Source: Patescibacteria group bacterium
GTDB lineage: Bacteria > Patescibacteriota > Patescibacteriia > Veblenbacterales > UBA10138
DNA length: 44,588 nucleotides
NCBI GenBank assembly: GCA_043823825.1
Contig: JBDRTU010000052.1
Coordinates: 1-44,588, forward strand
Direction of reading: 5' to 3'
In this document: positions 1 to 44,588 of the stretch, piece after piece
How positions within the stretch are numbered: position 1 is the first letter of the stretch
Layout: every line of letters begins with the position of its first letter
Position numbers and translations under genes: made by a program
Notes under the pieces: generated by a model
What the model saw: only the letters and a program-made list of their open reading frames with translations
What the model was told of the DNA's origin: nothing
Database searches by the model: none

Positions 1-14
1 TCAGTGTTTCACCC

Positions 15-1583
15 CTAAGTAACAACCGGTGCCTTGATATTCTTAAGTAATTCCAGGAGGAAATCCCAGAATTTTGCGACCGTAGCGATCTCAACATATT
101 CATTGGTTGTATGCACCTCACTCATGGTAGGACCGAAGGAAATAATTTCAGCTGCCGGGAACATACGATTAAATACCGCGCCCTCAATACCAGCGTGAAC
201 TGTTTTTACCTTAGGTTCAACCCCATAGAGTTGTTGGTACACTTGTTTGGTGGTGCCGAGGAGCGGGGTATCAAAACGAGGTTCCCAGGCCGCGTAGCGG
301 TTGAGAATTTCTGCTTTTCCGTTGGCTTTTTCAAGCATCTCCGTGATCTTTGACTGCAGCTCATCCATTTGTGATTCATCCGAACTTCGAAACATACAAG
401 TGACGGAGTGTTCACTTCCGTCCATTGTCATAATACCGACATTGTTTGATGTTTCGACCAGCTCCTCGTTGTTGGGATCCATACGAATTACACCATGGGG
501 CAGCGCTTTGATAAGCTCTAGTATCGTGCCTTGGTCATCCAGATCAAAAACAGGTTCGCCTGAACTATGGCCAAGATCCTCGAGTGTGACTGCGAGATTT
601 GGCTCAAGCCCCTGGTACTCAACTTTAATTTTTTCCACTAGCTGGTTGAATGCTTCTTTAGCGCTTTCGACTTGATCAGCTGGAAACATTAGAACGGCTT
701 CGGCATCACGGGGAATTGCGTTCATCTTGTTGCCGCCCTTAAGGGTAGCGATCCGGACGCCAAATTCAGTAAACCCCTACAGGACTCTACCAAGTATCTT
801 GATAGCGTTGGCGCGCCCAAGATGGATTTCGAGCCCGGAATGTCCACCCTCTAAGTCTTTGATTGTGAGACGACACTTCCGCATCCCAGAATCTGAGGGT
901 ACATAAGTAATACTGAATGTACCGATCACCCTACCACCGCCAGCACAACCAACGAAAATCTCACCTTCTTCTTCTGAATCAAGATTGATGATCAATCTAC
1001 TTTTGATTATCTTTGTATCTAGGGCGGATGCGCCATCGAAGCCGACCTCTTCCATGGTCGTGAATAGTAGTTCCAGTGGTCCGTGTTCGATGGTATTATT
1101 GTCCATGATAATTGCCAGCATTGCCGCGATGCCAATGCCATTGTCAGCACCGAGAGTGGTGCCATTTGCCATGAGTTTGACATCTTTCAAAATGAACTCA
1201 ATCGGATCTTTGGTGAAATTGTGCGTGCTCTCTTTGAGCTTTTCACACACCATATCAAGGTGCCCCTGGAGGCAGACTGATGGCCTGTCTTCGAAACCGG
1301 GTGTTGCGGGGACGTAAACAATTACGTTGTTTTTATCGTCACGATTTACTTCGAAGCGTCCTTTAGCAAGATTGAACACAAAATCTGCAATTTCAGCTTC
1401 GTTTTTCGACTCGCGCGGAATGGAACTTATAAGGGCAAACATCTGCCACAAAGTTCCAGGGATAAGGCCTTTTATAGCCTCAATATTTGTTTTTTTTACT
1501 GGATTCAAGGTAGTACTCCTTATGTTGTTGATGTGAGTGATTTGTAATTTAGTTGGAAATGAACTAGCTTTATTTCGAGCCAA
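15..1583 (-). pseudogene. pepD: Aminoacyl-histidine dipeptidase (M20 family) split by one in-frame TAG at 777-779
   Basis: Motifs LQGHLDMVCEK, TTLGADNGIG, MEEVG, NLDSEEE, GGHSG, HAGIE. ORFs 777..1583 and 15..725 share a frame and the 17 codons between them are open (GFTEFGVRIATLKGGNK). True start uncertain. Confidence 0.85.
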
Positions 1584-1796
1584 CCTTATAACAAAAAAAT
1601 AATTTTGTCAAGAACTAAAAAACCATCCTTATTAGGTGGTGTGGAAGTAATTAAAAATTCTTATGTCTCACTAGGGTATAACAAAAAATACCAGTAAACA
1701 CTGACGCTTTTGGTGGGGTCAGTTAGTGAATGTGTTTAGAACTATTGATTGGTTAGAAATAAAAATGAGAGTGAATTTATATCCACTCTCATCTAG

Positions 1797-2381
1797 TTAA
1801 AAATGTTTTAATTCATAACTACCTCTACTATCTCTAACTACTAACCTACCTTTAAATCGTTTGCATGCTTTATTTCTTTTTTTAAAAAATTTTATGGCTG
1901 CATTAGCTTCTTTTTCTTTCTCACCAAATACTTTTGAATATTTTTCTAGATACACAACCTTTTTAATACCGATACTATTAACAATATGCTTAGCACATTC
2001 AAGACAAGGAGATAAAGTAACAAATAAAGTAGAATTTGCTATACTTATACCAGCATCAGCTGCGTTAGTAATTGCATTCATTTCAGCATGAGAGCCAATG
2101 CAATTTTTACCCTCTTTCTTTTTACCATTATCATATCTGCATTTGCATCCAACTTTATCACAATGAGGAGCATCTCTTACTGGACCATTATAACCAGTTG
2201 AAAGTATAATAGGTTTTTTTTCTTTTCTTACCCTTGCTATTGCTGCTCCAATATTTGCCCATATACAATGAGCTCTCTCTGCTGCTGTTAATGCTATCTG
2301 CATAAAATACTCGTCCCATGTTGGAATATAATCTTTCTTAACTTTTTTCATTTTTACCTTTTTCTTTTTCTCTTTTTTCAT
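1797..2381 (-). CDS. dCMP deaminase / ComEB family
   Basis: WDEYFM, STGYNG, HAEMNAI and PCLECAK zinc-deaminase motifs; very AT-rich. Confidence 0.9.
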   Translation of the reverse strand: MKKEKKKKVKMKKVKKDYIPTWDEYFMQIALTAAERAHCIWANIGAAIARVRKEKKPIILSTGYNGPVRDAPHCDKVGCKCRYDNGKKKEGKNCIGSHAEMNAITNAADAGISIANSTLFVTLSPCLECAKHIVNSIGIKKVVYLEKYSKVFGEKEKEANAAIKFFKKRNKACKRFKGRLVVRDSRGSYELKHF

Positions 2382-2480
2382 TTTCTAGTTCTCCTTTTAT
2401 TTATATTGTTTTGTAAAAATACAAGCTTTGTTTAACGTTTAATATTATCTTTAATTTAATTTTATGTCAATTAAAGTAAT

Positions 2481-2508
2481 AAAAAATAGCTAAAATTAGC
2501 TATTTTTT
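2481..2508. terminator. AT-rich inverted repeat, probable terminator downstream of tRNA-His
   Basis: AAAAAATAGCTAA-AA-TTAGCTATTTTTT. Confidence 0.5.
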
Positions 2509-2511
2509 AAT

Positions 2512-2551
2512 TGGGTGGCTGTTGGGATTTGAACCCAAGCTAAAGGCTCCA
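2512..2551 (-). pseudogene. 3' half of a diverged tRNA-His-like gene
   Basis: Reverse complement TGGAGCCTTTAGC-TTGGG-TTCAAAT-CCCAA-CAGCCAC-CCA gives a T arm and acceptor 3' strand with no 5' half. Confidence 0.6.
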
Positions 2552-2597
2552 TTCAACCCGCCAATGGTTATAGTATAAATATAGAGAGATACAAGGG

Positions 2598-2669
2598 GGT
2601 GGCCAACGGGAATCGAACCCGTATCAGTGGCGCCACAGGCCACTGCTCTACCACTGAGCTATGGCCACC
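2598..2669 (-). tRNA. tRNA-His(GTG)
   Basis: Cloverleaf with anticodon stem GTGGC/GCCAC, loop CTGTGGC, G-1 and C discriminator. Confidence 0.95.
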
Positions 2670-2722
2670 ACTCTGAATCCCTCAACTAATAATTTTAGAG
2701 TCAACTGATATTAGCATAATTA

Positions 2723-3976
2723 TTATTTATATTCAAGCTCGCTTTCTAAACTGCTATCTAATACTGAAATCCAACTATTACCAGGTTGTAATGGTAGTGG
2801 CTGCTTTTGATTATTAATAAATATTGTACTACTGTTTAAAGATTTTCTTTGCCAGCTACCTTTATACACTTTGCCTTCGGTAAATAAATAAGCTGTGCCT
2901 TCACCTACTGTTTGAATATTAACTTTAAGCAGCGGGTCGTCGGGTAACGGAGTAATGGTAGTAAACATTGTTATCACATTTTTTGCCTGTAGCACGCCGC
3001 CCGTAGTACGATCCAAATGATCCTTGCCATCCATTAATCTAGTATAAACACCAGCAGCTTCTTGGTATTTCCACATTACATCATACTCTAGAGGAAAATA
3101 AGGAATAATTACTTCAGTTGCCGTAGCAATGGAATTAACAGAAGGAGAATCAGAAACTGTATACGGCCAAGATTCTAAAGAAGCTATAGTATTCCAACCG
3201 TGCCCTTTAGCATAATCGTAAAACCGTTCGGCAGAGGTATAAAGATTATGAGGTCGCGATTCTTTCTCCTCACGCCAAAAAGCATTTTCCTGCGCAAATT
3301 CATTAGCGTCCTGCAATCCCGTTACGCCACGAGCTAATTCTGACAAAGCTTCGGTTGAACCGCCGCTGTGCGCATAGAAAGCTCTGACTTCCCTTGCCCA
3401 ATCAGTAAAATAAGAACGCGCGCTCCTAACTGGACCAATTCTTAAAGGTAGCCCTTTTTGGAAAATAGCTAAAAATCTTGTTACCCCTCCTTCGGTTGGC
3501 GCCTCCCAGACCAGGTCGGCAAAAGATAAACCAGATTGCGGCCGCACACTTGGAAAATTTTCAATCACTACGGCCAAAGGTCTCCGCTCGATCACTTCCT
3601 GAGTTACTGCTTCACCAGTTAAAGCAGACACATATTTTTGTTGCTCTTCCTCATCAGGGGGTAATAATTGTAGATTACTATTTAAAGCAACAGTGCCAAA
3701 TTGAGATGAGCCACCTTCTTTTTTTAATACAACAACTGTTCCAATTAAAAGTACAATCACTAATAAACCAGCAAACCAAGCACTGTATTCTAAAAAACTA
3801 ATAGTAGACAGCCTCGCCGCTACTTGCTGAGGTCTTACTATTTTCACCTTACTGGCTCTGTCTTTAGTAACAATCGGAACTTTAATTTTCTTAAATGGCT
3901 TCTTACTCGTGGCTCCACGTTTAGCAACTTTCACTATAACTGTTTTTTTAGATTGAGCTGGTTTGTTTTTGGACAT
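2723..3976 (-). CDS. DUF3048-domain membrane-anchored protein
   Basis: One TM helix, then RPLAVVIEN, RPQSGL, EGGVTRF, GPVRSAR, HSGGS, PHNLY. Confidence 0.85.
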   Translation of the reverse strand: MSKNKPAQSKKTVIVKVAKRGATSKKPFKKIKVPIVTKDRASKVKIVRPQQVAARLSTISFLEYSAWFAGLLVIVLLIGTVVVLKKEGGSSQFGTVALNSNLQLLPPDEEEQQKYVSALTGEAVTQEVIERRPLAVVIENFPSVRPQSGLSFADLVWEAPTEGGVTRFLAIFQKGLPLRIGPVRSARSYFTDWAREVRAFYAHSGGSTEALSELARGVTGLQDANEFAQENAFWREEKESRPHNLYTSAERFYDYAKGHGWNTIASLESWPYTVSDSPSVNSIATATEVIIPYFPLEYDVMWKYQEAAGVYTRLMDGKDHLDRTTGGVLQAKNVITMFTTITPLPDDPLLKVNIQTVGEGTAYLFTEGKVYKGSWQRKSLNSSTIFINNQKQPLPLQPGNSWISVLDSSLESELEYK

Positions 3977-3994
3977 AATCCTCCTTAGATAAAA

Positions 3995-4321
3995 TTAATT
4001 TTTTAATTCTCCTTTAAACCATTTATAATAAGCGAGATTAACATTTGATATTTCTACCGTACCAATAAAGGGCACTTGGTCAGAATGTTTTGATTGTACC
4101 AATTTTTGTAACTTTTTTAAATGCTTAGGTAAAGTATCCATAACCAGCAAACAACCCTTGCCTCTTTCTATTTTTCCGGTTTTTGGTGGCCAAAAGAAAC
4201 GCGTCAGTAGGCGCGGAAAAATATTGTAACAAACCGTTAGTCTAGCTCTAAGCGAAATATCACCAATCCGCTTTGCCTCGGCAACAGAATTACAATTTAC
4301 TAACAGCCAAAGTAGTTTCAT
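3995..4321 (-). CDS. cutA: Divalent cation tolerance protein CutA-like
   Basis: EAKRIG...ARLTVCYNI, HSDQVPFI, YYKW; 108 aa. Confidence 0.75.
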   Translation of the reverse strand: MKLLWLLVNCNSVAEAKRIGDISLRARLTVCYNIFPRLLTRFFWPPKTGKIERGKGCLLVMDTLPKHLKKLQKLVQSKHSDQVPFIGTVEISNVNLAYYKWFKGELKN

Positions 4322-4944
4322 AAAGTCTTAATTAATTCAGGCAACTCTTTAAAGGATGAAATGCAGGCGTCGGCATTATCAAACTTTTTATGTGAGTAAA
4401 TTATTACTCTCATATCAGCGGCACGTGCTGTGACAATGTCATTTTCCACATCTCCTATATAAACACACTCATTAGGCCTTACTTCTAGTTTTCTAGCTGC
4501 CAATAAAAGTGGTTCGGGGTGCGGTTTGTGATTAACTGTATCTTGATAAGATACTGCTGCACCAAAATACTTTTTTAGTTCCTCTAAACTAGGGCCAACG
4601 AACATAGTCTCCGCTACCCGGCTAGTTACAATTCCTAATTTATATTTTTTTCTTAGAGCTTTTACTGCCTTAGCCGCGCCTATTGTCATGGTAGAGAAAC
4701 GAATGTAATATTGCCCCGCTAATCTTCTCCCCTCTTCCCACATTTTCATTATCTCCTGCTCATTAGTAGTTTTAGACAGAACTTTAATTGCATCGTATAA
4801 ATTGTAATGAAAAATCTGGCGATACTCTTCAGCCGTGGGCGGCTGGTAACCGTTCTTTTCCATCAAATCCTGAAAAAAATTCAAATTAGCTGGAAATGAA
4901 TCCATTACTACTCCATCAATATCAAAAATTACTGCTTTAATCAT
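4318..4944 (-). CDS. HAD-IA hydrolase (phosphoglycolate phosphatase-like)
   Basis: MIKAVIFDIDGV, KPHPEP, YIGDVENDI; start moved to the ATG at 4944. Confidence 0.9.
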   Translation of the reverse strand: MIKAVIFDIDGVVMDSFPANLNFFQDLMEKNGYQPPTAEEYRQIFHYNLYDAIKVLSKTTNEQEIMKMWEEGRRLAGQYYIRFSTMTIGAAKAVKALRKKYKLGIVTSRVAETMFVGPSLEELKKYFGAAVSYQDTVNHKPHPEPLLLAARKLEVRPNECVYIGDVENDIVTARAADMRVIIYSHKKFDNADACISSFKELPELIKTL

Positions 4945-4970
4945 AAATGTTAGTGGTACCCCGAAGGCCT

Positions 4971-4987
4971 GTCCGCCTCGGGCGGAC
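4971..4987. repeat. Short GC-rich palindrome GTCCGCC-NN-GGGCGGAC, copy 1
   Basis: Related copies at 34758-34774 and 40278-40294. Confidence 0.6.
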
Positions 4988-5023
4988 TTAGAAATCCGAG
5001 ATTCTATTTTACCCCACTCCACT

Positions 5024-5301
5024 TGCCCCCGAGAGGAATCGAACCTCTATTAGCGGCTCCCGCCTACGCTTAAGGCTTCGGTGGGCAAGTAGAAGTCCGC
5101 AGTTCCCCGCCTGCCATCACCTATGCCCTTGAGAGGAATCGAACCTCTATCAGCGGCTTAGAAGTCCGCGGTTCTATCCATTGAACTACAAGGGCACAGG
5201 GCATGGCGGGCAGATATCTATTATCCGCCTCCATATTTTAATATTACGGCGGATCCTCGCCGAAGCTTAAATAAATTAGCGGAGGCGGAAACTACGAGGG
5301 C
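5024..5301 (-). pseudogene. Outer tRNA-Arg(TCT) interrupted by three palindromic insertions
   Basis: Segments 5290-5301, 5215-5223, 5090-5105 and 5024-5058 join to a 72-nt tRNA that differs from the inner copy at 7 positions. Confidence 0.85.
5124..5195 (-). tRNA. tRNA-Arg(TCT), intact and nested in the interrupted copy
   Basis: GCCCTTGTAGTTCAATGGATAGAACCGCGGA-CTTCTAA-GCCGCTGATAGAGGTTCGATTCCTCTCAAGGGCA. Confidence 0.95.
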
Positions 5302-5418
5302 TAGCCGTAGTTAATTAACTAAACTCTACTACTTATCCCTATTTTAAGATAATTTGTCAACTATCGCCACACTTACAAACAAAATGGGTTAATGGCATAT
5401 AGAGCAGTAAATTGAAAA

Positions 5419-6720
5419 CTACCAAGGCAATATTAACCCATAAGTAGTTGGTGCGAGCAACAAAAACGAAATGACTACTATATAAAGATAGGCTGGCAGT
5501 AATCGTTTTTGCCAATAAGTGTTTCTAATACACCAATCTTTCACTGATGGCCAAATTAAAGGCACTAATAAATAACCAAATATCAACGCTGGAAAATAGT
5601 GATAAATAAAAAATACTCTATTAATAAAAAAGAAAGGTATATAACTTATAAAAAATGCCAGTAGTAATAGGGTCCGATTATCATCTCGCAATACACGATT
5701 AGTTAAAGAGAGAATGGACAAAAGTAACGCTACCACTAGAGCTATAATAACAGAAAACCAACCTACTGGATTACCCTGAACAATAATTGCACGGTCATTC
5801 TCAACTAATATTCCTAACTTTTTTTCACCAACCAGCCATTGTTGAGGTTGGCTGGAATTTGCATGTTCAGAATAATTACTGTTAGCTTTAAACATAGTTA
5901 CAAATAATGTTGGTAGATAACGCACAATACCTACCAAATCATTTCCCGGAGGATATTTCAGCCGTTCAGAAACAGTCTGAATTTTACCTAAACTAATCGG
6001 CGTCTTACTGTTAACTCCTCCGATAGAAGCAAAATAGATTACCCATATTGTTAGATGAATAAATAAAATAAATAACAATGCTAACGCAAATTCACGTAAT
6101 CGCTGTTGCCGCCATAACCACCAACCTAAAACTGCTATAAAACCCAAGGCGATCCATTTTACCGACAAAGCGCCGCCCAACAGCGCGGCTCCGCAGATGA
6201 ATAAGAGATATCTAATTTTTTTTGATCTTGCGCTCCCTCCTATTAAAAATAAAGCAAGGCCCCCGAAACCTAAGAAGAGTAACAAATTTTCTGGTAACAT
6301 TAATCTTGAATATACTACCAAAGAATTGTCCCAAATTACCAACCATGCAGCGATCACTGCCTGCCAAGTCGCCATTGAAAGAGCTCGTGCTATTAAATAA
6401 ACAGCTATCACTAATCCCGCTCCTAAAAATGCGTTCAATTGACGTGCAGTCTGATAAGGAAATTTATTAATGGTCTGGCTGGTATTCTCAATTTGTAAAG
6501 AAGGTTGATAAGATTTAACTGATACTGCATTTACTAATGAAGATAAGGGTGGATGCACTGTAAAGTAGGGTTGTTGGTGCAAGATATAAGTGGCAAAAGT
6601 TGCTTCTGTAGATTCATCAAATAAAGCTTGAGTAGGATATGATAATTTTGGTAATCGCAATAAAAGCGCCAGTAAAAAAAGACCGATTATGATTGTGTAA
6701 TCTTTTTTAGTCAACAACAT
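5419..6720 (-). CDS. Protein O-mannosyltransferase-like glycosyltransferase (PMT/GT39)
   Basis: Multi-TM; LFDE, VHPPL, SVKW, GNPVGW, RVFFIYHYFPAL. Confidence 0.85.
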   Translation of the reverse strand: MLLTKKDYTIIIGLFLLALLLRLPKLSYPTQALFDESTEATFATYILHQQPYFTVHPPLSSLVNAVSVKSYQPSLQIENTSQTINKFPYQTARQLNAFLGAGLVIAVYLIARALSMATWQAVIAAWLVIWDNSLVVYSRLMLPENLLLFLGFGGLALFLIGGSARSKKIRYLLFICGAALLGGALSVKWIALGFIAVLGWWLWRQQRLREFALALLFILFIHLTIWVIYFASIGGVNSKTPISLGKIQTVSERLKYPPGNDLVGIVRYLPTLFVTMFKANSNYSEHANSSQPQQWLVGEKKLGILVENDRAIIVQGNPVGWFSVIIALVVALLLSILSLTNRVLRDDNRTLLLLAFFISYIPFFFINRVFFIYHYFPALIFGYLLVPLIWPSVKDWCIRNTYWQKRLLPAYLYIVVISFLLLAPTTYGLILPW

Positions 6721-6761
6721 TAGTTATGTTAAACAAAAATACTTAGTTAATATAATAATTA

Positions 6762-7715
6762 TTAACCCTTTCTGCGCCGAGAGTGAAAAGCTTTATGTAC
6801 TTCGCCCAATTGCTTATCAGTAACGTGAGTATATACCTGAGTAGTAGTAATACTGGCATGCCCGAGTAAAGTTTGTACTGCTCTTAAATCAGCGCCCGAA
6901 GATAATAAATCAGTGGCAAAGGAGTGCCGCAGGGTATGTGGAGTAATTTTTCGTGTGATACCTGCTACTTTACGATAATACTCAATTGCTCGCTGTACAC
7001 TGCGGGTAGATAATGGATGCGAAGCTGACTTTCCTTTTTCTCTTCCTTTGGCTGCCCTGTCGTGACCGATAAATAAAGCTGGATCAAGATCAATACGTTT
7101 ATCTAAATATTTTTTTAAATGATTCTTGGCAGTAGTTGATAAAAAAACTACACGCACTTTGCCGCCTTTACCTCTTATTGGCATTTCATCTTTTAATAAA
7201 TTAATTTGATCACATTTTAAACTAACTAACTCCGACACGCGCATACCAGTAGAAAAAAGAAGTTCTAAAATAGCTTTATCACGTAATTTAATAATATGTG
7301 CTTCATTGGTTTTAAATGGCGCTTCCAATAATCGTTCTAAATCTGATCCCTCCAAAAATTCCACCTGTCGCTCTTGTTGTTTAGCTAACTCAATTTTCTC
7401 AGGTGCGAGTGACACTAAATCGCGCTTACGTAAATATTTAAGAAAAGAGCGTAGGGCAATTAAATGGTAATTTTGGGTAGTGTGGGAAAGTTCTTGTCCC
7501 CCTCGTGACTGAAAACGATTTAACCACAAACGAAAATTGCGAATCTGGTCAGCGGTAATGTCTTGGGGTTTTGATTTTTTCTTTAAACTTGTTCTTAACC
7601 AAACCAAAAAGCGTGTGAGGTAAAAATCATAATTACGAATTGTCAGCTTTGAACGCCCAAGTTCTATTTCTAAATATTCCAAAAAGTCATGAATGTAGTC
7701 GTGCAAAGTGGCCAT
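6762..7715 (-). CDS. Tyrosine recombinase XerC/XerD family
   Basis: RDKAILELLFSTGMRVSEL, GKGGK, PHTLRHSFAT, LLGHASITTTQVYTHV. Confidence 0.95.
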   Translation of the reverse strand: MATLHDYIHDFLEYLEIELGRSKLTIRNYDFYLTRFLVWLRTSLKKKSKPQDITADQIRNFRLWLNRFQSRGGQELSHTTQNYHLIALRSFLKYLRKRDLVSLAPEKIELAKQQERQVEFLEGSDLERLLEAPFKTNEAHIIKLRDKAILELLFSTGMRVSELVSLKCDQINLLKDEMPIRGKGGKVRVVFLSTTAKNHLKKYLDKRIDLDPALFIGHDRAAKGREKGKSASHPLSTRSVQRAIEYYRKVAGITRKITPHTLRHSFATDLLSSGADLRAVQTLLGHASITTTQVYTHVTDKQLGEVHKAFHSRRRKG

Positions 7716-7807
7716 AATAGTATCTATATTTTACGACACATTAAATTTTTGAACAACTAGGTTGATTAAAATTACCATCTGTGCTAGTATTGGGGCACTA
7801 ATAATTA

Positions 7808-7860
7808 TTCGTTTAGCTGGGTTACTGGGCTCTATCCACCCCCTACTCGGTAAACGGATT
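7808..7860 (+). promoter_or_regulatory. Structured 5' leader of rpsO (putative S15 autoregulatory element)
   Basis: TTCGTTTAGCTGGGT pairs imperfectly with ACTCGGTAAACGGA just before the AAGGA RBS. Confidence 0.45.
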
Positions 7861-7871
7861 AAGGAAAAGCT

Positions 7872-8231
7872 ATGCTAGACAAGCAAACTAAGGATAAAAT
7901 CATTAAAAAATTTAAGACGCATGAGCAAGATACGGGATCGGCTGAAGTGCAGATCGCGATTTTAACTGAGGAAATTAGCAGGTTAACCGAACACCTTAAA
8001 TCTCATAAAAAAGATTTTTCCTCTCGTCGTGGTTTGTTGAAAAAAATAGGACAACGCCGACGACTACTTAAATTCTTAAAACGAGAGGATGAGAAAAAAT
8101 TTGAACAGTTAGTGAAGAAACTTAAGTTGAATATAAAAATCTCTGATGTCGCTCAACCATTACCAGAAGAAGTAGAGGAGGAAAAATCAACCAAGCAAAA
8201 AAACAAGGAGTCCTCTAAGGAAAAGGAATAA
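7872..8231 (+). CDS. rpsO: 30S ribosomal protein S15 with charged C-terminal extension
   Basis: [26 protein letters not shown]. Confidence 0.97.
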
Positions 8232-8232
8232 T

Positions 8233-8739
8233 ATGTTGCAACACAAGGACCAACGAGTAGGAGTATTTGTGGATGTACAAAACATGTACTATTCCGGACG
8301 CAACTTATATAACACTAAAGTTAACTTTGGTGCCATTTTGAGTTTATCAGTAGCCACTAGAAAATTAATTCGCGCCATTGCCTATGTCGTAAGAGCCGAA
8401 GCGCCCGAGGAAACGAAATTTTTTGAAGCTTTAGACAAACAGGGATTTGAACTTAAAATGAAAGATCTGCAAGTATTTTGGGGTGGGGCCAAAAAAGGCG
8501 ATTGGGATGTGGGCTTGGCAATCGATGCTATCTCAATGGCTCCCAAATTGGATGTAATAGTATTGGTAACCGGCGATGGTGACTACGTGCCCTTAGTTCA
8601 ATATTTACAATTTTTAGGTCAACGAGTTGAAGTGGTAGCTTTTGGTAAAACCACTTCTGCTAAATTAGTTGAAGCCGCTGACGATTTTTTTGACCTTTCT
8701 ACTAATCCGAGAAAATTTTTATTAACCAAAATTAAATAA
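8233..8739 (+). CDS. NYN domain (LabA/DUF88) putative ribonuclease
   Basis: VFVDVQNMY, KGDWDVGLAID, LVTGDGDY, ADDFFDL. Confidence 0.9.
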   Translation: MLQHKDQRVGVFVDVQNMYYSGRNLYNTKVNFGAILSLSVATRKLIRAIAYVVRAEAPEETKFFEALDKQGFELKMKDLQVFWGGAKKGDWDVGLAIDAISMAPKLDVIVLVTGDGDYVPLVQYLQFLGQRVEVVAFGKTTSAKLVEAADDFFDLSTNPRKFLLTKIK

Positions 8740-8778
8740 TTAAGTTTTAATTTTGTTATTGTCGTTTGTTGGTATATG

Positions 8779-8840
8779 TGTTGTTTGATGAGAAGTTAAT
8801 TCTTGCTTAAGCCTAAAGAATTAAGCTCTTCTCAAATAAC
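8779..8840 (+). promoter_or_regulatory. Long hairpin in the pnp leader (probable RNase III processing site)
   Basis: TGTTGTTTGA.TGAGAAG.TTAATTCTT pairs with AAGAATTAA.CTTCTCA.AATAACA; pnp leaders are RNase III substrates in model bacteria. Confidence 0.5.
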
Positions 8841-8881
8841 ACCTCCATCGAAGCTGGCAAAACAATCAGAAAGAATAACAT

Positions 8882-11107
8882 ATGTCAGAAGTAAAAAACT
8901 TCAGCCTGGAGGTGGCTGGTAAAAAGCTAACGATAGAGACTGGCAAGTTAGCTAATCAAGCGCATGGCAGTTGTACCGTACAATATGGTGATACGGAAGT
9001 TTTGGCTACAGTAGTACAAGCTCCAGAGCCACGTGAGGGAATTGATTATTTCCCTTTGCTTGTAGATTATGAGGAGCGCTTATACGCGGCTGGTAAAATT
9101 AAAGGTTCGCGTTTTATTAAACGTGAAGGGCGTCCTACTGACGAAGCAATCCTAACAGCGCGTATGATTGATCGTTCGATCAGACCTCTCTTTCGTGATA
9201 CTGAACGCAAAGACGTACAAGTGATTGTTACTGTTTTGTCAGTTGATCATGAAAATGACCCCGACATCCCTTCGCTCTTGGCTGCGTCCTTGGCGCTAGG
9301 AATTTCTGCCGTACCTTGGAATGGTCCGATTGCCGCTATTAGAGTTGGTCGTATTAATAATGAATGGGTGTTAAATCCTTCTTACGAAGCAAGATCTAAA
9401 AGTGATTTAGATCTAGTAATAACTGGTACCCCAACAGAAGTAGTAATGATTGAGGGGCAAGCTAAAGAAACTGATGAAAAAACTGTGAGTGAAGCAATTG
9501 AATTTGGTCACAAATATTTAAGTACGATGGCGCCCTTCCTACAAGAAATTATTAAAAAGGTTGGCACTACTAAAATAACAACTAACGAAGAGATTGATAC
9601 TGAAACTATGGCAAAGCTAAAACAAAAAGTTACCGCGGTGCTGGATCCTAAAATTAAGGATTTATTCCATAACACTACTCGCCAAGAATATCATCAGAAA
9701 ATTGCTAGCATCAAACAAGAATTAGATAAGGTCTTAAAGCAAGATAATAAAGTATCTAAAGAGGAACGGACGCAGGGCCTTAAATTCTTTGAAGAAACTT
9801 TAGATTCCGAAGCGCGACAACTAGTCCTAAATAAAAAAGTTAGGGTAGACGGGCGTAAACCTAATGAATTACGGCCCATAGAGGCGGCGGTTGGTATATT
9901 GCCTCGTACTCACGGCTCTGGTCTATTTCAACGTGGTGAAACACAAATATTATCAATAGTTACACTCGCCTCGCCTTCGGCTGAGCAAACATTAGATGGT
10001 ATGGAAGAAGAGGGTAAAAAACGTTATATGCACCATTATAATTTTCCCGGATTTTCAGTGGGAGAGGTAGCACCAGTTCGCTCGCCTGGCCGCCGAGAAA
10101 TTGGGCATGGGGCATTAGCAGAAAAAGCCTTACTACCAGTACTGCCTGATAAAGAACAATTTCCTTATACCATCCGAGTAGTTTCAGAAGTTTTATCCTC
10201 TAATGGTTCTTCATCGCAAGCATCAATTTGTGGATCCAGTTTGGCGCTGATGGACGCTGGTGTTCCTATTGCTCGTGCCGTAGCTGGAGTGGCAATGGGC
10301 TTGCTAACAGATCCTCAGGATAAATCACACTACACTATACTTACAGACATTCAAGGTATTGAAGACCACGCCGGTGATATGGATTTTAAAATCGCCGGTA
10401 CCAACAAAGGTATCACTGCTATCCAATTAGATATTAAACTAGGAGGTCTTTCCATAAAAATTCTGAATGAGGCAATTACCCAAGCCAAAGAAACGCGCTT
10501 AGAAATTTTAAAAACTATGACTCAAGCTATTGCCGAACCGCGAGCCGATCTTTCCCCTTATGCGCCGCGCATTACTTCTTTCCGTATTCCACCAGATAAA
10601 ATCCGCTCGGTTATTGGTCCGGGTGGTAAGGTAATTAATGAAATTATTGACGCTACTAATGTTCAGATTGATATTGAGGATGACGGCTTGGTAATGGTAA
10701 CAGCCGTCAACCCCGAAGCGGCGACTAAAGCGGTAGAATGGATTAAAAATCTTACTCGTGAAGTAGTAGTGGGTGAAGTGTTTCAGGGCAAAGTAACGCG
10801 TTTAATGAATTTTGGCGCTTTTGTGGAAGTATTACCCAAACAAGAAGGATTAGTTCATATCTCGGAGCTGGCTTGGCATAGAGTAGATCGGGTTGAAGAT
10901 GTAGTAAAGATTGGTGACATCATTCCAGTTAAAGTAATTGAAATTGATGAGCAAGGTAGAATCAATCTATCACATAAACAAACTTTACCACGTCCCCAAG
11001 GTTTAGAAGAATCTAATAACAATTTTGAGAGACCAGCTCGTAGACAAGACTTTCGCCGCAACAACTCTAGACCACCTAGATCTGGAGTCAATCGTTTCCA
11101 CCATTAG
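8882..11107 (+). CDS. pnp: Polyribonucleotide nucleotidyltransferase
   Basis: RRE(I)GHG, SNGSSS, GDMDFK, KH and S1 domains. Confidence 0.98.
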   Translation: MSEVKNFSLEVAGKKLTIETGKLANQAHGSCTVQYGDTEVLATVVQAPEPREGIDYFPLLVDYEERLYAAGKIKGSRFIKREGRPTDEAILTARMIDRSIRPLFRDTERKDVQVIVTVLSVDHENDPDIPSLLAASLALGISAVPWNGPIAAIRVGRINNEWVLNPSYEARSKSDLDLVITGTPTEVVMIEGQAKETDEKTVSEAIEFGHKYLSTMAPFLQEIIKKVGTTKITTNEEIDTETMAKLKQKVTAVLDPKIKDLFHNTTRQEYHQKIASIKQELDKVLKQDNKVSKEERTQGLKFFEETLDSEARQLVLNKKVRVDGRKPNELRPIEAAVGILPRTHGSGLFQRGETQILSIVTLASPSAEQTLDGMEEEGKKRYMHHYNFPGFSVGEVAPVRSPGRREIGHGALAEKALLPVLPDKEQFPYTIRVVSEVLSSNGSSSQASICGSSLALMDAGVPIARAVAGVAMGLLTDPQDKSHYTILTDIQGIEDHAGDMDFKIAGTNKGITAIQLDIKLGGLSIKILNEAITQAKETRLEILKTMTQAIAEPRADLSPYAPRITSFRIPPDKIRSVIGPGGKVINEIIDATNVQIDIEDDGLVMVTAVNPEAATKAVEWIKNLTREVVVGEVFQGKVTRLMNFGAFVEVLPKQEGLVHISELAWHRVDRVEDVVKIGDIIPVKVIEIDEQGRINLSHKQTLPRPQGLEESNNNFERPARRQDFRRNNSRPPRSGVNRFHH

Positions 11108-11198
11108 CTAAAACAGATTTTTATTTAACTTGATAGTTTGTAAATAGACTATTGAACACCATTATTCATAGGGCCGAAGTTCCAAAAAGATGATTAAC

Positions 11199-11207
11199 TG
11201 TGGATAA
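11199..11207 (-). promoter_or_regulatory. Perfect DnaA box
   Basis: TGTGGATAA is the reverse complement of TTATCCACA; one-mismatch copy at 11335-11343. Confidence 0.4.
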
Positions 11208-11291
11208 TTTGTCTAAAACTAATATAGTGAGCACATGCAGTGTTCAGCTACATACTTATTTTTTTGCTTTATTTAAGCCAAAAACAGTATA

Positions 11292-11320
11292 TTGACTAGA
11301 TTTCAAAAATATGATATATT
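11292..11320 (+). promoter_or_regulatory. Sigma70-type promoter
   Basis: TTGACT-17 bp-TATATT with extended TGn. Confidence 0.6.
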
Positions 11321-11326
11321 GTAATT

Positions 11327-11729
11327 GACTAAGATGTGGATATTTAAAAAGGATGAAATTTGCTAGTAGATAAAAGGGTGTGGGCTAAAAAATTTATTAA
11401 CCATTTGGCCCAAACCCCTTTCTCTACTGTTCTATTGTCAGTATGGTCTGACCCTCACTTAAGACCAACCTAACAGTAGAAACAAAAACAAAAAGGCGGG
11501 ATACAATATTTACTTGTGTTCCGACCATAGGAATGGTAGGGAACAACGCGTGATTAGTAGTTTAACAACTAGGTGAGGATTACGCCCCTAAGGTGTTTGA
11601 GGATACATTCTTTCCTAATTTTCCCTGAATCGGAAGATTAAGAAGGTAGCGCAAACGCCGTATAACGGGGCGATGCGCTCAATAATTCAATTTGCTTAAC
11701 ATAGCGGGGCGTTCATCGCCCCGCTTTTT
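11327..11729 (+). ncRNA. Candidate structured non-coding RNA of about 400 nt, family unknown
   Basis: Bounded by a promoter and a terminator, no sizeable ORF, consecutive GU-containing hairpins. Confidence 0.45.
11703..11729 (+). terminator. Intrinsic terminator
   Basis: AGCGGGGCG-TTCAT-CGCCCCGCT-TTTT. Confidence 0.85.
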
Positions 11730-11855
11730 GTTTATTAAAAATGTGTATTAACTGCCGCAAGGACAAAATTGTTTGACAGCCCAAACTATGCTATAATCGA
11801 GGCGTCCCTCTTTTTTAGAGTTTTATTTTAGGTTTTGGTTTTTATCAGAATATTT

Positions 11856-12227
11856 ATGAATAAGAAACTGATACAAGAACTAAAAAAAGTATTAGAACAG
11901 CAGAAAAAAAAGTTAGAGGAGGAATTGAAAGGTTTTGCTGATAGTAGTGCTAAAACGCATGGCGGCTTTGCAACTTCCTTCCCCCAGTATGGTGATAAAG
12001 AAGACGAAAATGCTGCCGAGGTTGCTACCTTCACTGATAACCTATCTTTAGAAAAAACCCTAGAACGAAATTTAACTGATGTGAAGCAAGCCTTGGTTAG
12101 GATCAAAAAGGAATCCTATGGTATTTGTAAATACTGTAATCAAGAAATTAGTGAAGGGCGTCTACGAGCGCGGCCAGAATCTGGCTCTTGTATAAGTTGT
12201 AAAAGCAAGCAATTGGCCAAAAAATAA
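11856..12227 (+). CDS. TraR/DksA C4 zinc-finger protein
   Basis: YGICKYC...RLRARP...CISC; ATG at 11856. Confidence 0.9.
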   Translation: MNKKLIQELKKVLEQQKKKLEEELKGFADSSAKTHGGFATSFPQYGDKEDENAAEVATFTDNLSLEKTLERNLTDVKQALVRIKKESYGICKYCNQEISEGRLRARPESGSCISCKSKQLAKK

Positions 12228-12667
12228 TGTTGCCCAAAAACTACTTTATTTGGTTAGTAATAATTTTTGTTTTGTTTATTATTGATCGAATAACTAAAGA
12301 ATTAGTAATATTATTAAACCCTGCTAGTGAGGGATTTTTTTATTTCAGTTATCAACCTAATACTAATTTGGTATTTGGTTTACCATTACCAGCTTGGCTA
12401 ATATTACTAATTAGCTTCCTCGCCTTAATTATAGTTGCCCATTTAATAATGCAAGCTTTTAATAAACAGCAAGAGCGCCTAGTGGTAGCTGCGTCTTTTT
12501 TAATGATTGGCGGTATTAGTAATTTTTACGATCGTTTGACTGGGGGGCGGGTAATTGATTTTATTCATCTTTGGATTTTTCCAGTATTCAATCTGGCTGA
12601 TTTATATTTACTAATTGGCCTAATTCTATTGCTAAAGTTAGCCAAAAAGGGGATTTATGCCAGCTAA
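12227..12667 (+). CDS. lspA: Lipoprotein signal peptidase II
   Basis: DRITK, GGISNFYDR, VIDFI, VFNLAD. Confidence 0.9.
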   Translation: MLPKNYFIWLVIIFVLFIIDRITKELVILLNPASEGFFYFSYQPNTNLVFGLPLPAWLILLISFLALIIVAHLIMQAFNKQQERLVVAASFLMIGGISNFYDRLTGGRVIDFIHLWIFPVFNLADLYLLIGLILLLKLAKKGIYAS

Positions 12668-14177
12668 AGTTTTTACTGCCGCTATTATCGGTTTAGCCAG
12701 CTCGATTGTTGAAGTAGAAGCTGATTTATCATCACAGTTGCCTGGTATCTTTATTGTTGGTTTACCTGATAAAGCAGTGGAAGAAGCACGAGAAAGGGTG
12801 CGCTCTGCTTTAAAAAATTCCGGGCTGTCCTTTCCGCGCAACAAAGTAACAGTAAATTTAGCTCCCGCGGATCTTAAAAAAGAGGGCTCGGCCTATGACT
12901 TACCAATCGCTATTGCTTTATTAGTTGCGTCAGGGCAACTGGCGCCGGCCAGCACTCTAAATAATAGCTTGTTCTTAGGGGAATTATCGCTCGATGGTAA
13001 ACTACGTCCTATTCCCGGCGCTCTGGCAGTTGCCCGATCGTGCCAACAAAGCAATTTCCGGGATCTGTATGTACCAAAAGCTAATGCCGCAGAAGCAGCT
13101 TTGGTAGAAGGGGTAAGTGTCTATGCGATAGACAGTTTGTCTGATCTTTTAGCCCACCTAACTAATCAACAATTACTAACTCCGCAAAACAAAACTAACT
13201 TACCATCTCACTTTACCGAGAATGTTACTGATCTAGCTGACATTAAAGGACAAGAACAAGCCAAGCGAGCTTTAGAAATTGCTGCCGCCGGAGGCCACAA
13301 TATATTATTTTCTGGACCACCAGGTACTGGAAAAACCTTGTTAGCCAAAGCTTTGGCTGGGATACTCCCGCCACTATCGCGAGAAGAAGTTTTAGAAGTA
13401 ACGGAAATCTATAGTGTTACTGGATTACTTAAACCGGGCGAAGTCGCTAAAGTGAACAGGCCAATTCGTACTCCTCACCATACTGCTTCTGATATTGCTT
13501 TAGTGGGAGGTGGTTCTAATCCCCGCCCCGGAGAAATCTCTTTAGCTCATCGTGGTGTATTATTTTTAGACGAAATTGCTGAATTTTCCCGATCAGTACT
13601 AGAAAATTTGCGCCAACCATTAGAAGCGGGGCGTATTATAGTTTCGCGAGCAGCGGGAAGTGTTTCCTTCCCGGCAAAATTTACTTTAGTGGCTGCCATG
13701 AATCCCTGTCCTTGTGGATTTGCTGGTGATCCGGAAAAAGCCTGTACCTGTACACCTTCTATTATTTGGCGTTACCAACGAAAACTGTCAGGCCCGCTCC
13801 TTGACCGCTTTGATTTACATGTAGAGGTACCGCGCGTGCCTTTTGATAAACTTACTAGTGGTAACAGCGAACCTTCACGAATAGCGCAACAACGAGTATT
13901 CCAAGCCCGACTCAAACAACATCAACGTTTTAGTAAATACGATTACCAAATCAATTCGGAAATGGACTTAAAAGGTATTAAAGAATTCGGACAACTAACT
14001 GACCCTGCTCTAGAATTACTACGCCAGGCGGTAAATAAATTCCATTTATCCGCTCGAGTATACCACCGCATGATTAAAGTGGCTCGCACTATTGCCGACC
14101 TGGCGGACGAGGACACTATTGCCATAGAGCATTTAGCTGAAGCACTACAGTACCGTCCCCGAGCTATTCAAGTTTAA
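12657..14177 (+). CDS. comM: YifB/ComM Mg-chelatase-like AAA ATPase
   Basis: VGLPDKAVEE, GPPGTGKT, PHHTAS, AAMNPCPCG, LSGPLLDR. Confidence 0.92.
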   Translation: MPAKVFTAAIIGLASSIVEVEADLSSQLPGIFIVGLPDKAVEEARERVRSALKNSGLSFPRNKVTVNLAPADLKKEGSAYDLPIAIALLVASGQLAPASTLNNSLFLGELSLDGKLRPIPGALAVARSCQQSNFRDLYVPKANAAEAALVEGVSVYAIDSLSDLLAHLTNQQLLTPQNKTNLPSHFTENVTDLADIKGQEQAKRALEIAAAGGHNILFSGPPGTGKTLLAKALAGILPPLSREEVLEVTEIYSVTGLLKPGEVAKVNRPIRTPHHTASDIALVGGGSNPRPGEISLAHRGVLFLDEIAEFSRSVLENLRQPLEAGRIIVSRAAGSVSFPAKFTLVAAMNPCPCGFAGDPEKACTCTPSIIWRYQRKLSGPLLDRFDLHVEVPRVPFDKLTSGNSEPSRIAQQRVFQARLKQHQRFSKYDYQINSEMDLKGIKEFGQLTDPALELLRQAVNKFHLSARVYHRMIKVARTIADLADEDTIAIEHLAEALQYRPRAIQV

Positions 14178-16013
14178 CTATTTGCTGGCCAGCTTAGTAA
14201 CTGCTTTCAAAATAGCCTTAGTTCCAATATTTTCGTAATCTAATAATTGCTGCGGGGTGCCGCTTTTTGGTTGCTTCCAAACTGCTAGCGACACGATTTT
14301 TATTTTATATGGCCCCAAGGCAGCTGCTACTGCCTCACCCAAGCCGCCAGCGGGACGGTGATCTTCTACTGTTAAAATAAATTTAGTTTGCTTGGCACAT
14401 TTTAGTAATGTTTTTTTATCTAACGGCTGAATGCTATACAAATCCACTACCCTCACCACGACGCCTTTCTTTTTAAGTTGATCTGCTGCATCAAGTGCCT
14501 GATATAATGTTACGCCAGCAGACACAATTGTACCAACATCTTTATTAGATTGTCGCACCACCTTACTTCCACCAAGTATAAATTTTTCTGTTGATTGATA
14601 CAAAACTTTAGTTTTGCCTCGGGTGGTGCGAATATAAACTAGGCCGCGAGTGCTGGCCGCTAACTCTACCAATCGTTCGCAAGAGACAGCATCGGCTGGA
14701 TAAAATATTTTGGCTTCAGGCAATGTGCGGAACATTGCCAAATCTTCTAACCCCATTTGCGAAGGTCCATCAGCGCCAATTGATACGCCGGCATGCGAGC
14801 CCACGAATTTAATATCGGCGTCAGCATACTGGCTCATTCTAATCTGATCAAAGGCTCTGGTAAAAAAAGCAGAAAAGGTTGAAACAAAAGGAATTTGGCC
14901 AACACGTGCTAAGCCCACTGCGGCGCCAACCATATTTTGCTCAGCAATAAACATTTCTAAAAATCTCTTAGGATATTTTTTAGCAAAAATTTGTGCATTA
15001 GTTGAATTACTAACCTCAGCATCAAGTGCAGCTATTTGTGGCCATTGTGGATATATTCTTACCAAAGCACTGCCATAAGCTTCTCGGGTAGCTACTAAGT
15101 CACCAAGTTTATATTTTGGTGCCGCTATTGGTTTTTTATTTAAAGACGGCAATACGCGCTGATTTGGTTCACTAACCTGTCCGCGCACTTTAAAATCCAG
15201 CGCGCCTAAATCCTTAACAGCCTTTTTAAATTCTGCCGGTTTCAAAGCCCTGCCATGCCATCCTAGTTTATTCTCAATTAACTTTATACCTCTGCCTTTT
15301 ACAGTGCGAGCAATAATGGCAAAAGGGCGATTAGTATTTTTTAAAGCTAATTTATAAGCTTTAAGTATCTCGGGCCAAGAATGACCATCAATAACCACAT
15401 TTCTCCACCCTAAAACAGTTAGCCGTCTTTGGTAGGCCTTTAGATTATACCCATACATAGTTGGCCCACGCTGACCCAGACGATTTACATCAATAATTGC
15501 CACTAAATTACAAAGCTTATAGTAACTCGCTAGCTGAAGAGCCTCCCAAACCGAGCCCTCACTCATTTCACTGTCACCTAATAAAACATAAGTTCTGTAT
15601 GAAAGATTAGTTAAGTATTTAGCAGATAAAGCCATACCTAAACCAATAGATAACCCTTGCCCTAAAGAACCAGTAGCTGCTTCGGTATAAGGAAAGGTCA
15701 TAGTGGGATGTCCTTCCAAAGGACTGTTAAACTGTCTTAGTTTTTTTAATTGCTTTAGTGTTAAAACTCCAGACAACGCCCATAAAGAATAAAACAAAGG
15801 GGCAGCATGTCCTTTAGAAAAAATTAGTCGGTCATTATTATTGTATCCTGGTTGATTAACCCGATATTTAAAAAAGCCACCAAAACAAAGGCCAACCATC
15901 AGATCAGCCGAAGACAAGCATGAACTAAGGTGACCTGATTGAGCAGCAGTAGTGGATACTAAACTATAGTAACGCGCTAAGCGACTTAGTTTTTCTAAGT
16001 TAATTTCTACCAT
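14178..16013 (-). CDS. tkt: Transketolase
   Basis: SKGHAAP, GSLGQG, LGDSEMSEG, IAEQNM, GADGPSQ. Confidence 0.95.
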   Translation of the reverse strand: MVEINLEKLSRLARYYSLVSTTAAQSGHLSSCLSSADLMVGLCFGGFFKYRVNQPGYNNNDRLIFSKGHAAPLFYSLWALSGVLTLKQLKKLRQFNSPLEGHPTMTFPYTEAATGSLGQGLSIGLGMALSAKYLTNLSYRTYVLLGDSEMSEGSVWEALQLASYYKLCNLVAIIDVNRLGQRGPTMYGYNLKAYQRRLTVLGWRNVVIDGHSWPEILKAYKLALKNTNRPFAIIARTVKGRGIKLIENKLGWHGRALKPAEFKKAVKDLGALDFKVRGQVSEPNQRVLPSLNKKPIAAPKYKLGDLVATREAYGSALVRIYPQWPQIAALDAEVSNSTNAQIFAKKYPKRFLEMFIAEQNMVGAAVGLARVGQIPFVSTFSAFFTRAFDQIRMSQYADADIKFVGSHAGVSIGADGPSQMGLEDLAMFRTLPEAKIFYPADAVSCERLVELAASTRGLVYIRTTRGKTKVLYQSTEKFILGGSKVVRQSNKDVGTIVSAGVTLYQALDAADQLKKKGVVVRVVDLYSIQPLDKKTLLKCAKQTKFILTVEDHRPAGGLGEAVAAALGPYKIKIVSLAVWKQPKSGTPQQLLDYENIGTKAILKAVTKLASK

Positions 16014-17100
16014 AATTACTTAACTGTTCTAATGCTTTTTTCTTGTTGTCTTGAGAAAAAATAGCACTATTGGCTATAACACGATCGGCGCCTGCCGCTG
16101 CCACTGCTACTACTGTTACTGGATTTACCCCACCATCAACTACCACTGTCAAGCTTGGTCGCCATTCTTTTAATTTAACTACTTTATTTAAAGCTTCAGA
16201 TCTAAATTGCTGTGCAGCAAAACCAGCTTTAACCCCCATTACCAGCACTAGATCAACCTGCCGCAGATATTTTTTAACACGAGTTACGGGTGTATTAATA
16301 TTAATTGCTAACCCAATTTGTAATTTTAATTTTTTTATCCGCTTAATAGTGAGGGGTAAATTTTTGGTTTCTAGCTGAACAATTACTCTTATAAATCCAC
16401 CTGCCAAAGCTGGCTTAAGATACAATAAAGGTTTAGTCACCATTAAATGCAGTTCCTTTTTTGCTTTAATTTTTAATTGTGACATTTGAGCCAAGTTTAG
16501 AAAAGTCGTATTGGGCACTAAAGTGTTATCAGCTAAATCAATATGCAGCCATGACGTATAATTAGCAACGGAGTTAATACGCTTTTTAACTTGTGCTAAA
16601 GATTTTTCTAAAATACCTGGCGTTACTTCAATTTGCCCATGTTCTGCCCGTTCAATCTGGCGCAAGCGACGTTGATGCCGCGAGTGTTTACTTGTTTCGG
16701 TCTTAAGCCAAGTCTGAATTACTGCTTTAATTTGCGAATCAGACAAAAAATCCTGCCCTAAAGTTAAAATATTAGAATGATTATGTTGCCGAGCATAGCG
16801 TGCCATTTGAGGAGTAAATGCTTCCACTGCTCTTATCCCTTTTACTTTATTGGCGACTATGGTCATACCGCCGCCTGATCGGCAAAATAAAATACCGAGA
16901 GCCGAACCATTTTTCGCTTGCGCTACCCTCCTGGCAGTTAGTAAAGCAAAAAGCGGATAATCATCATCCGCCAGCCGACGATAACTCCCCATATCAATAA
17001 CCGCATAATTGGTATTCTCCAACCATAGCTTAATTTTTTGTTTAAGCTGAAAGCCACCGTGATCGCTTCCTAGCACGATAGTTTTATTGGAGCGCTTCAT
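16000..17100 (-). CDS. Fused ribose-5-phosphate isomerase B / ribulose-phosphate 3-epimerase
   Basis: N-terminal GSDHGG, DDDYP, CRSGGG, ARQHNH; C-terminal HIDLAD, ELHLMV, VMGVKAG, VDGGVN. Confidence 0.9.
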   Translation of the reverse strand: MKRSNKTIVLGSDHGGFQLKQKIKLWLENTNYAVIDMGSYRRLADDDYPLFALLTARRVAQAKNGSALGILFCRSGGGMTIVANKVKGIRAVEAFTPQMARYARQHNHSNILTLGQDFLSDSQIKAVIQTWLKTETSKHSRHQRRLRQIERAEHGQIEVTPGILEKSLAQVKKRINSVANYTSWLHIDLADNTLVPNTTFLNLAQMSQLKIKAKKELHLMVTKPLLYLKPALAGGFIRVIVQLETKNLPLTIKRIKKLKLQIGLAININTPVTRVKKYLRQVDLVLVMGVKAGFAAQQFRSEALNKVVKLKEWRPSLTVVVDGGVNPVTVVAVAAAGADRVIANSAIFSQDNKKKALEQLSNYGRN

Positions 17101-17153
17101 AACTAAACTTTACCACAATCAAGCGCCAAGGCGCTACTTAATAATAGTAAATT

Positions 17154-17789
17154 TTATACTTCAAATTGAGCCACTGATTCTAAATCGAAAAATTTCACTC
17201 CCAATGGCGATAAGACTTTTGGCGGCAATTTATGAGCCGACCCCCAATGCTTTAACATACCATCATGTATAGGAAAACAAACTTTTGGCTTAATCACTTT
17301 AGCATAATCTAAAGTCTCAGCTATTTTCATCCAAGGACCGGCCACTGGCAAAGCGAGAACTTCTACTGGTTTAGGCGGTTGGTAAAAAGTATCGCCAGGA
17401 TAAAATAATCTATCGGCAATGAAATAACTAGTATTAATAACTTGAGGAACAATATGATAAATCGGAGTATGCTTCTCTCCCCATCCTTTTATGACCACGC
17501 CTTTCACAGTTTGGTTTTGTTTATGTTCTAATAATTGATAAGTGATCTGCTCTTGTCCTAAAATTCTACCCACACCTTTATTAGTAAAAACTAATGCTGA
17601 TGGATTATTGATTAAGACCGTCTTTAATGACTCCGTATGCAGGTGATCGGGGTGTTCATGAGTAATTAAAATTACATCAATGCCCGTTACCTGATTTTGA
17701 GCCATGGTGTAATCTCCGGGATCGGTTAAAATCTTTAAACTACCCTCTTCTACCACTAAACAACAGTGCCCTAATTTAGTTATTTTCAT
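17154..17789 (-). CDS. MBL-fold metallo-hydrolase
   Basis: GHCC, THEHPDH, YPGD, PIHDG. Confidence 0.9.
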   Translation of the reverse strand: MKITKLGHCCLVVEEGSLKILTDPGDYTMAQNQVTGIDVILITHEHPDHLHTESLKTVLINNPSALVFTNKGVGRILGQEQITYQLLEHKQNQTVKGVVIKGWGEKHTPIYHIVPQVINTSYFIADRLFYPGDTFYQPPKPVEVLALPVAGPWMKIAETLDYAKVIKPKVCFPIHDGMLKHWGSAHKLPPKVLSPLGVKFFDLESVAQFEV

Positions 17790-17797
17790 CTTGCCTG

Positions 17798-19099
17798 TTA
17801 CTTAATATAATTAAGGGGATTTACGCGTTGCCCATTAACATACACTTCAAAATGTAGGTGAGGGCCAGTGGAACGACCAGTTGAACCCATGGTAGCAATT
17901 TGTTGGCCCCGGGCTACCCGGTCACCTGCTGATACTAAATTTTTGGTATTATGGCCATACAAAGTTTTCAAACCCTGCCCATGATCAATAATTATATAGT
18001 TACCATAACCGCCCCGATTCCAACCTGAGGTTTGTACTACCCCATCCTCAGCCGCATAAATAGGAATGCCATAAGCATTAGCCAAATCAACTCCACCGTG
18101 CCGCCAAGAAAAGTACTGGGAAATTCTACGGGTTACAGTTGGCCACAAAAGCTTAGTGTTACTACTTAAATTAGGTGCAATACTAGTAAGCAATGAACTG
18201 CTAGTTGTTTTAGGTGTGGGTGGAACATAGGGCTTACCGCCAGGAATCACTATAATTTGCCCCACTGTTAACTTATTATCAGCTAAATTATTAAATTCGC
18301 TAATTTTATCTACCTCCACCCCATAGCGACTAGCAATACCAGATAAAGTATCTCCCTTAGCTACTCTGTGAGAGACACCACTAGTAGGTAGCACAGTAAG
18401 CTTTTGCCCTATCCGCAAAACACTATAATTAGATAATCGATTCTCCCACAGTAGGGTAGCTAAGGAAACTCCAAATTCAGCAGCAATGGACGATAAAGTA
18501 TCGCCATCTTTCACTATATATTGCTCTGGATCTTGTCTAATGCCTCGCTCGGTGGTAACCAGATGTGGTTTGATTAAGGTACTTCCCTCATCAATGGTGG
18601 CTGTTATGTCTTCATTGGTTAAATCTAAAATTTCACCTTCAGAACGCAAGATCGGCGATGCTATTTCATTGTTAGTTAAAGGGGGTAAAACAGATTCTTC
18701 AATAATAATCTCCAAATCCTCTTCGATTAAAGAATTTAATAAACTGTTCTGACCAAAATCTCCGGCATTAACTTGTCTGATACTAACATTATTTACTATG
18801 ACAAATACTGCAACTGTTAACACTATTATCATTGGCAACCATTGTTGCTGGTTTAATCGCTGGGGCAGAAGAGTTTGACAAAATTGGCGTCGCGCACTAC
18901 GCGTAGAAAGTATTAACTGATAAGGCTTCACTACTAACACTAACCATGACCAGCGCCCAAGTAATTTTGGTCCGCGTCCCAAACTACTAAACGCCTTACT
19001 GAGCCAACGAACAACTAACTTACGAGCTGTCAAAGTATGTAAGCTTAAACGTAATATAATAATATATATTTTTTGTTTAGTGGAATGAGTATTAGACAT
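17798..19099 (-). CDS. LysM-domain M23 family peptidase
   Basis: TM helix, two LysM repeats (GDTLS), HGGVD, LYGH, TGPHLHFEV. Confidence 0.93.
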   Translation of the reverse strand: MSNTHSTKQKIYIIILRLSLHTLTARKLVVRWLSKAFSSLGRGPKLLGRWSWLVLVVKPYQLILSTRSARRQFCQTLLPQRLNQQQWLPMIIVLTVAVFVIVNNVSIRQVNAGDFGQNSLLNSLIEEDLEIIIEESVLPPLTNNEIASPILRSEGEILDLTNEDITATIDEGSTLIKPHLVTTERGIRQDPEQYIVKDGDTLSSIAAEFGVSLATLLWENRLSNYSVLRIGQKLTVLPTSGVSHRVAKGDTLSGIASRYGVEVDKISEFNNLADNKLTVGQIIVIPGGKPYVPPTPKTTSSSLLTSIAPNLSSNTKLLWPTVTRRISQYFSWRHGGVDLANAYGIPIYAAEDGVVQTSGWNRGGYGNYIIIDHGQGLKTLYGHNTKNLVSAGDRVARGQQIATMGSTGRSTGPHLHFEVYVNGQRVNPLNYIK

Positions 19100-19206
19100 T
19101 ATCTAAGTGATTACCAGACTAACAAACTATAATCTCCCAGTCAATCATGGAAGTTAGATTAATTAATAAAAAAGCCCTACCTTTGAGTACTGGTTAATAA
19201 CCAAAT

Positions 19207-20421
19207 TTAAGCTAGTTCTACAAAACGACGACTACCAACTTGTATAATCATTCCCGGCTTGGGGTTGATGATTTTTTGCCAATCAGAAACCTTGACTTTA
19301 TTTATTTTAACTCCTCCTTGCACTAGCAAACGCCGCGCCTCACCTTTACTAGTTGCTAATTTTAACAATACTAATAACTCAATCACTGACAATGATTTGG
19401 TACCAATCGGAATTTTGCCTTTAGGAAGATGCTGTGGGGTTTCTTTGCTACGATGAATCAAATCAAATTCTTTAGCTACTTGTCGTGCCTGGGTGACGCT
19501 ATGATACAAAGCCACAATTTCATAAGCTAAACGCGCCTTGCTATCACGTGGATTCGCCACCTGCTTTAAACTTTTCTCAATTGCTTTAATTTCTTCATCA
19601 GCTACCTGGGTGGCTAACTGAAAATATTTTATGATTAATTTATCAGTTAACGACATTACCTTACCATACATCTCAAGTGGGGAATCAATAATATTAATAA
19701 CATTGCCCCAACTGGTAGACATTTTGCGCCCATCCGTTCCTTCTAACATGCTGAAAGTAATAATATCCTGTGGCGGCTGTTTATATAATTCCTGCACCAC
19801 TCTGCCAGCGTGCAAATTAAACAATTGATCAGTGCCCCCTACTTCCACATCGCTCCTTACTGCCGCTGAATCAAAACCTTGCATTAACGGATAAAGAAAT
19901 TCTCGCAAACTTATCTCTACTCCTTTACTATAGCGTTCCTTAAAATTACGGCGTGCTAGCATTTGCTGCACACTAAAGGATTCCGCCAGCCGAGCCACTT
20001 CCATAAAAGTCATGGCTTGAAGCCACTCACTGTTATAGCGCCACTCCACTTGGTTTAAATCCAAAATTAGCCCCAGCTGCTTTTTATAATCTTTTAAGTT
20101 GGTGCGTACTTGGTCCACTGTTAACAGCGGCCGCTTAGCTAATTTATCCGAAGGGTCACCCACTAAGGCAGTAAAGTCGCCAATAATTAAAACGATTTGA
20201 TGTCCCAATTCCTGAAACTCTCTTAGCTTCCATAATGTCACCGCTCTACCAAGATGAAGTTTAGGACCGGTCGGATCAAAACCTAATTTTACCCTAAGCC
20301 GCTCGCCTTTCAATAGTCTATTTTTTAAGTGCTTAGCCACAAACACTTGCTCAACATTGCGAGTTAATAGTTGCTTTATCTTAACTGGGTCGTTATTAAC
20401 TTTAGTCATAGTTGTTTTCAT
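19207..20421 (-). CDS. tyrS: Tyrosine--tRNA ligase
   Basis: GFDPT, HLGR, YPLMQGFD, GGTDQLFN, KMSTS, S4-like C-terminus. Confidence 0.97.
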   Translation of the reverse strand: MKTTMTKVNNDPVKIKQLLTRNVEQVFVAKHLKNRLLKGERLRVKLGFDPTGPKLHLGRAVTLWKLREFQELGHQIVLIIGDFTALVGDPSDKLAKRPLLTVDQVRTNLKDYKKQLGLILDLNQVEWRYNSEWLQAMTFMEVARLAESFSVQQMLARRNFKERYSKGVEISLREFLYPLMQGFDSAAVRSDVEVGGTDQLFNLHAGRVVQELYKQPPQDIITFSMLEGTDGRKMSTSWGNVINIIDSPLEMYGKVMSLTDKLIIKYFQLATQVADEEIKAIEKSLKQVANPRDSKARLAYEIVALYHSVTQARQVAKEFDLIHRSKETPQHLPKGKIPIGTKSLSVIELLVLLKLATSKGEARRLLVQGGVKINKVKVSDWQKIINPKPGMIIQVGSRRFVELA

Positions 20422-20459
20422 TGTAGCACGCAGCTTGCTATAATTGAATAAGCTCTAAT

Positions 20460-23276
20460 ATGAAAAGAAGAGTTTTTTCACCTCGCCGGGATGTTAGTTG
20501 GCACTCACGCCGATTAGTTTTCCGTGCTAGTAAAAAAAATCGCAGCGGTTGGCTTTGGCGACTATTCTTTATTTTGTTAGCCGTGGGCGCCGTAACGGTA
20601 ATAGTGGTCTTTCTTTGGGTTGCTAGAGATTTACCAACTCCCGAAGGTATTGCTCATCGCATCATCCCGCAAAGTACTAAAATCTATGACCGTACTGGCG
20701 AAACAGTCCTGTTTGATATTCATGGTGAAGAACGCCGCACTAGTGTGGAGTTAAGCAATATTCCTGAACATCTTAAGCAAGCTACTTTAGTAGCTGAGGA
20801 CAGAAATTTTTACACTCATCAAGGTTTTAAATTTACCTCGATGGTGCGTTCGTTGTTGGTTAATCTAATCCGAGGCGGCAAGGCACAGGGCGGTTCAACT
20901 ATTACTCAACAATTTATTAAAAATGCGATTGTTGGGGGAGAAAAAAAATATTCAAGAAAAATCAAAGAAATAATTTTAGCCTACCAGATTGAACAAAAAT
21001 TCTCTAAGGACGAGATTCTAAAACTATATTTTAATGAAATTCCTTATGGTTCTAATGCCTATGGTGCCGAAGCCGCTGCTCACCTTTTTTTTGGCAAAGG
21101 AGTTAAAGATATAAATTTGGCTGAAGCCGCTATCCTAGCAGCTCTTCCTAAGGCACCGAGCTATTATTCGCCTTGGGGAATTCATAAAGACGAACTAATT
21201 GGTCGTCAACAATTTATTCTGAACCAAATGGTAGAAGGAGGATATATTGACCAGGCTGCTGCTGACCAAGCTATTGCCGAGGAACTAAATTTTATTACTA
21301 GACAGGAAAATATTATTGCCCCCCACTTTGTCTTTTATATCAAAGAACAAGTGGCAGATAATTATGGTGAACGCCAAGTGGAGCAAGGCGGCTTAAAAAT
21401 CATCACTACACTAGATTTAGAAGCACAGAAAGCAGCCGAAGAAGCTATTGCTGAAAGCGAAGAAAAAAACGAATCTTTTAATGCTGGCAATGCGTCGTTG
21501 ACAGCAATAGATATATCAACCGGTCAAATCATAGCTATGGTTGGTTCACGTGATTTTTTTAATGATGACATTTCCGGCCAAGTGAATGTAGCGACGCGGC
21601 CCCGTCAACCTGGCTCCTCTTTTAAACCCTTTGTTTATGCCGCTGCTTTTGACAAGGGTTACCCCACCAATACCCTGCTTTTTGATGTAGTTACTAGGTT
21701 TAAAACAGACACCAAAGACTATACTCCCCATAATTACGACTCCAAAGAACGTGGGCCAGTAACCTTACGGCAAGCCTTAGCAGGCTCTTTAAATATACCA
21801 GCTGTTAAATTGTTATACCTGACCGGCATTGACCATGTGCTTGATTTGGCAAAACAGTTAGGATATACGACCTTGACAGAGCGTAGCCGCTTTGGTCTAT
21901 CGCTAGTATTGGGTGGGGCCGAAATTAAATTGTTAGAGCATGTTAACGCTTATGCCACCCTGGCACGTCAAGGCCAATTTAAACCAACCAGTAGCATTTT
22001 AAAAATAGAGGATGCCACTGGTAAAATCTTGGAAGAATATAAGGAACCGAAAACAAAAAAAATACTAGAACAACAAATCGCGAACGAAGTGACTGACATA
22101 CTGGCTGATAATAGTGCGCGAGAATATATTTTTGGCGCTAATAACTATTTAACTTTGGGCGACCGGCCAGCAGCTGCAAAAACCGGAACCACTAATGATT
22201 ATCGTGACGCTTGGACTATTGGTTATACCCCGGGAGTAGCGGCTGGTGTTTGGGTGGGGAATAGTGATAACAGTGAAATGAAACGTGGCGCGGATGGTTC
22301 GGTGGTGGCAGCGCCGATTTGGCTTAATTTTATGCAAAAATTGTTAAAAGGTAAACCAGTTGAAGAATTTACCGCACCAGAAGAGCGTCTGGTTGATAAA
22401 CTAATGTTAAATGGCCAACTAACTGGTGGTGATGTATTAATTGATAGGGCTTCTGGGAAACTCGCAACCGAATTGACTCCTTCAACTTTTATTGAACGCC
22501 GCCGCTTTCGCCAATATCATACTATTTTACATTATTTAGATAAAAATAATCCATTAAGTAATAATGAATTTAATCCTTTTACTGATCCGCAATATACTAA
22601 TTGGGAAGAAGCGGTAACGCGTTGGACCGAAGAACAAGGCTTTTCTAACGAACAACCGCCTACTGAATACGACGATGTTCATATTGCCGCTAACCGACCC
22701 GAATTATCTCTTACCAACCCACGTAATAATGACACCATAACCAGCAATCCAGTAACCTTATCAGTAAATACCTCTGCGCGTCGAGGCGTTAGGCGCGTTG
22801 AATACTTATTAGACAATCAATTAATTGGTGAAAGCAAGCAATCCCCTTTTTCTTTTACTTTTTCTATTACAGATGATTGGGATAATGGTTTTCATACTTT
22901 AACTGGCCGTGCTTATGACGACGTTGATAATATGGCAGAAAGCCAATCTACTTTTAATCTATTAGTAACCCCATTGCCTTCACCTTATCATATCAATTGG
23001 TTGAGTCCTAAAGATGGTACGCAAATATCGTTTGACCAATCGCCAATTGAGTTGAAATTATCTTTAGACCACCCTGAGTTATTAGAGAAAATTGACGCTT
23101 ATTATAAAAAAGACCAAGGCGCGTCAATTTGGTTAGGGTTTGTTGACCAATTAAAAAATGAAGTAAATCTTAGTTGGCAACCTGCCGAAGTAGGTAACTA
23201 TACTTTATTTTTAGTGCTACGTGATACAAACGGTATTACTAAAACCACTAAACCTATTACCATAATAGTAGAATAA
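20460..23276 (+). CDS. Class A penicillin-binding protein (PBP1A) with C-terminal Ig-like domains
   Basis: EDRNF, GGSTITQQ, RKIKE, SSFK, SLN, KTGT. Confidence 0.95.
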   Translation: MKRRVFSPRRDVSWHSRRLVFRASKKNRSGWLWRLFFILLAVGAVTVIVVFLWVARDLPTPEGIAHRIIPQSTKIYDRTGETVLFDIHGEERRTSVELSNIPEHLKQATLVAEDRNFYTHQGFKFTSMVRSLLVNLIRGGKAQGGSTITQQFIKNAIVGGEKKYSRKIKEIILAYQIEQKFSKDEILKLYFNEIPYGSNAYGAEAAAHLFFGKGVKDINLAEAAILAALPKAPSYYSPWGIHKDELIGRQQFILNQMVEGGYIDQAAADQAIAEELNFITRQENIIAPHFVFYIKEQVADNYGERQVEQGGLKIITTLDLEAQKAAEEAIAESEEKNESFNAGNASLTAIDISTGQIIAMVGSRDFFNDDISGQVNVATRPRQPGSSFKPFVYAAAFDKGYPTNTLLFDVVTRFKTDTKDYTPHNYDSKERGPVTLRQALAGSLNIPAVKLLYLTGIDHVLDLAKQLGYTTLTERSRFGLSLVLGGAEIKLLEHVNAYATLARQGQFKPTSSILKIEDATGKILEEYKEPKTKKILEQQIANEVTDILADNSAREYIFGANNYLTLGDRPAAAKTGTTNDYRDAWTIGYTPGVAAGVWVGNSDNSEMKRGADGSVVAAPIWLNFMQKLLKGKPVEEFTAPEERLVDKLMLNGQLTGGDVLIDRASGKLATELTPSTFIERRRFRQYHTILHYLDKNNPLSNNEFNPFTDPQYTNWEEAVTRWTEEQGFSNEQPPTEYDDVHIAANRPELSLTNPRNNDTITSNPVTLSVNTSARRGVRRVEYLLDNQLIGESKQSPFSFTFSITDDWDNGFHTLTGRAYDDVDNMAESQSTFNLLVTPLPSPYHINWLSPKDGTQISFDQSPIELKLSLDHPELLEKIDAYYKKDQGASIWLGFVDQLKNEVNLSWQPAEVGNYTLFLVLRDTNGITKTTKPITIIVE

Positions 23277-23324
23277 ACTCATTCACCTAATGGATAAGTA
23301 AGTGAGGACGGACCAACATCTTGC

Positions 23325-24440
23325 TTACTGCCTAATTGGCATAATTATGTAGCTGTAATCATCACCAGATGCTGGTTTTAATAATCCAGGATTATTAGTA
23401 TCAACAATCGCCAGTTGCACTTCCTTGCCAGAAATAGCATTTAACCCATCAATTAAATAACGGTAATTAAAAACAATTTCATTATTACTACCCGTAGCTT
23501 TAATTAATGTTAAAGTAGAACTATCTTCACCTAGTTGACTATTGGCTGAGGAAACTAATAGTTTTTTGGTTGATGGTTCTGTTTGCAATCTTACATCATT
23601 AATACCTGCTCGAGTAAATAAACTCGCGCTTTTTACTGCTTGGAGTAAAGAAGTGCGATCTACTAATAATTCACTATTAAATGTTTTAGGTATGATCTGT
23701 TGATAATCTGGAAACTGGGCAGTGATGATACGTGAGACTATTTTACTTTCACCTATTTGCCACATCACTTGATTGTCTCCTACTCGTATTTCCACTTCTT
23801 TAGTTTCTTCGTGAGTATTAAGAATACGAACTAATTGCTGTACTGTCCTTACTGGTATAATTAATTGCCCTGCCCCTAATTGCCCTTTACTAATCAAAAT
23901 TATTTTTTCAGCTAAGCGATAACTGTCGGTTGCGACTAGTGCTAATTTTTTATCATTAACCATATTAATCAATACCCCAGAGATCTCGGGGCGCGCTTCT
24001 TGGGGGTTAACCGCTATCAACACTTGATTCAAAGCTTCAGCTAAATCTTGACTATCTACCACCACATTACCTTTAGCTGCAACTTCAGGAATCACGGGAA
24101 AATCCTCAGCTGTTAATCCATGGATAACTGTTTGATGTCCAGCGCAACTAATTTTTAAATCTAAATTATCAAGCTCTAAATCAACACGGTCATTGGGCAA
24201 TAACGCCACTAATTCGGTAAAAAGTTTTCCTTGTATAGTAATAGACCCCTCAACACCAACCTTACCACGAACAATAGTTACAACACCTACTTCTAAATTA
24301 GTGGATGAGATAGTTAACGCACCGCCTTCAGTTTTTAATAAAACATTATTTAAAATAGGTAACGTGGTGTTTCGCCCAGTGACATAGCCAGTTATCAACA
24401 AGCCTTTATATAAATTTTCTTTAGTACATGATATTTTCAT
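23325..24440 (-). CDS. dnaN: DNA polymerase III beta clamp
   Basis: TLPILNNVL, ATDSYRL, FPDY, IMPIR; adjacent to dnaA. Confidence 0.97.
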   Translation of the reverse strand: MKISCTKENLYKGLLITGYVTGRNTTLPILNNVLLKTEGGALTISSTNLEVGVVTIVRGKVGVEGSITIQGKLFTELVALLPNDRVDLELDNLDLKISCAGHQTVIHGLTAEDFPVIPEVAAKGNVVVDSQDLAEALNQVLIAVNPQEARPEISGVLINMVNDKKLALVATDSYRLAEKIILISKGQLGAGQLIIPVRTVQQLVRILNTHEETKEVEIRVGDNQVMWQIGESKIVSRIITAQFPDYQQIIPKTFNSELLVDRTSLLQAVKSASLFTRAGINDVRLQTEPSTKKLLVSSANSQLGEDSSTLTLIKATGSNNEIVFNYRYLIDGLNAISGKEVQLAIVDTNNPGLLKPASGDDYSYIIMPIRQ

Positions 24441-24578
24441 AGTAGTAGATAAAGTGGAAAAAATTAATTAAATAAAGAAAAGGTTGTATTGGTTGATAAA
24501 ATAGTAATTTATACCTGTGATTAGTCTGCGTATAGTGTTGGGGTATAGTAGGGATAAGGTGGGTGTAATAAAAAATTT
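24441..24578. other. Candidate oriC segment (dnaA-dnaN intergenic region)
   Basis: AT-rich with degenerate DnaA-box-like 9-mers such as AGTGGAAAA; supported mainly by position. Confidence 0.45.
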
Positions 24579-25925
24579 CTAATTATTATAAAGTTGCTGG
24601 TGAATTAGGTGGATATCTTGTTGAATAGTACCATCATTATTTAAAGCTGCAGAAATTTTAATATAAGCATGCATAGCAGTGGTGTGGTCGCGATTACCTA
24701 ATTCTTGACCAATGGTTGGGTACGAGGCTTTAATTTCGTTTCTCATTAAATACATAGCTATTTGGCGTGGGGTTACTAACTGTTTTTTCCTACTTGCGCC
24801 CAATAAATCCTCTATCTTAACGTCATAATATCTAGATACCACGTTAATTATTTTTTTTGTGGTTAGGGCCTGACCTCGTTCGTGTTGGCTGTTGGTTTGT
24901 AAAATGCTTTTGACTGAGTCTAGGGTGGACGGCTGATTATTTAATTGATGATAGGCAATTATTTTATTTAAAGCACCCTCCAATTCCCTAACATTGTTTT
25001 GTATAGTGGTAGCTAAATAATTAATAATTTGTCCATTGAGAACGCAGTTTTTTTCTTTACATTTAGCTTCTAAAATTGCTGTTCTGGTTTCTAAATCCGG
25101 ACTTAAAATATCAGCCAGCATACCCCATTCAAAACGTGAAACTAAACGATGCTCCAGAGTAGGAATGGCTTTAGGTGGGCGGTCAGAGGTTATCACTATT
25201 TGTTTATTGGCTTGATGAAGATTATTAAAAGTATGAAAAAATTCTTCCTGCGTACCCTCTTTGCCAGCTAAGAATTGAACATCGTCGACTAATAAAGCAT
25301 CCACGCTACGATATCGGTTTTTAAATTTTTCCATAGTGCCCTTACTAATTGCTTCAATAAATTCATTTGTAAATTTTTCGCAGGTTATATACGATACTTT
25401 TTTATTGGGATCGCTTTTTACTATTTCATGGCCAATGGCTTGTAATAAGTGAGTTTTACCCAAACCTGCCCCACCATAAAGAAAAAGTGGATTGTAAGTT
25501 TGTCCGAGCGATTGAGTAACTGCTAGTGCTGCGGCACGTGCCAACTCATTGTTTTTACCAACAATAAAACTATCAAAAGTATAGTTAGGGCTCAAGCCAA
25601 TATTATTAACTGGTTGTTCTTGATTAAAAGTTGCTACAGAAGGTGCTGCTGAATTGTAATAATTTACACGTGCTTTATTAATATTAACTTGGTAGGCAAT
25701 TTGTTTAACAGATTGATTGGTGATATTGTTGAGGGCTTTTAAAATAAAGTCGTGGTATTTTTTTTCTAGCCAGGCTTTAGTAAAAGCATTGGGTACGGCT
25801 ATGACAATATGACCATCCTTACAAGAATCAATGTAAGTGTTTTTAAACCAAGTGGTGAAATTAGCTTTACTGATTAATAGCTCTAATTCACCAAGTGTTG
25901 ATTGCCACAATTGATCATTAGTCAT
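24579..25925 (-). CDS. dnaA: Chromosomal replication initiator
   Basis: YNPLFLYGGAGLGKTHL, DDVQF, QEEFFHTFN, RELEGAL, RDHTT. Confidence 0.99.
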   Translation of the reverse strand: MTNDQLWQSTLGELELLISKANFTTWFKNTYIDSCKDGHIVIAVPNAFTKAWLEKKYHDFILKALNNITNQSVKQIAYQVNINKARVNYYNSAAPSVATFNQEQPVNNIGLSPNYTFDSFIVGKNNELARAAALAVTQSLGQTYNPLFLYGGAGLGKTHLLQAIGHEIVKSDPNKKVSYITCEKFTNEFIEAISKGTMEKFKNRYRSVDALLVDDVQFLAGKEGTQEEFFHTFNNLHQANKQIVITSDRPPKAIPTLEHRLVSRFEWGMLADILSPDLETRTAILEAKCKEKNCVLNGQIINYLATTIQNNVRELEGALNKIIAYHQLNNQPSTLDSVKSILQTNSQHERGQALTTKKIINVVSRYYDVKIEDLLGASRKKQLVTPRQIAMYLMRNEIKASYPTIGQELGNRDHTTAMHAYIKISAALNNDGTIQQDIHLIHQQLYNN

Positions 25926-26091
25926 AAACTTAAGTAGTGTAATAAGTTATAGCATAAAATAGGCAAGTGGAAAACTAGTGGATGGTTTATTAAGTGTTTA
26001 TAACTTGTGAATTACATGGGGATACTATTATTTTTTTGACCAATTGCAAAGAGGTTGCTATAGTGAAAAGGCTTTTATTTTACAGATTGTT
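25926..26091. other. Candidate oriC segment / divergent dnaA-rpmH promoter region
   Basis: Degenerate boxes AGTGGAAAA 25966, TGTTTATAA 25995, TGTGAATTA 26006. Confidence 0.45.
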
Positions 26092-26229
26092 ATGCCAAAA
26101 AGAACATATCAACCTAAAAAACGACGACGTGCTCGCAAGCACGGTTTTCGCCATAGAATGAGTACTACTAGTGGTAGGCGAGTTTTAGCTCGAAGGCGTC
26201 GACGGGGACGTAAATTAATAAGTCAGTAA
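26092..26229 (+). CDS. rpmH: 50S ribosomal protein L34
   Basis: [23 protein letters not shown]; ATG at 26092. Confidence 0.97.
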
Positions 26230-26232
26230 TGA

Positions 26233-26574
26233 ATGTTAACTACGACGCACAAATTAAAAAGTGCGGTTGATTTTAATCGCCTTTATCGTTATGGGAAGCG
26301 AGCTGTTTTTCCAGTTTTTACATTGCGTTGGCTATCAATTAAAGGGCAGCAGTTAACTAGATTTGGAGTAGTGGCTTCAATTAAACAGCTAGGTAAGGCT
26401 AATGTGCGTAATCGAGCTAGGAGACGCTTGTGGTCGTCGCTTAATAAAACGCTTTTGTTATTTCCAGCTAAAAATTATCTAATTGCCTTTGTTCTTAAAA
26501 AAGAGATTATTAAAGTTTCCTGGCCATGCCTGATTAATATAGTTGAGCAAGCTGCTAAAAAGGTTCGTCCTTAA
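26233..26574 (+). CDS. rnpA: RNase P protein component
   Basis: RFGVVAS..GKANVRNRARRRL; conserved synteny. Confidence 0.92.
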   Translation: MLTTTHKLKSAVDFNRLYRYGKRAVFPVFTLRWLSIKGQQLTRFGVVASIKQLGKANVRNRARRRLWSSLNKTLLLFPAKNYLIAFVLKKEIIKVSWPCLINIVEQAAKKVRP

Positions 26575-26576
26575 TT

Positions 26577-26846
26577 ATGGCAACTTCTTTTTTTGCCAGT
26601 ATTCGACTACAAGTAAGGATGCTGATTCTAAGGTTTGTTAGGCTGTATCAAAAAATCTTATCACCCGATCATGGAGTGGGGCGCACTTTGGCTCCCTATC
26701 GCGGTTGTCGCTTTCATCCCTCTTGTTCTGAATATGCTTATCAGGCGATTGATAAGTATGGGGTGATTAAAGGTGGTATAATGGCTTTAAGGAGATTATT
26801 TCGTTGTCACCCTTGGCAGGCTGGCGGTCATGATCCAGTTCCCTAA
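26577..26846 (+). CDS. yidD: Membrane protein insertion efficiency factor
   Basis: YQKILSP, CRFHPSCSEY, RCHPW, GHDPVP. Confidence 0.95.
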   Translation: MATSFFASIRLQVRMLILRFVRLYQKILSPDHGVGRTLAPYRGCRFHPSCSEYAYQAIDKYGVIKGGIMALRRLFRCHPWQAGGHDPVP

Positions 26847-26863
26847 TTAAATACTTTATTATT

Positions 26864-27598
26864 ATGAAGCAATTTTTTACAACTATTTTCTATCAACCCT
26901 TATTTAATTTATTGGTTTGGCTTTATAATTTAGTGGGCGGCAATATTGCGCTGGCTATTATTTTGTTAACTGTGATTATTAAATTAGTTCTATACCCTTT
27001 TTCTCGCCAGTCGCTCAAATCTCAAAAAGCTTTGCAGGAAATTCAACCTAAAATTAATGAGTTAAAAATAAAATATAAGGACGATAAAGAAAAAATGACC
27101 AAAGAAATGATGCAGCTTTATCGTCAGGAAAAAGTAAACCCCTTCTCGTCTTGTCTACCGCTGTTAATCCAGCTGCCGTTCTTAATAGCAGTTTTCCAAG
27201 TTTTTCGAACTGGTTTAAACTCTGACAGTTTTGAATTACTATATTCTTTTGTGGCTAGCCCAGGGCACCTCGATGCTTTTATGTTTTCCTTTGATTTAAG
27301 TCAGCCGGTTTGGTTGTTTGGAGTTTTGGCTGGTATTGCTCAGTACTGGCAAACTAAAATGTTAATGAGTAAAAAACCAGCGGTTAAAAGCGATGGCTCT
27401 AAAGATGAAGGTATGGCTGCTACTATGAATAAACAAATGCTGTATTTTATGCCAGTCTTAACTGTGGTTTTTGGCTTTAGTCTGCCGGGTGGTTTGATGC
27501 TTTATTGGTTTATGAATACTATTTTAACCGTTGCTCAACAGTATTTAATGTTTGGCAAAAAGAAAGTTATCCCCGAACCAAATGTTACAACTCAGTGA
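26864..27598 (+). CDS. yidC: Membrane protein insertase YidC/Oxa1
   Basis: IQPKINELK, VNPFSSCLPLLIQLP, LYW. Confidence 0.95.
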   Translation: MKQFFTTIFYQPLFNLLVWLYNLVGGNIALAIILLTVIIKLVLYPFSRQSLKSQKALQEIQPKINELKIKYKDDKEKMTKEMMQLYRQEKVNPFSSCLPLLIQLPFLIAVFQVFRTGLNSDSFELLYSFVASPGHLDAFMFSFDLSQPVWLFGVLAGIAQYWQTKMLMSKKPAVKSDGSKDEGMAATMNKQMLYFMPVLTVVFGFSLPGGLMLYWFMNTILTVAQQYLMFGKKKVIPEPNVTTQ

Positions 27599-27854
27599 GA
27601 TAAAAAATTTACCAGTTTATACTAAAAGCGGCAAACACTTAGGTCGGGTAACTGATGTAGAGATTGATTCATTAAGCCAGCTAATTTTACGTTATCAAGT
27701 AAGCCATTGGCCCAAGATTCCGGGGCTATGGAAAGGCCGGCTGTTAATTGCGCGTGAGCAAGTTATTTCTATTTCTAAAAGCGCGATGATTGTGGAAGAT
27801 TCGTTATCGCCCGATTCCGCTTCTCGTGTTGAAGCCACACCAGTAGCAGGTTAA
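27582..27854 (+). CDS. PRC-barrel domain protein
   Basis: LPVYTKSGKHLGRVTDVEID; ATG at 27582. Confidence 0.8.
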   Translation: MLQLSEIKNLPVYTKSGKHLGRVTDVEIDSLSQLILRYQVSHWPKIPGLWKGRLLIAREQVISISKSAMIVEDSLSPDSASRVEATPVAG

Positions 27855-27913
27855 GGTGATTTACAAAAAAGAGGTAGATTACCAAATCATCTCTTTTTAA
27901 TTTTTTATTATAA

Positions 27914-28681
27914 TTAGATTAACCGCTTCTTGCCCACAATCACTCGCAGGTGTTGGGCCGCCACCTTAATGGTTACTGGCGTTTTTAGCACTCGCTCGCC
28001 ATCTACCACCACTGGCAAGGAGTTGCCCGGCGAGGTAATTCTGCATGATTCTATCACCAGCTGTGAACCGGGAATGACTTTTTTACTTAAGCCTAAAAAA
28101 TTTTTCTGCGGTAACGGCGTTAGTACAGTTTCAAACATTTTATTTTTGGGATTAGCCAACTTGGTTTGTCCATTCAATTCCCAGATATCTAAATTATTGA
28201 TTTTAATATTATGTGGATGGCTCAAAGCCACTGTAAATTGTTCATCGCAACTTACAGTTGGTGTTCCGGCGATGGTAACTGAACGAATAAAATATTGGTT
28301 ATTAACTTTACCAAGATCAATTTGCTCAACAATACGACTGGAAAGTACGTGACAAGCCAGTACTCCAATCGGAATACCTAGAAGTTTAGCAATTGATTGA
28401 TCTTTTTCTCCGATCGGTATAATACCCAAAGTAACATTTTGTTTTTTGCTGGCTAAAGCAATTGCCGCCTTGCTTACTGTTAAGTCGTTTCCCACTGTTA
28501 CAATTGTATCGGCTCCGTCTTTTAGTGCTGACTCAATTAATTCTTTAGCACTTTTTAAAATAGTCAAACGGCCAATTCGTCCTTGAATACCCAAATCAGT
28601 AAGAGTATTTTCAATTCTTACCAAAGAGTTAGCATGAACACGATCGCTAGTGTAGGTGTCGTACAAGTAAAAATACGGCAT
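27914..28681 (-). CDS. Diacylglycerol kinase catalytic-domain family protein
   Basis: VGNDLTV, LGIIPIG, IDLGKVN, VDGE. Confidence 0.8.
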   Translation of the reverse strand: MPYFYLYDTYTSDRVHANSLVRIENTLTDLGIQGRIGRLTILKSAKELIESALKDGADTIVTVGNDLTVSKAAIALASKKQNVTLGIIPIGEKDQSIAKLLGIPIGVLACHVLSSRIVEQIDLGKVNNQYFIRSVTIAGTPTVSCDEQFTVALSHPHNIKINNLDIWELNGQTKLANPKNKMFETVLTPLPQKNFLGLSKKVIPGSQLVIESCRITSPGNSLPVVVDGERVLKTPVTIKVAAQHLRVIVGKKRLI

Positions 28682-28713
28682 AATTAAGGCCGTTAACTAA
28701 ATTCCATTATTCA

Positions 28714-29121
28714 TTAATTAGAACTACTTTTTTTATTGACCTTAGCAACTGGGCTGGGGTTAGGAGCTTCTCCCTTTTCTAACACTCCCATTTGGCAACT
28801 ACCATTTAACTGGGCACCTTCTGCTACCACTAAAATTTTCGCCACAATATTACCCATAATTTTACTAGTAGGCATTAACTCCAATTTACCTGTTACAGCC
28901 ACATTACCTTTAACAAAACCAGCTACTTGGGCATTAGCTGCTTTTACATTAGCCATTATTTCCGCTTTTTCCCCTACTAGTACATTATGTTGAGTTGAAA
29001 TACTACCCTCCACCTTACCACCAACAATAATATTACCACCCCCTACTAATCCACCCTTTACTTTAATGGACGGACCGATAATCGTTTCGGAGCCGGCTGA
29101 GTCGTTGTCTTTTGAAAACAT
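28714..29121 (-). CDS. Bactofilin (polymer-forming cytoskeletal protein)
   Basis: ETIIGPSIKVKG and Gly/Val beta-helix repeats ending GAQLNGSCQM. Confidence 0.92.
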   Translation of the reverse strand: MFSKDNDSAGSETIIGPSIKVKGGLVGGGNIIVGGKVEGSISTQHNVLVGEKAEIMANVKAANAQVAGFVKGNVAVTGKLELMPTSKIMGNIVAKILVVAEGAQLNGSCQMGVLEKGEAPNPSPVAKVNKKSSSN

Positions 29122-29282
29122 AGGCTTATAAAAATTAATGACTTAGAGTACAGCTATTTTAGTATGTTTTCACTTCTTCGTCAAAAGCGATTGTCATAAA
29201 CTTACTCTTTAGGTAGGCTTAAGACGGGATGCATTATTACTTGGCCCTTTTACAATTTTCCGATTAAATAAGATGATATTTT

Positions 29283-29542
29283 GCCCTCGTAGTTTCCACC
29301 TCTGTTTTTGATAGTTTTTACTTCGGCGGATCCGCCATAATTATTGTAAAATAATGGAGGCGGACAATGGATACCTGCCCGCCATTGCCTGAGCCCCCAT
29401 AGCTCAACGGATAGAGCAAGCCCGTCCTAAGGGCGAGATGATGGTTCAATTCCGTCTGGGGGTATAGGCGATGGCAGGTGGGGAAGACTAATTAAGTTTT
29501 CACCCTTCGGGTGACCACCCGCAGGGTGGCGAGCTGGGGGCA
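29283..29542 (+). pseudogene. Outer degenerate tRNA-Arg scaffold with palindromic insertions (paralogue of 5024-5301)
   Basis: GCCCTCGTAGTT (29283-94), CAATGGATA (29365-73), GAA (29483-85) and acceptor-like TGGGGGCA (29535-42); same two insertion points as the 5-kb locus. Confidence 0.75.
29393..29464 (+). tRNA. tRNA-Arg(CCT), nested
   Basis: GCCCCCATAGCTCAACGGATAGAGCAAGCCC-GTCCTAA-GGGCGAGATGATGGTTCAATTCCGTCTGGGGGTA. Confidence 0.9.
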
Positions 29543-29546
29543 GTGA

Positions 29547-29620
29547 GGGCCCATAGTTAAGTGGTATAACGGTGCATTCGCATTGCACAGGCGGGAGTTC
29601 GATTCTCCCTGGGTCCACCA
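29547..29620 (+). tRNA. tRNA-Ala(CGC)
   Basis: Stem GTGCA/TGCAC, loop TTCGCAT, G3-U70, encoded CCA. Confidence 0.93.
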
Positions 29621-29761
29621 GACAGGAAATGGCAAGCAAGAGGCAACCGCCTCGCTTCGCTCGGCGACCAAATCGTAAGATTTTCTGGGCGAAAAAAGCA
29701 GTTGGCGATTCTGCGAAATGCGTCCGAACTATCTACAATATAGACCACCAAGAAAAGATCA

Positions 29762-30643
29762 TTATCCTAAGGGTACAGTGTCTGAGACTGTTTTTTGTTT
29801 AGGGTATTTTTGTCGCAGTTTTTCAATATCTTTAGCTTGCATTTGCCAGCCAATAGCGCCTAAGTTTTCTTTCAAATGATCAATGGTGCTGGTTTTGGAA
29901 AGTGTTATTACCTTAGCTTGAGAAGTAAGCCAATTAATAGCAACTTGGGCTGGTGTTTTTTCATACTTCACGCAAATATCCCTTAGTATTTTAGGTATTC
30001 GTTTTAGTAATTTACCCTTACCAACTGGCCGCCAAGCTGTTAATAACACATCATTAGCTTGGCAGTAATCCAGTAAACCTGTGACTTCGGGTTCTCTAAA
30101 CTCCAAACTATAATGTACTTGATTGCAAACAATTTTATTTTTCGTATAGCTTTGCGCTTCAGCTAAATGTTCTTTTGTAAAATTAGATACTCCAATATTT
30201 TTTATAAATTTTTGTGCTACTAATTCATCTAAAGTTTTAATAGTTTCTTTAAGGGGAATACCAGGGCTGTATTGGTGCAAAAGATATAAATCTAAATAGT
30301 GAATACCCAAACGTCCTAAGCTGGCTTTGCATGATTTAATCAAGTGATTGTGTTTAAAATGATCAGGCGAGGCTTTGGACACAATAAACAGTTTTGAGCG
30401 GTCATAATTTTTGATCGCTTTCCCTAATAATGTTTCGGCATAACCGTTAGCGTAAACTTCAGCCGTGTCAAAATGTGTAACGCCCAGCTCAATCGCCGTG
30501 CGAATTGCCTTAATATCTTTAACATCATTATTTAAAGGATTATGGCTAAAGCGTCCGCCCATTTGCCAAGTGCCTAAACCATAAATTGGCATAGCAAAAC
30601 CATTTTTTAATTGTTTAGAAGGTATTTTCATATACTCAAACAC
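29762..30643 (-). CDS. Aldo/keto reductase
   Basis: GLGTWQ, FDTAEVY, YLDLYLLH, IGVSNF, NQVHY; start may be the ATG at 30631. Confidence 0.95.
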   Translation of the reverse strand: MFEYMKIPSKQLKNGFAMPIYGLGTWQMGGRFSHNPLNNDVKDIKAIRTAIELGVTHFDTAEVYANGYAETLLGKAIKNYDRSKLFIVSKASPDHFKHNHLIKSCKASLGRLGIHYLDLYLLHQYSPGIPLKETIKTLDELVAQKFIKNIGVSNFTKEHLAEAQSYTKNKIVCNQVHYSLEFREPEVTGLLDYCQANDVLLTAWRPVGKGKLLKRIPKILRDICVKYEKTPAQVAINWLTSQAKVITLSKTSTIDHLKENLGAIGWQMQAKDIEKLRQKYPKQKTVSDTVPLG

Positions 30644-30653
30644 ATAATTCTTA

Positions 30654-30672
30654 TGGTACCATTCGTACGAAT
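30654..30672. repeat. 19-bp direct repeat, copy 1 (candidate ArsR operator)
   Basis: TGGTACCATTCGTACGAAT, containing the palindrome ATTCGTACGAAT. Confidence 0.8.
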
Positions 30673-30932
30673 TAGACCAGTTTTAGCAGAGTACGTAGCG
30701 CGCGCGAAGGAGTGGGAGTTAAAAAGTAAAATATTTGTAAGCCGCTTTGCTCGCGTTCTACAATGTCAGCCGAGGCCAGTACAGCCAGATGTTTAGAGGT
30801 AGAACGGAAAGAAAGCTTAATCGTGGCCGCAATTTCACCAACTGAAGCTGGTTGATGGGTTTTTAGGTGCTTAATAATTGCTAAACGACGACGGTTAGCT
30901 AGAGCTTTAAGTATTTTTTCCAGTTCTCTCAT
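30672..30932 (-). CDS. ArsR/SmtB family transcriptional regulator
   Basis: KALANRRRLAII, SVGEIA, TSKHLAVL. Confidence 0.9.
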   Translation of the reverse strand: MRELEKILKALANRRRLAIIKHLKTHQPASVGEIAATIKLSFRSTSKHLAVLASADIVEREQSGLQIFYFLTPTPSRALRTLLKLV

Positions 30933-30959
30933 AGTTAAATTATATCAGATCAATACTAT

Positions 30960-30978
30960 TGGTACCATTCGTACGAAT
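30960..30978. repeat. 19-bp direct repeat, copy 2
   Basis: Identical to 30654-30672. Confidence 0.8.
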
Positions 30979-30982
30979 AAGA

Positions 30983-31693
30983 CTAGGGTTTTTGCGAGGG
31001 TAGGGTGAGCCAGCGGCGGCGTTCGATTTTGGGAAAATGTTCAATAGCATACCTGAGGGCAGTGCGGGGCATATCCTTAGCATTTTGTTTTAAAAATTTT
31101 ACTAACACTTTTTTATCTCTCTTTCCTACTTCTCTCAGCATCCATCCTACTGCTTTATGTATTAAATCGTGCTGATCTCTTAACAATATTTTAGAGATTT
31201 TTAAAGTATGATCAAATTTATGATTTCTGATAAATTGAAAAGTAGAAATAATAGCAATGCGCCGTTCCCAAATGTTTTTGGAACGCGCTAACTTTGTTAG
31301 CAAGCTGGTATTTCGGCTAAGTAAATAGGCACCAACTATTTTATGAGCAGATAAATCAACTAAATCCCAGTTGTTTATATATCGTATATTTTTTAAATAA
31401 AAGTTATAAATTTTTTGTTTAAGTTTGGCATCTCCGTGCTCAAAATTGTGAACTAAAATAAATAAGGCTATTTGTCGTTCCTCGTGGAACATTGATTTTA
31501 AGAGTTTAGAAATGTCGTTAAATGCTAGGTTTTTATACTTTTGTGCTAAAGTACGCGATTGTGGCACTGTTAGGCCTAAAAATTTATCACCCTCGCCATA
31601 TTGACCCTTTCCAGTTTTGAAAAACCATTGCGAAACTTTGGCCCGCGCTGGGCTAGCTTGCTTTCTTATTTCTTTTTTTATACATTTTAACAT
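30983..31693 (-). CDS. DNA alkylation repair protein (AlkD-like)
   Basis: FFKTGKGQYGEGDKFLG, NNWDLVD, HKAVGWMLRE, MPRTALRYAIE. Confidence 0.92.
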   Translation of the reverse strand: MLKCIKKEIRKQASPARAKVSQWFFKTGKGQYGEGDKFLGLTVPQSRTLAQKYKNLAFNDISKLLKSMFHEERQIALFILVHNFEHGDAKLKQKIYNFYLKNIRYINNWDLVDLSAHKIVGAYLLSRNTSLLTKLARSKNIWERRIAIISTFQFIRNHKFDHTLKISKILLRDQHDLIHKAVGWMLREVGKRDKKVLVKFLKQNAKDMPRTALRYAIEHFPKIERRRWLTLPSQKP

Positions 31694-31697
31694 ACTT

Positions 31698-33023
31698 TTA
31701 ATTTACCTTATTCATCAACATTGGAATAGTTAGATGCTTTCGCACTGATTCACCTTTTATCCTATTTAATTTCCTTATTGGCATATCACCTCTAGCTTGT
31801 ACATGTTGTGGAGTTTTTTGAGCACTTAAACTTGCGGCTGAATATAAACAGTGTTTACCAAATTTGGCTGACATTTTATCTACAGCTTCATATAATCTTT
31901 TTAATTTTTCTATTCTGACAATCGGTTCAAATAATGTTCGCTGTAAACCTTCTAAAGGTATTAAGTTTGCCAACACTACGCCAGTAGCACGGTAAAAATT
32001 ACCGTGTTTAAATAATTGGCTAAATAAGCGATGTATAATGGTCATCATGTCTTGAGGAAAATTAGAGGCACGGTTTAGTTTGGCTTCAAGGCCGACAGTG
32101 CGGTAATTTTGTAGGCGTAAAATAATTATTAGATCTTGTGCCACTAAGTTGTGGCGACGCGCTTTAATACAAGCGTTTTCTAAATTTTTTACTAATTGCG
32201 CATAAACATAAGCCGGGCTATTTGATGGGGGTGTAAAAGTTTTAGTTTTGCTAATAGAAATATAATCGGTTTTTTCTTCTGGCGCGACATCATATACTGA
32301 ATGACCATTAAGCTCTTGCCACATCTCGTAGTGTGGTTTGGTAAAATGTTGTTTTATAAAATTTTCGTTTTTATTAACAAAATCCAGCGCGTTTTTTATA
32401 CCAAGTTTCAAACAATAAGCAGCTGTGCGTGGTCCTATGCCCCAAATTTTTTCAATAGGTGTTATTTTTAAATATTTATGTATTTCTCGCCCCGCAATAG
32501 CAGTAAAGCCTGATGGTTTTTTATATTTGGAGGCGATTTTGCAAAGCACTTTAGATAAACTAAGCCCAACTGAAACTGTAATTCCTAGTTCAGATTCTAT
32601 AGTTGCTTTTATTTTTTGAGCAATGATGGAGTAGGAACAGTGGAATGGCCGTTGTAGACCAGTTAAATCAGCAAAACCTTCATCAATTGAATATTCTTCC
32701 ACTTGCGAAGTAAATCGGCGCATAATAGAAAACAGGCGTTTGGAAAATAAACTGTAAGTTTCATAATCAGAAGGTAAAATAATAGCATTGGGACAAAGTT
32801 TTTTTACTTCCCATAGTGGTACGCCCCGACCAACCCCCTTAGCCTTAGCTTCATAACTAGCAGCTGCTACTATTCCCCTTTCTTTGCCAGTAATTACCGG
32901 GCGGCCGCGGTATTCTGGGTGTAAAGCTTGTTCGCAAGATGCAAAAAAAGCATCGCCGTCGACATGCAGAATTGCTCGCGGCCAGGATGAAATAGTTAGG
33001 GGTTTACTGGTTGACAAATTCAT
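31698..33023 (-). CDS. dinB: Y-family DNA polymerase (Pol IV / UmuC-like)
   Basis: HVDGDAFFASCE, ASYEAK, YSIDEG, IWGIG, UmuC-like C-terminal tail. Confidence 0.93.
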   Translation of the reverse strand: MNLSTSKPLTISSWPRAILHVDGDAFFASCEQALHPEYRGRPVITGKERGIVAAASYEAKAKGVGRGVPLWEVKKLCPNAIILPSDYETYSLFSKRLFSIMRRFTSQVEEYSIDEGFADLTGLQRPFHCSYSIIAQKIKATIESELGITVSVGLSLSKVLCKIASKYKKPSGFTAIAGREIHKYLKITPIEKIWGIGPRTAAYCLKLGIKNALDFVNKNENFIKQHFTKPHYEMWQELNGHSVYDVAPEEKTDYISISKTKTFTPPSNSPAYVYAQLVKNLENACIKARRHNLVAQDLIIILRLQNYRTVGLEAKLNRASNFPQDMMTIIHRLFSQLFKHGNFYRATGVVLANLIPLEGLQRTLFEPIVRIEKLKRLYEAVDKMSAKFGKHCLYSAASLSAQKTPQHVQARGDMPIRKLNRIKGESVRKHLTIPMLMNKVN

Positions 33024-33119
33024 TTATTTAATATATAGTAAATTGTTATTGTTTTTTAAGCTGTACTTTATCAAATTACCCCCTAAATAAAGGGGAATCA
33101 TATAACAACATAAGGAGAA

Positions 33120-33836
33120 ATGCTCATGAGCAAGAAGCATGAGATAACTCTGCCGGCCGAGCAGGCCAGCGAACTTATGGCCCCGATAGTATCGGTGGTC
33201 ATGAGTACACAACCCACAGATGCGCAGTACTGGATAAGCCGTAAACGCAAGTTTGAGGCCGAACTGCGCAACCTCATCTGTCGCGGTACCGTTCCCTTCG
33301 CCGATCTCATTGCCGAATGGGAAAAGTTTTATCTGGAGGTATTTGGACTGGATAAGAATTTTTCCAGTCTCCGTATTCCGAAACCGCAGGAAGGTTTCAG
33401 CCGTCCTATCATTGAGGCGGGTGAAATTACCAATAGCCGGGTTTTTGCCAAGTGTAAGGAATTATTTCCAGCCAGGAAGTACGCCGACAATCTGGACACT
33501 GTTACTAATATCACTCCGTGGACGCCTGGTGATCGCGCTTATTGGATCCGCGATCGGGTGGAGGCTGATGAAGAGCTGAAGAATATTTCGACCAACAATT
33601 TGGCTAACCAGAACATTGTCGGCATCACCTTGAAGGGTCGGCTTCTGTTTGAGGTCAAATATTTTAAGGAAACTGGCCAGCATCTGGATATCCAGAACAT
33701 TACACTCTGTTCCGGTTCCCGCGATGCCGCTGGTGATGTGCCGAGCGTGCGCTGGAACGACGACGAGCTGCACGTCGGTTGGACGAGTCCTGGCATTCAG
33801 GACGACCGCCTGCGTTCTCGTGCAGTAGTTTCGTAA
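33120..33836 (+). CDS. DGR target protein 1 (C-terminal variable region, probable C-type lectin fold)
   Basis: RBS TAAGGAG; last 40 codons match TR; paralogue of target 2 (WIRDRVEAD, YFKE.G.HLDIQ.ITLCSGSR). Confidence 0.93.
   Translation: MLMSKKHEITLPAEQASELMAPIVSVVMSTQPTDAQYWISRKRKFEAELRNLICRGTVPFADLIAEWEKFYLEVFGLDKNFSSLRIPKPQEGFSRPIIEAGEITNSRVFAKCKELFPARKYADNLDTVTNITPWTPGDRAYWIRDRVEADEELKNISTNNLANQNIVGITLKGRLLFEVKYFKETGQHLDIQNITLCSGSRDAAGDVPSVRWNDDELHVGWTSPGIQDDRLRSRAVVS
33714..33833 (+). repeat. DGR variable repeat VR1
   Basis: 120 nt, 17 mismatches to TR, all at TR adenines (11 G, 4 C, 2 T). Confidence 0.97.
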
Positions 33837-33908
33837 CCCTTGTAACTTTTTACTTTTTCCCTTAACTCACTGATTTATTTTATTCACTTTTCAAGAAAGG
33901 AACAGCTC

Positions 33909-34640
33909 ATGGAAAAGTATGAGACAGTCCTGGTGTCAGCTTCGGTTGACCAAGTTAAAGATGTGGTCGCTACACTGTGCCAGGCCATCCCCAAAGGGAT
34001 GACGTCAAGTGATGCCCAGTCCATCAGCGGGAAGAAAGGCAAATTTATTGCCGATATCAGGCAGGTGTTTGCTAAGTACTCAACCGCTTCGGTGCTCGCA
34101 AGCGTCCTGTTGGAATGGCAGGATTTGTGGAAAGAGTTTGGTGTCTCTCTGGACTTATCAGAGCTCGTGATTCCGGAATGCCAGGAGGGCTTTGATCGCC
34201 TGTTGGTGATACCGCAAGGCATCGGTGCCGAGCGGGTATTCCAGAGGTGTAAATCCACTTTCGGTGCCTGGAAGTATACCGACTGTGGTCTGGATGAAGT
34301 AGTGCCGACCAATGACCGCACGAACATCAAGACCTACGAGGTTTGGATCCGCGATCGGGTGGAGGCTGATAAAGAATTGAAAAATATGTCAGCCAACACT
34401 TTGGCTCAAGCCAAGATTCTGGGGGTTACCCTACTTGAACGGCTCGTGTATGAGTGGAAGTATTTCAAGGAGTCGGGTAAGCACCTGGACATTCAGAAAA
34501 TCACGCTGTGTTCCGGTTCCCGCGATGCCGATGGTAATGTGCCGTGCGTGTACTGGCTCGGCGGCAAGCTGCGCGTCCATTGGGCGCCTCCTGGCTATCA
34601 GTTCGACAGCCTGCGTTCTCGTGCAGCAGTTTCTCTTTAA
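33909..34640 (+). CDS. DGR target protein 2
   Basis: RBS AAAGGA; C-terminal VR2; paralogue of target 1. Confidence 0.93.
   Translation: MEKYETVLVSASVDQVKDVVATLCQAIPKGMTSSDAQSISGKKGKFIADIRQVFAKYSTASVLASVLLEWQDLWKEFGVSLDLSELVIPECQEGFDRLLVIPQGIGAERVFQRCKSTFGAWKYTDCGLDEVVPTNDRTNIKTYEVWIRDRVEADKELKNMSANTLAQAKILGVTLLERLVYEWKYFKESGKHLDIQKITLCSGSRDADGNVPCVYWLGGKLRVHWAPPGYQFDSLRSRAAVSL
34515..34633 (+). repeat. DGR variable repeat VR2
   Basis: 119 nt, 20 mismatches to TR, all at TR adenines (8 G, 6 C, 6 T). Confidence 0.97.
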
Positions 34641-34693
34641 ACTTAATTCTTTTTTCCTTTTTCAAAATCACGAAGAAAGGAGAAGAATTTATC

Positions 34694-34730
34694 CCCCAAG
34701 TTGTGCGGAGTACAACTTGGGGATTTTTTT
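34694..34730 (+). terminator. Hairpin with GGA loop and T-run downstream of VR2 (terminator and/or DGR homing stem-loop)
   Basis: CCCCAAGTTGTGC-GGA-GTACAACTTGGGG-ATTTTTTT. Confidence 0.75.
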
Positions 34731-34935
34731 ATATAATTAATATGGCTACTACAATCGGTCCGCCTTGGGTGGATAGCGGTTTGCCAACATAACGAAACTG
34801 CTTACTTTGTTCTAGAGAATATTTCTATAATAATTTTATAGGATGCTTCTAAACACAGCCCGCCGACGGCGGGATAACTCAAGTAACTTTGTAAAAGGTT
34901 GCTGGCGAATATGGACGGGGCAAGGTAATAAAACG

Positions 34936-35055
34936 GGTTCCCGCAATGCCGATGGTAATGTGCCGAACGTGAACTGGAACGACGACAAGCTGAACGTCAA
35001 TTGGACGAATCCTGACAATCAGAACGACAACCTGCGTTCTCGTGCAGAAGTTTCG
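34936..35055 (+). ncRNA. DGR template repeat (TR)
   Basis: 120 nt, 34 adenines, 11 AAY codons in the target frame; identical to both VRs at non-A positions over the aligned length. Confidence 0.97.
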
Positions 35056-35056
35056 G

Positions 35057-35091
35057 AAAAACACCTGGTCTTAATTAGGCTTGGTGTTTTT
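35057..35091. terminator. Hairpin between TR and the 3' end of avd (bidirectional terminator or DGR spacer structure)
   Basis: AAAAACACC...GGTGTTTTT. Confidence 0.6.
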
Positions 35092-35478
35092 ATTTACTAT
35101 TATTAAGGTACTTTATCCAACCATTAGTCATTTTAGAAAGATTTTGTAGGTCGGTTTCCATGTCCAAATAGGTTTTACTTTCTACAATGTGTAAATTGTT
35201 ACTTAGACGAATTAATCTTTTTAAAATTTCTAATTTTATTCGCAGTGTTTTAAGCGGGGCATTTTTTTGGCTTCCAGATTCAAATGATGCAGTAATACAT
35301 AATTCTATAGTTTCTAGACAGATATTTTCAATTTTTAAGTATATTCCATAATGGTCGCGCTTCGTCATTTTTGGTCCCAACTGGTAAACTGTTTGGTAGA
35401 AAGTTGTTAGTTTATGCACCAAAGGCACGTCAAAAGTGTCGGGGGGGGGGGGGGCGATACTGGAAAAGTTTTGGTCAT
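35090..35478 (-). CDS. avd: Avd-like accessory four-helix-bundle protein; ATG at 35478 out of frame at C14 (currently open only from GTG 35428)
   Basis: DVPLVHKLTTFY, KRDHYGIYLKIEN, LEILKRLIRL, GWIKYL; lies between TR and RT. Confidence 0.85.
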
Positions 35479-36483
35479 AATATTTTTGAAAAAATAATTA
35501 ATTTAGAAAATTTGTTTTTAGCTTGGCGAGAGTTTAGGCGCGGTAAACGAAGTAAATTAGATGTACAGAAGTTTGAATTTAAGTTAGAAGACAATTTATT
35601 TACTATTCATGATCAGTTGGCCAGTGGGATTTATGTAAATAACCCCTATGTTTCTTTTTATATTACCGATCCGAAATTGCGGCATATTCATAAAGCTAGT
35701 GTTAGGGATAGAGTAATAAATCAGGCGGTATTTCGTGTGTTATATCCTATTTTTGATAAAGTTTTTGCATATGATTCGTATTCTTGTCGGGATAATAAGG
35801 GGTTACACAAAGCAGTTGATAGATTAGAGTTATTTTTAAGGCGCGTTAGTCGAAATTATCAAGAGCCAGTTTGGGTGCTTAAATGCGATGTTAAGAAATT
35901 TTTTGATTCTGTTGATCAGGAGCGATTATTTGGCTTTATTTGTAAAAGATTATTTGACAGACGAGCGTTGGATTTGGTTGAGAGAATAATTAGTAGTTTT
36001 TCTGTTAGTGCTGGTAAGGGGTTGCCGCTAGGAAACGTTACCAGCCAGTTGTTCGCCAACATTTATTTGAATGAACTGGACCAGTTTATCAAACACCAGT
36101 TAAGGGTAAAATATTATTTGCGGTATTGTGACGATTTTATTATTTTAGATAATGGTAAAAAATATTTATCTGGATTAATTGATAAGATTAACGAGTTTTT
36201 AAAGAATAATTTAGAGCTGGAATTACATCCAAGAAAAATTATCATTAGAAAATACCGGCAAGGTATAGATTATTTGGGTTATGTTTGTTTGCCACATTAT
36301 CGGGTGCCGCGCACCAAAACTAAACGGCGGATATTAAGGGTATTGGTGGGGAAAAGTTATTTAGTTAAACAGGGGCGTTTTAGTCAAACGATTTTTTATA
36401 GCTCTCTCCAATCTTATTTTGGAGTTTTAAAACATTGTCGAGGGTTTAAGGTTAAGCAGCAGATTTTATCAGTAATTAAATAG
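35414..36483 (+). CDS. DGR reverse transcriptase; ATG at 35414 out of frame at G14 (currently open only from non-ATG starts such as TTG 35371/35404)
   Basis: RDRV, KCDVKKFFDSV, GLPLGNVTSQLFAN, YCDD, IDYLGY; no in-frame Met anywhere in the ORF. Confidence 0.95.
35441..35454. repeat. G14 homopolymer inside the avd/RT overlap
   Basis: 14 consecutive G in an AT-rich genome. Confidence 0.95.
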
Positions 36484-36485
36484 CA

Positions 36486-37070
36486 TTATTTATATTTTCT
36501 AATAACCGCGGTTACTACGCCGGCGATTTTTAGTTCTTCTTTGGCTGTGACTATATGAAATCTTTTATTAGCCGGCACCAACACCACTTGTCCGCCGCGT
36601 TTTTCAAAATATTTTATAGTCCATTCCCTATCAACTTCAGCTACAACAATGTCGCCATGTCTTGGTTCACGGCCGCGCTCTAAAATCACCATATCTCCGG
36701 GTTGAATACCAGCATCAATCATAGAATCACCCGTTACTTTTAGCATAAAACTAGCTTCTTTATTTCTTATTAACCAATCATCAAGCGACAGAGTATCTAC
36801 CATTTCTTCTTCAGCCGGGCTGGGGAAACCAGCTTGAATAGTACCGAGTAGTTTTAACGGCAATAGTCGTTTCCCAGGTAGTAGCTTACCTAAATAATCT
36901 TTTTTCGCCCAACCAAAAGAAAACCATTTTTGGGCCAAACGCTGAGCCGCAAACTTGGATTTGAATTTACAAAAATTTGCTATCTCAGTATAACTAGGCA
37001 TGCGCTGGTTTTGCCCATAAAATTTTTGTAGCTTTTCTAAATATAGATTGTTATTAGGTGGTCGTCCCAT
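36486..37070 (-). CDS. lexA: LexA/UmuD family S24 autopeptidase with N-terminal HTH
   Basis: MPSYTEIA, IQAGFPSPA (Ala-Gly cleavage site), VTGDSMIDAGI, TIKYF. Confidence 0.9.
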   Translation of the reverse strand: MGRPPNNNLYLEKLQKFYGQNQRMPSYTEIANFCKFKSKFAAQRLAQKWFSFGWAKKDYLGKLLPGKRLLPLKLLGTIQAGFPSPAEEEMVDTLSLDDWLIRNKEASFMLKVTGDSMIDAGIQPGDMVILERGREPRHGDIVVAEVDREWTIKYFEKRGGQVVLVPANKRFHIVTAKEELKIAGVVTAVIRKYK

Positions 37071-37079
37071 ATAGTATTA

Positions 37080-37097
37080 AGTGTACTATCGTACACT
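37080..37097. promoter_or_regulatory. Candidate SOS box
   Basis: AGTGTAC-TATC-GTACACT, 9 bp upstream of the lexA start codon. Confidence 0.7.
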
Positions 37098-37253
37098 AAA
37101 TAAGTCAAGTAAATATAATCCACACCAAGTACTACTTAGTAGATATAGATAAAGATCAATTTTAATTACGCACGCCTCGTCATGTATATCCTACCCGGGG
37201 CGAACTTATACAGAGTCAAGTACTCTTTTGGCAAAGTGCTACAATTATCATAT

Positions 37254-37994
37254 ATGCTGAAGATCTTTGGTTTACCAATTTCTGATATTTCTTATTCTGA
37301 AACAATAAATCAAATCAAAACCTGGTTAAAACAGCCAGGTCAGTACTTAATAGTAACGGTCAACCCTGAAATTTTGCTACAGGCAAAAAAAGATCTATCT
37401 TATCGTAACATCCTGCAAAAGAGCTCATTATGTGTGCCTGATGGTTTTGGGATAATTTTGCTTTCTTACTTAATTGGCAAAGCTTTAACCAAGGGAAGAG
37501 TGCGAGGGGTGGATTTGGCTGACCATTTAATGAGTAATGCATTAAGTAGTGGCCATAACGTCTTTTTAATAGGAAATTCGGAAACGGTATTAACTAAGGT
37601 AGCCAGTAAGTATGAAGGTGGAATAAATTATACAGTGGGCCCAATGTTTACCAGCAAGGCGAGTTTTCCCTTAAATGATCCTGTAAATAATGAGCTTATT
37701 AATAAAATAAAGGCAGCTAAACCAGATATTCTTTTAGTTGCGTTTGGAGCGCCTAAACAAGAATATTGGCTTAATTATTATTTATCACAACTCCCAAGCG
37801 TTAAGGTTGGAATCGGAGTAGGGGGAAGTTTTGATTATTTAGGTAAAAAGGTTGGACGAGCACCTAGTTTTTTCCAGAAGTTGGGTTTGGAATGGTTTTG
37901 GCGAGTACTTAGACAACCTTGGAGATTGATTAGAATAATACGTGCAGTGATAATTTTCCCAATATTAGCCATTTTTGACCATTTTAAGCACTAA
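37254..37994 (+). CDS. WecB/TagA/CpsF family glycosyltransferase
   Basis: VTVNPE, VPDGFG, RVRGVDL, GAPKQE, GVGGSFD, GLEWFWR; start may be 37182 or 37254. Confidence 0.93.
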   Translation: MLKIFGLPISDISYSETINQIKTWLKQPGQYLIVTVNPEILLQAKKDLSYRNILQKSSLCVPDGFGIILLSYLIGKALTKGRVRGVDLADHLMSNALSSGHNVFLIGNSETVLTKVASKYEGGINYTVGPMFTSKASFPLNDPVNNELINKIKAAKPDILLVAFGAPKQEYWLNYYLSQLPSVKVGIGVGGSFDYLGKKVGRAPSFFQKLGLEWFWRVLRQPWRLIRIIRAVIIFPILAIFDHFKH

Positions 37995-38003
37995 AAAGCA
38001 GAT

Positions 38004-38019
38004 TGTTCCACGTGGAACA
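38004..38019. promoter_or_regulatory. parS site 1
   Basis: TGTTCCACGTGGAACA matches the ParB/Spo0J consensus. Confidence 0.9.
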
Positions 38020-38118
38020 ATTGGCAAAAAAACCTTGATTTTATTGATATAATTGACTGTTTTCATTATTTAGCTATAATATACAAGCAAGATTTACAAA
38101 ACATTAATTTATGGTTAT

Positions 38119-38194
38119 GGGCCCATAGCTCAGTTGGTAGAGCGCTTCCATGGCATGGAAGAGGTCAGGAGTTCGAGCCTCCTTGGGTCCACCA
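38119..38194 (+). tRNA. tRNA-Ala(GGC)
   Basis: Stem CTTCC/GGAAG, loop ATGGCAT, G3-U70, encoded CCA. Confidence 0.96.
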
Positions 38195-38278
38195 CGTAAA
38201 GCTCACTCGGTTCGGCACGTGGCAAGCCACTTAACGAATCAGCGGGGTTTTTCAGATTTGCTTCCAGACAGTATCCAT

Positions 38279-38294
38279 TGTTCCACGTGGAACA
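38279..38294. promoter_or_regulatory. parS site 2
   Basis: TGTTCCACGTGGAACA. Confidence 0.9.
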
Positions 38295-38550
38295 ATTGGA
38301 GATATTTTGGTAAATTTGGCTAATTTTGGCTAATATTAAGTGTCGTTATATAAAAAGGCCCGACTCATAAAGTGTAATTACTAGTACTTACTTCAAAGTC
38401 GGGCTTTCTCAGGCTAACTCACTGGCACGTACACTATTTGCCCTCACGAAACATTGGTATTTTGAGCCTATGTGATATTAGTCTTTGTGAATTATTTTAT
38501 TTTACCTGTCCAGTACATTAGACTGCACCAGACGAAATTATAATAGCGTA

Positions 38551-38591
38551 TTGACATTTTTTCATTAATACTATATACTAGTATATAGTAT
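38551..38591 (+). promoter_or_regulatory. Promoter with overlapping 24-bp palindromic operator
   Basis: TTGACA-17 bp-TATACT; ATACTATATACT/AGTATATAGTAT at 38568-38591. Confidence 0.8.
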
Positions 38592-38861
38592 ATGAATATA
38601 AAATGTGATATTAAAGAAGTTAGCCAGCAATTTAATCGTTTACAAGGGCAAATTGAGGGTATTGGCAGAATGATACAAGATAAACGAGACTGTTCAGAAG
38701 TAATTCAACAAATTGTGGCAGTCAGGGCAGCGCTGGAGCGGTTGGGACGTTTATTGTTGGAAGCCGAAGCTACTGGATGTTTTGGATCAGGGACTAGCTC
38801 TCAAGATAAAATAAAAAAACTTGAGCGTACAGTTGCTCAATTATTTAAAATTACTTCTTAA
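38592..38861 (+). CDS. CsoR/RcnR family repressor
   Basis: RLQGQIEGIGRMI..RDC..VIQQIVAVRAAL. Confidence 0.92.
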   Translation: MNIKCDIKEVSQQFNRLQGQIEGIGRMIQDKRDCSEVIQQIVAVRAALERLGRLLLEAEATGCFGSGTSSQDKIKKLERTVAQLFKITS

Positions 38862-38887
38862 ATTCTTAACTTTTAATTTATCAAAGT

Positions 38888-39211
38888 ATGCCAGAAATAA
38901 CTTTAACTGATCAAAATTTTGAAGACGAAGTTTTAAAAAGTGAGGTACCGGTATTGGTTGATTTTTGGGCGCCTTGGTGTGGGCCGTGCCGAGCACAAGG
39001 TCCGGTTGTAGAAGAGTTGGCAAAAGAAATGGAGGAGCAGCGTGTTAAAATCGGCTCGCTTAATATTGACGAGAATAGCGCTACTCCTGGTCAGTATAAT
39101 ATTTTAAGTATTCCCACGATTGCCATTTTTAAAAATGGAAAAATTATTGAGCAGTTTGTGGGTGTGCAAGCTAAGGATAAATTAAAGCAGGCGTTAGAAA
39201 AAAACGCTTAA
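38888..39211 (+). CDS. trxA: Thioredoxin
   Basis: VDFWAPWCGPC, SIPT. Confidence 0.97.
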   Translation: MPEITLTDQNFEDEVLKSEVPVLVDFWAPWCGPCRAQGPVVEELAKEMEEQRVKIGSLNIDENSATPGQYNILSIPTIAIFKNGKIIEQFVGVQAKDKLKQALEKNA

Positions 39212-39218
39212 GATTATC

Positions 39219-40211
39219 ATGACTTCAGAAGATAAAAATTTAAAACATTACGATGTTATTATTGTTGGCGCAGGCGCTGCAGGCTTAACCGCAGCGCTTT
39301 ATACTTCTAGGCGAGCAATGAAAACATTATTGATTACAGTTGATATTGGTGGGCAAGCAGCGGCGACTGATGAAATAGAAAATTATCCAGGAGTTGGTTT
39401 GGTTACTGGGCCTGATCTAATGAACAAGTTTAAAGAACAGGCAGAAAAGTTTGGTACACAAATTATTTATGCTGAAGTTAAAAAAATCAGTAAAGACCAA
39501 GAAGATGGAAAATCGCTTTTTACAGTGGCGACTAATACGAAGGAGTTTAAAGGGCATACTATCATTCTAGCTTTTGGTTTGGCGCATCGGCATTTAGGTG
39601 TGCCTGGAGAAGAAGAATTTGGCGCCAAAGGAGTAAGCTATTGCGCTACCTGCGATGCGCCCTTGTTTAAAAATAAGCCAGTAATGGTAGTAGGTGCTGG
39701 TAATTCAGCAGTGGATGCAGCGCTACTGTTGGCGAAGATTTGCCCCAAAGTTTACTTAGTGCACCGTAGTGAAAATTTTAGAGCCGAAGCATATTTGGCA
39801 GAGCAATTAAAGCAAGATAATATTGAACTGGTGTTAAATAGTGAAGTAAAAGAAATAAAAGGCGATCAGCGTGTTAAAAGTGTAGTAGTGCAAGAGAGTA
39901 AACAGCCGGATAAAACAAGGGAAATTAAGGTAGAAGGAGTGTTTGTGGAAATAGGATTTGTTGTAAATGCTAAGTTGATTGGGGGTTTGGTAGAGTTGGA
40001 CGAACGCAAGCAAATTAAAATTTCTCGCGATTGCGAAACATCAGAACCAGGCATTTTTGCCGCTGGCGACATTACTACTATTTCTTATAAACAAATTGTT
40101 ATTTCAGCCGGCGAAGGCGCTACCGCGGCTCTTAAAGCTTATGAGTATTTACAAAAAACCCGCGGTTTCCGCAGCGTAAATATTGATTGGGGAAGGGCTA
40201 GTGGCAAATAG
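39219..40211 (+). CDS. trxB: Thioredoxin reductase
   Basis: GAGAAG, IENYPG, CATCD, GIFAAGD. Confidence 0.95.
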   Translation: MTSEDKNLKHYDVIIVGAGAAGLTAALYTSRRAMKTLLITVDIGGQAAATDEIENYPGVGLVTGPDLMNKFKEQAEKFGTQIIYAEVKKISKDQEDGKSLFTVATNTKEFKGHTIILAFGLAHRHLGVPGEEEFGAKGVSYCATCDAPLFKNKPVMVVGAGNSAVDAALLLAKICPKVYLVHRSENFRAEAYLAEQLKQDNIELVLNSEVKEIKGDQRVKSVVVQESKQPDKTREIKVEGVFVEIGFVVNAKLIGGLVELDERKQIKISRDCETSEPGIFAAGDITTISYKQIVISAGEGATAALKAYEYLQKTRGFRSVNIDWGRASGK

Positions 40212-40267
40212 CCCATGGCTAAATAGCGTATGGCGAATGGCTTATAGTTAAAATAGTTCACAGTAGC

Positions 40268-40393
40268 GTCATTGCGAGTCCGCCTAGGGCGGACGAAGTC
40301 ATCCCTTTGGGAGATCACCCATAGTGTGACAATCTCCCTAAATTATGATTCCCGTCCCTTTTCCTTGTTATTCTCGTGAAAACGGGAATCCAG
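40268..40393. repeat. Cluster of REP-like palindromes
   Basis: GTCATTGCGA-GTCCGCCTAGGGCGGAC, GGGAGAT...ATCTCCC, ATTCTCGTGAAAACGGGAAT. Confidence 0.5.
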
Positions 40394-40614
40394 AAACAAA
40401 ACATTTAATCAGTAATTTCTAATTCGTATAATATACAAACTCTTGACTATATTACGAAAACACTTCGCATAATAACGAGTTATATGAAATTTGTTCACCA
40501 CCTAAAAACGCAGATGCTAACGCAAGATAGAAAAATTGAGAGTTGGCGCCCCTCGATGTTTTCCCTGCTACAATCAGAAAAGCATTTATATAATTCCCCT
40601 TATTCTATAATCAG

Positions 40615-41565
40615 ATGAAAGCAAAAAAGATTGTCCTTGTAGATTATACTGAAGATTCTTTGGAATCAGATGTTCTTGATAGACTAAAGAATCTATCTGT
40701 TTCTTTGGTCTTTGTAAGAAGTAATGAAAAGCAGAATTTATCTAAAGAAATCAAAGATGCAGATGTTCTACTTATCAGATACTTTACCGAAATTGATAAA
40801 GAACTAATTAATCTTTTTCCAAATCTAAAATACATAGGAACAAATGCAATTTCAGTCAGCAAAATTGATGTTGATTATGCAACTTCAAAAAATATAGTCG
40901 TAACAAATGCAGCAGGTTATTGCGATAATGGAATCGCTGAATTTGTTTTTGCTGCTCTCCTCGCCCATGCCAGAGAATTAGAAGTTGCAAGAGCTAATGT
41001 CAAAAAGAACAATTTTGAAGTTGACCAATATCTTGGCTGGGAACTCAAAAACAAAACTTTCGGCGTTATTGGTTTAGGAAGAATTGGTAAACGAGTTGCT
41101 GAAATTGCATTAGGATTAGGCATGAAAGTATTGCATTTTTCCAGAACAAAAAAAGAAGATTTGCAGAAAGAGGGTATCCAATTTCGTAAACTTAATGATT
41201 TATGTAAAGAAAGCGATATTATCGGACTATTCATTCCTGATGACAAAACAACAAGATCAATGATGAATGTAGCAGTTATGAAAAATATTAAAAAAAATGC
41301 TGTTATTGTTTCCATAAGTCATACAGACATCTTTGATTTCAAAAATTTGATGAAAAATCTTAATGACGATAAATTCTGCTTTATTCAAACATATTTCAAC
41401 ACTATCCCAGATGAACATAAAGAAACATTAATGAAAACTAAAAATGCGGTTTTGTATCCTTCAATTGCAATCAAGACCAAAGAAACTATTAAAAAACAAC
41501 AAGATGTACTTGTGGACAATCTACAATCTTTTTTGCAGGGAAAACCTAAGAATAAAGTTAATTAG
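40615..41565 (+). CDS. D-isomer-specific 2-hydroxyacid dehydrogenase family
   Basis: IDVDYA, IAEF, ELKNKTFGVIGLGRIG. Confidence 0.9.
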   Translation: MKAKKIVLVDYTEDSLESDVLDRLKNLSVSLVFVRSNEKQNLSKEIKDADVLLIRYFTEIDKELINLFPNLKYIGTNAISVSKIDVDYATSKNIVVTNAAGYCDNGIAEFVFAALLAHARELEVARANVKKNNFEVDQYLGWELKNKTFGVIGLGRIGKRVAEIALGLGMKVLHFSRTKKEDLQKEGIQFRKLNDLCKESDIIGLFIPDDKTTRSMMNVAVMKNIKKNAVIVSISHTDIFDFKNLMKNLNDDKFCFIQTYFNTIPDEHKETLMKTKNAVLYPSIAIKTKETIKKQQDVLVDNLQSFLQGKPKNKVN

Positions 41566-41657
41566 GGGGCGCCAACTTCTATGTACGGTGGTGAACAAAC
41601 TTGCTCCGCTACGCTTCGCACCTCGCTGCGCTCTCGCTTCACTGCGTTACGCTCGGG

Positions 41658-41759
41658 TCATATAACGTCAGGATTATGAGGAAAATGGCTCGGCTCGCCA
41701 TTTTCCCAAATTTCTTCCGCTACGCTCCAGAAACTTCTCATAATCCTGACGTTATATGA
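41658..41759. repeat. attC-like long hairpin
   Basis: Perfect 23-bp inverted repeat TCATATAACGTCAGGATTATGAG / CTCATAATCCTGACGTTATATGA with AAC...GTT cores. Confidence 0.65.
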
Positions 41760-41783
41760 AATTACTTTTTATTTATTATATTT

Positions 41784-42380
41784 ATGAAACAAACTGAAAA
41801 ATCTAAAAGTGTGAAATGTTTAATTTGTAAAGGATACTTTAAAAGATTAACGGGCGGTCATATTGAAAATGTACATAACTTATCTAAAATGGAATATTTA
41901 AAAGGATTCCCAAACGCAAAGGTTATTTCTGATTATACTAGAAGGTTACAAATTAAAATTCAAAAAAGATTATACATCAATGAAGAGTACCGTAGACGAA
42001 AAGGAAACAGAACGTTTAATTTTATTAGAAATATTAAATTGAGAGGTTTATTACAAAGGGATTATAAATCCGCGAAAGAATGTTTAAAATATAAATTATG
42101 GAAACCCTGCATCATATTGTATGGTAGTATAATTGAAGCGATTATTTTAGAATTTAGCCCTAATTCGAAGACTTATTCAGATGCCTTAAATATTGCGAAA
42201 GAAAATAAATTAATTACCGAAAAAAGTTATTATAAAATTCAAATGATAAGAGATCTACGTAATTATGTACATTTATACAAGGAGTTAAAAGAAACATCTG
42301 ATATTAATGAATATTGGGCTAGAACCTTTTCTGATATTTGTGAATCAGTGATTAATAATTTTAAGATAAATAAAAAGTAA
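41784..42380 (+). CDS. Hypothetical protein: N-terminal C2H2-type zinc finger plus HEPN/DUF4145-like C-terminus
   Basis: CLIC...H....H; ILYGSIIEAIIL; RDLRNYVH. Confidence 0.6.
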   Translation: MKQTEKSKSVKCLICKGYFKRLTGGHIENVHNLSKMEYLKGFPNAKVISDYTRRLQIKIQKRLYINEEYRRRKGNRTFNFIRNIKLRGLLQRDYKSAKECLKYKLWKPCIILYGSIIEAIILEFSPNSKTYSDALNIAKENKLITEKSYYKIQMIRDLRNYVHLYKELKETSDINEYWARTFSDICESVINNFKINKK

Positions 42381-42456
42381 CCTTATACAACAACAGATTG
42401 CCGACTCTTTCATAAAAATAAATTATTTTTTAATTTCTAAATTTTGAATTTCTTTT

Positions 42457-43725
42457 ATGTCTGTATTCAACAATGCCATGCAGCAATTTAAAAAAGCCAC
42501 TGGGTATGCCAAGGTTTCGCCCGAAGCCTTAGAACAGTTAAAAAAACCAGAGCGGGTTTTGCAATTTTCTTTGCCGGTAGTAGTGGATAACGGCACTACC
42601 CGTATATTTGAAGGTTACCGGGTGCAATATTCATCAGCCAGGGGTCCTTACAAAGGCGGATTGCGTTATCATCCCCAAACAAATTTAGACGAGGTAAAAG
42701 CTTTGGCTTTTTGGATGGGAATAAAATGCGCCGTAGTAGATATTCCTTTGGGCGGCGGCAAAGGCGGCATTACAGTTGACCCTAAAAAATTATCTAAAGA
42801 AGAACTTGAGCGTTTAACTCGCGCTTTAACAAGGCGTTTAGTACCTTTTATTGGTCCAGAGCAAGATATTTTAGCGCCAGATGTTAATACTACTCCAGAA
42901 ATGATGGGCTGGATTGTAGATGAATATTCGCGTGTGATTGGCAAAAAAGTACCAGGGGTGGTAACTGGCAAACCATTGGAATTAGGCGGATCTCAAGGCC
43001 GCGCTGAAGCTACGGGTATGGGCGGATTGATGGTGTTAAATGAGCTGGTTAAAAAATTAAAATTAAATCCTAAACAAACCAGAATTATTGTGCAGGGATT
43101 TGGCAATGTTGGTTATAATTTTGCTAAATTGGCTTTTGAGGCAGGTTATAAAATAATTGGTTTATCTGATTCTCAAGGCGGTATTTATTCCAAAAAAGGT
43201 ATAAGTATGGACCCAGAACATGTGATGCAAGACAAAAAAGCCCGCGGTTTGATTGCTGGCTGTTATTGCATGGGTACAGTTTGTGATTGTAAAAATTTTA
43301 AACAAGTTACTAACAAGCAATTATTAGAGTTACCAACAGATATTTTAGTCTTGGCAGCTTTGGAAAATCAGGTAACGGGTGAAAACGCTGGTCGCATTAA
43401 AGCTAAAGTGGTCTTTGAAATGGCTAATGGCCCAACTACACCCGAGGCAGATGTTAAATTGGCTAAGCGAAAAATTATAGTAGTGCCCGATGTTTTAGCT
43501 AACGCTGGCGGGGTAACAGTTTCATATTTTGAATTAGTGCAAAATCTTGGGCAATATTATTGGACAGAAAAAGAAGTAATAGAGAAATTAAAGCCAATTA
43601 TGACTCGGGCGTTTGGTGATATTTGGCAAAAAGCGCAGGAATTGAAAATTGATTTACGCACAGCTGCCTTTGTCTTGGCAGTGGAAAGGATTGGTAAAGC
43701 TATTGAGGCGAGGGGGAGGTATTAG
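42457..43725 (+). CDS. gdhA: Glu/Leu/Phe/Val (glutamate) dehydrogenase
   Basis: GPYKGGLRY, GGGKGG, APDVNT, QGFGNVG, EMANGP, ANAGGV. Confidence 0.95.
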   Translation: MSVFNNAMQQFKKATGYAKVSPEALEQLKKPERVLQFSLPVVVDNGTTRIFEGYRVQYSSARGPYKGGLRYHPQTNLDEVKALAFWMGIKCAVVDIPLGGGKGGITVDPKKLSKEELERLTRALTRRLVPFIGPEQDILAPDVNTTPEMMGWIVDEYSRVIGKKVPGVVTGKPLELGGSQGRAEATGMGGLMVLNELVKKLKLNPKQTRIIVQGFGNVGYNFAKLAFEAGYKIIGLSDSQGGIYSKKGISMDPEHVMQDKKARGLIAGCYCMGTVCDCKNFKQVTNKQLLELPTDILVLAALENQVTGENAGRIKAKVVFEMANGPTTPEADVKLAKRKIIVVPDVLANAGGVTVSYFELVQNLGQYYWTEKEVIEKLKPIMTRAFGDIWQKAQELKIDLRTAAFVLAVERIGKAIEARGRY

Positions 43726-43757
43726 AATATAGAATCTGGAATATAGGGTATAAATAT

Positions 43758-43792
43758 AAACATCCATGTAGTTTTAAAGAATATGGATGTTT
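43758..43792 (+). terminator. Probable terminator after gdh
   Basis: AAACATCCATGT...ATATGGATGTTTT. Confidence 0.6.
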
Positions 43793-43882
43793 TGGCTATT
43801 TTCTTTGACAATTTTAAATATAATGGTAAGATGTAACACTAAATAAAATCGTTATTTTTCAACTTAATAAAAAGAGGATTGT

Positions 43883-44503
43883 ATGAAAGCATCAGATTTT
43901 TTAGCAATGCTGTATTTTTTGGCAATAACAGCTTTTTTGTTTTTTGCGACAGACACTTTTATTGCTTGGACTAGGGCCTATCCATATTTAATGGGGTTTG
44001 CCAAAGTGGCCCTGCTTGCAACTTTTGGTGAATGTTTACGACATCGTATAAGTTTAGGGCAGTGGTTGCCTGATAAGGTTTTTTTGCGATTTGTGGTTTG
44101 GGGAGTTTTTGGTGTTTGGTTTACAGCCGCTTTTCCATTTGTTGATGGTGGTGTAAAAACAATCATGGCAGGTAATTTATGGCCTGATCTTTGGTCCAGT
44201 TTTTCAATGAGTTTGTGGATTAATTTATTTAGTGGTTATGCTTTTTCTATGATGCTTGTTCATTATTGGATAGATCACATGATAAAGTGTGGTTATTTTC
44301 TTGAACCATGGTATATGTTTTCTTTGCATTATGGTAATGGTAGAGAATGGGCCAAAGTAGTTATACTGTCAATAATATTTTTTTGGTTACCTGCTCATAC
44401 TTTTACCTTTTCATTACCGCCAATATGGCGTGTTATTTGCGCAGCGTACCTTGCCGTATTTTTAGGATTGATATTGTCTTTTGCTACCAAAAGACAAAAA
44501 TAA
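43883..44503 (+). CDS. Membrane protein, Mpv17/PMP22-like
   Basis: Multiple TM helices; KVALLATFGE, FFWLPAHTFTFSLP. Confidence 0.7.
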   Translation: MKASDFLAMLYFLAITAFLFFATDTFIAWTRAYPYLMGFAKVALLATFGECLRHRISLGQWLPDKVFLRFVVWGVFGVWFTAAFPFVDGGVKTIMAGNLWPDLWSSFSMSLWINLFSGYAFSMMLVHYWIDHMIKCGYFLEPWYMFSLHYGNGREWAKVVILSIIFFWLPAHTFTFSLPPIWRVICAAYLAVFLGLILSFATKRQK

Positions 44504-44524
44504 TTATCAAATATTTTAAAATAT

Positions 44525-44552
44525 AAGCCAACTCATATCAGTTGGCTTTTTT
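44525..44552 (+). terminator. Intrinsic terminator
   Basis: AAGCCAACT-CATATC-AGTTGGCTTTTTT. Confidence 0.75.
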
Positions 44553-44588
44553 ATTAACCGTAATAATATGTATGACGCGGCACAAGTA

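Follow-up and report, generated by a model that had tools for sequence, protein, structure and literature searches.

A tRNA gene inside a tRNA gene

The window analysed here is positions 1-44,588 of contig JBDRTU010000052.1 from a Patescibacteria group bacterium (GenBank assembly GCA_043823825.1). On its minus strand, with genes for a HAD hydrolase and a PMT-family glycosyltransferase as neighbours, lies a tRNA-Arg(TCT) gene split into four pieces by three inserts, the second of which carries a complete tRNA-Arg(TCT) of its own. Outer piece 1 (5301-5290, 12 nt) supplies tRNA positions 1-12. Insert 1 (5289-5224, 66 nt), between outer positions 12 and 13, is a composite hairpin with an outer stem TCCGCCTCC/GGAGGCGGA and an inner palindrome around GGATCC. 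Outer piece 2 (5223-5215, 9 nt) covers positions 13-21, and its D-loop reads AATAGATA, so that G18 is lost from the outer copy; a GG stands at this site in all the intact tRNA-Arg(TCT) genes of relatives. Insert 2 (5214-5106), a 109-nt palindromic cassette, interrupts the outer D-loop between positions 21 and 22. In it a 9-nt leader and an 8-nt trailer link the inner tRNA to a 5' arm TCTGCCCGCC (5214-5205) and a 3' arm GGCAGGCGGG (5115-5106), respectively; on folding, arms and linkers pair to form a stem that prolongs the acceptor stem of the inner tRNA. This cargo, the inner tRNA-Arg(TCT) (5195-5124), is intact and 72 nt long without an encoded CCA. All of its stem pairs (21/21) are unbroken, it is called by both ARAGORN and Infernal (RF00005, 66.7 bits), and it is presumably the working gene. 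Outer piece 3 (5105-5090, 16 nt, positions 22-37) includes the TCT anticodon and is followed by insert 3 (5089-5059), a 31-nt hairpin with arms CTTGCCCACC and GTAGGCGGG. Outer piece 4 (5058-5024, 35 nt, positions 38-72) keeps its T-arm and the 3' strand of the acceptor stem intact, and over it Infernal reports a weak partial match at 5024-5085.

The boundaries of all these pieces and inserts are exactly those of the original prediction, and its other statements on the anatomy hold as well. Joined in a script, the outer pieces give a 72-nt tRNA-Arg(TCT) identical to the inner one at 65/72 positions. The acceptor pairing said to be retained is complete in the fold that ARAGORN gives for this joined tRNA-Arg(TCT), insert 3 does lie between outer positions 37 and 38, and no target duplication is visible at any junction of the locus. 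At pair 6:67 the joined outer copy has C-G and the inner one U-A; the outer 5' and 3' pieces therefore stem from one former gene. A gap-tolerant alignment of the inner tRNA with its own flanks reaches a score of 102, compared with 40 when the query is shuffled; the nested resemblance is therefore not due to chance, and a stricter alignment returns precisely the three inserts.

A TTGACA-containing block upstream (5348-5360, minus strand), read by eye, is common to the un-nested tRNA-Arg(TCT) genes of relatives and is likely to be the promoter region for the whole composite; a consensus promoter scan upstream of the outer gene called no site, this block included. No relative with an orthologous locus was found through the upstream glycosyltransferase.

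An assembly artefact arising from mixed strains might be suspected, as the genome was binned from a metagenome, in 66 contigs, and tRNA regions seem to break this assembly, with a tRNA-Glu at a contig end. Such an artefact is almost certainly not the explanation. A second assembler yields an identical, independent contig of 27,099 nt (Logan run X1, possibly the source sample; depth 55) that spans 4900-5450 with 0 differences, and the nested architecture recurs in dozens of unrelated assemblies. Misassembly, with which the original prediction had reckoned, can therefore be set aside.

An older layer and a second nest

The original prediction overlooked an outermost third layer, a second nested locus in the window, the kinship of inserts 2 and 3, and the scale of nesting across the genome and the lineage. 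The third layer begins with an orphan 3' arm, AGTGGAGTGGGG (5023-5012, minus strand), which would derive from an older cassette whose cargo is the present outer tRNA. The same arm also follows the inner tRNA of a relative, locus L015, where the 5' partner arm exists. Beyond it lies a remnant of a third tRNA-Arg(TCT) (5011-4954, minus strand), recognized when aligned locally with the inner tRNA and with the L015 outer copy. Its first part (5011-4987) holds the end of the D-loop, the 3' strand of the D-stem and an anticodon arm with TCT; it is followed by a TCCGCC hairpin (4986-4972) and by a tail with CCA at its end (4971-4954), which we take for the former acceptor end. The arm and the remnant (5023-4954) together match the two-layer locus of L015.

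The second nest (29283-29542, plus strand) is also a tRNA-Arg locus. It is headed by a 12-nt outer piece 1 identical to that described above (29283-29294) and continues with a 70-nt homologue of insert 1 at the same position, CAATGGATA, a 109-nt cassette (29374-29482) whose cargo is a tRNA-Arg(CCT) (29393-29464), and a heavily decayed outer 3' part that ends in GGGGGCA. Between the two loci piece 1 agrees at 12/12 positions and insert 1 at 56/66, and the arms are similar, whereas the cargo tRNAs agree at 52/72; the 5' scaffold is thus more alike than the cargo. Gene conversion together with recent spread may account for this likeness. Relatives have 31-nt two-hairpin inserts at the site of insert 1 (12/13).

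A dispersed family of palindromic elements

The arms CCTGCCCGCC and GGCAGGCGGG, separated by a gap of 80-110 nt, occur in 76/401 genomes of the class and in 69/300 genera; the reversed pattern, used as a control, gave 0 matches in all 401 genomes. A 17-mer scan for arms was diluted by chance matches, and only loci with both arms were used; a 15-mer scan of the collection for the junction motif returned almost only chance matches, in GC-rich genomes. There are up to 18 copies per genome, near-identical ones standing at different loci. The genome under study has about 14 clear members of the family, and the arms are found at about 9 of its tRNA loci. Copies from many genomes share one fixed U-G and one fixed C-A position in the arms. 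The elements are 31-125 nt long, lack coding capacity and have conserved terminal inverted arms. These features, with the dispersal of copies and a presence/absence polymorphism seen for a cassette with different arms, place them in the class of non-autonomous palindromic mobile elements (MITE or RPE-like).

The cargo is either absent, a multi-copy sequence of ~100 nt, or a complete tRNA; among the cassettes at 30 fetched loci, 22/31 carried a tRNA and 9/31 another cargo. Insert 3, compared by eye with cargo-less elements of 42 nt, is a shortened cargo-less member of the family to which insert 2 belongs. Cargo-less elements (39-66 nt) are also found between genes and in frame within long ORFs, 16/35 being read through in ORFs; an 18-codon insertion in an arginyl-tRNA synthetase gene is an example. 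It follows that removal of the element from RNA is not required. Its length is a multiple of 3 in 15/16 cases inside ORFs and in 15/19 outside, so that length has no power to tell translation from splicing.

By eye, elements in tRNA-Arg genes insert after a GTT motif (TAGTT and AGGTT, each with the insertion following the last T). The arms of several nests in relatives do not resemble the conserved motif at all, and one sequence-specific transposase cannot therefore explain every nest. A Y1 transposase (IS200/IS605, RAYT-like) is absent from the genome under study; Y1 genes are present in 4/5 high-copy genomes, and no arm motif was found around IS200-like (Y1) genes at 3 loci from 3 of these genomes. 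Other hairpins flank them in relatives, and Y1 is not favoured as the mobilizer. TnpB was found in 0/5 high-copy genomes. The genome under study has three reverse transcriptase genes, with no known link to the element.

Like nests in like

Cassettes with tRNA cargo almost always occupy a loop of a resident tRNA gene whose identity matches that of the cargo. The sites are D-loops or anticodon loops, and the identities include Arg, Thr, Leu, Pro, Val, Ile, Asn, Gly and Cys. By an alignment test, 37/129 of the tRNAs examined are nested. Further nests in the same genome involve Thr(ggt), Leu(taa), Leu(cag), Arg(gcg), Arg(tcg), Arg(cct), Ile(gat), Gln(ttg), Ser(tga) and Val(cac). Filled and empty sites can be compared between sister species. 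One genome (G014) has an uninterrupted tRNA-Arg(TCT), that is, an empty site; in another of the same genus (G001), with an identical 81-nt upstream flank, the gene contains a 31-nt two-hairpin insert and a tRNA cassette, the arms of which differ from the conserved ones. There is no target duplication in G001, nor at any other junction examined (this locus, and the cargo-less and cassette loci of relatives), which argues against a DDE transposase and fits RPE-like or HUH-type elements.

Every interrupted tRNA found has an intact copy next to it, and all the convincing T-arm remnants in the genome (7/7) lie at <=91 nt from an intact tRNA of their own type. A search of the genome with the tRNAs of relatives gave no fragment of Asn-gtt, Phe-gaa, Lys-ttt or Gly-tcc; these missing isoacceptors therefore probably lie in assembly gaps.

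Decay is confined to the outer copies. Broken stem pairs occur in 0/37 inner copies, and defects are flagged in 35/37 outer copies, a count from an automated alignment that under-aligns some loci and mis-scores at least one (L020). The defects comprise loss of the D-loop GG at at least 7 loci, change of T54, altered anticodons and extra hairpins. In one genome (G251) the outer copy of a tRNA-Pro nest is intact apart from the cassette; in a second of that genus (G304) the same nest has two more hairpin inserts and substitutions in the outer copy, and the inner tRNAs differ at only 2 positions. The outer pieces of these two nests are nearly identical, and the 1.4-kb flanks have no detectable similarity; on such comparisons, outer pieces can exceed the conservation that would be expected of neutral DNA. 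Perfectly intact outer copies with an encoded CCA are those of Ile in the genome under study (C46), Arg (L060), Cys (L077) and, as read by hand, L020.

Probable replacement by nesting

In our view a promoterless mobile cassette has probably broken a resident tRNA gene and supplied the replacement, leaving a pseudogene that collects further hairpin inserts. The locus would then be a record of serial tRNA gene replacement by nesting. The outer gene would itself have arrived earlier, as cargo of an older cassette in a still older tRNA-Arg(TCT) of which the 3' part alone remains. Insert 2, as a small, promoterless, non-autonomous palindromic element with arms CCTGCCCGCC...GGCAGGCGGG and a complete tRNA-Arg(TCT) in its apical loop, would next have landed in the D-loop of the resident and destroyed it. 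The cassette tRNA would serve as replacement, transcribed from the promoter of the resident and presumably matured out of the composite transcript through RNase P cleavage, trimming of the 3' end and addition of CCA, with the arm stem acting as a plain extension of its acceptor stem; the genome has genes for RNase P RNA and a CCA-adding enzyme. The broken outer gene would by now be dispensable, having lost G18 and been colonized by inserts 1 and 3. Inner and outer copies may be subject to gene conversion, and mobilization may be the work of an enzyme acting on DNA. One of the two explanations in the original prediction, that palindromic mobile elements target tRNA genes and one carries a rescue copy, is thus supported, and extended beyond this locus, by the multi-copy family in 76/401 genomes, the empty site in a sister species and the decay of outer and not of inner copies. 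Weighing against it are the perfectly intact outer copies with encoded CCA, the outer pieces conserved beyond neutral expectation, the 5' scaffolds more alike than the cargo at the two Arg loci, the negative searches for Y1 in this genome and for TnpB in high-copy relatives, and the nests with unrelated arms.

The other explanation, removable non-canonical introns, finds no support. It belongs to a reading that seems unlikely to us, in which the inserts are removed from the transcript, or the halves form a split tRNA held together by the arm duplex, so that the outer tRNA is functional and the locus yields two tRNAs. The locus would on this account be a bacterial counterpart of the archaeal multi-intron or split tRNAs, using other machinery. 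RNA runs X7 and X21 contained short tRNA pieces of other organisms only and speak neither for nor against splicing or expression of the locus. The insertion sites are indeed all in loops, the canonical 37/38 among them, the stems contain G-U pairs on the tRNA strand, and the acceptor stems of inner and outer copies differ by compensated changes that would block mispairing; the fully intact outer copies with encoded CCA, and the outer pieces conserved between genomes with unrelated flanks, point the same way. However, sequence and fold reveal no bulge-helix-bulge at the three junctions, where the loops are asymmetric (6x1, 8x0 and 0x0): insert 3 is flanked by 6 unpaired nucleotides on its 5' side and 1 on its 3' side, insert 2 by 8 and 0, and the junction of insert 1 is flush inside the D-stem. 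The tRNA splicing endonuclease (PF01974) and RtcB (PF01139) gave 0 matches in this 97%-complete genome; of 14 reference genomes searched as controls, 4 and 10, respectively, had matches. There was no match to an intron or ribozyme family, Rfam returning tRNA alone at the gathering threshold and nothing relevant at E<=1 in 4900-5450; the inserts, at 31, 66 and 109 nt, are shorter than a group I intron core (>200 nt, covariance model). Allowed introns of 0-200 nt, ARAGORN added none to the 41 tRNA genes of the genome. The outer copy is without G18 and most outer copies are defective at universal positions; the outermost layer is without a 5' half. The in-frame reading of the element in protein genes, and the constant presence of an intact copy beside interrupted tRNAs, tell against removal as well. 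Quite improbable is a further variant, in which insertion is directed by structure and mediated by RNA, a pre-tRNA intermediate being ligated into a cleaved tRNA loop and copied back to DNA, and outer genes yield working two-piece or re-joined tRNAs. The mobile unit would here be a tRNA with paired leader and trailer. This would fit the exclusive use of tRNA loops, the cassette boundaries at the base of an RNA stem, the nesting of cassettes with unrelated arms and the same shape, and the three reverse transcriptase genes; if true, it would be a bacterial route to split or intron-bearing tRNAs independent of the archaeal machinery.

There are two further readings. The outer pieces and hairpins might be kept as a structured leader and trailer that aids folding, processing or stability of the inner tRNA, all forming one functional unit. 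We think this improbable, despite the closer likeness of the 5' scaffolds than of the cargo tRNAs at the two Arg loci of the window, the company that the 12/13 hairpin insert keeps with the cassette in many genera (the young G001 nest included), and the complementary leaders and trailers found at many un-nested tRNA genes here too. Clean nests without an extra hairpin exist (L060, L093, L270, L289, L077 and C46 of this genome), outer 3' parts decay beyond recognition, as at the second locus, and un-nested orthologues work without any scaffold. Alternatively, the fragments would be the ordinary debris of integrase insertions or tandem duplications, that is, remnants of attachment sites, with no dedicated tRNA-carrying element. 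A gene for a Xer-type tyrosine recombinase 1.5 kb upstream, serial 3' fragments downstream of tRNA genes such as repeated integrations leave, a lone tRNA-His 3' fragment at about 2500-2560, and a Thr(ggt) locus whose pieces seem interleaved in their acceptor pairing and not nested could be read in this way. It is nevertheless very improbable: 5' and 3' outer pieces bracket a complete tRNA within 278 nt at exact loop positions, filled and empty sites differ by the inserts only, and the conserved arms, multi-copy cargo variants and in-frame copies are the marks of a discrete element. The recombinase is similar to the housekeeping XerC/D and lies apart from the locus, next to which there is no integrase; nor is there an element body between the intact tRNA and a fragment.

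Relation to known elements

The element has close analogues in the Rickettsia palindromic elements (RPE) and in similar repeats such as the PARCELs of Mollicutes, short, non-coding, dispersed palindromes that are tolerated in frame and also occur in RNA genes. The element described here is likewise short, palindromic and non-coding, with many copies, in-frame and RNA-gene locations among them, and no visible target duplication. It differs in that the arm sequence is conserved across many bacterial families, the apical loop takes cargo, and some members bring along a complete tRNA gene as a substitute for the one they disrupt. We know of no report of an RPE with such a replacement tRNA, nor of an autonomous partner for RPE.

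Non-canonical, multi-intron and split tRNAs are familiar from archaea (Thermoproteales, Nanoarchaeum), and there is published evidence for movement of introns between tRNA genes. Several inserts per gene, loop sites including 37/38 and GC-rich helices joining the halves are common to both, but the bacterial nests have no bulge-helix-bulge, endonuclease or ligase, a redundant complete tRNA lies inside, and the interrupted copies decay. The intervening sequences of bacterial 23S rRNA are excised by RNase III without religation, and the fragmented rRNA stays functional. There too a hairpin-shaped extra sequence, sporadic and apparently transferable, replaces a loop of a structural RNA, and the long stem would suit RNase III; a tRNA cut in its anticodon loop, however, would not stay functional. 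Fungal mitochondria harbour double-hairpin elements and GC clusters, tiny mobile units of two hairpins in rRNA, introns and coding regions. The 31-nt two-hairpin inserts of relatives, at 12/13 and in the T-loop, look alike, although hosts and sequences differ and the elements here follow a GTT motif in tRNA-Arg.

Integrative elements such as phages and genomic islands target tRNA genes, restore function with an element-borne copy of the displaced segment and leave tRNA fragments, which serial events can stack (PMC9897764). The cassette also targets a tRNA gene, restores its function and leaves fragments. In those systems an integrase acts, and the 3' segment alone is duplicated, kilobases away; the cassette, by contrast, is ~110 nt long without a protein gene and brings a whole tRNA into the loop of the old gene. 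A literature search, supplements aside, turned up no account of bacterial tRNA genes nested in one another, of palindromic elements that carry tRNAs, or of the arm motif.

Consequences of nesting

Such nesting recurs across this genome and in many related ultra-small bacteria. The cassette would be a selfish element with a built-in rescue, one that breaks an essential single-copy tRNA gene and becomes the sole source of that tRNA. The host could not then lose it, and the next invader could repeat the process, producing genes built like Russian dolls. This points to tRNA genes being turned over rapidly and horizontally in ultra-small bacteria that otherwise have minimal genomes. The nests may also serve as a living model for the entry of intervening sequences into tRNA loops, long debated for archaeal introns and split tRNAs. 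For annotation, nested pseudo-tRNAs, fragments and hairpin-laden remnants can be miscounted, and they probably break assemblies at tRNA loci. Since the reading frames of protein genes run through the 42-nt element, it also shapes proteins.

Anatomy of the nested locus

The locus at 5024-5301 (minus strand) proved, on re-reading of the sequence, to be dissected in the original prediction exactly to the base: an outer tRNA-Arg(TCT) lies in four pieces of 12, 9, 16 and 35 nt, split by inserts of 66, 109 and 31 nt. Rejoined, the pieces form a 72-nt sequence to which ARAGORN assigns a tRNA-Arg(TCT) fold, all acceptor-stem pairs being made; as had been claimed, 65 of the 72 positions match the intact tRNA-Arg(TCT) that the 109-nt insert carries. 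At acceptor pair 6:67 the outer copy has C-G where the inner copy has U-A, so the distant outer ends belong together. Junction inspection places the inserts at 12/13, 21/22 and, as had been stated, 37/38, and bears out the absence of target duplication at all three; a second assembler's 27-kb contig, at a depth of 55 and from a run that may be the source sample, has no differences over the nested stretch. The outer D-loop reads AATAGATA, with GG at the same place in every intact relative.

Directly 3' of the outer tRNA end stands an orphan arm of 12 nt (5023-5012, minus strand) equal to the 3' arm of the cassette at a relative's locus, L015. Beyond it lie parts of a further tRNA-Arg (the end of the D-loop, the D-stem and a TCT anticodon arm), then a hairpin and a CCA-ended tail. 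L015 has this older cassette as its innermost layer; in the window it has itself been invaded, so that replacement has taken place at this locus at least twice in succession.

A family of palindromic elements

The ends of the 109-nt insert, TCTGCCCGCC and GGCAGGCGGG, pair with each other and, in the predicted fold, prolong with short linkers the acceptor stem of the inner tRNA. The same arms flank Arg(tcg), Thr(ggt), Thr(cgt), Leu(cag), Ile(gat) and Val(gac) elsewhere in the host genome, where four or five further copies have non-tRNA cargo. With a gap of 80-110 nt, the arm pair occurs in 76 of 401 genomes of the class (69 of 300 genera), and a reversed control pattern in none of the 401. There are up to 18 copies per genome, with near-identical copies at separate loci, and the family extends to named genomes that include Saccharibacteria, Nomurabacteria, Buchananbacteria and Berkelbacteria; these, together with the size of the host genome, put the host in the candidate phyla radiation. 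At 30 fetched loci, the cassette cargo is a tRNA in 22 of 31 cases and something else in nine. One U-G and one C-A position are constant in arms from distant genomes, which suggests that the arm sequence, and not merely its pairing, is recognized.

A scan of the collection with the 3' arm also yielded cargo-less hairpins of 39-66 nt, both intergenic and within long ORFs; 16 of 35 are read through, with at least 40 open codons on either side. At L051, in a named Patescibacteria record, a 54-nt member lies in frame within the arginyl-tRNA synthetase gene, adding 18 stop-free codons between conserved motifs. The 31-nt insert of the window, similar in its core and deviating from the arm consensus at two or three positions, is read as a shortened cargo-less member.

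Nesting of like in like

A second nested locus is found at 29283-29542 (plus strand). Its cassette (29374-29482, plus), again 109 nt long and with the arms described above, carries tRNA-Arg(CCT) (29393-29464, plus) inside a decayed outer tRNA-Arg. The first 12-nt piece of this outer copy is identical to that of the 5024-5301 locus, the hairpin insert, here 70 nt, is homologous, and tRNA-Ala(cgc) abuts the outer 3' end. Nearly all tRNA cassettes interrupt an outer tRNA of matching identity in one of its loops, at 21/22 in Arg, Thr and Leu, 34/35 in Asn and Cys, 35/36 in Ile and Gly, 36/37 in Pro and 37/38 in Val. When each tRNA was aligned to its own flanks, 37 of 129 were nested (scores 76-123, against 25-60 for shuffled queries). 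Nesting affects about a dozen of the host genome's 41 tRNA genes and, in relatives, at least seven of the 19 tRNA-Arg loci retrieved; some of the latter have arms quite unlike these.

The Thr(ggt) locus of the host genome (contig C15, 12890-13330) has three layers whose acceptor-strand pairing is interleaved rather than nested. Its outer copies have a TCCCGAT-nnnn-ATCGGGA hairpin in place of T-arms; it recurs on C19, where it stands in for the anticodon arm of the outer tRNA-Leu.

An empty site, decay and proposed gene conversion

Within one genus, genome G014 offers an empty site, an uninterrupted tRNA-Arg(TCT); in G001 this gene has a two-hairpin insert of 31 nt at 12/13 and, in its D-loop, a cassette whose tRNA-Arg(TCT) is clearly different. 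The tRNA pieces and 81 nt upstream are identical between the two. Among 37 nests, stem pairs are unbroken in every inner copy; automated alignment flagged at least one defect in 35 of the 37 outer copies, but overstates the count (one, at L020, is intact by hand). Outer copies have lost the D-loop GG at seven or more loci, further defects being a T54 change, altered anticodons and missing arms.

In another genus, the same nest, Pro(CGG) within Pro(CGG), is found in G251 and G304. The inner tRNAs differ at two positions only, and the G304 outer copy has two extra hairpin inserts (D-loop and T-loop) and several substitutions. A double change among these brings the outer D-stem into agreement with the inner D-stem and points to exchange between nested copies through gene conversion, which would also explain why inner and outer bodies are often almost the same but have differing acceptor ends.

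Some observations sit uneasily with plain pseudogenes. Some outer copies are intact, encoded CCA included (Ile on C46 of the host genome, Arg at L060, Cys at L077); the outer pieces of G304 and G251 are nearly identical between 1.4-kb flanks of no detectable similarity; and the 5' scaffolds of the two Arg loci in the window are more alike than their cargo tRNAs. It is possible that the outer scaffold has a role in processing, but we attribute these features to recent spread of whole nested alleles together with gene conversion. It is also possible that the inserts are introns removed from the transcript by an unknown pathway. Conventional splicing is unlikely: a bulge-helix-bulge is impossible at all three junctions, and neither a splicing endonuclease nor RtcB was found in the host genome (97% complete), nor any intron or ribozyme family match at the nested locus. 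The intron reading is further opposed by the reading through of elements within protein genes and by the decay of the interrupted copies.

All seven convincing T-arm remnants in the host genome lie within 91 nt of an intact tRNA of the same type; fragments of the four isoacceptors absent from the assembly were sought there and not found. Of a second tRNA-His, a 3' fragment stands alone at about 2500-2560 (minus strand), made up of variable region, T-arm and acceptor 3' strand; it lies some 35 nt downstream of an intact tRNA-His (2595-2669), with no matching 5' piece visible.

Expression and mobilization

The cassette itself appears to lack a promoter. By eye, a TTGACA-containing block lies about 30 nt above the outer 5' end and also upstream of un-nested relatives' tRNA-Arg; a consensus promoter scan called nothing there. 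The composite locus would be transcribed as a single RNA, from which RNase P, the CCA-adding enzyme and 3' trimming could free the inner tRNA, in which no CCA is encoded; genes for RNase P RNA and the CCA-adding enzyme are present. The RNase P RNA gene (C26, 14156-14604) is 449 nt long against a 367-position model and holds two TCCGCC...GGCGGA-type hairpins, at 14388 and 14521, perhaps insertions of a similar kind, here into an essential RNA.

IS200-like genes occur in high-copy relatives, but the arm motif is absent at the three loci fetched; TnpB was not found in the high-copy relatives examined, nor a Y1 transposase in the host genome. The latter has three reverse transcriptase genes, on C36, on C7 and in the window (35371-36483, plus; 370 aa), the last below the cut-off of every named family and most resembling group II intron-type enzymes. 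The Xer-type tyrosine recombinase gene 1.5 kb upstream of the nested locus (6762-7715, minus) looks like housekeeping XerC/D. By eye, the relatives' 31-nt two-hairpin inserts follow TAGTT in the D-stem and AGGTT in the T-loop, which suggests a short sequence target.

Related systems and other repeats

The closest known kinds include Rickettsia palindromic elements, integrative elements that restore the tRNA gene they enter (a related paper is PMC9897764), archaeal mobile tRNA introns and split tRNAs, and rRNA intervening sequences. None of the four is known to join a protein-gene-free cassette of ~110 nt, a complete rescue tRNA and serial nesting, and a literature search found no published description of nested tRNA-bearing cassettes.

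Other repeats are also present. An intergenic cluster of GC-rich hairpins (40260-40400, plus) includes a TCCGCC hairpin framed by GTCATTGCGAG...CGAAG, a frame that recurs on C32, C29 and C60. The exact 16-nt palindrome TGTCCCGATCGGGACA, framed by AACCACTTT and AAAGTGGTT, is a separate repeat family with eight copies on C19, C31, C34, C43, C44 and C62. The host genome itself comprises 889,506 bases in 66 contigs (38.8% G+C), and two methods agree on its tRNA gene count. These genes, which include a tRNA-Ile with anticodon TAT, fall into two classes, one with encoded CCA and unpaired flanks, the other without CCA and with complementary leader and trailer.

Follow-up and report, generated by a model that had tools for sequence, protein, structure and literature searches.

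Anatomy of the tRNA-Arg(CCT) locus

The DNA analysed here, called the window, is a stretch of 44,588 nucleotides from a Patescibacteria group bacterium. Re-reading positions 29283 to 29542 recovered, at their coordinates, all sequence features that the initial annotation had described as a wrapper around a tRNA-Arg(CCT) gene, the only gene with a CCT anticodon in the assembly. The parts follow each other in this order:

29249..29277, + strand: putative promoter (TTTACA, 17 nt, GATGAT) with 9 of 12 consensus matches, 5 nt before base 1 of the outer gene
29283..29294, + strand: remnant of the outer tRNA-Arg gene, 5' strand of the acceptor stem to nucleotide 12, GCCCTCGTAGTT
29295..29364, + strand: hairpin insert 1, TCCACCTC...GGAGGCGGA, placed after nucleotide 12 of the outer gene
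29365..29373, + strand: outer tRNA-Arg remnant, D-loop, CAATGGATA
29374..29482, + strand: end-defined hairpin element of 109 nt, CCTGCCCGCC...GGCAGGTGGG, at D-loop position 20/21, with the inner tRNA at its apex
29393..29464, + strand: inner tRNA-Arg(CCT), called by ARAGORN and scoring 54.3 bits with Rfam
29483..29499, + strand: outer remnant, GAA (3' side of the D-stem) and an AT-drifted stretch in the place of the anticodon arm
29500..29529, + strand: double-hairpin element, TCACCC-TTCG-GGTGA and CCACCC-GCA-GGGTGG
29530..29542, + strand: outer remnant, 3' acceptor strand and discriminator, CGAGCTGGGGGCA, …TGGGGGCA, pairing with 29283-29289
29547..29620, + strand: tRNA-Ala(CGC) with encoded CCA, 4 nt past the end of the outer gene

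The wrapper is made of three types of parts: pieces of an older tRNA-Arg gene, an end-defined element with an intact tRNA, and two other GC-rich hairpins. The outer gene is reduced to its 5' end, D-loop and 3' end and has neither anticodon nor T arm; the AT-rich stretch following the GAA (29483-29499) would be the decayed anticodon arm. The stem formed by CCTGCCCGCCAT and ATGGCAGGTGGG (29374-29482) encloses the inner gene, which does not encode CCA. Promoter-like sites number 3 in the region against 0.9 expected, which is weak evidence; the site at 29249..29277 is likely the promoter of the old gene, now serving the whole nest and tRNA-Ala(CGC), which is probably co-transcribed with it. Rfam has no family that matches the wrapper, the elements without cargo, or the hosts of these elements on C62, C17 and G013.

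Both additional hairpins have relatives elsewhere. Sequences related to insert 1 are found at C29:3459-3507 (92% over 49 nt) and on C22, within a 5S rRNA remnant of genome G011 and, at the identical site between nucleotides 12 and 13, in tRNA-Ile remnants of G015, G016 and G002. The double hairpin recurs at C64:13854-13886, C46:6122-6153, C5:149-176 and C2:25140-25166 and also inside the outer Arg genes of C41 and G016.

A second wrapper in the window, copy 1, reads in the opposite direction:

5024..5301, − strand: outer tRNA-Arg(TCT) with three interruptions
5289-5224, − strand: hairpin insert 1
5214-5106, − strand: end-defined element
5195-5124, − strand: inner tRNA-Arg(TCT)
5089-5059, − strand: 31-nt insert at anticodon-loop position 37/38

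An alignment of both wrappers spans 291 columns with a mean column identity of 79%; the stems are conserved and the AT-rich loops divergent, as annotated. The inserts measure 70, 109 and 30 nt in copy 2, the CCT locus, and 66, 109 and 31 nt in copy 1, and the RNA folds of the two loci lie well below those of shuffled sequences (z = -6.8 and -4.9). The initial picture of the wrapper holds as to its features, but the outer gene of copy 1 is complete once the inserts are removed: after in silico deletion of all three, ARAGORN calls an outer tRNA-Arg(TCT) that agrees with the inner gene at 65 of 74 positions, shares an identical T arm with it and has AG in place of GG in the D-loop. The common 5' piece is likewise present, starting copy 1 (5301-5290) with the same 12-mer, but it is the usual beginning of tRNA-Arg genes here, including the free-standing inner Arg(GCG) gene on C31. 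As annotated, both tRNAs are oriented away from dnaA (24579-25925, minus strand); as a special feature this orientation was rejected, being ordinary co-orientation with replication.

A family of hairpin elements with conserved ends

What is the stem that encloses the inner tRNA? Its ends are near-invariant, CCTGCCCGCC...GGCAGGCGGG, and as a search pattern they give 10 matches in this genome and none with a reversed-pattern control. Among 61 related genomes, which are non-independent samples, 29 are positive, as compared to 1 control match in all of them, so that the pattern does not arise by chance. Copy numbers reach 50 per genome (50 matches in G015, 15 in G010, 11 in G002); most elements are 98-105 nt long with an AT-rich interior, some are hairpins of 40-44 nt, and elements also occur in the loops of terminator-like hairpins. 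The end-defined element is a MITE-like family, the cargo of which is usually AT-rich filler and sometimes a tRNA. The suggestion that the wrapper is a tRNA-capturing element comes close to this evidence, as the stem consists of the ends of a multicopy hairpin element that sometimes carries a tRNA. A tRNA is borne by 25 distinct copies and 5S rRNA by one further copy. The arms flanking the tRNA add up to 29-41 nt or 95-121 nt, with two copies in between (51 and 73), and these sums correspond to the lengths of the forms without cargo, short (40-44 nt) or long (about 100 nt), which places the tRNA at the apex of the hairpin. In its compact form the tRNA-bearing element measures 104-126 nt, has no ORF, and its ends are inverted, not direct.

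In 17 copies from 13 genomes hardly any variation occurs at the terminal 10 positions; 8 of these 10 are inverted-identical, and a C.A mismatch and a U.G pair are each found in 17 of 17 copies. No compensatory change was seen in the terminal stem of these copies, whereas 6 of 7 pairs covary in the tRNA acceptor stem used as a control. It is the sequence of the ends, and not their pairing, that is conserved. It had been proposed initially that absence from relatives together with missing covariation would indicate a one-off duplication in decay; the wrapper is present among related genomes, and only the lack of covariation was observed, in the terminal stem.

Insertion is exact and takes place in loops of the outer tRNA, namely at 20/21 of the D-loop, at 34/35, 35/36 and 37/38 of the anticodon loop, and in the T loop. 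Target-site duplications are absent, and exact end-to-end excision restores the tRNA in Ile, Trp, Asn, Thr and Arg genes. Relative to the element ends, the tRNA lies in sense orientation in 20 of the 25 copies and is reversed in 5; in the 4 reversed copies with an orientable outer gene the inner tRNA is nonetheless co-directional with the outer gene, as it is in the sense copies that were read. Wherever the outer anticodon is legible it corresponds to the inner one (14 clear matches and 0 mismatches, by reading), and no cargo-bearing cassette was seen outside a gene for the RNA that it carries, or in the direction opposite to that gene.

No mobilising enzyme was found among Y1 transposases or the ORFs beside clustered copies. 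Matches to Y1 transposases (Y1/HUH family) are present in 28 of 61 genomes and do not correspond to element counts, G015 with its 50 copies and G000 having none. The ORFs next to clustered copies in G015 and G010 encode a TPR protein, a TraG-like ATPase, trigger factor, a 23S-IVS protein and a LAGLIDADG fragment, which are ordinary and none of them convincing as mobiliser. Three reverse transcriptases were also detected, all of which may be of the DGR type.

Nested tRNA genes in the genome and its relatives

Sixteen of the 41 tRNA genes of this genome lie within or beside remnants of their own kind. Thirteen were detected by BLAST of each tRNA against its own flanks, neighbouring genes excluded, and three by eye (Arg CCT, Arg TCG and His). 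The His locus (2510..2669) also lies in the window:

2669-2595, − strand: tRNA-His(GTG), followed by a right-end-like remnant, by eye
about 2560-2510, − strand: T arm and 3' acceptor strand of an older tRNA-His gene, by eye

The same architecture is found in this genome for Arg (TCG, GCG, CCG), Leu, Val, Ile, Gln, His, Thr and Ser, and in relatives also for Asn, Trp, Ala, Gly and 5S rRNA. The tRNA-Thr(GGT) locus is interleaved and not cleanly nested. Most outer copies are decayed: outer Leu(CAG) has lost the anticodon stem and has 2 acceptor mismatches, outer Arg(TCG) and Val(GAC) lack about nucleotides 21-34, outer Leu(TAA) is without anticodon arm, and in outer genes that are otherwise complete invariant nucleotides are changed, as in Arg(TCT) (D-loop GG to AG) and in Asn of G042 (T54 to C). 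Some outer copies are perfectly foldable, such as those of G000 Ile and G031 Arg, which leaves room for a function of the outer gene. Inner and outer G000 Ile are identical at 66 of 78 positions, with the differences located in acceptor stem and T arm except for the final base; inner and outer G031 Arg(CCG) are identical at 54 of 74 positions and both callable. In both pairs the differences between stem pairs are compensatory. The isoacceptors missing from this genome (Asn, Phe, Lys-TTT, Gly-TCC) were not recovered by a T-arm motif scan and RF00005 (E up to 1), which gave only outer remnants of known genes.

Replacement of resident tRNA-Ile genes

Orthologous tRNA-Ile loci allow the order of events to be read. 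In G001 the gene is intact and has the acceptor sequence GGGCGGC, and in its congener G014 that same gene is split at 35|36 by a cassette bearing a gene of the GGGCATG type, with point changes and a T-loop hairpin having been gained later. In G002, G004 and G011 the nesting is opposite to that of G014, and the outer copy of G005 matches the free gene of G009. The related genomes show successive replacement of resident genes. Since no empty-site/filled-site polymorphism was seen within a population, mobility is inferred from copy number, distribution and the comparison of G001 with G014.

Expression and processing

CCA is encoded in 23 of the 41 tRNA genes and in the outer Ile, Val, Leu and Gln remnants, and is absent from all six inner genes in elements with exact ends. 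Genes for RNase III and the CCA-adding enzyme are present, rnpA lies within the window and the RNase P RNA gene on C26; the match to RNase Z is weak (27 bits with a cut-off of 293). A metatranscriptome of the same study contains a tenth of the sampled words, and within 27000-31000 its contigs reach no more than the double-hairpin repeat (29498-29530, flanked by unlike sequence), a portion of tRNA-Ala and a single piece of an adjacent ORF; none of their joints or ends bears on the wrapper.

Origin of the nested genes

We consider it probable that the wrapper is what is left of an older tRNA-Arg gene, broken up by small hairpin elements of which one bears a working tRNA-Arg. A small non-coding hairpin element (CCTGCCCGCC...GGCAGGCGGG) would have entered the D-loop of the resident gene and, because it carries a complete tRNA-Arg at its apex, would have supplied a replacement for the gene it destroyed. 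The old gene then would have decayed and collected insert 1 at 12|13 and the double hairpin in place of its T arm. Transcription would begin at the promoter of the old gene and pass through the wreck, and the inner tRNA would be presented at the end of a stem of roughly 17 bp, on which its acceptor stem is stacked. RNase P would then cut the inner tRNA free at the 5' end and an endonuclease or other nuclease at the 3' end, possibly helped by RNase III acting on the stem, and CCA would be added subsequently. The inner gene would be the working copy, the outer RNA debris and the outer copy a fossil. Cassettes of this and related hairpin families with tRNA or 5S rRNA would represent a general process in the lineage that repeatedly replaces resident genes, some of the replacing copies presumably being of horizontal origin, from other lineages. 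Selection may act as the filter that leaves cassettes only in cognate genes, as other landings would be lethal in essential single-copy genes and unexpressed cargo would decay.

Alternatively, the nests could have arisen by local duplication and without any mobile cassette, if GC-rich hairpins within tRNA genes provoke template switching during replication or repair errors that copy a tRNA into the apex, leaving sister copies of which the outer decays. Such a mechanism would explain cargo-host identity and co-orientation without selection, and some loci point to it: the inner and outer T arms of G000 Arg(TCT) are identical, a 77-bp direct repeat of the 5' half of tRNA-Ser(TGA) flanks a hairpin element on C29, and in G035 tRNA-Ile the inner and outer genes share acceptor and T arms while a 5-nt repeat, AGCAC, flanks the insert, so that at this locus local duplication fits better than import. 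As a general explanation it is nevertheless rather unlikely. Between the inner and outer genes of G000 Ile, and likewise of G031 Arg(CCG), many stem pairs are changed, each with compensation, and an outer copy that should be unconstrained has stayed foldable; the outer gene of G014 equals the intact gene of G001 with an inner gene of another type, the order being reversed in G002, G004 and G011; and at least 8 different tRNA species, in 13 genomes, are enclosed by the same conserved ends. Assembly error at conserved tRNA sequences would be a concern in a 66-contig metagenome assembly, but can hardly be credited given that the same architecture recurs with sequence divergence in dozens of independent assemblies, among them G005 (3 contigs), G047 (3) and G013 (6), and that an independent 27,099-nt contig from source run X1 covers 27000-29679 with 0 differences.

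The wrapper had initially been suggested to be under selection as a structure by which AGR-decoding tRNAs are processed or regulated, a restriction that was not upheld, as the same architecture surrounds many other tRNAs and 5S rRNA, the terminal stem is without compensatory change and both orientations occur (20 versus 5). Extended beyond AGR, the wrapper or at least its long stem could still guide or regulate how the enclosed tRNA matures: the stem, conserved across genera, is stacked on the acceptor stem, the fold is far more stable than that of shuffles, the inner genes lack CCA and have paired flanks, and RNase III is present. We regard this as improbable, since the terminal stem shows no covariation and even its mismatch is conserved, most element copies are devoid of a tRNA and reside in intergenic hairpin loops, both orientations are used, 23 of 41 tRNAs manage without the element, and the pieces of the outer tRNA would have no role. 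Very improbable, finally, is that both tRNAs are made, with the inserts being introns or intervening sequences removed from the outer RNA so that one transcript yields two tRNAs. The inserts are exact, lack target duplications and lie in loops including the canonical position 37/38, and some outer genes are complete once the inserts are excised, but the outer gene at the CCT locus has no anticodon or T arm and most outer genes have suffered truncation or changes of invariant nucleotides. Furthermore, EndA (PF01974) and RtcB (PF01139) gave 0 matches each in an assembly that is 97% complete, with archaeal controls positive, and group I introns (RF00028) gave no match in the window at the gathering threshold. 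The inserts are only 31-109 nt long, and by reading no bulge-helix-bulge was seen at the junctions and no 3-nt bulges, the element helix starting at the junction itself with one C.A mismatch and one U.G pair as its only irregularities.

Relation to known systems

Intervening sequences are known in bacterial 23S and 16S rRNA genes, including rRNA insertions of CPR bacteria. They share with the elements described here the extended hairpin exactly placed in loops of structured RNA (D, anticodon and T loops, and also RNase P RNA in this genome), the absence of target duplications and a patchy distribution, and an RNase III gene is present here. However, rRNA tolerates staying in pieces, whereas here the interrupted tRNA or 5S gene is given up and a complete gene arrives with the insert to replace it, and the ends here are a conserved sequence common to hundreds of copies. 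The decay of the host genes argues against a retained function as in the rRNA type. MITEs and REP/REPIN repeats are similarly short, non-coding, multicopy and hairpin-forming, have terminal inverted repeats and often reside in intergenic hairpins; in contrast to them, the end-defined element lacks a target-site duplication, Y1 transposases and neighbouring ORFs gave neither an autonomous partner nor a RAYT-like link for it, its cargo can be a seemingly functional tRNA or 5S gene, and it inserts into loops of RNA genes. Integrative elements and prophages that target tRNA genes offset a lethal insertion by a restoring copy of their own and leave a remnant of the old gene, as would be the case here, but they are of kilobase size, encode an integrase, duplicate only the 3' part of the tRNA and leave direct repeats. 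The end-defined element, of roughly 105 nt and without genes, has neither an integrase nor direct att repeats of the tRNA 3' part, encloses a complete tRNA between inverted ends and inserts into a loop.

The catalytic core of group I introns comprises P3-P9 and roughly 200 nt or more, for which the inserts are far too short. A review of disrupted tRNA genes lists group I introns as the sole interruption of bacterial tRNA genes, located in the anticodon loop and spread horizontally (PMC4033280). It also describes multiple introns and split and permuted tRNA genes in archaea and red algae, with several exact inserts per gene at D-, anticodon- and T-loop positions as seen here, and there EndA splices at the bulge-helix-bulge, ligation follows and the interrupted gene works (PMC4033280). 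The present organism, by contrast, is a bacterium (dnaA, rnpA, yidC) in which the two splicing enzymes were not found and the interrupted gene decays. A literature search found no published report of such nested tRNA genes.

In a wider reading, which we put forward tentatively and with somewhat less than even confidence, Patescibacteria would carry tiny protein-less hairpin cassettes with a whole tRNA or 5S gene that spread within and between lineages into loops of cognate genes, killing the resident and making the host dependent on the cassette, an addiction by replacement that leaves layered fossils. A large share of their translation-RNA genes would then turn over by insertion instead of ordinary descent. 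A single loop-into-loop rule would account for hairpins entering tRNAs as well as for tRNAs entering hairpins, and would point to an undescribed structure-directed route with single-stranded DNA or RNA as its substrate. tRNA genes are usually viewed as the most stable and vertically inherited genes, yet about two in five in this minimal genome lie in the wrecks of earlier copies, and in sister genomes the replacement can be seen in progress. Should the cassette model be true, insertion with its own rescue would be a new selfish strategy and a route for horizontal turnover of core translation RNAs, and it would offer a handle on the movement of GC-rich hairpin repeats in genomes that encode almost no transposases. 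It would also mean that tRNA finders report only the inner gene, that remnants could be mistaken for introns or split genes, and that work on CPR genomes using tRNAs as integration sites or for phylogeny is confounded.

Small GC hairpins of similar style are also inserted in the RNase P RNA of this genome.

Anatomy of the two nested tRNA-Arg loci

Both loci hold an intact tRNA-Arg gene carried in an insert (inner gene), surrounded by remains of an older tRNA gene interrupted by inserts (outer gene):

29283-29542, + strand: nested locus, copy 2 (sequence reading)
29393-29464, + strand: inner tRNA-Arg(CCT) of copy 2 (ARAGORN and Rfam)
5301-5024, - strand: nested locus, copy 1 (sequence reading)
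5195-5124, - strand: inner tRNA-Arg(TCT) of copy 1 (ARAGORN and Rfam)
5289-5224, - strand: insert 1, a hairpin element, in copy 1
5214-5106, - strand: end-defined element, a hairpin element with conserved ends, in copy 1
5089-5059, - strand: 31-nt insert at anticodon-loop position 37/38 of the outer gene of copy 1

The sequence description of both loci in the initial annotation is borne out, and the inner genes alone are called at both by ARAGORN and Rfam. The copies align over 291 columns with a mean column identity of 79%. The wrapper, i.e. everything around the inner tRNA, had been taken for one structure and turns out to be a composite of predecessor-gene pieces and inserts. Outside its inserts copy 1 is a tRNA-Arg(TCT) gene: after removal of the three inserts in silico ARAGORN calls a 72-nt tRNA-Arg(TCT), which shares 65 of 74 aligned positions with the inner gene and has AG in place of the D-loop GG. 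The outer gene of copy 2 is reduced to nucleotides 1-12, the D-loop and the 3' acceptor strand, and an AT-rich stretch and a double hairpin take the place of its anticodon and T arms. This double hairpin is a repeat with four further copies in the study genome (GCA_043823825.1, G000), and is also found at the 12|13 site of the outer Arg gene on contig C41. Insert 1 is a second repeat that recurs on contig C29, flanked there by a 77-bp direct repeat of the 5' half of tRNA-Ser(TGA), in a 5S rRNA remnant of the related genome G011 and, in other genera, in tRNA-Ile remnants at the identical 12|13 site.

Directly 3' of the outer Arg(TCT) gene, at 5023-4950 (- strand), lies a fragment like the D-stem and anticodon arm of tRNA-Arg(TCT), followed by a GC hairpin, which may represent a third layer of nesting. 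The listed GTG start (5022) of the HAD-hydrolase ORF is probably too far upstream.

Breadth of the arrangement

The assembly (889,506 bases, 66 contigs, 38.8% G+C; a small bacterial genome) contains 41 tRNA genes, among them the inner Arg(CCT) and Arg(TCT) genes as sole carriers of their anticodons. When each tRNA was compared by BLAST with its own 350-nt flanks, matches to neighbouring genes being dropped, fragments of the same tRNA were found for 13 of the 41 (Leu GAG, TAA and CAG; Val GAC and CAC; Thr GGT and CGT; Ser TGA; Arg GCG, TCT and CCG; Gln TTG; Ile GAT). Three added by eye (Arg CCT, Arg TCG, His GTG) bring the count to 16. The observation is confirmed and much wider than first described, and the proposed regulation specific to AGR-decoding tRNAs is rejected, as remnants also flank Leu, Val, Thr, Ser, Gln, Ile and His genes. 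The alternative proposal of a tRNA-capturing element largely stands. The wrapper consists of the fossil of a predecessor gene and the ends of the hairpin cassette with which the working tRNA arrived.

No tRNA-Asn, tRNA-Phe, tRNA-Lys(TTT) or tRNA-Gly(TCC) gene was found in the assembly; these probably lie in assembly gaps, and nested repeats at tRNA loci may cause the breaks.

The end-defined element as a repeat family

A search of 61 related genomes, tolerating one mismatch, with the pattern CCTGCCCGCC, 20-220 nt, GGCAGGCGGG gave matches in 29 (15 of the 20 of the same family, the remainder of the same class), whereas the reversed control pattern matched once across all 61. Copy numbers reach 50 in G015, 15 in G010 and 11 in G002. 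Most copies are 98-105 nt long with an AT-rich interior that is conserved within genomes, and some are bare hairpins of 40-44 nt. In the study genome cargo-less copies are intergenic, one of them within the loop of a terminator-like hairpin; of the short copies fetched from relatives several occupy loops formed by flanking inverted repeats, and no copy lies within an intact tRNA gene. The same roles are taken by further hairpin families whose ends differ (CCCCGTAT...ATACGGGG, CCCGCCCCACC...GGTGGCGGGG and TCCGCC...GGCGGA).

Is the terminal stem selected as an RNA structure? When 17 compact copies with a tRNA, drawn from 13 genomes, are aligned, the terminal 10-mers are near-invariant, a C.A mismatch and a U.G pair are kept in 17/17, and none of the ten terminal pairs has changed on both sides, so that the covariation test called for in the initial annotation is negative for this stem; in the enclosed tRNA acceptor stem six of seven pairs covary. 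As far as the aligned copies go, the terminal stem is conserved as sequence, fitting recognised element ends rather than a mere RNA helix.

A cargo-less element also lies inside a region of about 200 nt in G013 (C2:197650-197900) with flanks pairing over about 19 nt and no match in Rfam, which may be an unknown structured RNA. The RNase P RNA of the study genome (C26:14156-14604) measures 449 nt against a 367-position model and holds small GC-rich hairpin inserts in the style of the tRNA inserts: a TCCGCC...GGCGGA hairpin, a CCCCCGCC...GGCGGGG hairpin and a 44-nt insert against 7 nt in the model. As this gene has no second copy, hairpin inserts there are tolerated or removed.

Cargo and insertion sites

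From 27 rows, with two loci fetched twice, 25 distinct tRNA-bearing copies were collected, carrying Arg (five anticodons), Thr (three), Val (two), Ala (two), Leu, Ile, Asn, Trp and Gly tRNAs. Relative to the ends the tRNA is in sense orientation in 20 and reversed in five; in the four reversed copies with an orientable outer gene the inner tRNA is co-oriented with the surrounding pieces, as likewise in the sense copies that were read. Wherever the outer anticodon is readable it equals the inner one (14 clear cases counted by eye, no mismatch). Insertions are exact and lack target duplication. They lie in the D-loop at 20/21 (Arg, Thr, Val, Leu), in the anticodon loop at 34/35 (Asn, Trp), at 35/36 (Ile in G000 and G051, Thr in G047), at 37/38 (Val in G011) or in the T loop (Gly). 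The arms beside the tRNA add up to 29-41 nt in 19 copies and to 95-121 nt in four, with two intermediate at 51 and 73 nt. The two size classes correspond to the short and the long cargo-less form minus a small loop, which places the tRNA at the hairpin apex. Ribosomal 5S RNA is nested too: G012 has an intact 5S (87 bits) within such an element adjoining a partial 5S match, and in G011 an interrupted 5S encloses an intact one.

Origin of the inner genes

Does the inner gene arrive from outside or arise by local duplication? Among tRNA-Ile(GAT) loci fetched from 30 genomes the gene is present in 29, and by reading 15 of these are nested or accompanied by remnants. The congeners G001 and G014 have identical upstream sequence. 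The intact tRNA-Ile of G001, with acceptor GGGCGGC, itself lies within a still older remnant. The same gene in G014 is interrupted at 35|36 by a cassette with a GGGCATG-type gene, and this outer copy has since acquired a T-loop hairpin and three point changes. The nesting is the other way round in G002, G004 and G011, with the GGGCGGC type enclosed by the GGGCATG type. The unusual D loop and T arm of the free G009 gene recur in the outer Ile of G005, which surrounds an inner gene of another type. The inner and outer Ile copies of the study genome do not differ at nucleotides 8-48; their differences are confined to T-loop bases and to compensated pairs of the acceptor and T stems. This pattern is not expected of a local duplicate with a freely drifting outer copy and fits the arrival of a gene from another lineage. 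Gene conversion or local duplication happens as well, as seen in G035, where inner and outer tRNA-Ile have all arms in common and the insert is flanked by a 5-nt repeat, and at tRNA-Thr(GGT) of the study genome (C15:12811-13346), which is interleaved rather than nested: two 5' and two 3' remnants stand in the order A, B, inner, A, B, suggesting gene conversion or repeated rearrangement.

Decay of the outer copies and probable processing of the inner tRNA

The outer copies are mostly wrecks. In the study genome Ser(TGA), Leu(GAG) and Arg(CCG) persist as 5' pieces only. In the same genome the anticodon stem of Leu(CAG) is gone and its acceptor stem carries two mismatches, nucleotides ~21-34 are missing from both Arg(TCG) and Val(GAC), and the anticodon arm is absent from Leu(TAA) and broken in Gln. 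In a blind sample from relatives the outer gene was callable by ARAGORN after excision in three of nine tRNA-bearing elements (Trp, Asn, Thr-CGT). Six loci picked for looking complete were all callable, their outer genes matching the inner ones at 54/74 to 68/75 positions; the T loops of the Asn and Thr outers among them are damaged. Such a spread from intact to fragmentary is what would be expected of unconstrained remnants of different ages. CCA is encoded by 23 of the 41 tRNA genes of the study genome. Six inner genes in exact-end elements (Arg TCT, CCT and TCG; Leu CAG; Val GAC; Ile GAT) encode no CCA and have paired flanks, and Thr(GGT), within a variant-end element, encodes it; among outer remnants it is encoded in Ile, Val, Leu and Gln and absent from Arg.

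A tentative promoter-like site has its end 5 nt upstream of the outer +1 of copy 2; a promoter scan upstream of copy 1 gave no site, and by eye a TTGACA lies about 50 nt upstream. The predicted fold sets the inner cloverleaf atop a stem of ~17 bp closed by outer acceptor pairing. We infer that the locus is probably transcribed, the tRNA released and CCA added. RNase P (rnpA in the window, its RNA elsewhere in the genome) would make the inner 5' end; the 3' end could be made by an endonuclease, or by trimming once RNase III (138 bits) opens the stem, RNase Z being a weak match (27 bits); and a PolyA_pol-family enzyme (99 bits) would add CCA. Neither EndA nor RtcB was found in the genome and no group I intron in the window, so no splicing route is visible for the outer gene; in copy 2 no outer gene is left to splice.

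Probable mobility and genomic setting

We infer that the elements are mobile. Landing in hairpin loops in either orientation, with imperfect conserved ends, no target duplication and no encoded protein, leads away from DDE transposition and points towards movement directed by structure, by way of single-stranded DNA or RNA. No mobilising enzyme was found: Y1 transposases do not track copy number, and the neighbours of clustered copies are ordinary genes. A homologue of the '23S rRNA intervening sequence protein' overlaps one element end in G010 (C2:10983-11384), and a LAGLIDADG endonuclease fragment in G015 (C5:43138-43635) lies ~500 nt from a pair of copies; both may be coincidence. In the text accessed, a review of tRNA gene diversity lists group I introns as the sole interruption for bacteria and does not use the word 'nested' (PMC4033280). 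Full-text searches of open papers and preprints brought up no account of nested tRNA genes in CPR/Patescibacteria.

The window is the origin region of the genome, with dnaA, dnaN, rnpA, yidD and yidC; the closest named relatives of its DnaA are from Patescibacteria (Magasanikbacteria, Doudnabacteria, 'Patescibacteria group') at ~52-62% identity. Three reverse transcriptases are encoded in the genome (window, C36, C7). The one in the window (35371-36483; RVT_1, 86 bits) looks like that of a diversity-generating retroelement, which probably occupies 33120-36483. Three copies of a 123-nt repeat (33714-33836, 34515-34637, 34936-35058; 79-85% identity) lie nearby, two at the 3' ends of ORFs that match no Pfam family and one just upstream of the reverse transcriptase, the layout of variable and template repeats.

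Follow-up and report, generated by a model that had tools for sequence, protein, structure and literature searches.

The window, by which we mean the whole stretch of 44,588 nucleotides analyzed here, contains at 33024-36485 two target genes, a template repeat (TR), an avd gene on the opposite strand and then a gene for a reverse transcriptase (RT), all of which are listed in Table 1 together with the flanking genes and the candidate signals around them. This 3.46-kb cassette sits within an otherwise conserved pair of genes, those of an S24 peptidase and a Y-family polymerase, with the stop codon of the peptidase gene lying 2 nt from that of the RT. In two relatives (G003 and G004), the S24 and polymerase genes are adjacent, with spacers of 11 and 241 nt and no DGR between them, and the cassette is thus, as read from these sequences, an insertion into the spacer of the pair. 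Because the cassette-free relatives keep both flanking genes, the borders of the cassette are fixed to a few bases, and the same comparison argues that such DGRs move as 3.5-kb cassettes. Besides this element, the genome, 889,506 bp in size, carries one more complete DGR and a third cassette that lacks an RT. An Rfam search of the window returned five tRNAs only, with no match inside the DGR. The first of the two hexamers in the promoter-like site before target 1 (TTGACA) overlaps, in antisense, the opening codons of the polymerase gene next to it.

Table 1. Features of the cassette and its borders, in window coordinates.
Feature	Position	Strand	Basis and remarks
Y-family (IMS) DNA polymerase gene	31698..33023	-	Left border of insertion; Pfam IMS 2.6e-46, synteny
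Promoter-like site TTGACA-17-TATAGT, upstream of target 1	33011..33039	+	Consensus scan, 11/12 matches; consensus match only
Target gene 1, 238 aa	33120..33836	+	ORF; helical N-terminal part, C-terminal domain modelled as C-type-lectin/FGE-like
VR1, last 40 codons of target 1	33714..33833	+	17/17 mismatches at TR adenines; codon phase 0
Target gene 2, 243 aa	33909..34640	+	ORF; tblastn; paralogue of target 1, 44% aa identity
VR2, near C-terminal end of target 2	34515..34633	+	20/20 mismatches at TR adenines
Terminator-like hairpin and T-run after target 2	34694..34722	+	13-pair stem
Likely TR leader	34728..34935	+	Inferred; weak promoter-like site 34728-34755, GC hairpin 34859-34873
Template repeat (TR)	34936..35055	+	34 A in 120 nt, 11 AAY codons
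Strong hairpin between TR and convergent avd	35057..35091		Fold; A-run/T-run flanks
avd (accessory variability determinant), 112 aa	35090..35428	-	Strand opposite TR and RT; Pfam PF22296 bAvd
Reverse transcriptase	35371..36483	+	RVT_1 3.5e-24; Brt/8ub7_A 138 bits
G14/C14 homopolymer	35441..35454		Between avd start and conserved RT core, inside RT open frame
S24 peptidase (LexA/UmuD-like) gene	36486..37070	-	Right border; Pfam Peptidase_S24 9.7e-29, NCBIfam, synteny

Repeats, reverse transcriptase and Avd

In ungapped alignments, 17 positions separate TR 34936-35055 from VR1 (A>G 11, A>C 4, A>T 2) and 20 separate TR 34936-35054 from VR2 over 119 nt (A>G 8, A>T 6, A>C 6), all of them at TR adenines and with no indels in either alignment. 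This agrees exactly with the 37 of 37 adenine mismatches given in the original prediction, whose other counts, namely VR frames without stops and a TR with 34 A and 11 AAY codons, were reproduced as well. We also looked in the computed alignment for the many non-A mismatches that would speak against this pattern, and found non-A differences at 0 of 85+85 VR positions. If the differences were placed at random, the probability of all 37 falling on an A would be 5.4e-21 (by the hypergeometric distribution, 1.2e-11 for VR1 and 5.7e-14 for VR2). What is more, 32 of the 34 TR adenines occupy codon positions 1-2, and the same three-copy TR/VR family was recovered independently by a repeat search. Remote targets had been suggested as a further possibility; an A-masked scan together with BLAST, run with the TR over the whole 889,506-bp genome, gave no further VR.

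The homology with the TR begins at 34935/34936 and ends at 35055 for VR1 and at 35054 for VR2, the next base being a G>T change. A GC-rich segment at 35031-35047 is shared, and the later adenine 35048 is mutated in both VRs; past this last mutated adenine, only 6-7 nt of homology are left, with the TR and VR flanks differing from 35055/35056 on, and for this reason an IMS-type 34-bp IMH of the Bordetella kind is not evident. No inverted repeat directly follows VR1, and a terminator hairpin lies 60 nt downstream of VR2.

The RT translation holds both of the motifs previously read in it, LGNVTSQ and YCDD; its conserved core begins at 35476-35479, and the assembled open frame extends back to TTG 35371. 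Its best match among PDB sequences, at 138 bits, is 8ub7_A, i.e. Brt of phage BPP-1 (765 bits, full length), to which it is 30% identical over 288 aa (E 7e-45), whereas retron and group II RTs reach at most 83 bits. In NCBIfam, the top model is that of a group II RT/maturase with 150 bits, followed by Drt3a with 88 bits. One could take this as a sign that the RT is that of a group II intron, a retron or a defence system and that the repeats reflect ordinary paralogy, with no DGR involved. However, the two NCBIfam scores fall far short of the respective cutoffs (300 and 200), Brt is the best match with a solved structure, the A-only pattern has a P of approximately 5e-21 and Avd is present, and we consider this explanation extremely improbable. 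In other words, the RT appears by its sequence to belong to the DGR group and not to the group II intron, retron or defence RTs.

RT and Avd are a textbook pair. The putative Avd encoded here matches PF22296 bAvd at 1e-11 (45.7 bits, cutoff 40) and NCBIfam NF033474 at 49.8 bits, below the cutoff of 80; by BLASTP, the match with BPP-1 Avd reaches an E of 0.07 only, and there is no match among PDB sequences. As to the relatives, 405 were found for the RT, nearly all of the best ones being Patescibacteria MAGs, and layouts were examined in the best 80. Among these 80, an A-biased TR/VR pair in the same layout is present in 61, and in 54 the RT is immediately preceded by an avd on the other strand.

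A DGR-type RT, an Avd, an A-only relation between the TR and two C-terminal VRs and a lectin-type target fold, the last at moderate scores, bear out the earlier claim of a complete two-target DGR. We therefore read the region 33024-36485 as a chromosomal DGR with the CPR-typical layout target(s)-TR-(avd)-RT, and give this reading, as the best explanation of the whole, a probability of about 0.93. That DGRs are common in CPR, as had also been stated, agrees with the available text of Roux 2021 (PMC8144416) and Wu 2018 (PMC5758913).

Working and recency of the element

If the Bordetella phage model can be carried over to this element, the TR would give rise to a short transcript that terminates at the hairpin 35057-35091, and a complex of RT and Avd would copy this RNA into cDNA, misincorporating opposite adenines. 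The hairpin itself looks like a bidirectional terminator and likely marks the 3' end of the TR RNA; hairpins were found in most of the 25 relatives listed, out of 60 folded. The cDNA would then replace VR1 or VR2, recoding at most 20 codons of the lectin-fold binding surface, with a coding potential of approximately 9e18 possible proteins per target.

How recently might this have happened? The original prediction took the lack of non-A drift to mean recent activity on both targets, and in a relative sense this holds. Namely, targets 1 and 2 are 73% identical over the 172 nt upstream of the VRs, and at the non-A positions of the TR their VRs are identical at 85 of 85, which argues that both VRs were rewritten from TR 34936-35055, i.e. 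that both were, by this comparison, overwritten after the paralogous targets had diverged. Drift of the non-A kind is seen in the RT-less cassette of the same genome (C35), with non-A mismatches of 5/23 and 4/19. The claim does not extend to ongoing activity: the comparison of samples used assembled (Logan) contigs, and in run X2 the VR1 is identical to that of the window over 33718-33833. Run X2 is without cover over VR2, TR and avd, and runs X3 and X4 contain relatives only.

It is in this connection that one should consider a DGR that is real but silent or decaying, with VRs that are relics of past homing and an RT that is not made, as the G-run puts the conserved ATG in a different frame from the RT. 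The only canonical RT start in frame is TTG 35371, for which no Shine-Dalgarno-like motif was seen by eye, and ATG 35414 is off frame by 2 nt; for this reason, the majority sequence may express the RT poorly or not at all. The identical VR1 in X2 points the same way, as does the contig of the likely source run, which assembles unbroken through both VRs. Against silence, the non-A positions of the two VRs are without a single difference, unlike those of the C35 cassette, all four ORFs (RT, Avd and the two targets) are intact, and relatives with the same frame offset keep clean A-only VRs (for example, L018 15/15 and L022 16/17). All in all, we regard a silent or decaying DGR as unlikely. As an aside, the TTG 35371 start, the minus-strand avd and the G14 run were all absent from the original prediction.

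Target proteins and kinship with known systems

The targets have no Pfam or NCBIfam family, including no Pfam match to FGE-sulfatase or DUF1566, and no match among PDB sequences either as a single protein or as a profile. Likewise, Foldseek against the PDB gave nothing at an E of 0.001 or better, the Atlas returned clusters of hypothetical proteins and a weak DUF5701 structural neighbour (TM 0.53), and no lipoprotein or signal sequence is evident, the peak 19-residue hydropathy being 1.1. The AlphaFold model of target 1 has a pLDDT of 91.7, and a wide VIA search with residues 85-238 placed Treponema denticola TvpA (2y3c_A) on top, with a Z of 7.4 and an rmsd of 3.3 A over 127 aligned residues at 9% identity, together with pFGE (Z 6.5), Mtd 1yu0_A (Z 5.6), TaqVP (Z 5.1), FGE-type proteins and many CTLDs. 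The C-terminal domain thus models as a C-type-lectin/FGE fold, at scores that are middling (Z < 8). Like TvpA, the target carries its VR on the C-terminal strands; it differs from TvpA and the other DGR variable proteins (TaqVP, Mtd) in having no evident lipoprotein or signal sequence and a different helical bundle as its N-terminal part.

With the mtd-avd-TR-brt DGR of Bordetella phage BPP-1, the element shares adenine-specific differences between TR and VR, a C-terminal VR, an RT with 30% identity to Brt, the (I/L)G..TSQLFAN segment included, an Avd-family gene and a lectin-type target fold. The two differ in several respects. In particular, the element here is chromosomal, in a CPR genome, has two targets, and carries a reversed avd between its TR and its RT; BPP-1 is a phage with avd-TR-brt on one strand. 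Moreover, the TR here is directly followed by the terminator-like hairpin, whereas the BPP-1 spacer runs into the RT gene; the short homology after the last mutated adenine sets this element apart as well, as do the G14 before the RT core, in comparison with a 5.2-kb BPP-1 locus without a run of 8 G, and a target without sequence-level similarity to Mtd (hhalign probability 0.3%).

Among the closest kin are the CPR DGRs, for which the available text of Wu 2018 (PMC5758913) gives the architecture B3, "TR-(avd)-RT" with a reversed avd, as 90% of the CPR set. Gene order and strands, host group and domainless targets are all as in B3 and in DGR clade 2 of Roux 2021 (PMC8144416), and, going by the available text of both, there is no difference in kind, the element being one more member. 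Of the 61 relatives that have an A-biased pair, 4 likewise show two targets (L038, L042, L066 and L032, the last with two separate TRs).

The homopolymer between avd and RT

Counts of G/C runs in the genome fall off steeply with length (1981 runs of 4 nt, 420 of 5, 54 of 6, 8 of 7 and none of 8), and the sole two runs of at least 8 nt, one of 9 and one of 14, lie at the RT starts of its two DGRs. In the loci of relatives, 41 G/C runs of at least 8 nt were found in approximately 10 kb beside the RT cores, compared with 4 in approximately 832 kb elsewhere. The run is present in 42 of 75 relatives and is conserved across a large RT clade. An assembly artefact was considered as its source and rejected, because the run recurs across many assemblies and in both DGRs of the genome. 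Poly-C at contig starts (the loose end in X1, and L041) does resemble an assembler artefact and was excluded from the evidence.

As far as the searches of the literature reach, a run in this place is new: "homopolymer" has 0 occurrences in the main text of Wu 2018 (PMC5758913), and the available main text of Roux 2021 (PMC8144416) has 0 occurrences of "avd" and one of "phase".

What could such a run do? We propose, tentatively and at slightly less than even odds, a slippage switch common to a large clade of CPR DGRs, the present one included, in which avd and RT are divergent and overlap at their heads on a pure G/C homopolymer. Namely, an RT translated from the conserved ATG upstream would have to cross the tract, as would, in some loci, the ATG-started form of Avd, and a slip of one nucleotide, be it in replication, transcription or translation, would thereby switch diversification on and off or throttle it. 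In related clades, a (GT)n or pentanucleotide repeat takes the place of the homopolymer.

Alternatively, the G-run could be fixed and non-coding, acting for instance as a promoter spacer, as an RNA structure or as a mimic of a Shine-Dalgarno sequence, with no switching and with the RT starting at a later, non-canonical codon. G-runs could pair with the anti-SD, the run length is narrowly distributed (9 or 10 nt in 32 of 42 runs), and the frame offsets between the upstream ATG and the RT, 0/1/2 in 7/16/5 of 28 loci, depart little from a random distribution, the RT frame being broken in most. That said, an in-frame ATG, GTG or TTG follows the run in only 3 of the 42 run-bearing rows, and in 29 of 29 loci no stop precedes the run in the frame of the upstream ATG, whereas the remaining two frames are open in 17 and 15 of these loci. 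Where the run has decayed, the ATG is in frame with the RT in 4 of 4 relatives, with Gly-Gly remnants at the position of the tract, and in other relatives (GT)12 or a pentanucleotide repeat occupies the same spot. In view of this, we hold a fixed non-coding element to be somewhat doubtful. The offsets on the RT side and on the Avd side are equal, and this was dismissed as independent support for a dual switch, because it is an arithmetic result of both ATGs being antisense to in-phase His codons.

More direct signs of slippage, i.e. one-G differences as the only indel, are present in 2 of 4 sets of near-identical contigs (9 vs 10 G over 1050 nt in L121/L138, 8 vs 9 G over approximately 1675 nt in L119/L140; the remaining 2 sets are equal), and since these are assembled contigs, homopolymer errors at low coverage could account for the differences, which the fixed-element explanation may count in its favour. 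The contigs of run X1 break at the G-run, and a metagenome scan for same-strain tract polymorphism, made with the window's own flanks, returned 0 contigs.

Poly-G/C contingency loci are, in the available accounts, a source of phase variation in Neisseria, Campylobacter and Bordetella. The run described here resembles them, as far as those accounts go, in being a pure tract of 8-14 nt G/C near the 5' end of an ORF, in length differences of one unit and in the presence of both in-frame and out-of-frame states among relatives. It is unlike them in its place, a head-to-head overlap of divergent retroelement genes, and in its CPR host. Given its place in the avd/RT overlap, such a run would control a mutator, not a surface antigen. 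A gate of this kind, based on slippage, would explain how dominant VR alleles that look stable can exist alongside a clean A-only signature.

By itself, the element adds one further DGR to those of CPR, albeit a clean example that has two targets and a dated insertion site. The conserved homopolymer between avd and RT would offer a concrete and testable answer to the question of how cells restrain and time DGR mutagenesis. In particular, if the length of the run gates the RT, the on and off states of DGRs would be readable from metagenomic reads, in hundreds of CPR populations.

The retroelement and its variable repeats

An ungapped alignment of the template repeat (TR) with the variable repeats that end the two target genes (VR1 and VR2) gives 17 and 20 mismatches, respectively, with all 37 at TR adenines and no indels, exactly as counted in the original prediction. 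The TR composition reported there also recurs, namely 34 adenines and 11 AAY codons, as does the lack of stop codons in both VR frames; of the 34 adenines, 32 occupy codon positions 1-2. If 37 differences were placed at random, the probability that all would land on A is 5.4e-21, and the three-copy TR/VR1/VR2 family was also recovered by an independent repeat search. A search for remote targets, by BLAST and an A-masked scan with the window TR, found no further VR in the whole 889,506-bp genome (66 contigs, estimated 97% complete), of which the window is one entire contig. The TR/VR homology ends just 7 nt beyond adenine 35048, which is mutated in both VRs, so that the 3' recognition element is probably very short or placed within the non-homologous flank. 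The end of the TR (35031-35055) and the matching ends of both VRs have a small hairpin (CTGCG..TGCAG) in common.

By sequence match, the reverse transcriptase (RT) does not side with group II introns or retrons, the outcome named beforehand as speaking against a diversity-generating retroelement (DGR). Namely, its best solved relative is chain 8ub7_A (138 bits), which is Brt, the RT of Bordetella phage BPP-1 (765 bits, 328 of 328 residues), whereas retron and group II intron RTs reach at most 83 bits, and with the NCBIfam models for group II, Drt and retron RTs the scores stay far below the cutoffs. In BLASTP the window RT and Brt are 30% identical over 288 residues (E 7e-45), with LGNVTSQLFANIY aligned with IGSLTSQLFANVY. 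We consider it very probable that the window element is a true DGR and that it wrote both VRs.

A scan of genome contigs gave 405 RT relatives, the best 80 of which were kept (48-62% identity, almost all from Patescibacteria MAGs). Among these 80, an Avd homologue lies directly upstream of the RT on the opposite strand in 54 and was not matched in 25, while locus L052 carries one on the same strand and more distant; at least one TR/VR pair with at least 80% of its mismatches at TR adenines is present in 61. The order TR-(avd)-RT is architecture B3 of CPR DGRs in Wu et al. 2018 (PMC5758913), and Roux et al. 2021 (PMC8144416) describe a Patescibacteria-restricted DGR clade whose targets are without recognisable domains. 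Given this layout in the relatives and this clade, the window element is an additional member of an already known DGR kind, and not a new kind. One relative locus (L032) holds two separate DGRs within 13 kb (4421-6122 and 9620-11779), each with its own TR/VR pair and with 15 of 15 and 16 of 16 mismatches at A.

Cassette, insertion site and targets

Features of the DGR cassette, of further cassettes and a target paralogue in the same genome (contigs C35, C36 and C63) and of repeats in relative loci (L numbers); coordinates are those of the window unless a contig or locus is named
Feature	Coordinates	Strand	Remark
Y-family polymerase gene	31698-33023	minus	one border of the cassette
strong promoter-like site	33011-33039		ahead of both targets; 11/12 matches (consensus scan)
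target 1	33120-33836		paralogue of target 2
VR1	33714-33833
target 2	33909-34640		paralogue of target 1
VR2	34515-34633
terminator-like hairpin	34694-34722		after the targets
TR	34936-35055
strong hairpin	35057-35091		directly 3' of TR; A- and T-runs on its two sides
avd	35090-35428	minus	112 aa; converges on hairpin 35057-35091
RT frame	35371-36483		RVT_1
G14 run	35441-35454		between avd start (GTG 35428) and RT core
S24 LexA/UmuD-like gene	36486-37070	minus	other border of the cassette
second complete DGR	C36:2178-6091		VR 4068-4201, TR 4565-4698, avd on opposite strand; 680-aa target
third cassette	C35:1-1750		two target-like genes, TR 1375-1472, avd (minus); no adjacent RT
diverged paralogue of target C-terminus	C63:5683-5853		cut by contig end
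tetranucleotide repeats	L045:7104-7139, L057:7103-7126, L075:7102-7133, L077:7092-7135, L078:7025-7060

The two target proteins are 44% identical. The 112-aa minus-strand protein matches Pfam bAvd above that model's cutoff and the NCBIfam Avd model below its own, and the homology of the RT to other RTs starts at residue 36-37 (35476-35479); neither the avd gene nor the problem of the RT start figured in the original prediction. G+C content is 51-52% in the targets and TR, 31-33% in avd and RT, and 38.7% in the whole window.

The cassette occupies the spacer between the two genes of a conserved S24-peptidase/Y-family-polymerase pair. Of 31 genomes searched for the insertion site, 6 had any polymerase match, the present one included. 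In the two relative genomes with close polymerase orthologues, G004 (83% identity) and G003 (77%), the S24 gene lies directly upstream of the polymerase gene, with 241 and 11 nt between the two genes, no DGR, and the WecG-family neighbour again present. In the window, the insertion begins immediately past the stop codon of the S24 gene, and part of the ancestral spacer is still present beside the polymerase start. In locus L081, too, a DGR is flanked by an S24 gene and an IMS gene, with an RT on a different branch of the RT tree; these being two cases, the shared place may be due to chance. Since avd and the S24 gene are on one strand, read-through from the latter could reach avd. The genes dnaN, dnaA and a yidC-family gene lie at 23325-27598, about 6-10 kb from the DGR, which places the cassette in the core chromosome near the likely replication origin.

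Pfam gave no match for the window target protein and, among 27 family members, only scattered matches with E > 0.01; the family likewise has no sequence match in the PDB. With an AlphaFold model built from 27 sequences (pLDDT 91.7, pTM 0.77), Foldseek returned nothing at E 0.001 or better. An independent structure search matched residues 85-238 best to Treponema denticola TvpA (2y3c_A; Z 7.4, rmsd 3.3, 127 residues aligned), followed by FGE-type proteins (e.g. 1y4j_B, Z 6.5), Mtd (Z 5.6), TaqVP (Z 5.1) and many C-type lectin domains, where values of Z < 8 may mirror a common arrangement. Because this list is consistent, we assign the predicted fold to the C-type-lectin/FGE type with moderate confidence. 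No hydrophobic segment was found in the target proteins (highest 19-residue hydropathy 1.1).

The original prediction also held that both targets had been active recently, which holds in a relative sense. Over the 172 nt upstream of the VRs the targets are 73% identical, yet within the VRs they agree at all TR non-A positions (85 of 85); both VRs were therefore overwritten from the window TR after the duplicated genes had diverged. On the time scale of sampling, judged by assembled contigs of public runs, an independent run (X2) carries a contig identical to the window over 33718-33888, VR1 included; in the probable source run, a contig assembles through both VRs. In other words, the writing can be called recent relative to paralogue divergence, but not on the scale of sampling.

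As for the other cassettes of the genome, the C36 DGR has all of its mismatches at A (16 of 16), and its RT shares 44% identity with that of the window. In the RT-less C35 cassette, non-A positions account for 5 of 23 and 4 of 19 mismatches; this cassette may be decaying, or else served in trans.

A G-run ahead of the RT core

G/C runs of 4, 5, 6 and 7 nt number 1981, 420, 54 and 8 in this genome, followed by none of 8, one of 9 and one of 14; the two of at least 8 nt are the window G14 and a G9 (5098-5106) at the equivalent place of the C36 DGR, adjoined there by (GA)7, the sole other simple repeat found in the genome. Of the 80 relatives, 5 had too little upstream sequence and were left out; among the other 75, at least five G occupy the tract position in 42. 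In the window and 74 loci taken together, at least 6 G are present in 42 rows, with run lengths of 10 (17 rows), 9 (15), 11 (4), 8 (2), 7 (2), 14 (1) and 6 (1), and the position is taken by (GT)n in L027, L071 and L076 and by a pentanucleotide repeat in L051. G/C runs of at least 8 nt occur 41 times within 130 nt upstream of RT cores (~10 kb) versus 4 times in the remaining ~832 kb of the loci. In a quick RT tree (79 rows, namely the window, C36, Brt and 76 of the 80 loci, 4 loci with cut RTs being left out; SH-aLRT support only), 36 of the 40 rows that bear a run belong to a single clade of 44 rows, and the 4 run-less rows in it are loci with interrupted runs. An RT subclade without the G-run has long tetranucleotide repeats (6-11 copies) at the 3' end of the RT gene or shortly after it, ~1.0-1.1 kb downstream of the RT core start, and L043 has (GA)11 ~0.58 kb past that start.

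A metagenome scan for the junction motif gave 52 contigs, 12 of them DGRs of this type. Four sets of near-identical contigs were present, and in two a single G is the only indel: L121 (9 G) and L138 (10 G) differ by 2 SNPs over 1050 aligned nt, a pair whose record names give low coverage, so that single-G differences could be error, and L119 (8 G) and L140 (9 G) by 1 SNP over about 1675 nt. Run length is the same within L131/L132/L133 and within L100/L016. The tract is also a place where assemblies break: contigs of a public run (X1) end exactly at it, and those of L041 and L070 start there. Contigs starting at the tract (L041:1-50; the X1 loose end at window 35455) show 25-50 C where this strand should carry G, which is probably an artefact produced by the assembler from homopolymer words.

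Among the papers listed by our literature searches, none links DGRs with phase variation, homopolymers, slippage, poly-G or contingency. Word searches of Wu 2018 (PMC5758913), of a 2024 preprint on Bacteroides DGRs (10.1101/2024.11.15.621889) and of a 2022 review on domesticated retroelements (PMC8867640) gave no mention of the tract; Roux 2021 (PMC8144416) was searched for 'phase' and 'regulat' only.

Turning to reading frames, that of the RT is open across the run in 38 of 42 run-bearing rows, with an in-frame ATG/GTG/TTG after the run in 3 and before it in 21. Antisense to a His codon of the Avd N-terminus there is a conserved ATG, and no stop codon interrupts its frame before the run in any of the loci (29 of 29), whereas the other two frames are free of stops in 17 and 15 of 29. 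Among 28 relatives with an intact run, this ATG shares the RT frame in only 7 and is offset by 1 in 16 and by 2 in 5; the window offset is 2. Where the run has decayed (L008, L024, L031 and L036), the ATG and the RT share one frame in all four, and Gly-Gly remnants mark the former place of the run in L008, L024 and L036. Equal offsets on the RT and Avd sides were dropped as extra support, being an arithmetic outcome of two antisense His codons. In in-frame loci such as L131, L119 and C36, the tract is read cleanly as Gly in the RT and as Pro in an N-terminally extended Avd that starts at an ATG, and at the G9 of C36 both the RT and this extended Avd are in frame with upstream ATGs. Our tentative preference, with a probability of about 0.45, is that the tract may gate the RT, and perhaps Avd as well, by slippage. 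The main rival, a fixed regulatory or structural role of the tract, is somewhat less probable.

Follow-up and report, generated by a model that had tools for sequence, protein, structure and literature searches.

A poly-G tract in the overlapping 5′ ends of RT and avd as a possible slippage gate on a DGR in a Patescibacteria group bacterium

Using a combination of frame analysis at one locus and a survey of homologous loci in related genomes and metagenome contigs, we describe here a run of 14 G (G14) at the junction of the divergent RT and avd genes of a complete DGR. We lean modestly towards the view, built on comparison of sequences, that this tract is a hypermutable repeat in the overlapping 5′ ends of RT and Avd, through whose slippage the DGR machinery would be gated. 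The window, by which we mean the whole stretch of DNA that was analysed, comprises the 44,588 nucleotides of contig JBDRTU010000052.1 from a Patescibacteria group bacterium (assembly GCA_043823825.1). Simple repeats of several kinds occupy the homologous junction in many relatives, and the phase and start codons of RT and Avd differ markedly between loci with and without them.

Results

A complete DGR in the window

Open reading frames, a repeat search and Pfam profiles together delineate a complete DGR in the window, consisting of two target genes, a template repeat (TR), avd and RT. Its features, and those of the avd/RT junction, are the following.

33120 to 33836, + strand: DGR target gene 1, from its open reading frame; contains VR1 at 33714 to 33836 (repeat family D2)
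33909 to 34640, + strand: DGR target gene 2, a paralogue of target gene 1, from its open reading frame; contains VR2 at 34515 to 34637
34936 to 35058, + strand: TR, from its repeat match to the VRs; A-rich, with 36 A in 123 bases
35090 to 35428, − strand: avd core, read from GTG 35428 and matched by Pfam bAvd at E 1e-11 (above the cut-off); the complete gene probably begins at ATG 35478 when the tract length is in phase
35414 to 35416, + strand: candidate RT start ATG, out of frame at G14 and in frame at G12 or G15; antisense to an Avd His codon
35441 to 35454, + strand: G14 homopolymer, a slippery repeat (C14 on the avd strand), from the sequence and from homologous repeats in relatives
35455 to 36483, + strand: RT core; Pfam RVT_1, E 3.5e-24, within the open reading frame 35371 to 36483
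35476 to 35478, − strand: candidate Avd start ATG (CAT on the + strand); antisense to an RT N-terminal His codon

Of the mismatches between TR and the VRs, 17 of 18 for VR1 and 22 of 24 for VR2 (39 of 42 for both VRs together) are at TR adenines, and TR lies about 400 nt upstream of the RT gene. Residues 3–107 of the Avd that begins at GTG 35428 match positions 3–106 of the bAvd profile. The gene order is TR-(avd)-RT, in which avd separates TR from RT and is encoded on the opposite strand, and this is DGR architecture B3. A first-pass annotation of the sequence had called the locus a DGR, and the RVT_1 and bAvd matches, together with the TR/VR mismatches at TR adenines, bear this out.

The cassette is flanked on one side by a gene for a Y-family polymerase (UmuC/DinB-like, IMS; 31698–33023, − strand) and on the other by a gene for a LexA/UmuD-like S24 peptidase (36486–37070, − strand), and the two resemble an SOS-type mutagenesis pair with the DGR lodged between its members.

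Two facing ATGs are out of frame at G14

At the tract the sequence consists of a c, 14 G and another c. From ATG 35414 on the + strand, the frame at G14 reads MHQRHVKSVGGGGGDTGKVLVIIFLKK and ends at an early TAA, and from ATG 35478 on the − strand it reads MTKTFPVSPPPPPTLLTCLWCIN and likewise ends at an early TAA. Beyond the tract the RT frame continues as ...GGGGRYWKSFGHNIFEKII..., and the Avd frame from GTG 35428 opens with MPLVHKL.... Addition of one G or loss of two (G15 or G12) connects both ATG frames to RT and Avd when the frames are compared by hand. Two ATGs facing each other across the tract, both running into early TAA stops at G14 and both joined to RT and Avd at G12 or G15, were what the first-pass annotation had described; translation confirms the first of these statements and frame comparison the second.

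It was equally right that RT has no in-frame ATG and that Avd has only a GTG. The RT open reading frame (35371–36483, 370 codons) contains no in-frame methionine codon, and Avd at G14 retains GTG 35428, which gives the full bAvd match. At G14 there are nonetheless in-frame TTGs for RT, at 35371 and 35404, to which no weight had been given earlier, and GTG 35436 enters the RT frame at G13 or G16. That in-frame TTGs for RT and the GTG for Avd are usable at G14 counts against a strict OFF state. Each ATG had also been said to lie opposite a CAT of the other gene. This arrangement is indeed seen, but conserved His codons explain it, and by itself it is no evidence for starts: the facing ATGs would be kept anyway, because they are antisense to those codons.

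The tract is exceptional in a genome without detected MutS or MutL

G14 is the sole G/C run of at least 8 bases in the window and the longest in the 889,506-base genome (38.7% GC), where it is followed by one G9 and then by eight runs of G7 or C7; a run of 14 lies far beyond chance. The G9, the second-longest G/C run, lies at the avd/RT junction of the second complete DGR of the genome, on contig C36 (locus L136), which has these features.

2217 to 6094: second complete DGR, with avd on the − strand
4068 to 4201: VR of its target
4565 to 4698: TR
5018 to 6094: RT

Here too TR adenines are the site of the TR/VR mismatches (16 of 16). The junction, at about 5084–5114, has a repeat composed of (GA)6-7, G9 and (AG)4, its GA part being the longest dinucleotide repeat in the genome, and RT and avd are both in frame, with their ATGs on the far sides of the repeat.

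Searches of the 97%-complete genome (G000) for the MutS_V and MutL (DNA_mis_repair) families gave no match; they did match in 11 of 14 control genomes. With no MutS or MutL found, such tracts would be expected to be unstable.

Simple repeats recur at homologous avd/RT junctions

RT homologues were gathered from 61 related genomes and 80 metagenome contigs. Once loci truncated at contig ends, loci where no avd could be detected alongside, and duplicate junctions had been removed, there were 92 non-redundant loci, which, being related, are not statistically independent, a limit that applies to every locus count and p value given here. Wherever avd was detected beside RT, it was divergent from it. 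The search for homologous junction tracts that the first-pass annotation had suggested returned a simple repeat at the junction in 60 of the 92 loci, of varying length and with other repeat types in place of the tract in some; the types are G7–G14, (GA)n, (GT)n and (TGTCC)n, with G runs, read on the RT strand, making up nearly all cases. Across 67 loci, duplicates included, G9 occurs 26 times, G10 18 times, G11 11 times, G7 seven times, G8 four times and G14 once, and loci added beyond those 67 have G13, G11, G10, G9 and G8. The tract of the window is the longest among all loci examined.

At the same junction site, L117 carries (GA)11.5, L093 (GT)7 and L079 (TGTCC)7. Such variety of repeat types at one site suggests that instability is what is selected, rather than any G-specific motif. 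A function particular to G runs, such as a ribosome-binding stretch or a quadruplex, was considered and given less weight, since GA, GT and TGTCC repeats fill the same site. RT is an uninterrupted match in every repeat-bearing locus except L108, and these are thus not decaying genes. The junction repeat occurs in none of 15 related RT loci on viral contigs and is absent from the phage-borne relatives sampled.

Among the 32 loci without a junction repeat, 8 carry a repeat inside RT, in the loop before the GLPxGN motif and about 555–570 nt into the gene; intra-RT repeats were found only in loci of this kind. The repeat is in frame in L011 (G9), L083 ((GA)11) and L097 ((AG)10), and in 5 of the 8 it splits RT into two frames: L101 (G9), L102 (G12), L103 ((GA)9), L105 ((AG)9) and L106 (G9).

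Two further loci show insertions. In L067, about 105 extra GC-rich bases lie between a G10 tract and the conserved RT start, and L104 (G058:C5) combines a G13 junction tract with a GC-rich palindromic insertion at the RT loop where other lineages have a repeat.

Start codons and phase depend on the presence of the repeat

Repeat-free and repeat-bearing loci differ sharply in the start codons available to the two genes.

RT with an in-frame ATG: 31 of 32 repeat-free loci, 16 of 60 repeat-bearing loci
Avd with an in-frame ATG: 30 of 32 repeat-free loci, 11 of 60 repeat-bearing loci
Both genes with an in-frame ATG: 29 of 32 repeat-free loci, 7 of 60 repeat-bearing loci
RT without a canonical in-frame start: 0 of 32 repeat-free loci, 19 of 60 repeat-bearing loci
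Avd without a canonical in-frame start: 1 of 32 repeat-free loci, 28 of 60 repeat-bearing loci

Fisher p values for the in-frame ATG contrasts range from about 1e-11 to 1e-12. In repeat-free loci the two ATGs either lie back to back, as CATATG or a few bases apart, or face each other so that the genes overlap in codon alignment, with each ATG opposite a His codon. Facing-ATG overlaps measure 6 nt in L063, 9 in L097, 18 in L083, 51 in both L055 and L062 and 69 in L004, the last of which has a degenerate G-rich stretch in place of the tract. Two of these loci, L004 and L062, are members of the same sub-group as the window, and in them exactly the homologous two facing ATGs are in frame. The gene model put forward in the first-pass annotation, with facing ATGs, overlapping codon-aligned 5′ ends and the tract within both frames, thus finds backing in L004, L055, L062, L063, L083 and L097.

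By phase we mean how many bases would have to be inserted to bring the RT and Avd frames into codon alignment. Phases 0, 1 and 2 occur in 24, 5 and 3 of the repeat-free loci and in 8, 22 and 30 of the repeat loci, so that 52 of 60 repeat loci are out of phase. The depletion of phase 0 in repeat loci (8 of 60, against 24 of 32 in repeat-free loci) has a Fisher p of 5e-9, the repeat-locus counts depart from uniform with a chi-square p of 0.002, and the phase contrast survives clustering of the RTs at 95, 85 or 75% identity. Dependence on length modulo 3 argues that the tract is translated, since it is hard to explain otherwise and would not be expected of an untranslated element. The direction of the bias means that most assembled consensus alleles, including that of the window, are out of phase.

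Not every locus conforms to the gene model of the window's sub-group. In L012 the ATGs of both genes flank the tract, which is there intergenic, and in about 10 loci (L007, L012, L014, L016, L018, L020, L108, L112 and L115 among them) an ATG for RT lies 13–21 nt downstream of the tract. The earlier claim that one tract controls both RT and Avd therefore holds in part: it fits the gene model of the window's sub-group, but in another sub-group RT has its own downstream ATG and only Avd could be affected. The comparison supports a gate that would act on both genes in the sub-group of the window, on Avd alone in loci with a downstream RT ATG, and on RT alone in loci with an intra-RT repeat.

We also considered a TTG or GTG at the 5′ border of the tract as a general start for RT. 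Such a codon is present in 20 loci and in frame in 9 of them, which is not clearly more than one third, and the candidate was set aside.

Loci such as L012 invite the alternative that the tract is an untranslated regulatory element, be it a promoter spacer, a 5′-UTR or a ribosome-binding stretch, with RT initiated from TTG or another non-canonical codon, Avd initiated from GTG 35428, and tract length tuning transcription or initiation. The position of the L012 ATGs outside the tract agrees with this, as do the downstream RT ATGs of the loci listed above, which often follow a purine-rich stretch; the bAvd profile match begins at the GTG-initiated N-terminus, and −10-like hexamers, as read by eye, often lie downstream of the tract. 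A precedent is the (TA)n promoter repeat of hifA/hifB, where a single repeat serves two divergent genes, as described in PMC2651432. Yet a phase bias modulo 3, and in-frame ATGs that are lost in repeat loci only, are at odds with an untranslated tract, and in repeat-free relatives the frames that open at facing ATGs run through the homologous segment. The intra-RT repeats of other lineages are, moreover, plainly translational, and tract lengths from 7 to 14 are ill-suited to a fixed −35/−10 spacing. A promoter consensus scan over 1 kb, which is crude and uses a consensus that may not be that of the host, gave 3 sites against 2.8 in shuffled sequence, and hence no excess, with none at 35430–35470. 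A terminator scan found nothing at the tract, and an Rfam search of 34600–35800 at E up to 1 returned 4 weak matches far below gathering scores, none of them at the tract. We regard an untranslated element as unlikely, and a translated repeat as the better reading of these data.

Slippage in DNA, in RNA or in sequencing

A translated tract could also be stably out of frame in the DNA, with the frame restored in RNA by polymerase slippage or on GGG/CCC by ribosomal frameshifting; cells would then make RT and Avd at a constant low level and would not alternate between ON and OFF. The dominance of out-of-phase alleles (52 of 60) and the intactness of the RT genes suit this explanation. Polymerase slippage becomes efficient at around the length of the RNA:DNA hybrid, in the G9–G10 range, and the modal tract lengths of G9–G10 equal the hybrid length in transcription. 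Tract length also appears steady: among related loci, 8 of 8 contig pairs with identical 150-nt flanks have equal tract lengths, which indicates that the most frequent allele does not change from one of those samples to another, although several of the pairs come from the same sample series and do not represent independent populations. Between relatives at 80–88% RT identity the length does differ, with G10 in L002 and G11 in L003, and with G11 in L026 and G9 in L029, L034 and L091.

No single programmed shift fits, however, since the two out-of-phase classes, with 22 and 30 loci, are each well represented. Measured by what is expected of programmed transcriptional slippage, the lengths are mostly 9–11, yet both shifted classes and non-homopolymer repeats are present; tracts are as short as G7, and the di- and pentanucleotide junction repeats and the intra-RT (GA)n repeats are typical of slippage by DNA polymerase and not by RNA polymerase. 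We consider restoration in RNA improbable, to about the same degree as an untranslated element. Phase variation at the level of DNA fits best, because the repeat types are so varied.

Tract length was checked in Logan contigs, in which run X1, possibly the source sample, contains the locus at depth, runs X2 and X3 contain only fragments outside the tract, and run X4 (RNA) has almost nothing of it. No contig of X1 bridges G14. Contigs break there, at 35452–35455, the left one stopping after 12 G and the right one starting at 35455 and running into 25 letters of wrong base, a complementary homopolymer, which most likely arose in sequencing through a difficult G run. G14 might be a length miscall, the true allele being G15 (or G12), with both genes in frame, carrying poly-Gly and poly-Pro tails, and no switching. 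The break in X1 after 12 G leaves room for this, the 25 wrong letters can be interpreted as what a two-colour dark-cycle artefact would give, and no locus has a longer tract. Against it, 52 of 60 related loci are out of phase at shorter lengths that are easier to sequence (G7–G11), and the contig pairs agree in 8 of 8 cases. A miscall would alter the state of this locus and leave its architecture as it is; we think it the least probable of the three alternatives.

Discussion

In the proposed mechanism, RT would be read from ATG 35414 through poly-Gly codons and Avd from ATG 35478 through poly-Pro codons, and with the two frames codon-aligned, one tract length (modulo 3) would open both genes while the other two would break both. 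Slippage would most likely occur during DNA replication, in a genome in which MutS and MutL were not detected, and would gate the production of full-length RT and Avd and hence mutagenic retrohoming. The assembled G14 allele would be one base out of phase. The proposal further supposes that slippage proceeds at a useful rate and that out-of-phase alleles are functionally OFF or low, in which case mostly-OFF populations could lock in selected VR variants. Only 13% of loci are in phase, which is less than simple unselected switching predicts, and the mechanism needs the extra assumption of selection for OFF.

The arrangement shares several properties with the poly-G/C contingency loci of Campylobacter, Neisseria and Haemophilus: a G/C run of at least 7 near the 5′ end, the length of which modulo 3 would decide the reading, a host apparently without mismatch repair, and both frameshifted and in-frame alleles among relatives. 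The occurrence of different repeat classes at one locus in different strains, described for contingency loci in PMC2651432, is another point in common. In contrast to these loci, the gene that would be switched here belongs to the machinery of a second diversity generator and does not encode a surface structure, and one tract would lie in two genes on opposite strands. The hosts differ as well, being small-genome groundwater bacteria here and host-adapted pathogens there. In Haemophilus influenzae, again according to PMC2651432, one (TA)n lies between hifA and hifB, two cooperating divergent fimbrial genes. That repeat is intergenic, in a region of more than 100 bp, and acts on promoter spacing, whereas the DGR tract apparently lies within both coding regions and would act on frame.

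Phasevarions, in which DNA methyltransferases are phase-variable, offer a further parallel, in that a repeat-switched enzyme changes many downstream phenotypes between its ON and OFF states. There the effect runs through methylation-dependent expression, while the DGR of the window would alter how fast two receptor-like genes undergo targeted hypermutation. According to Wu et al. 2018 (PMC5758913), architecture B3, TR-(avd)-RT, makes up 90% of that study's CPR set, and the DGR of the window shares this gene order, with avd on the strand opposite to RT, with CPR DGRs. The passages of that paper that were searched mention neither a repeat where avd and RT meet nor phase variation. The first-pass annotation knew of no description of the arrangement, and in the literature searched we found no prior description of an avd/RT junction repeat or of phase-variable DGR genes.

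For annotation the finding carries a warning, since many such RT and avd genes would be mis-started or called broken. If the proposed mechanism is true, it would be a rare case of one repeat exerting translational control over two genes from opposite strands. The tract allele and the VR haplotypes lie 0.8–1.7 kb apart on the same molecule, which makes the proposal directly testable with existing long-read metagenomes.

The proposal would bear on what keeps DGR activity in check; adenine mutagenesis left to run freely would erase whatever useful variants it produces. A repeat-length gate on RT and Avd would, if real, be a simple restraint that can be read from genomes and is conserved over many uncultured lineages. 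We tentatively suggest, at a likelihood we place just short of even, that across a large clade of groundwater bacteria with small genomes the DGR would itself be a contingency locus, by way of a repeat at the avd/RT overlap or within RT that switches hypermutation stochastically, and that most cells would be OFF, freezing the receptor variant that had been selected, with the occasional ON cell exploring new ones, in a two-tier form of bet-hedging.
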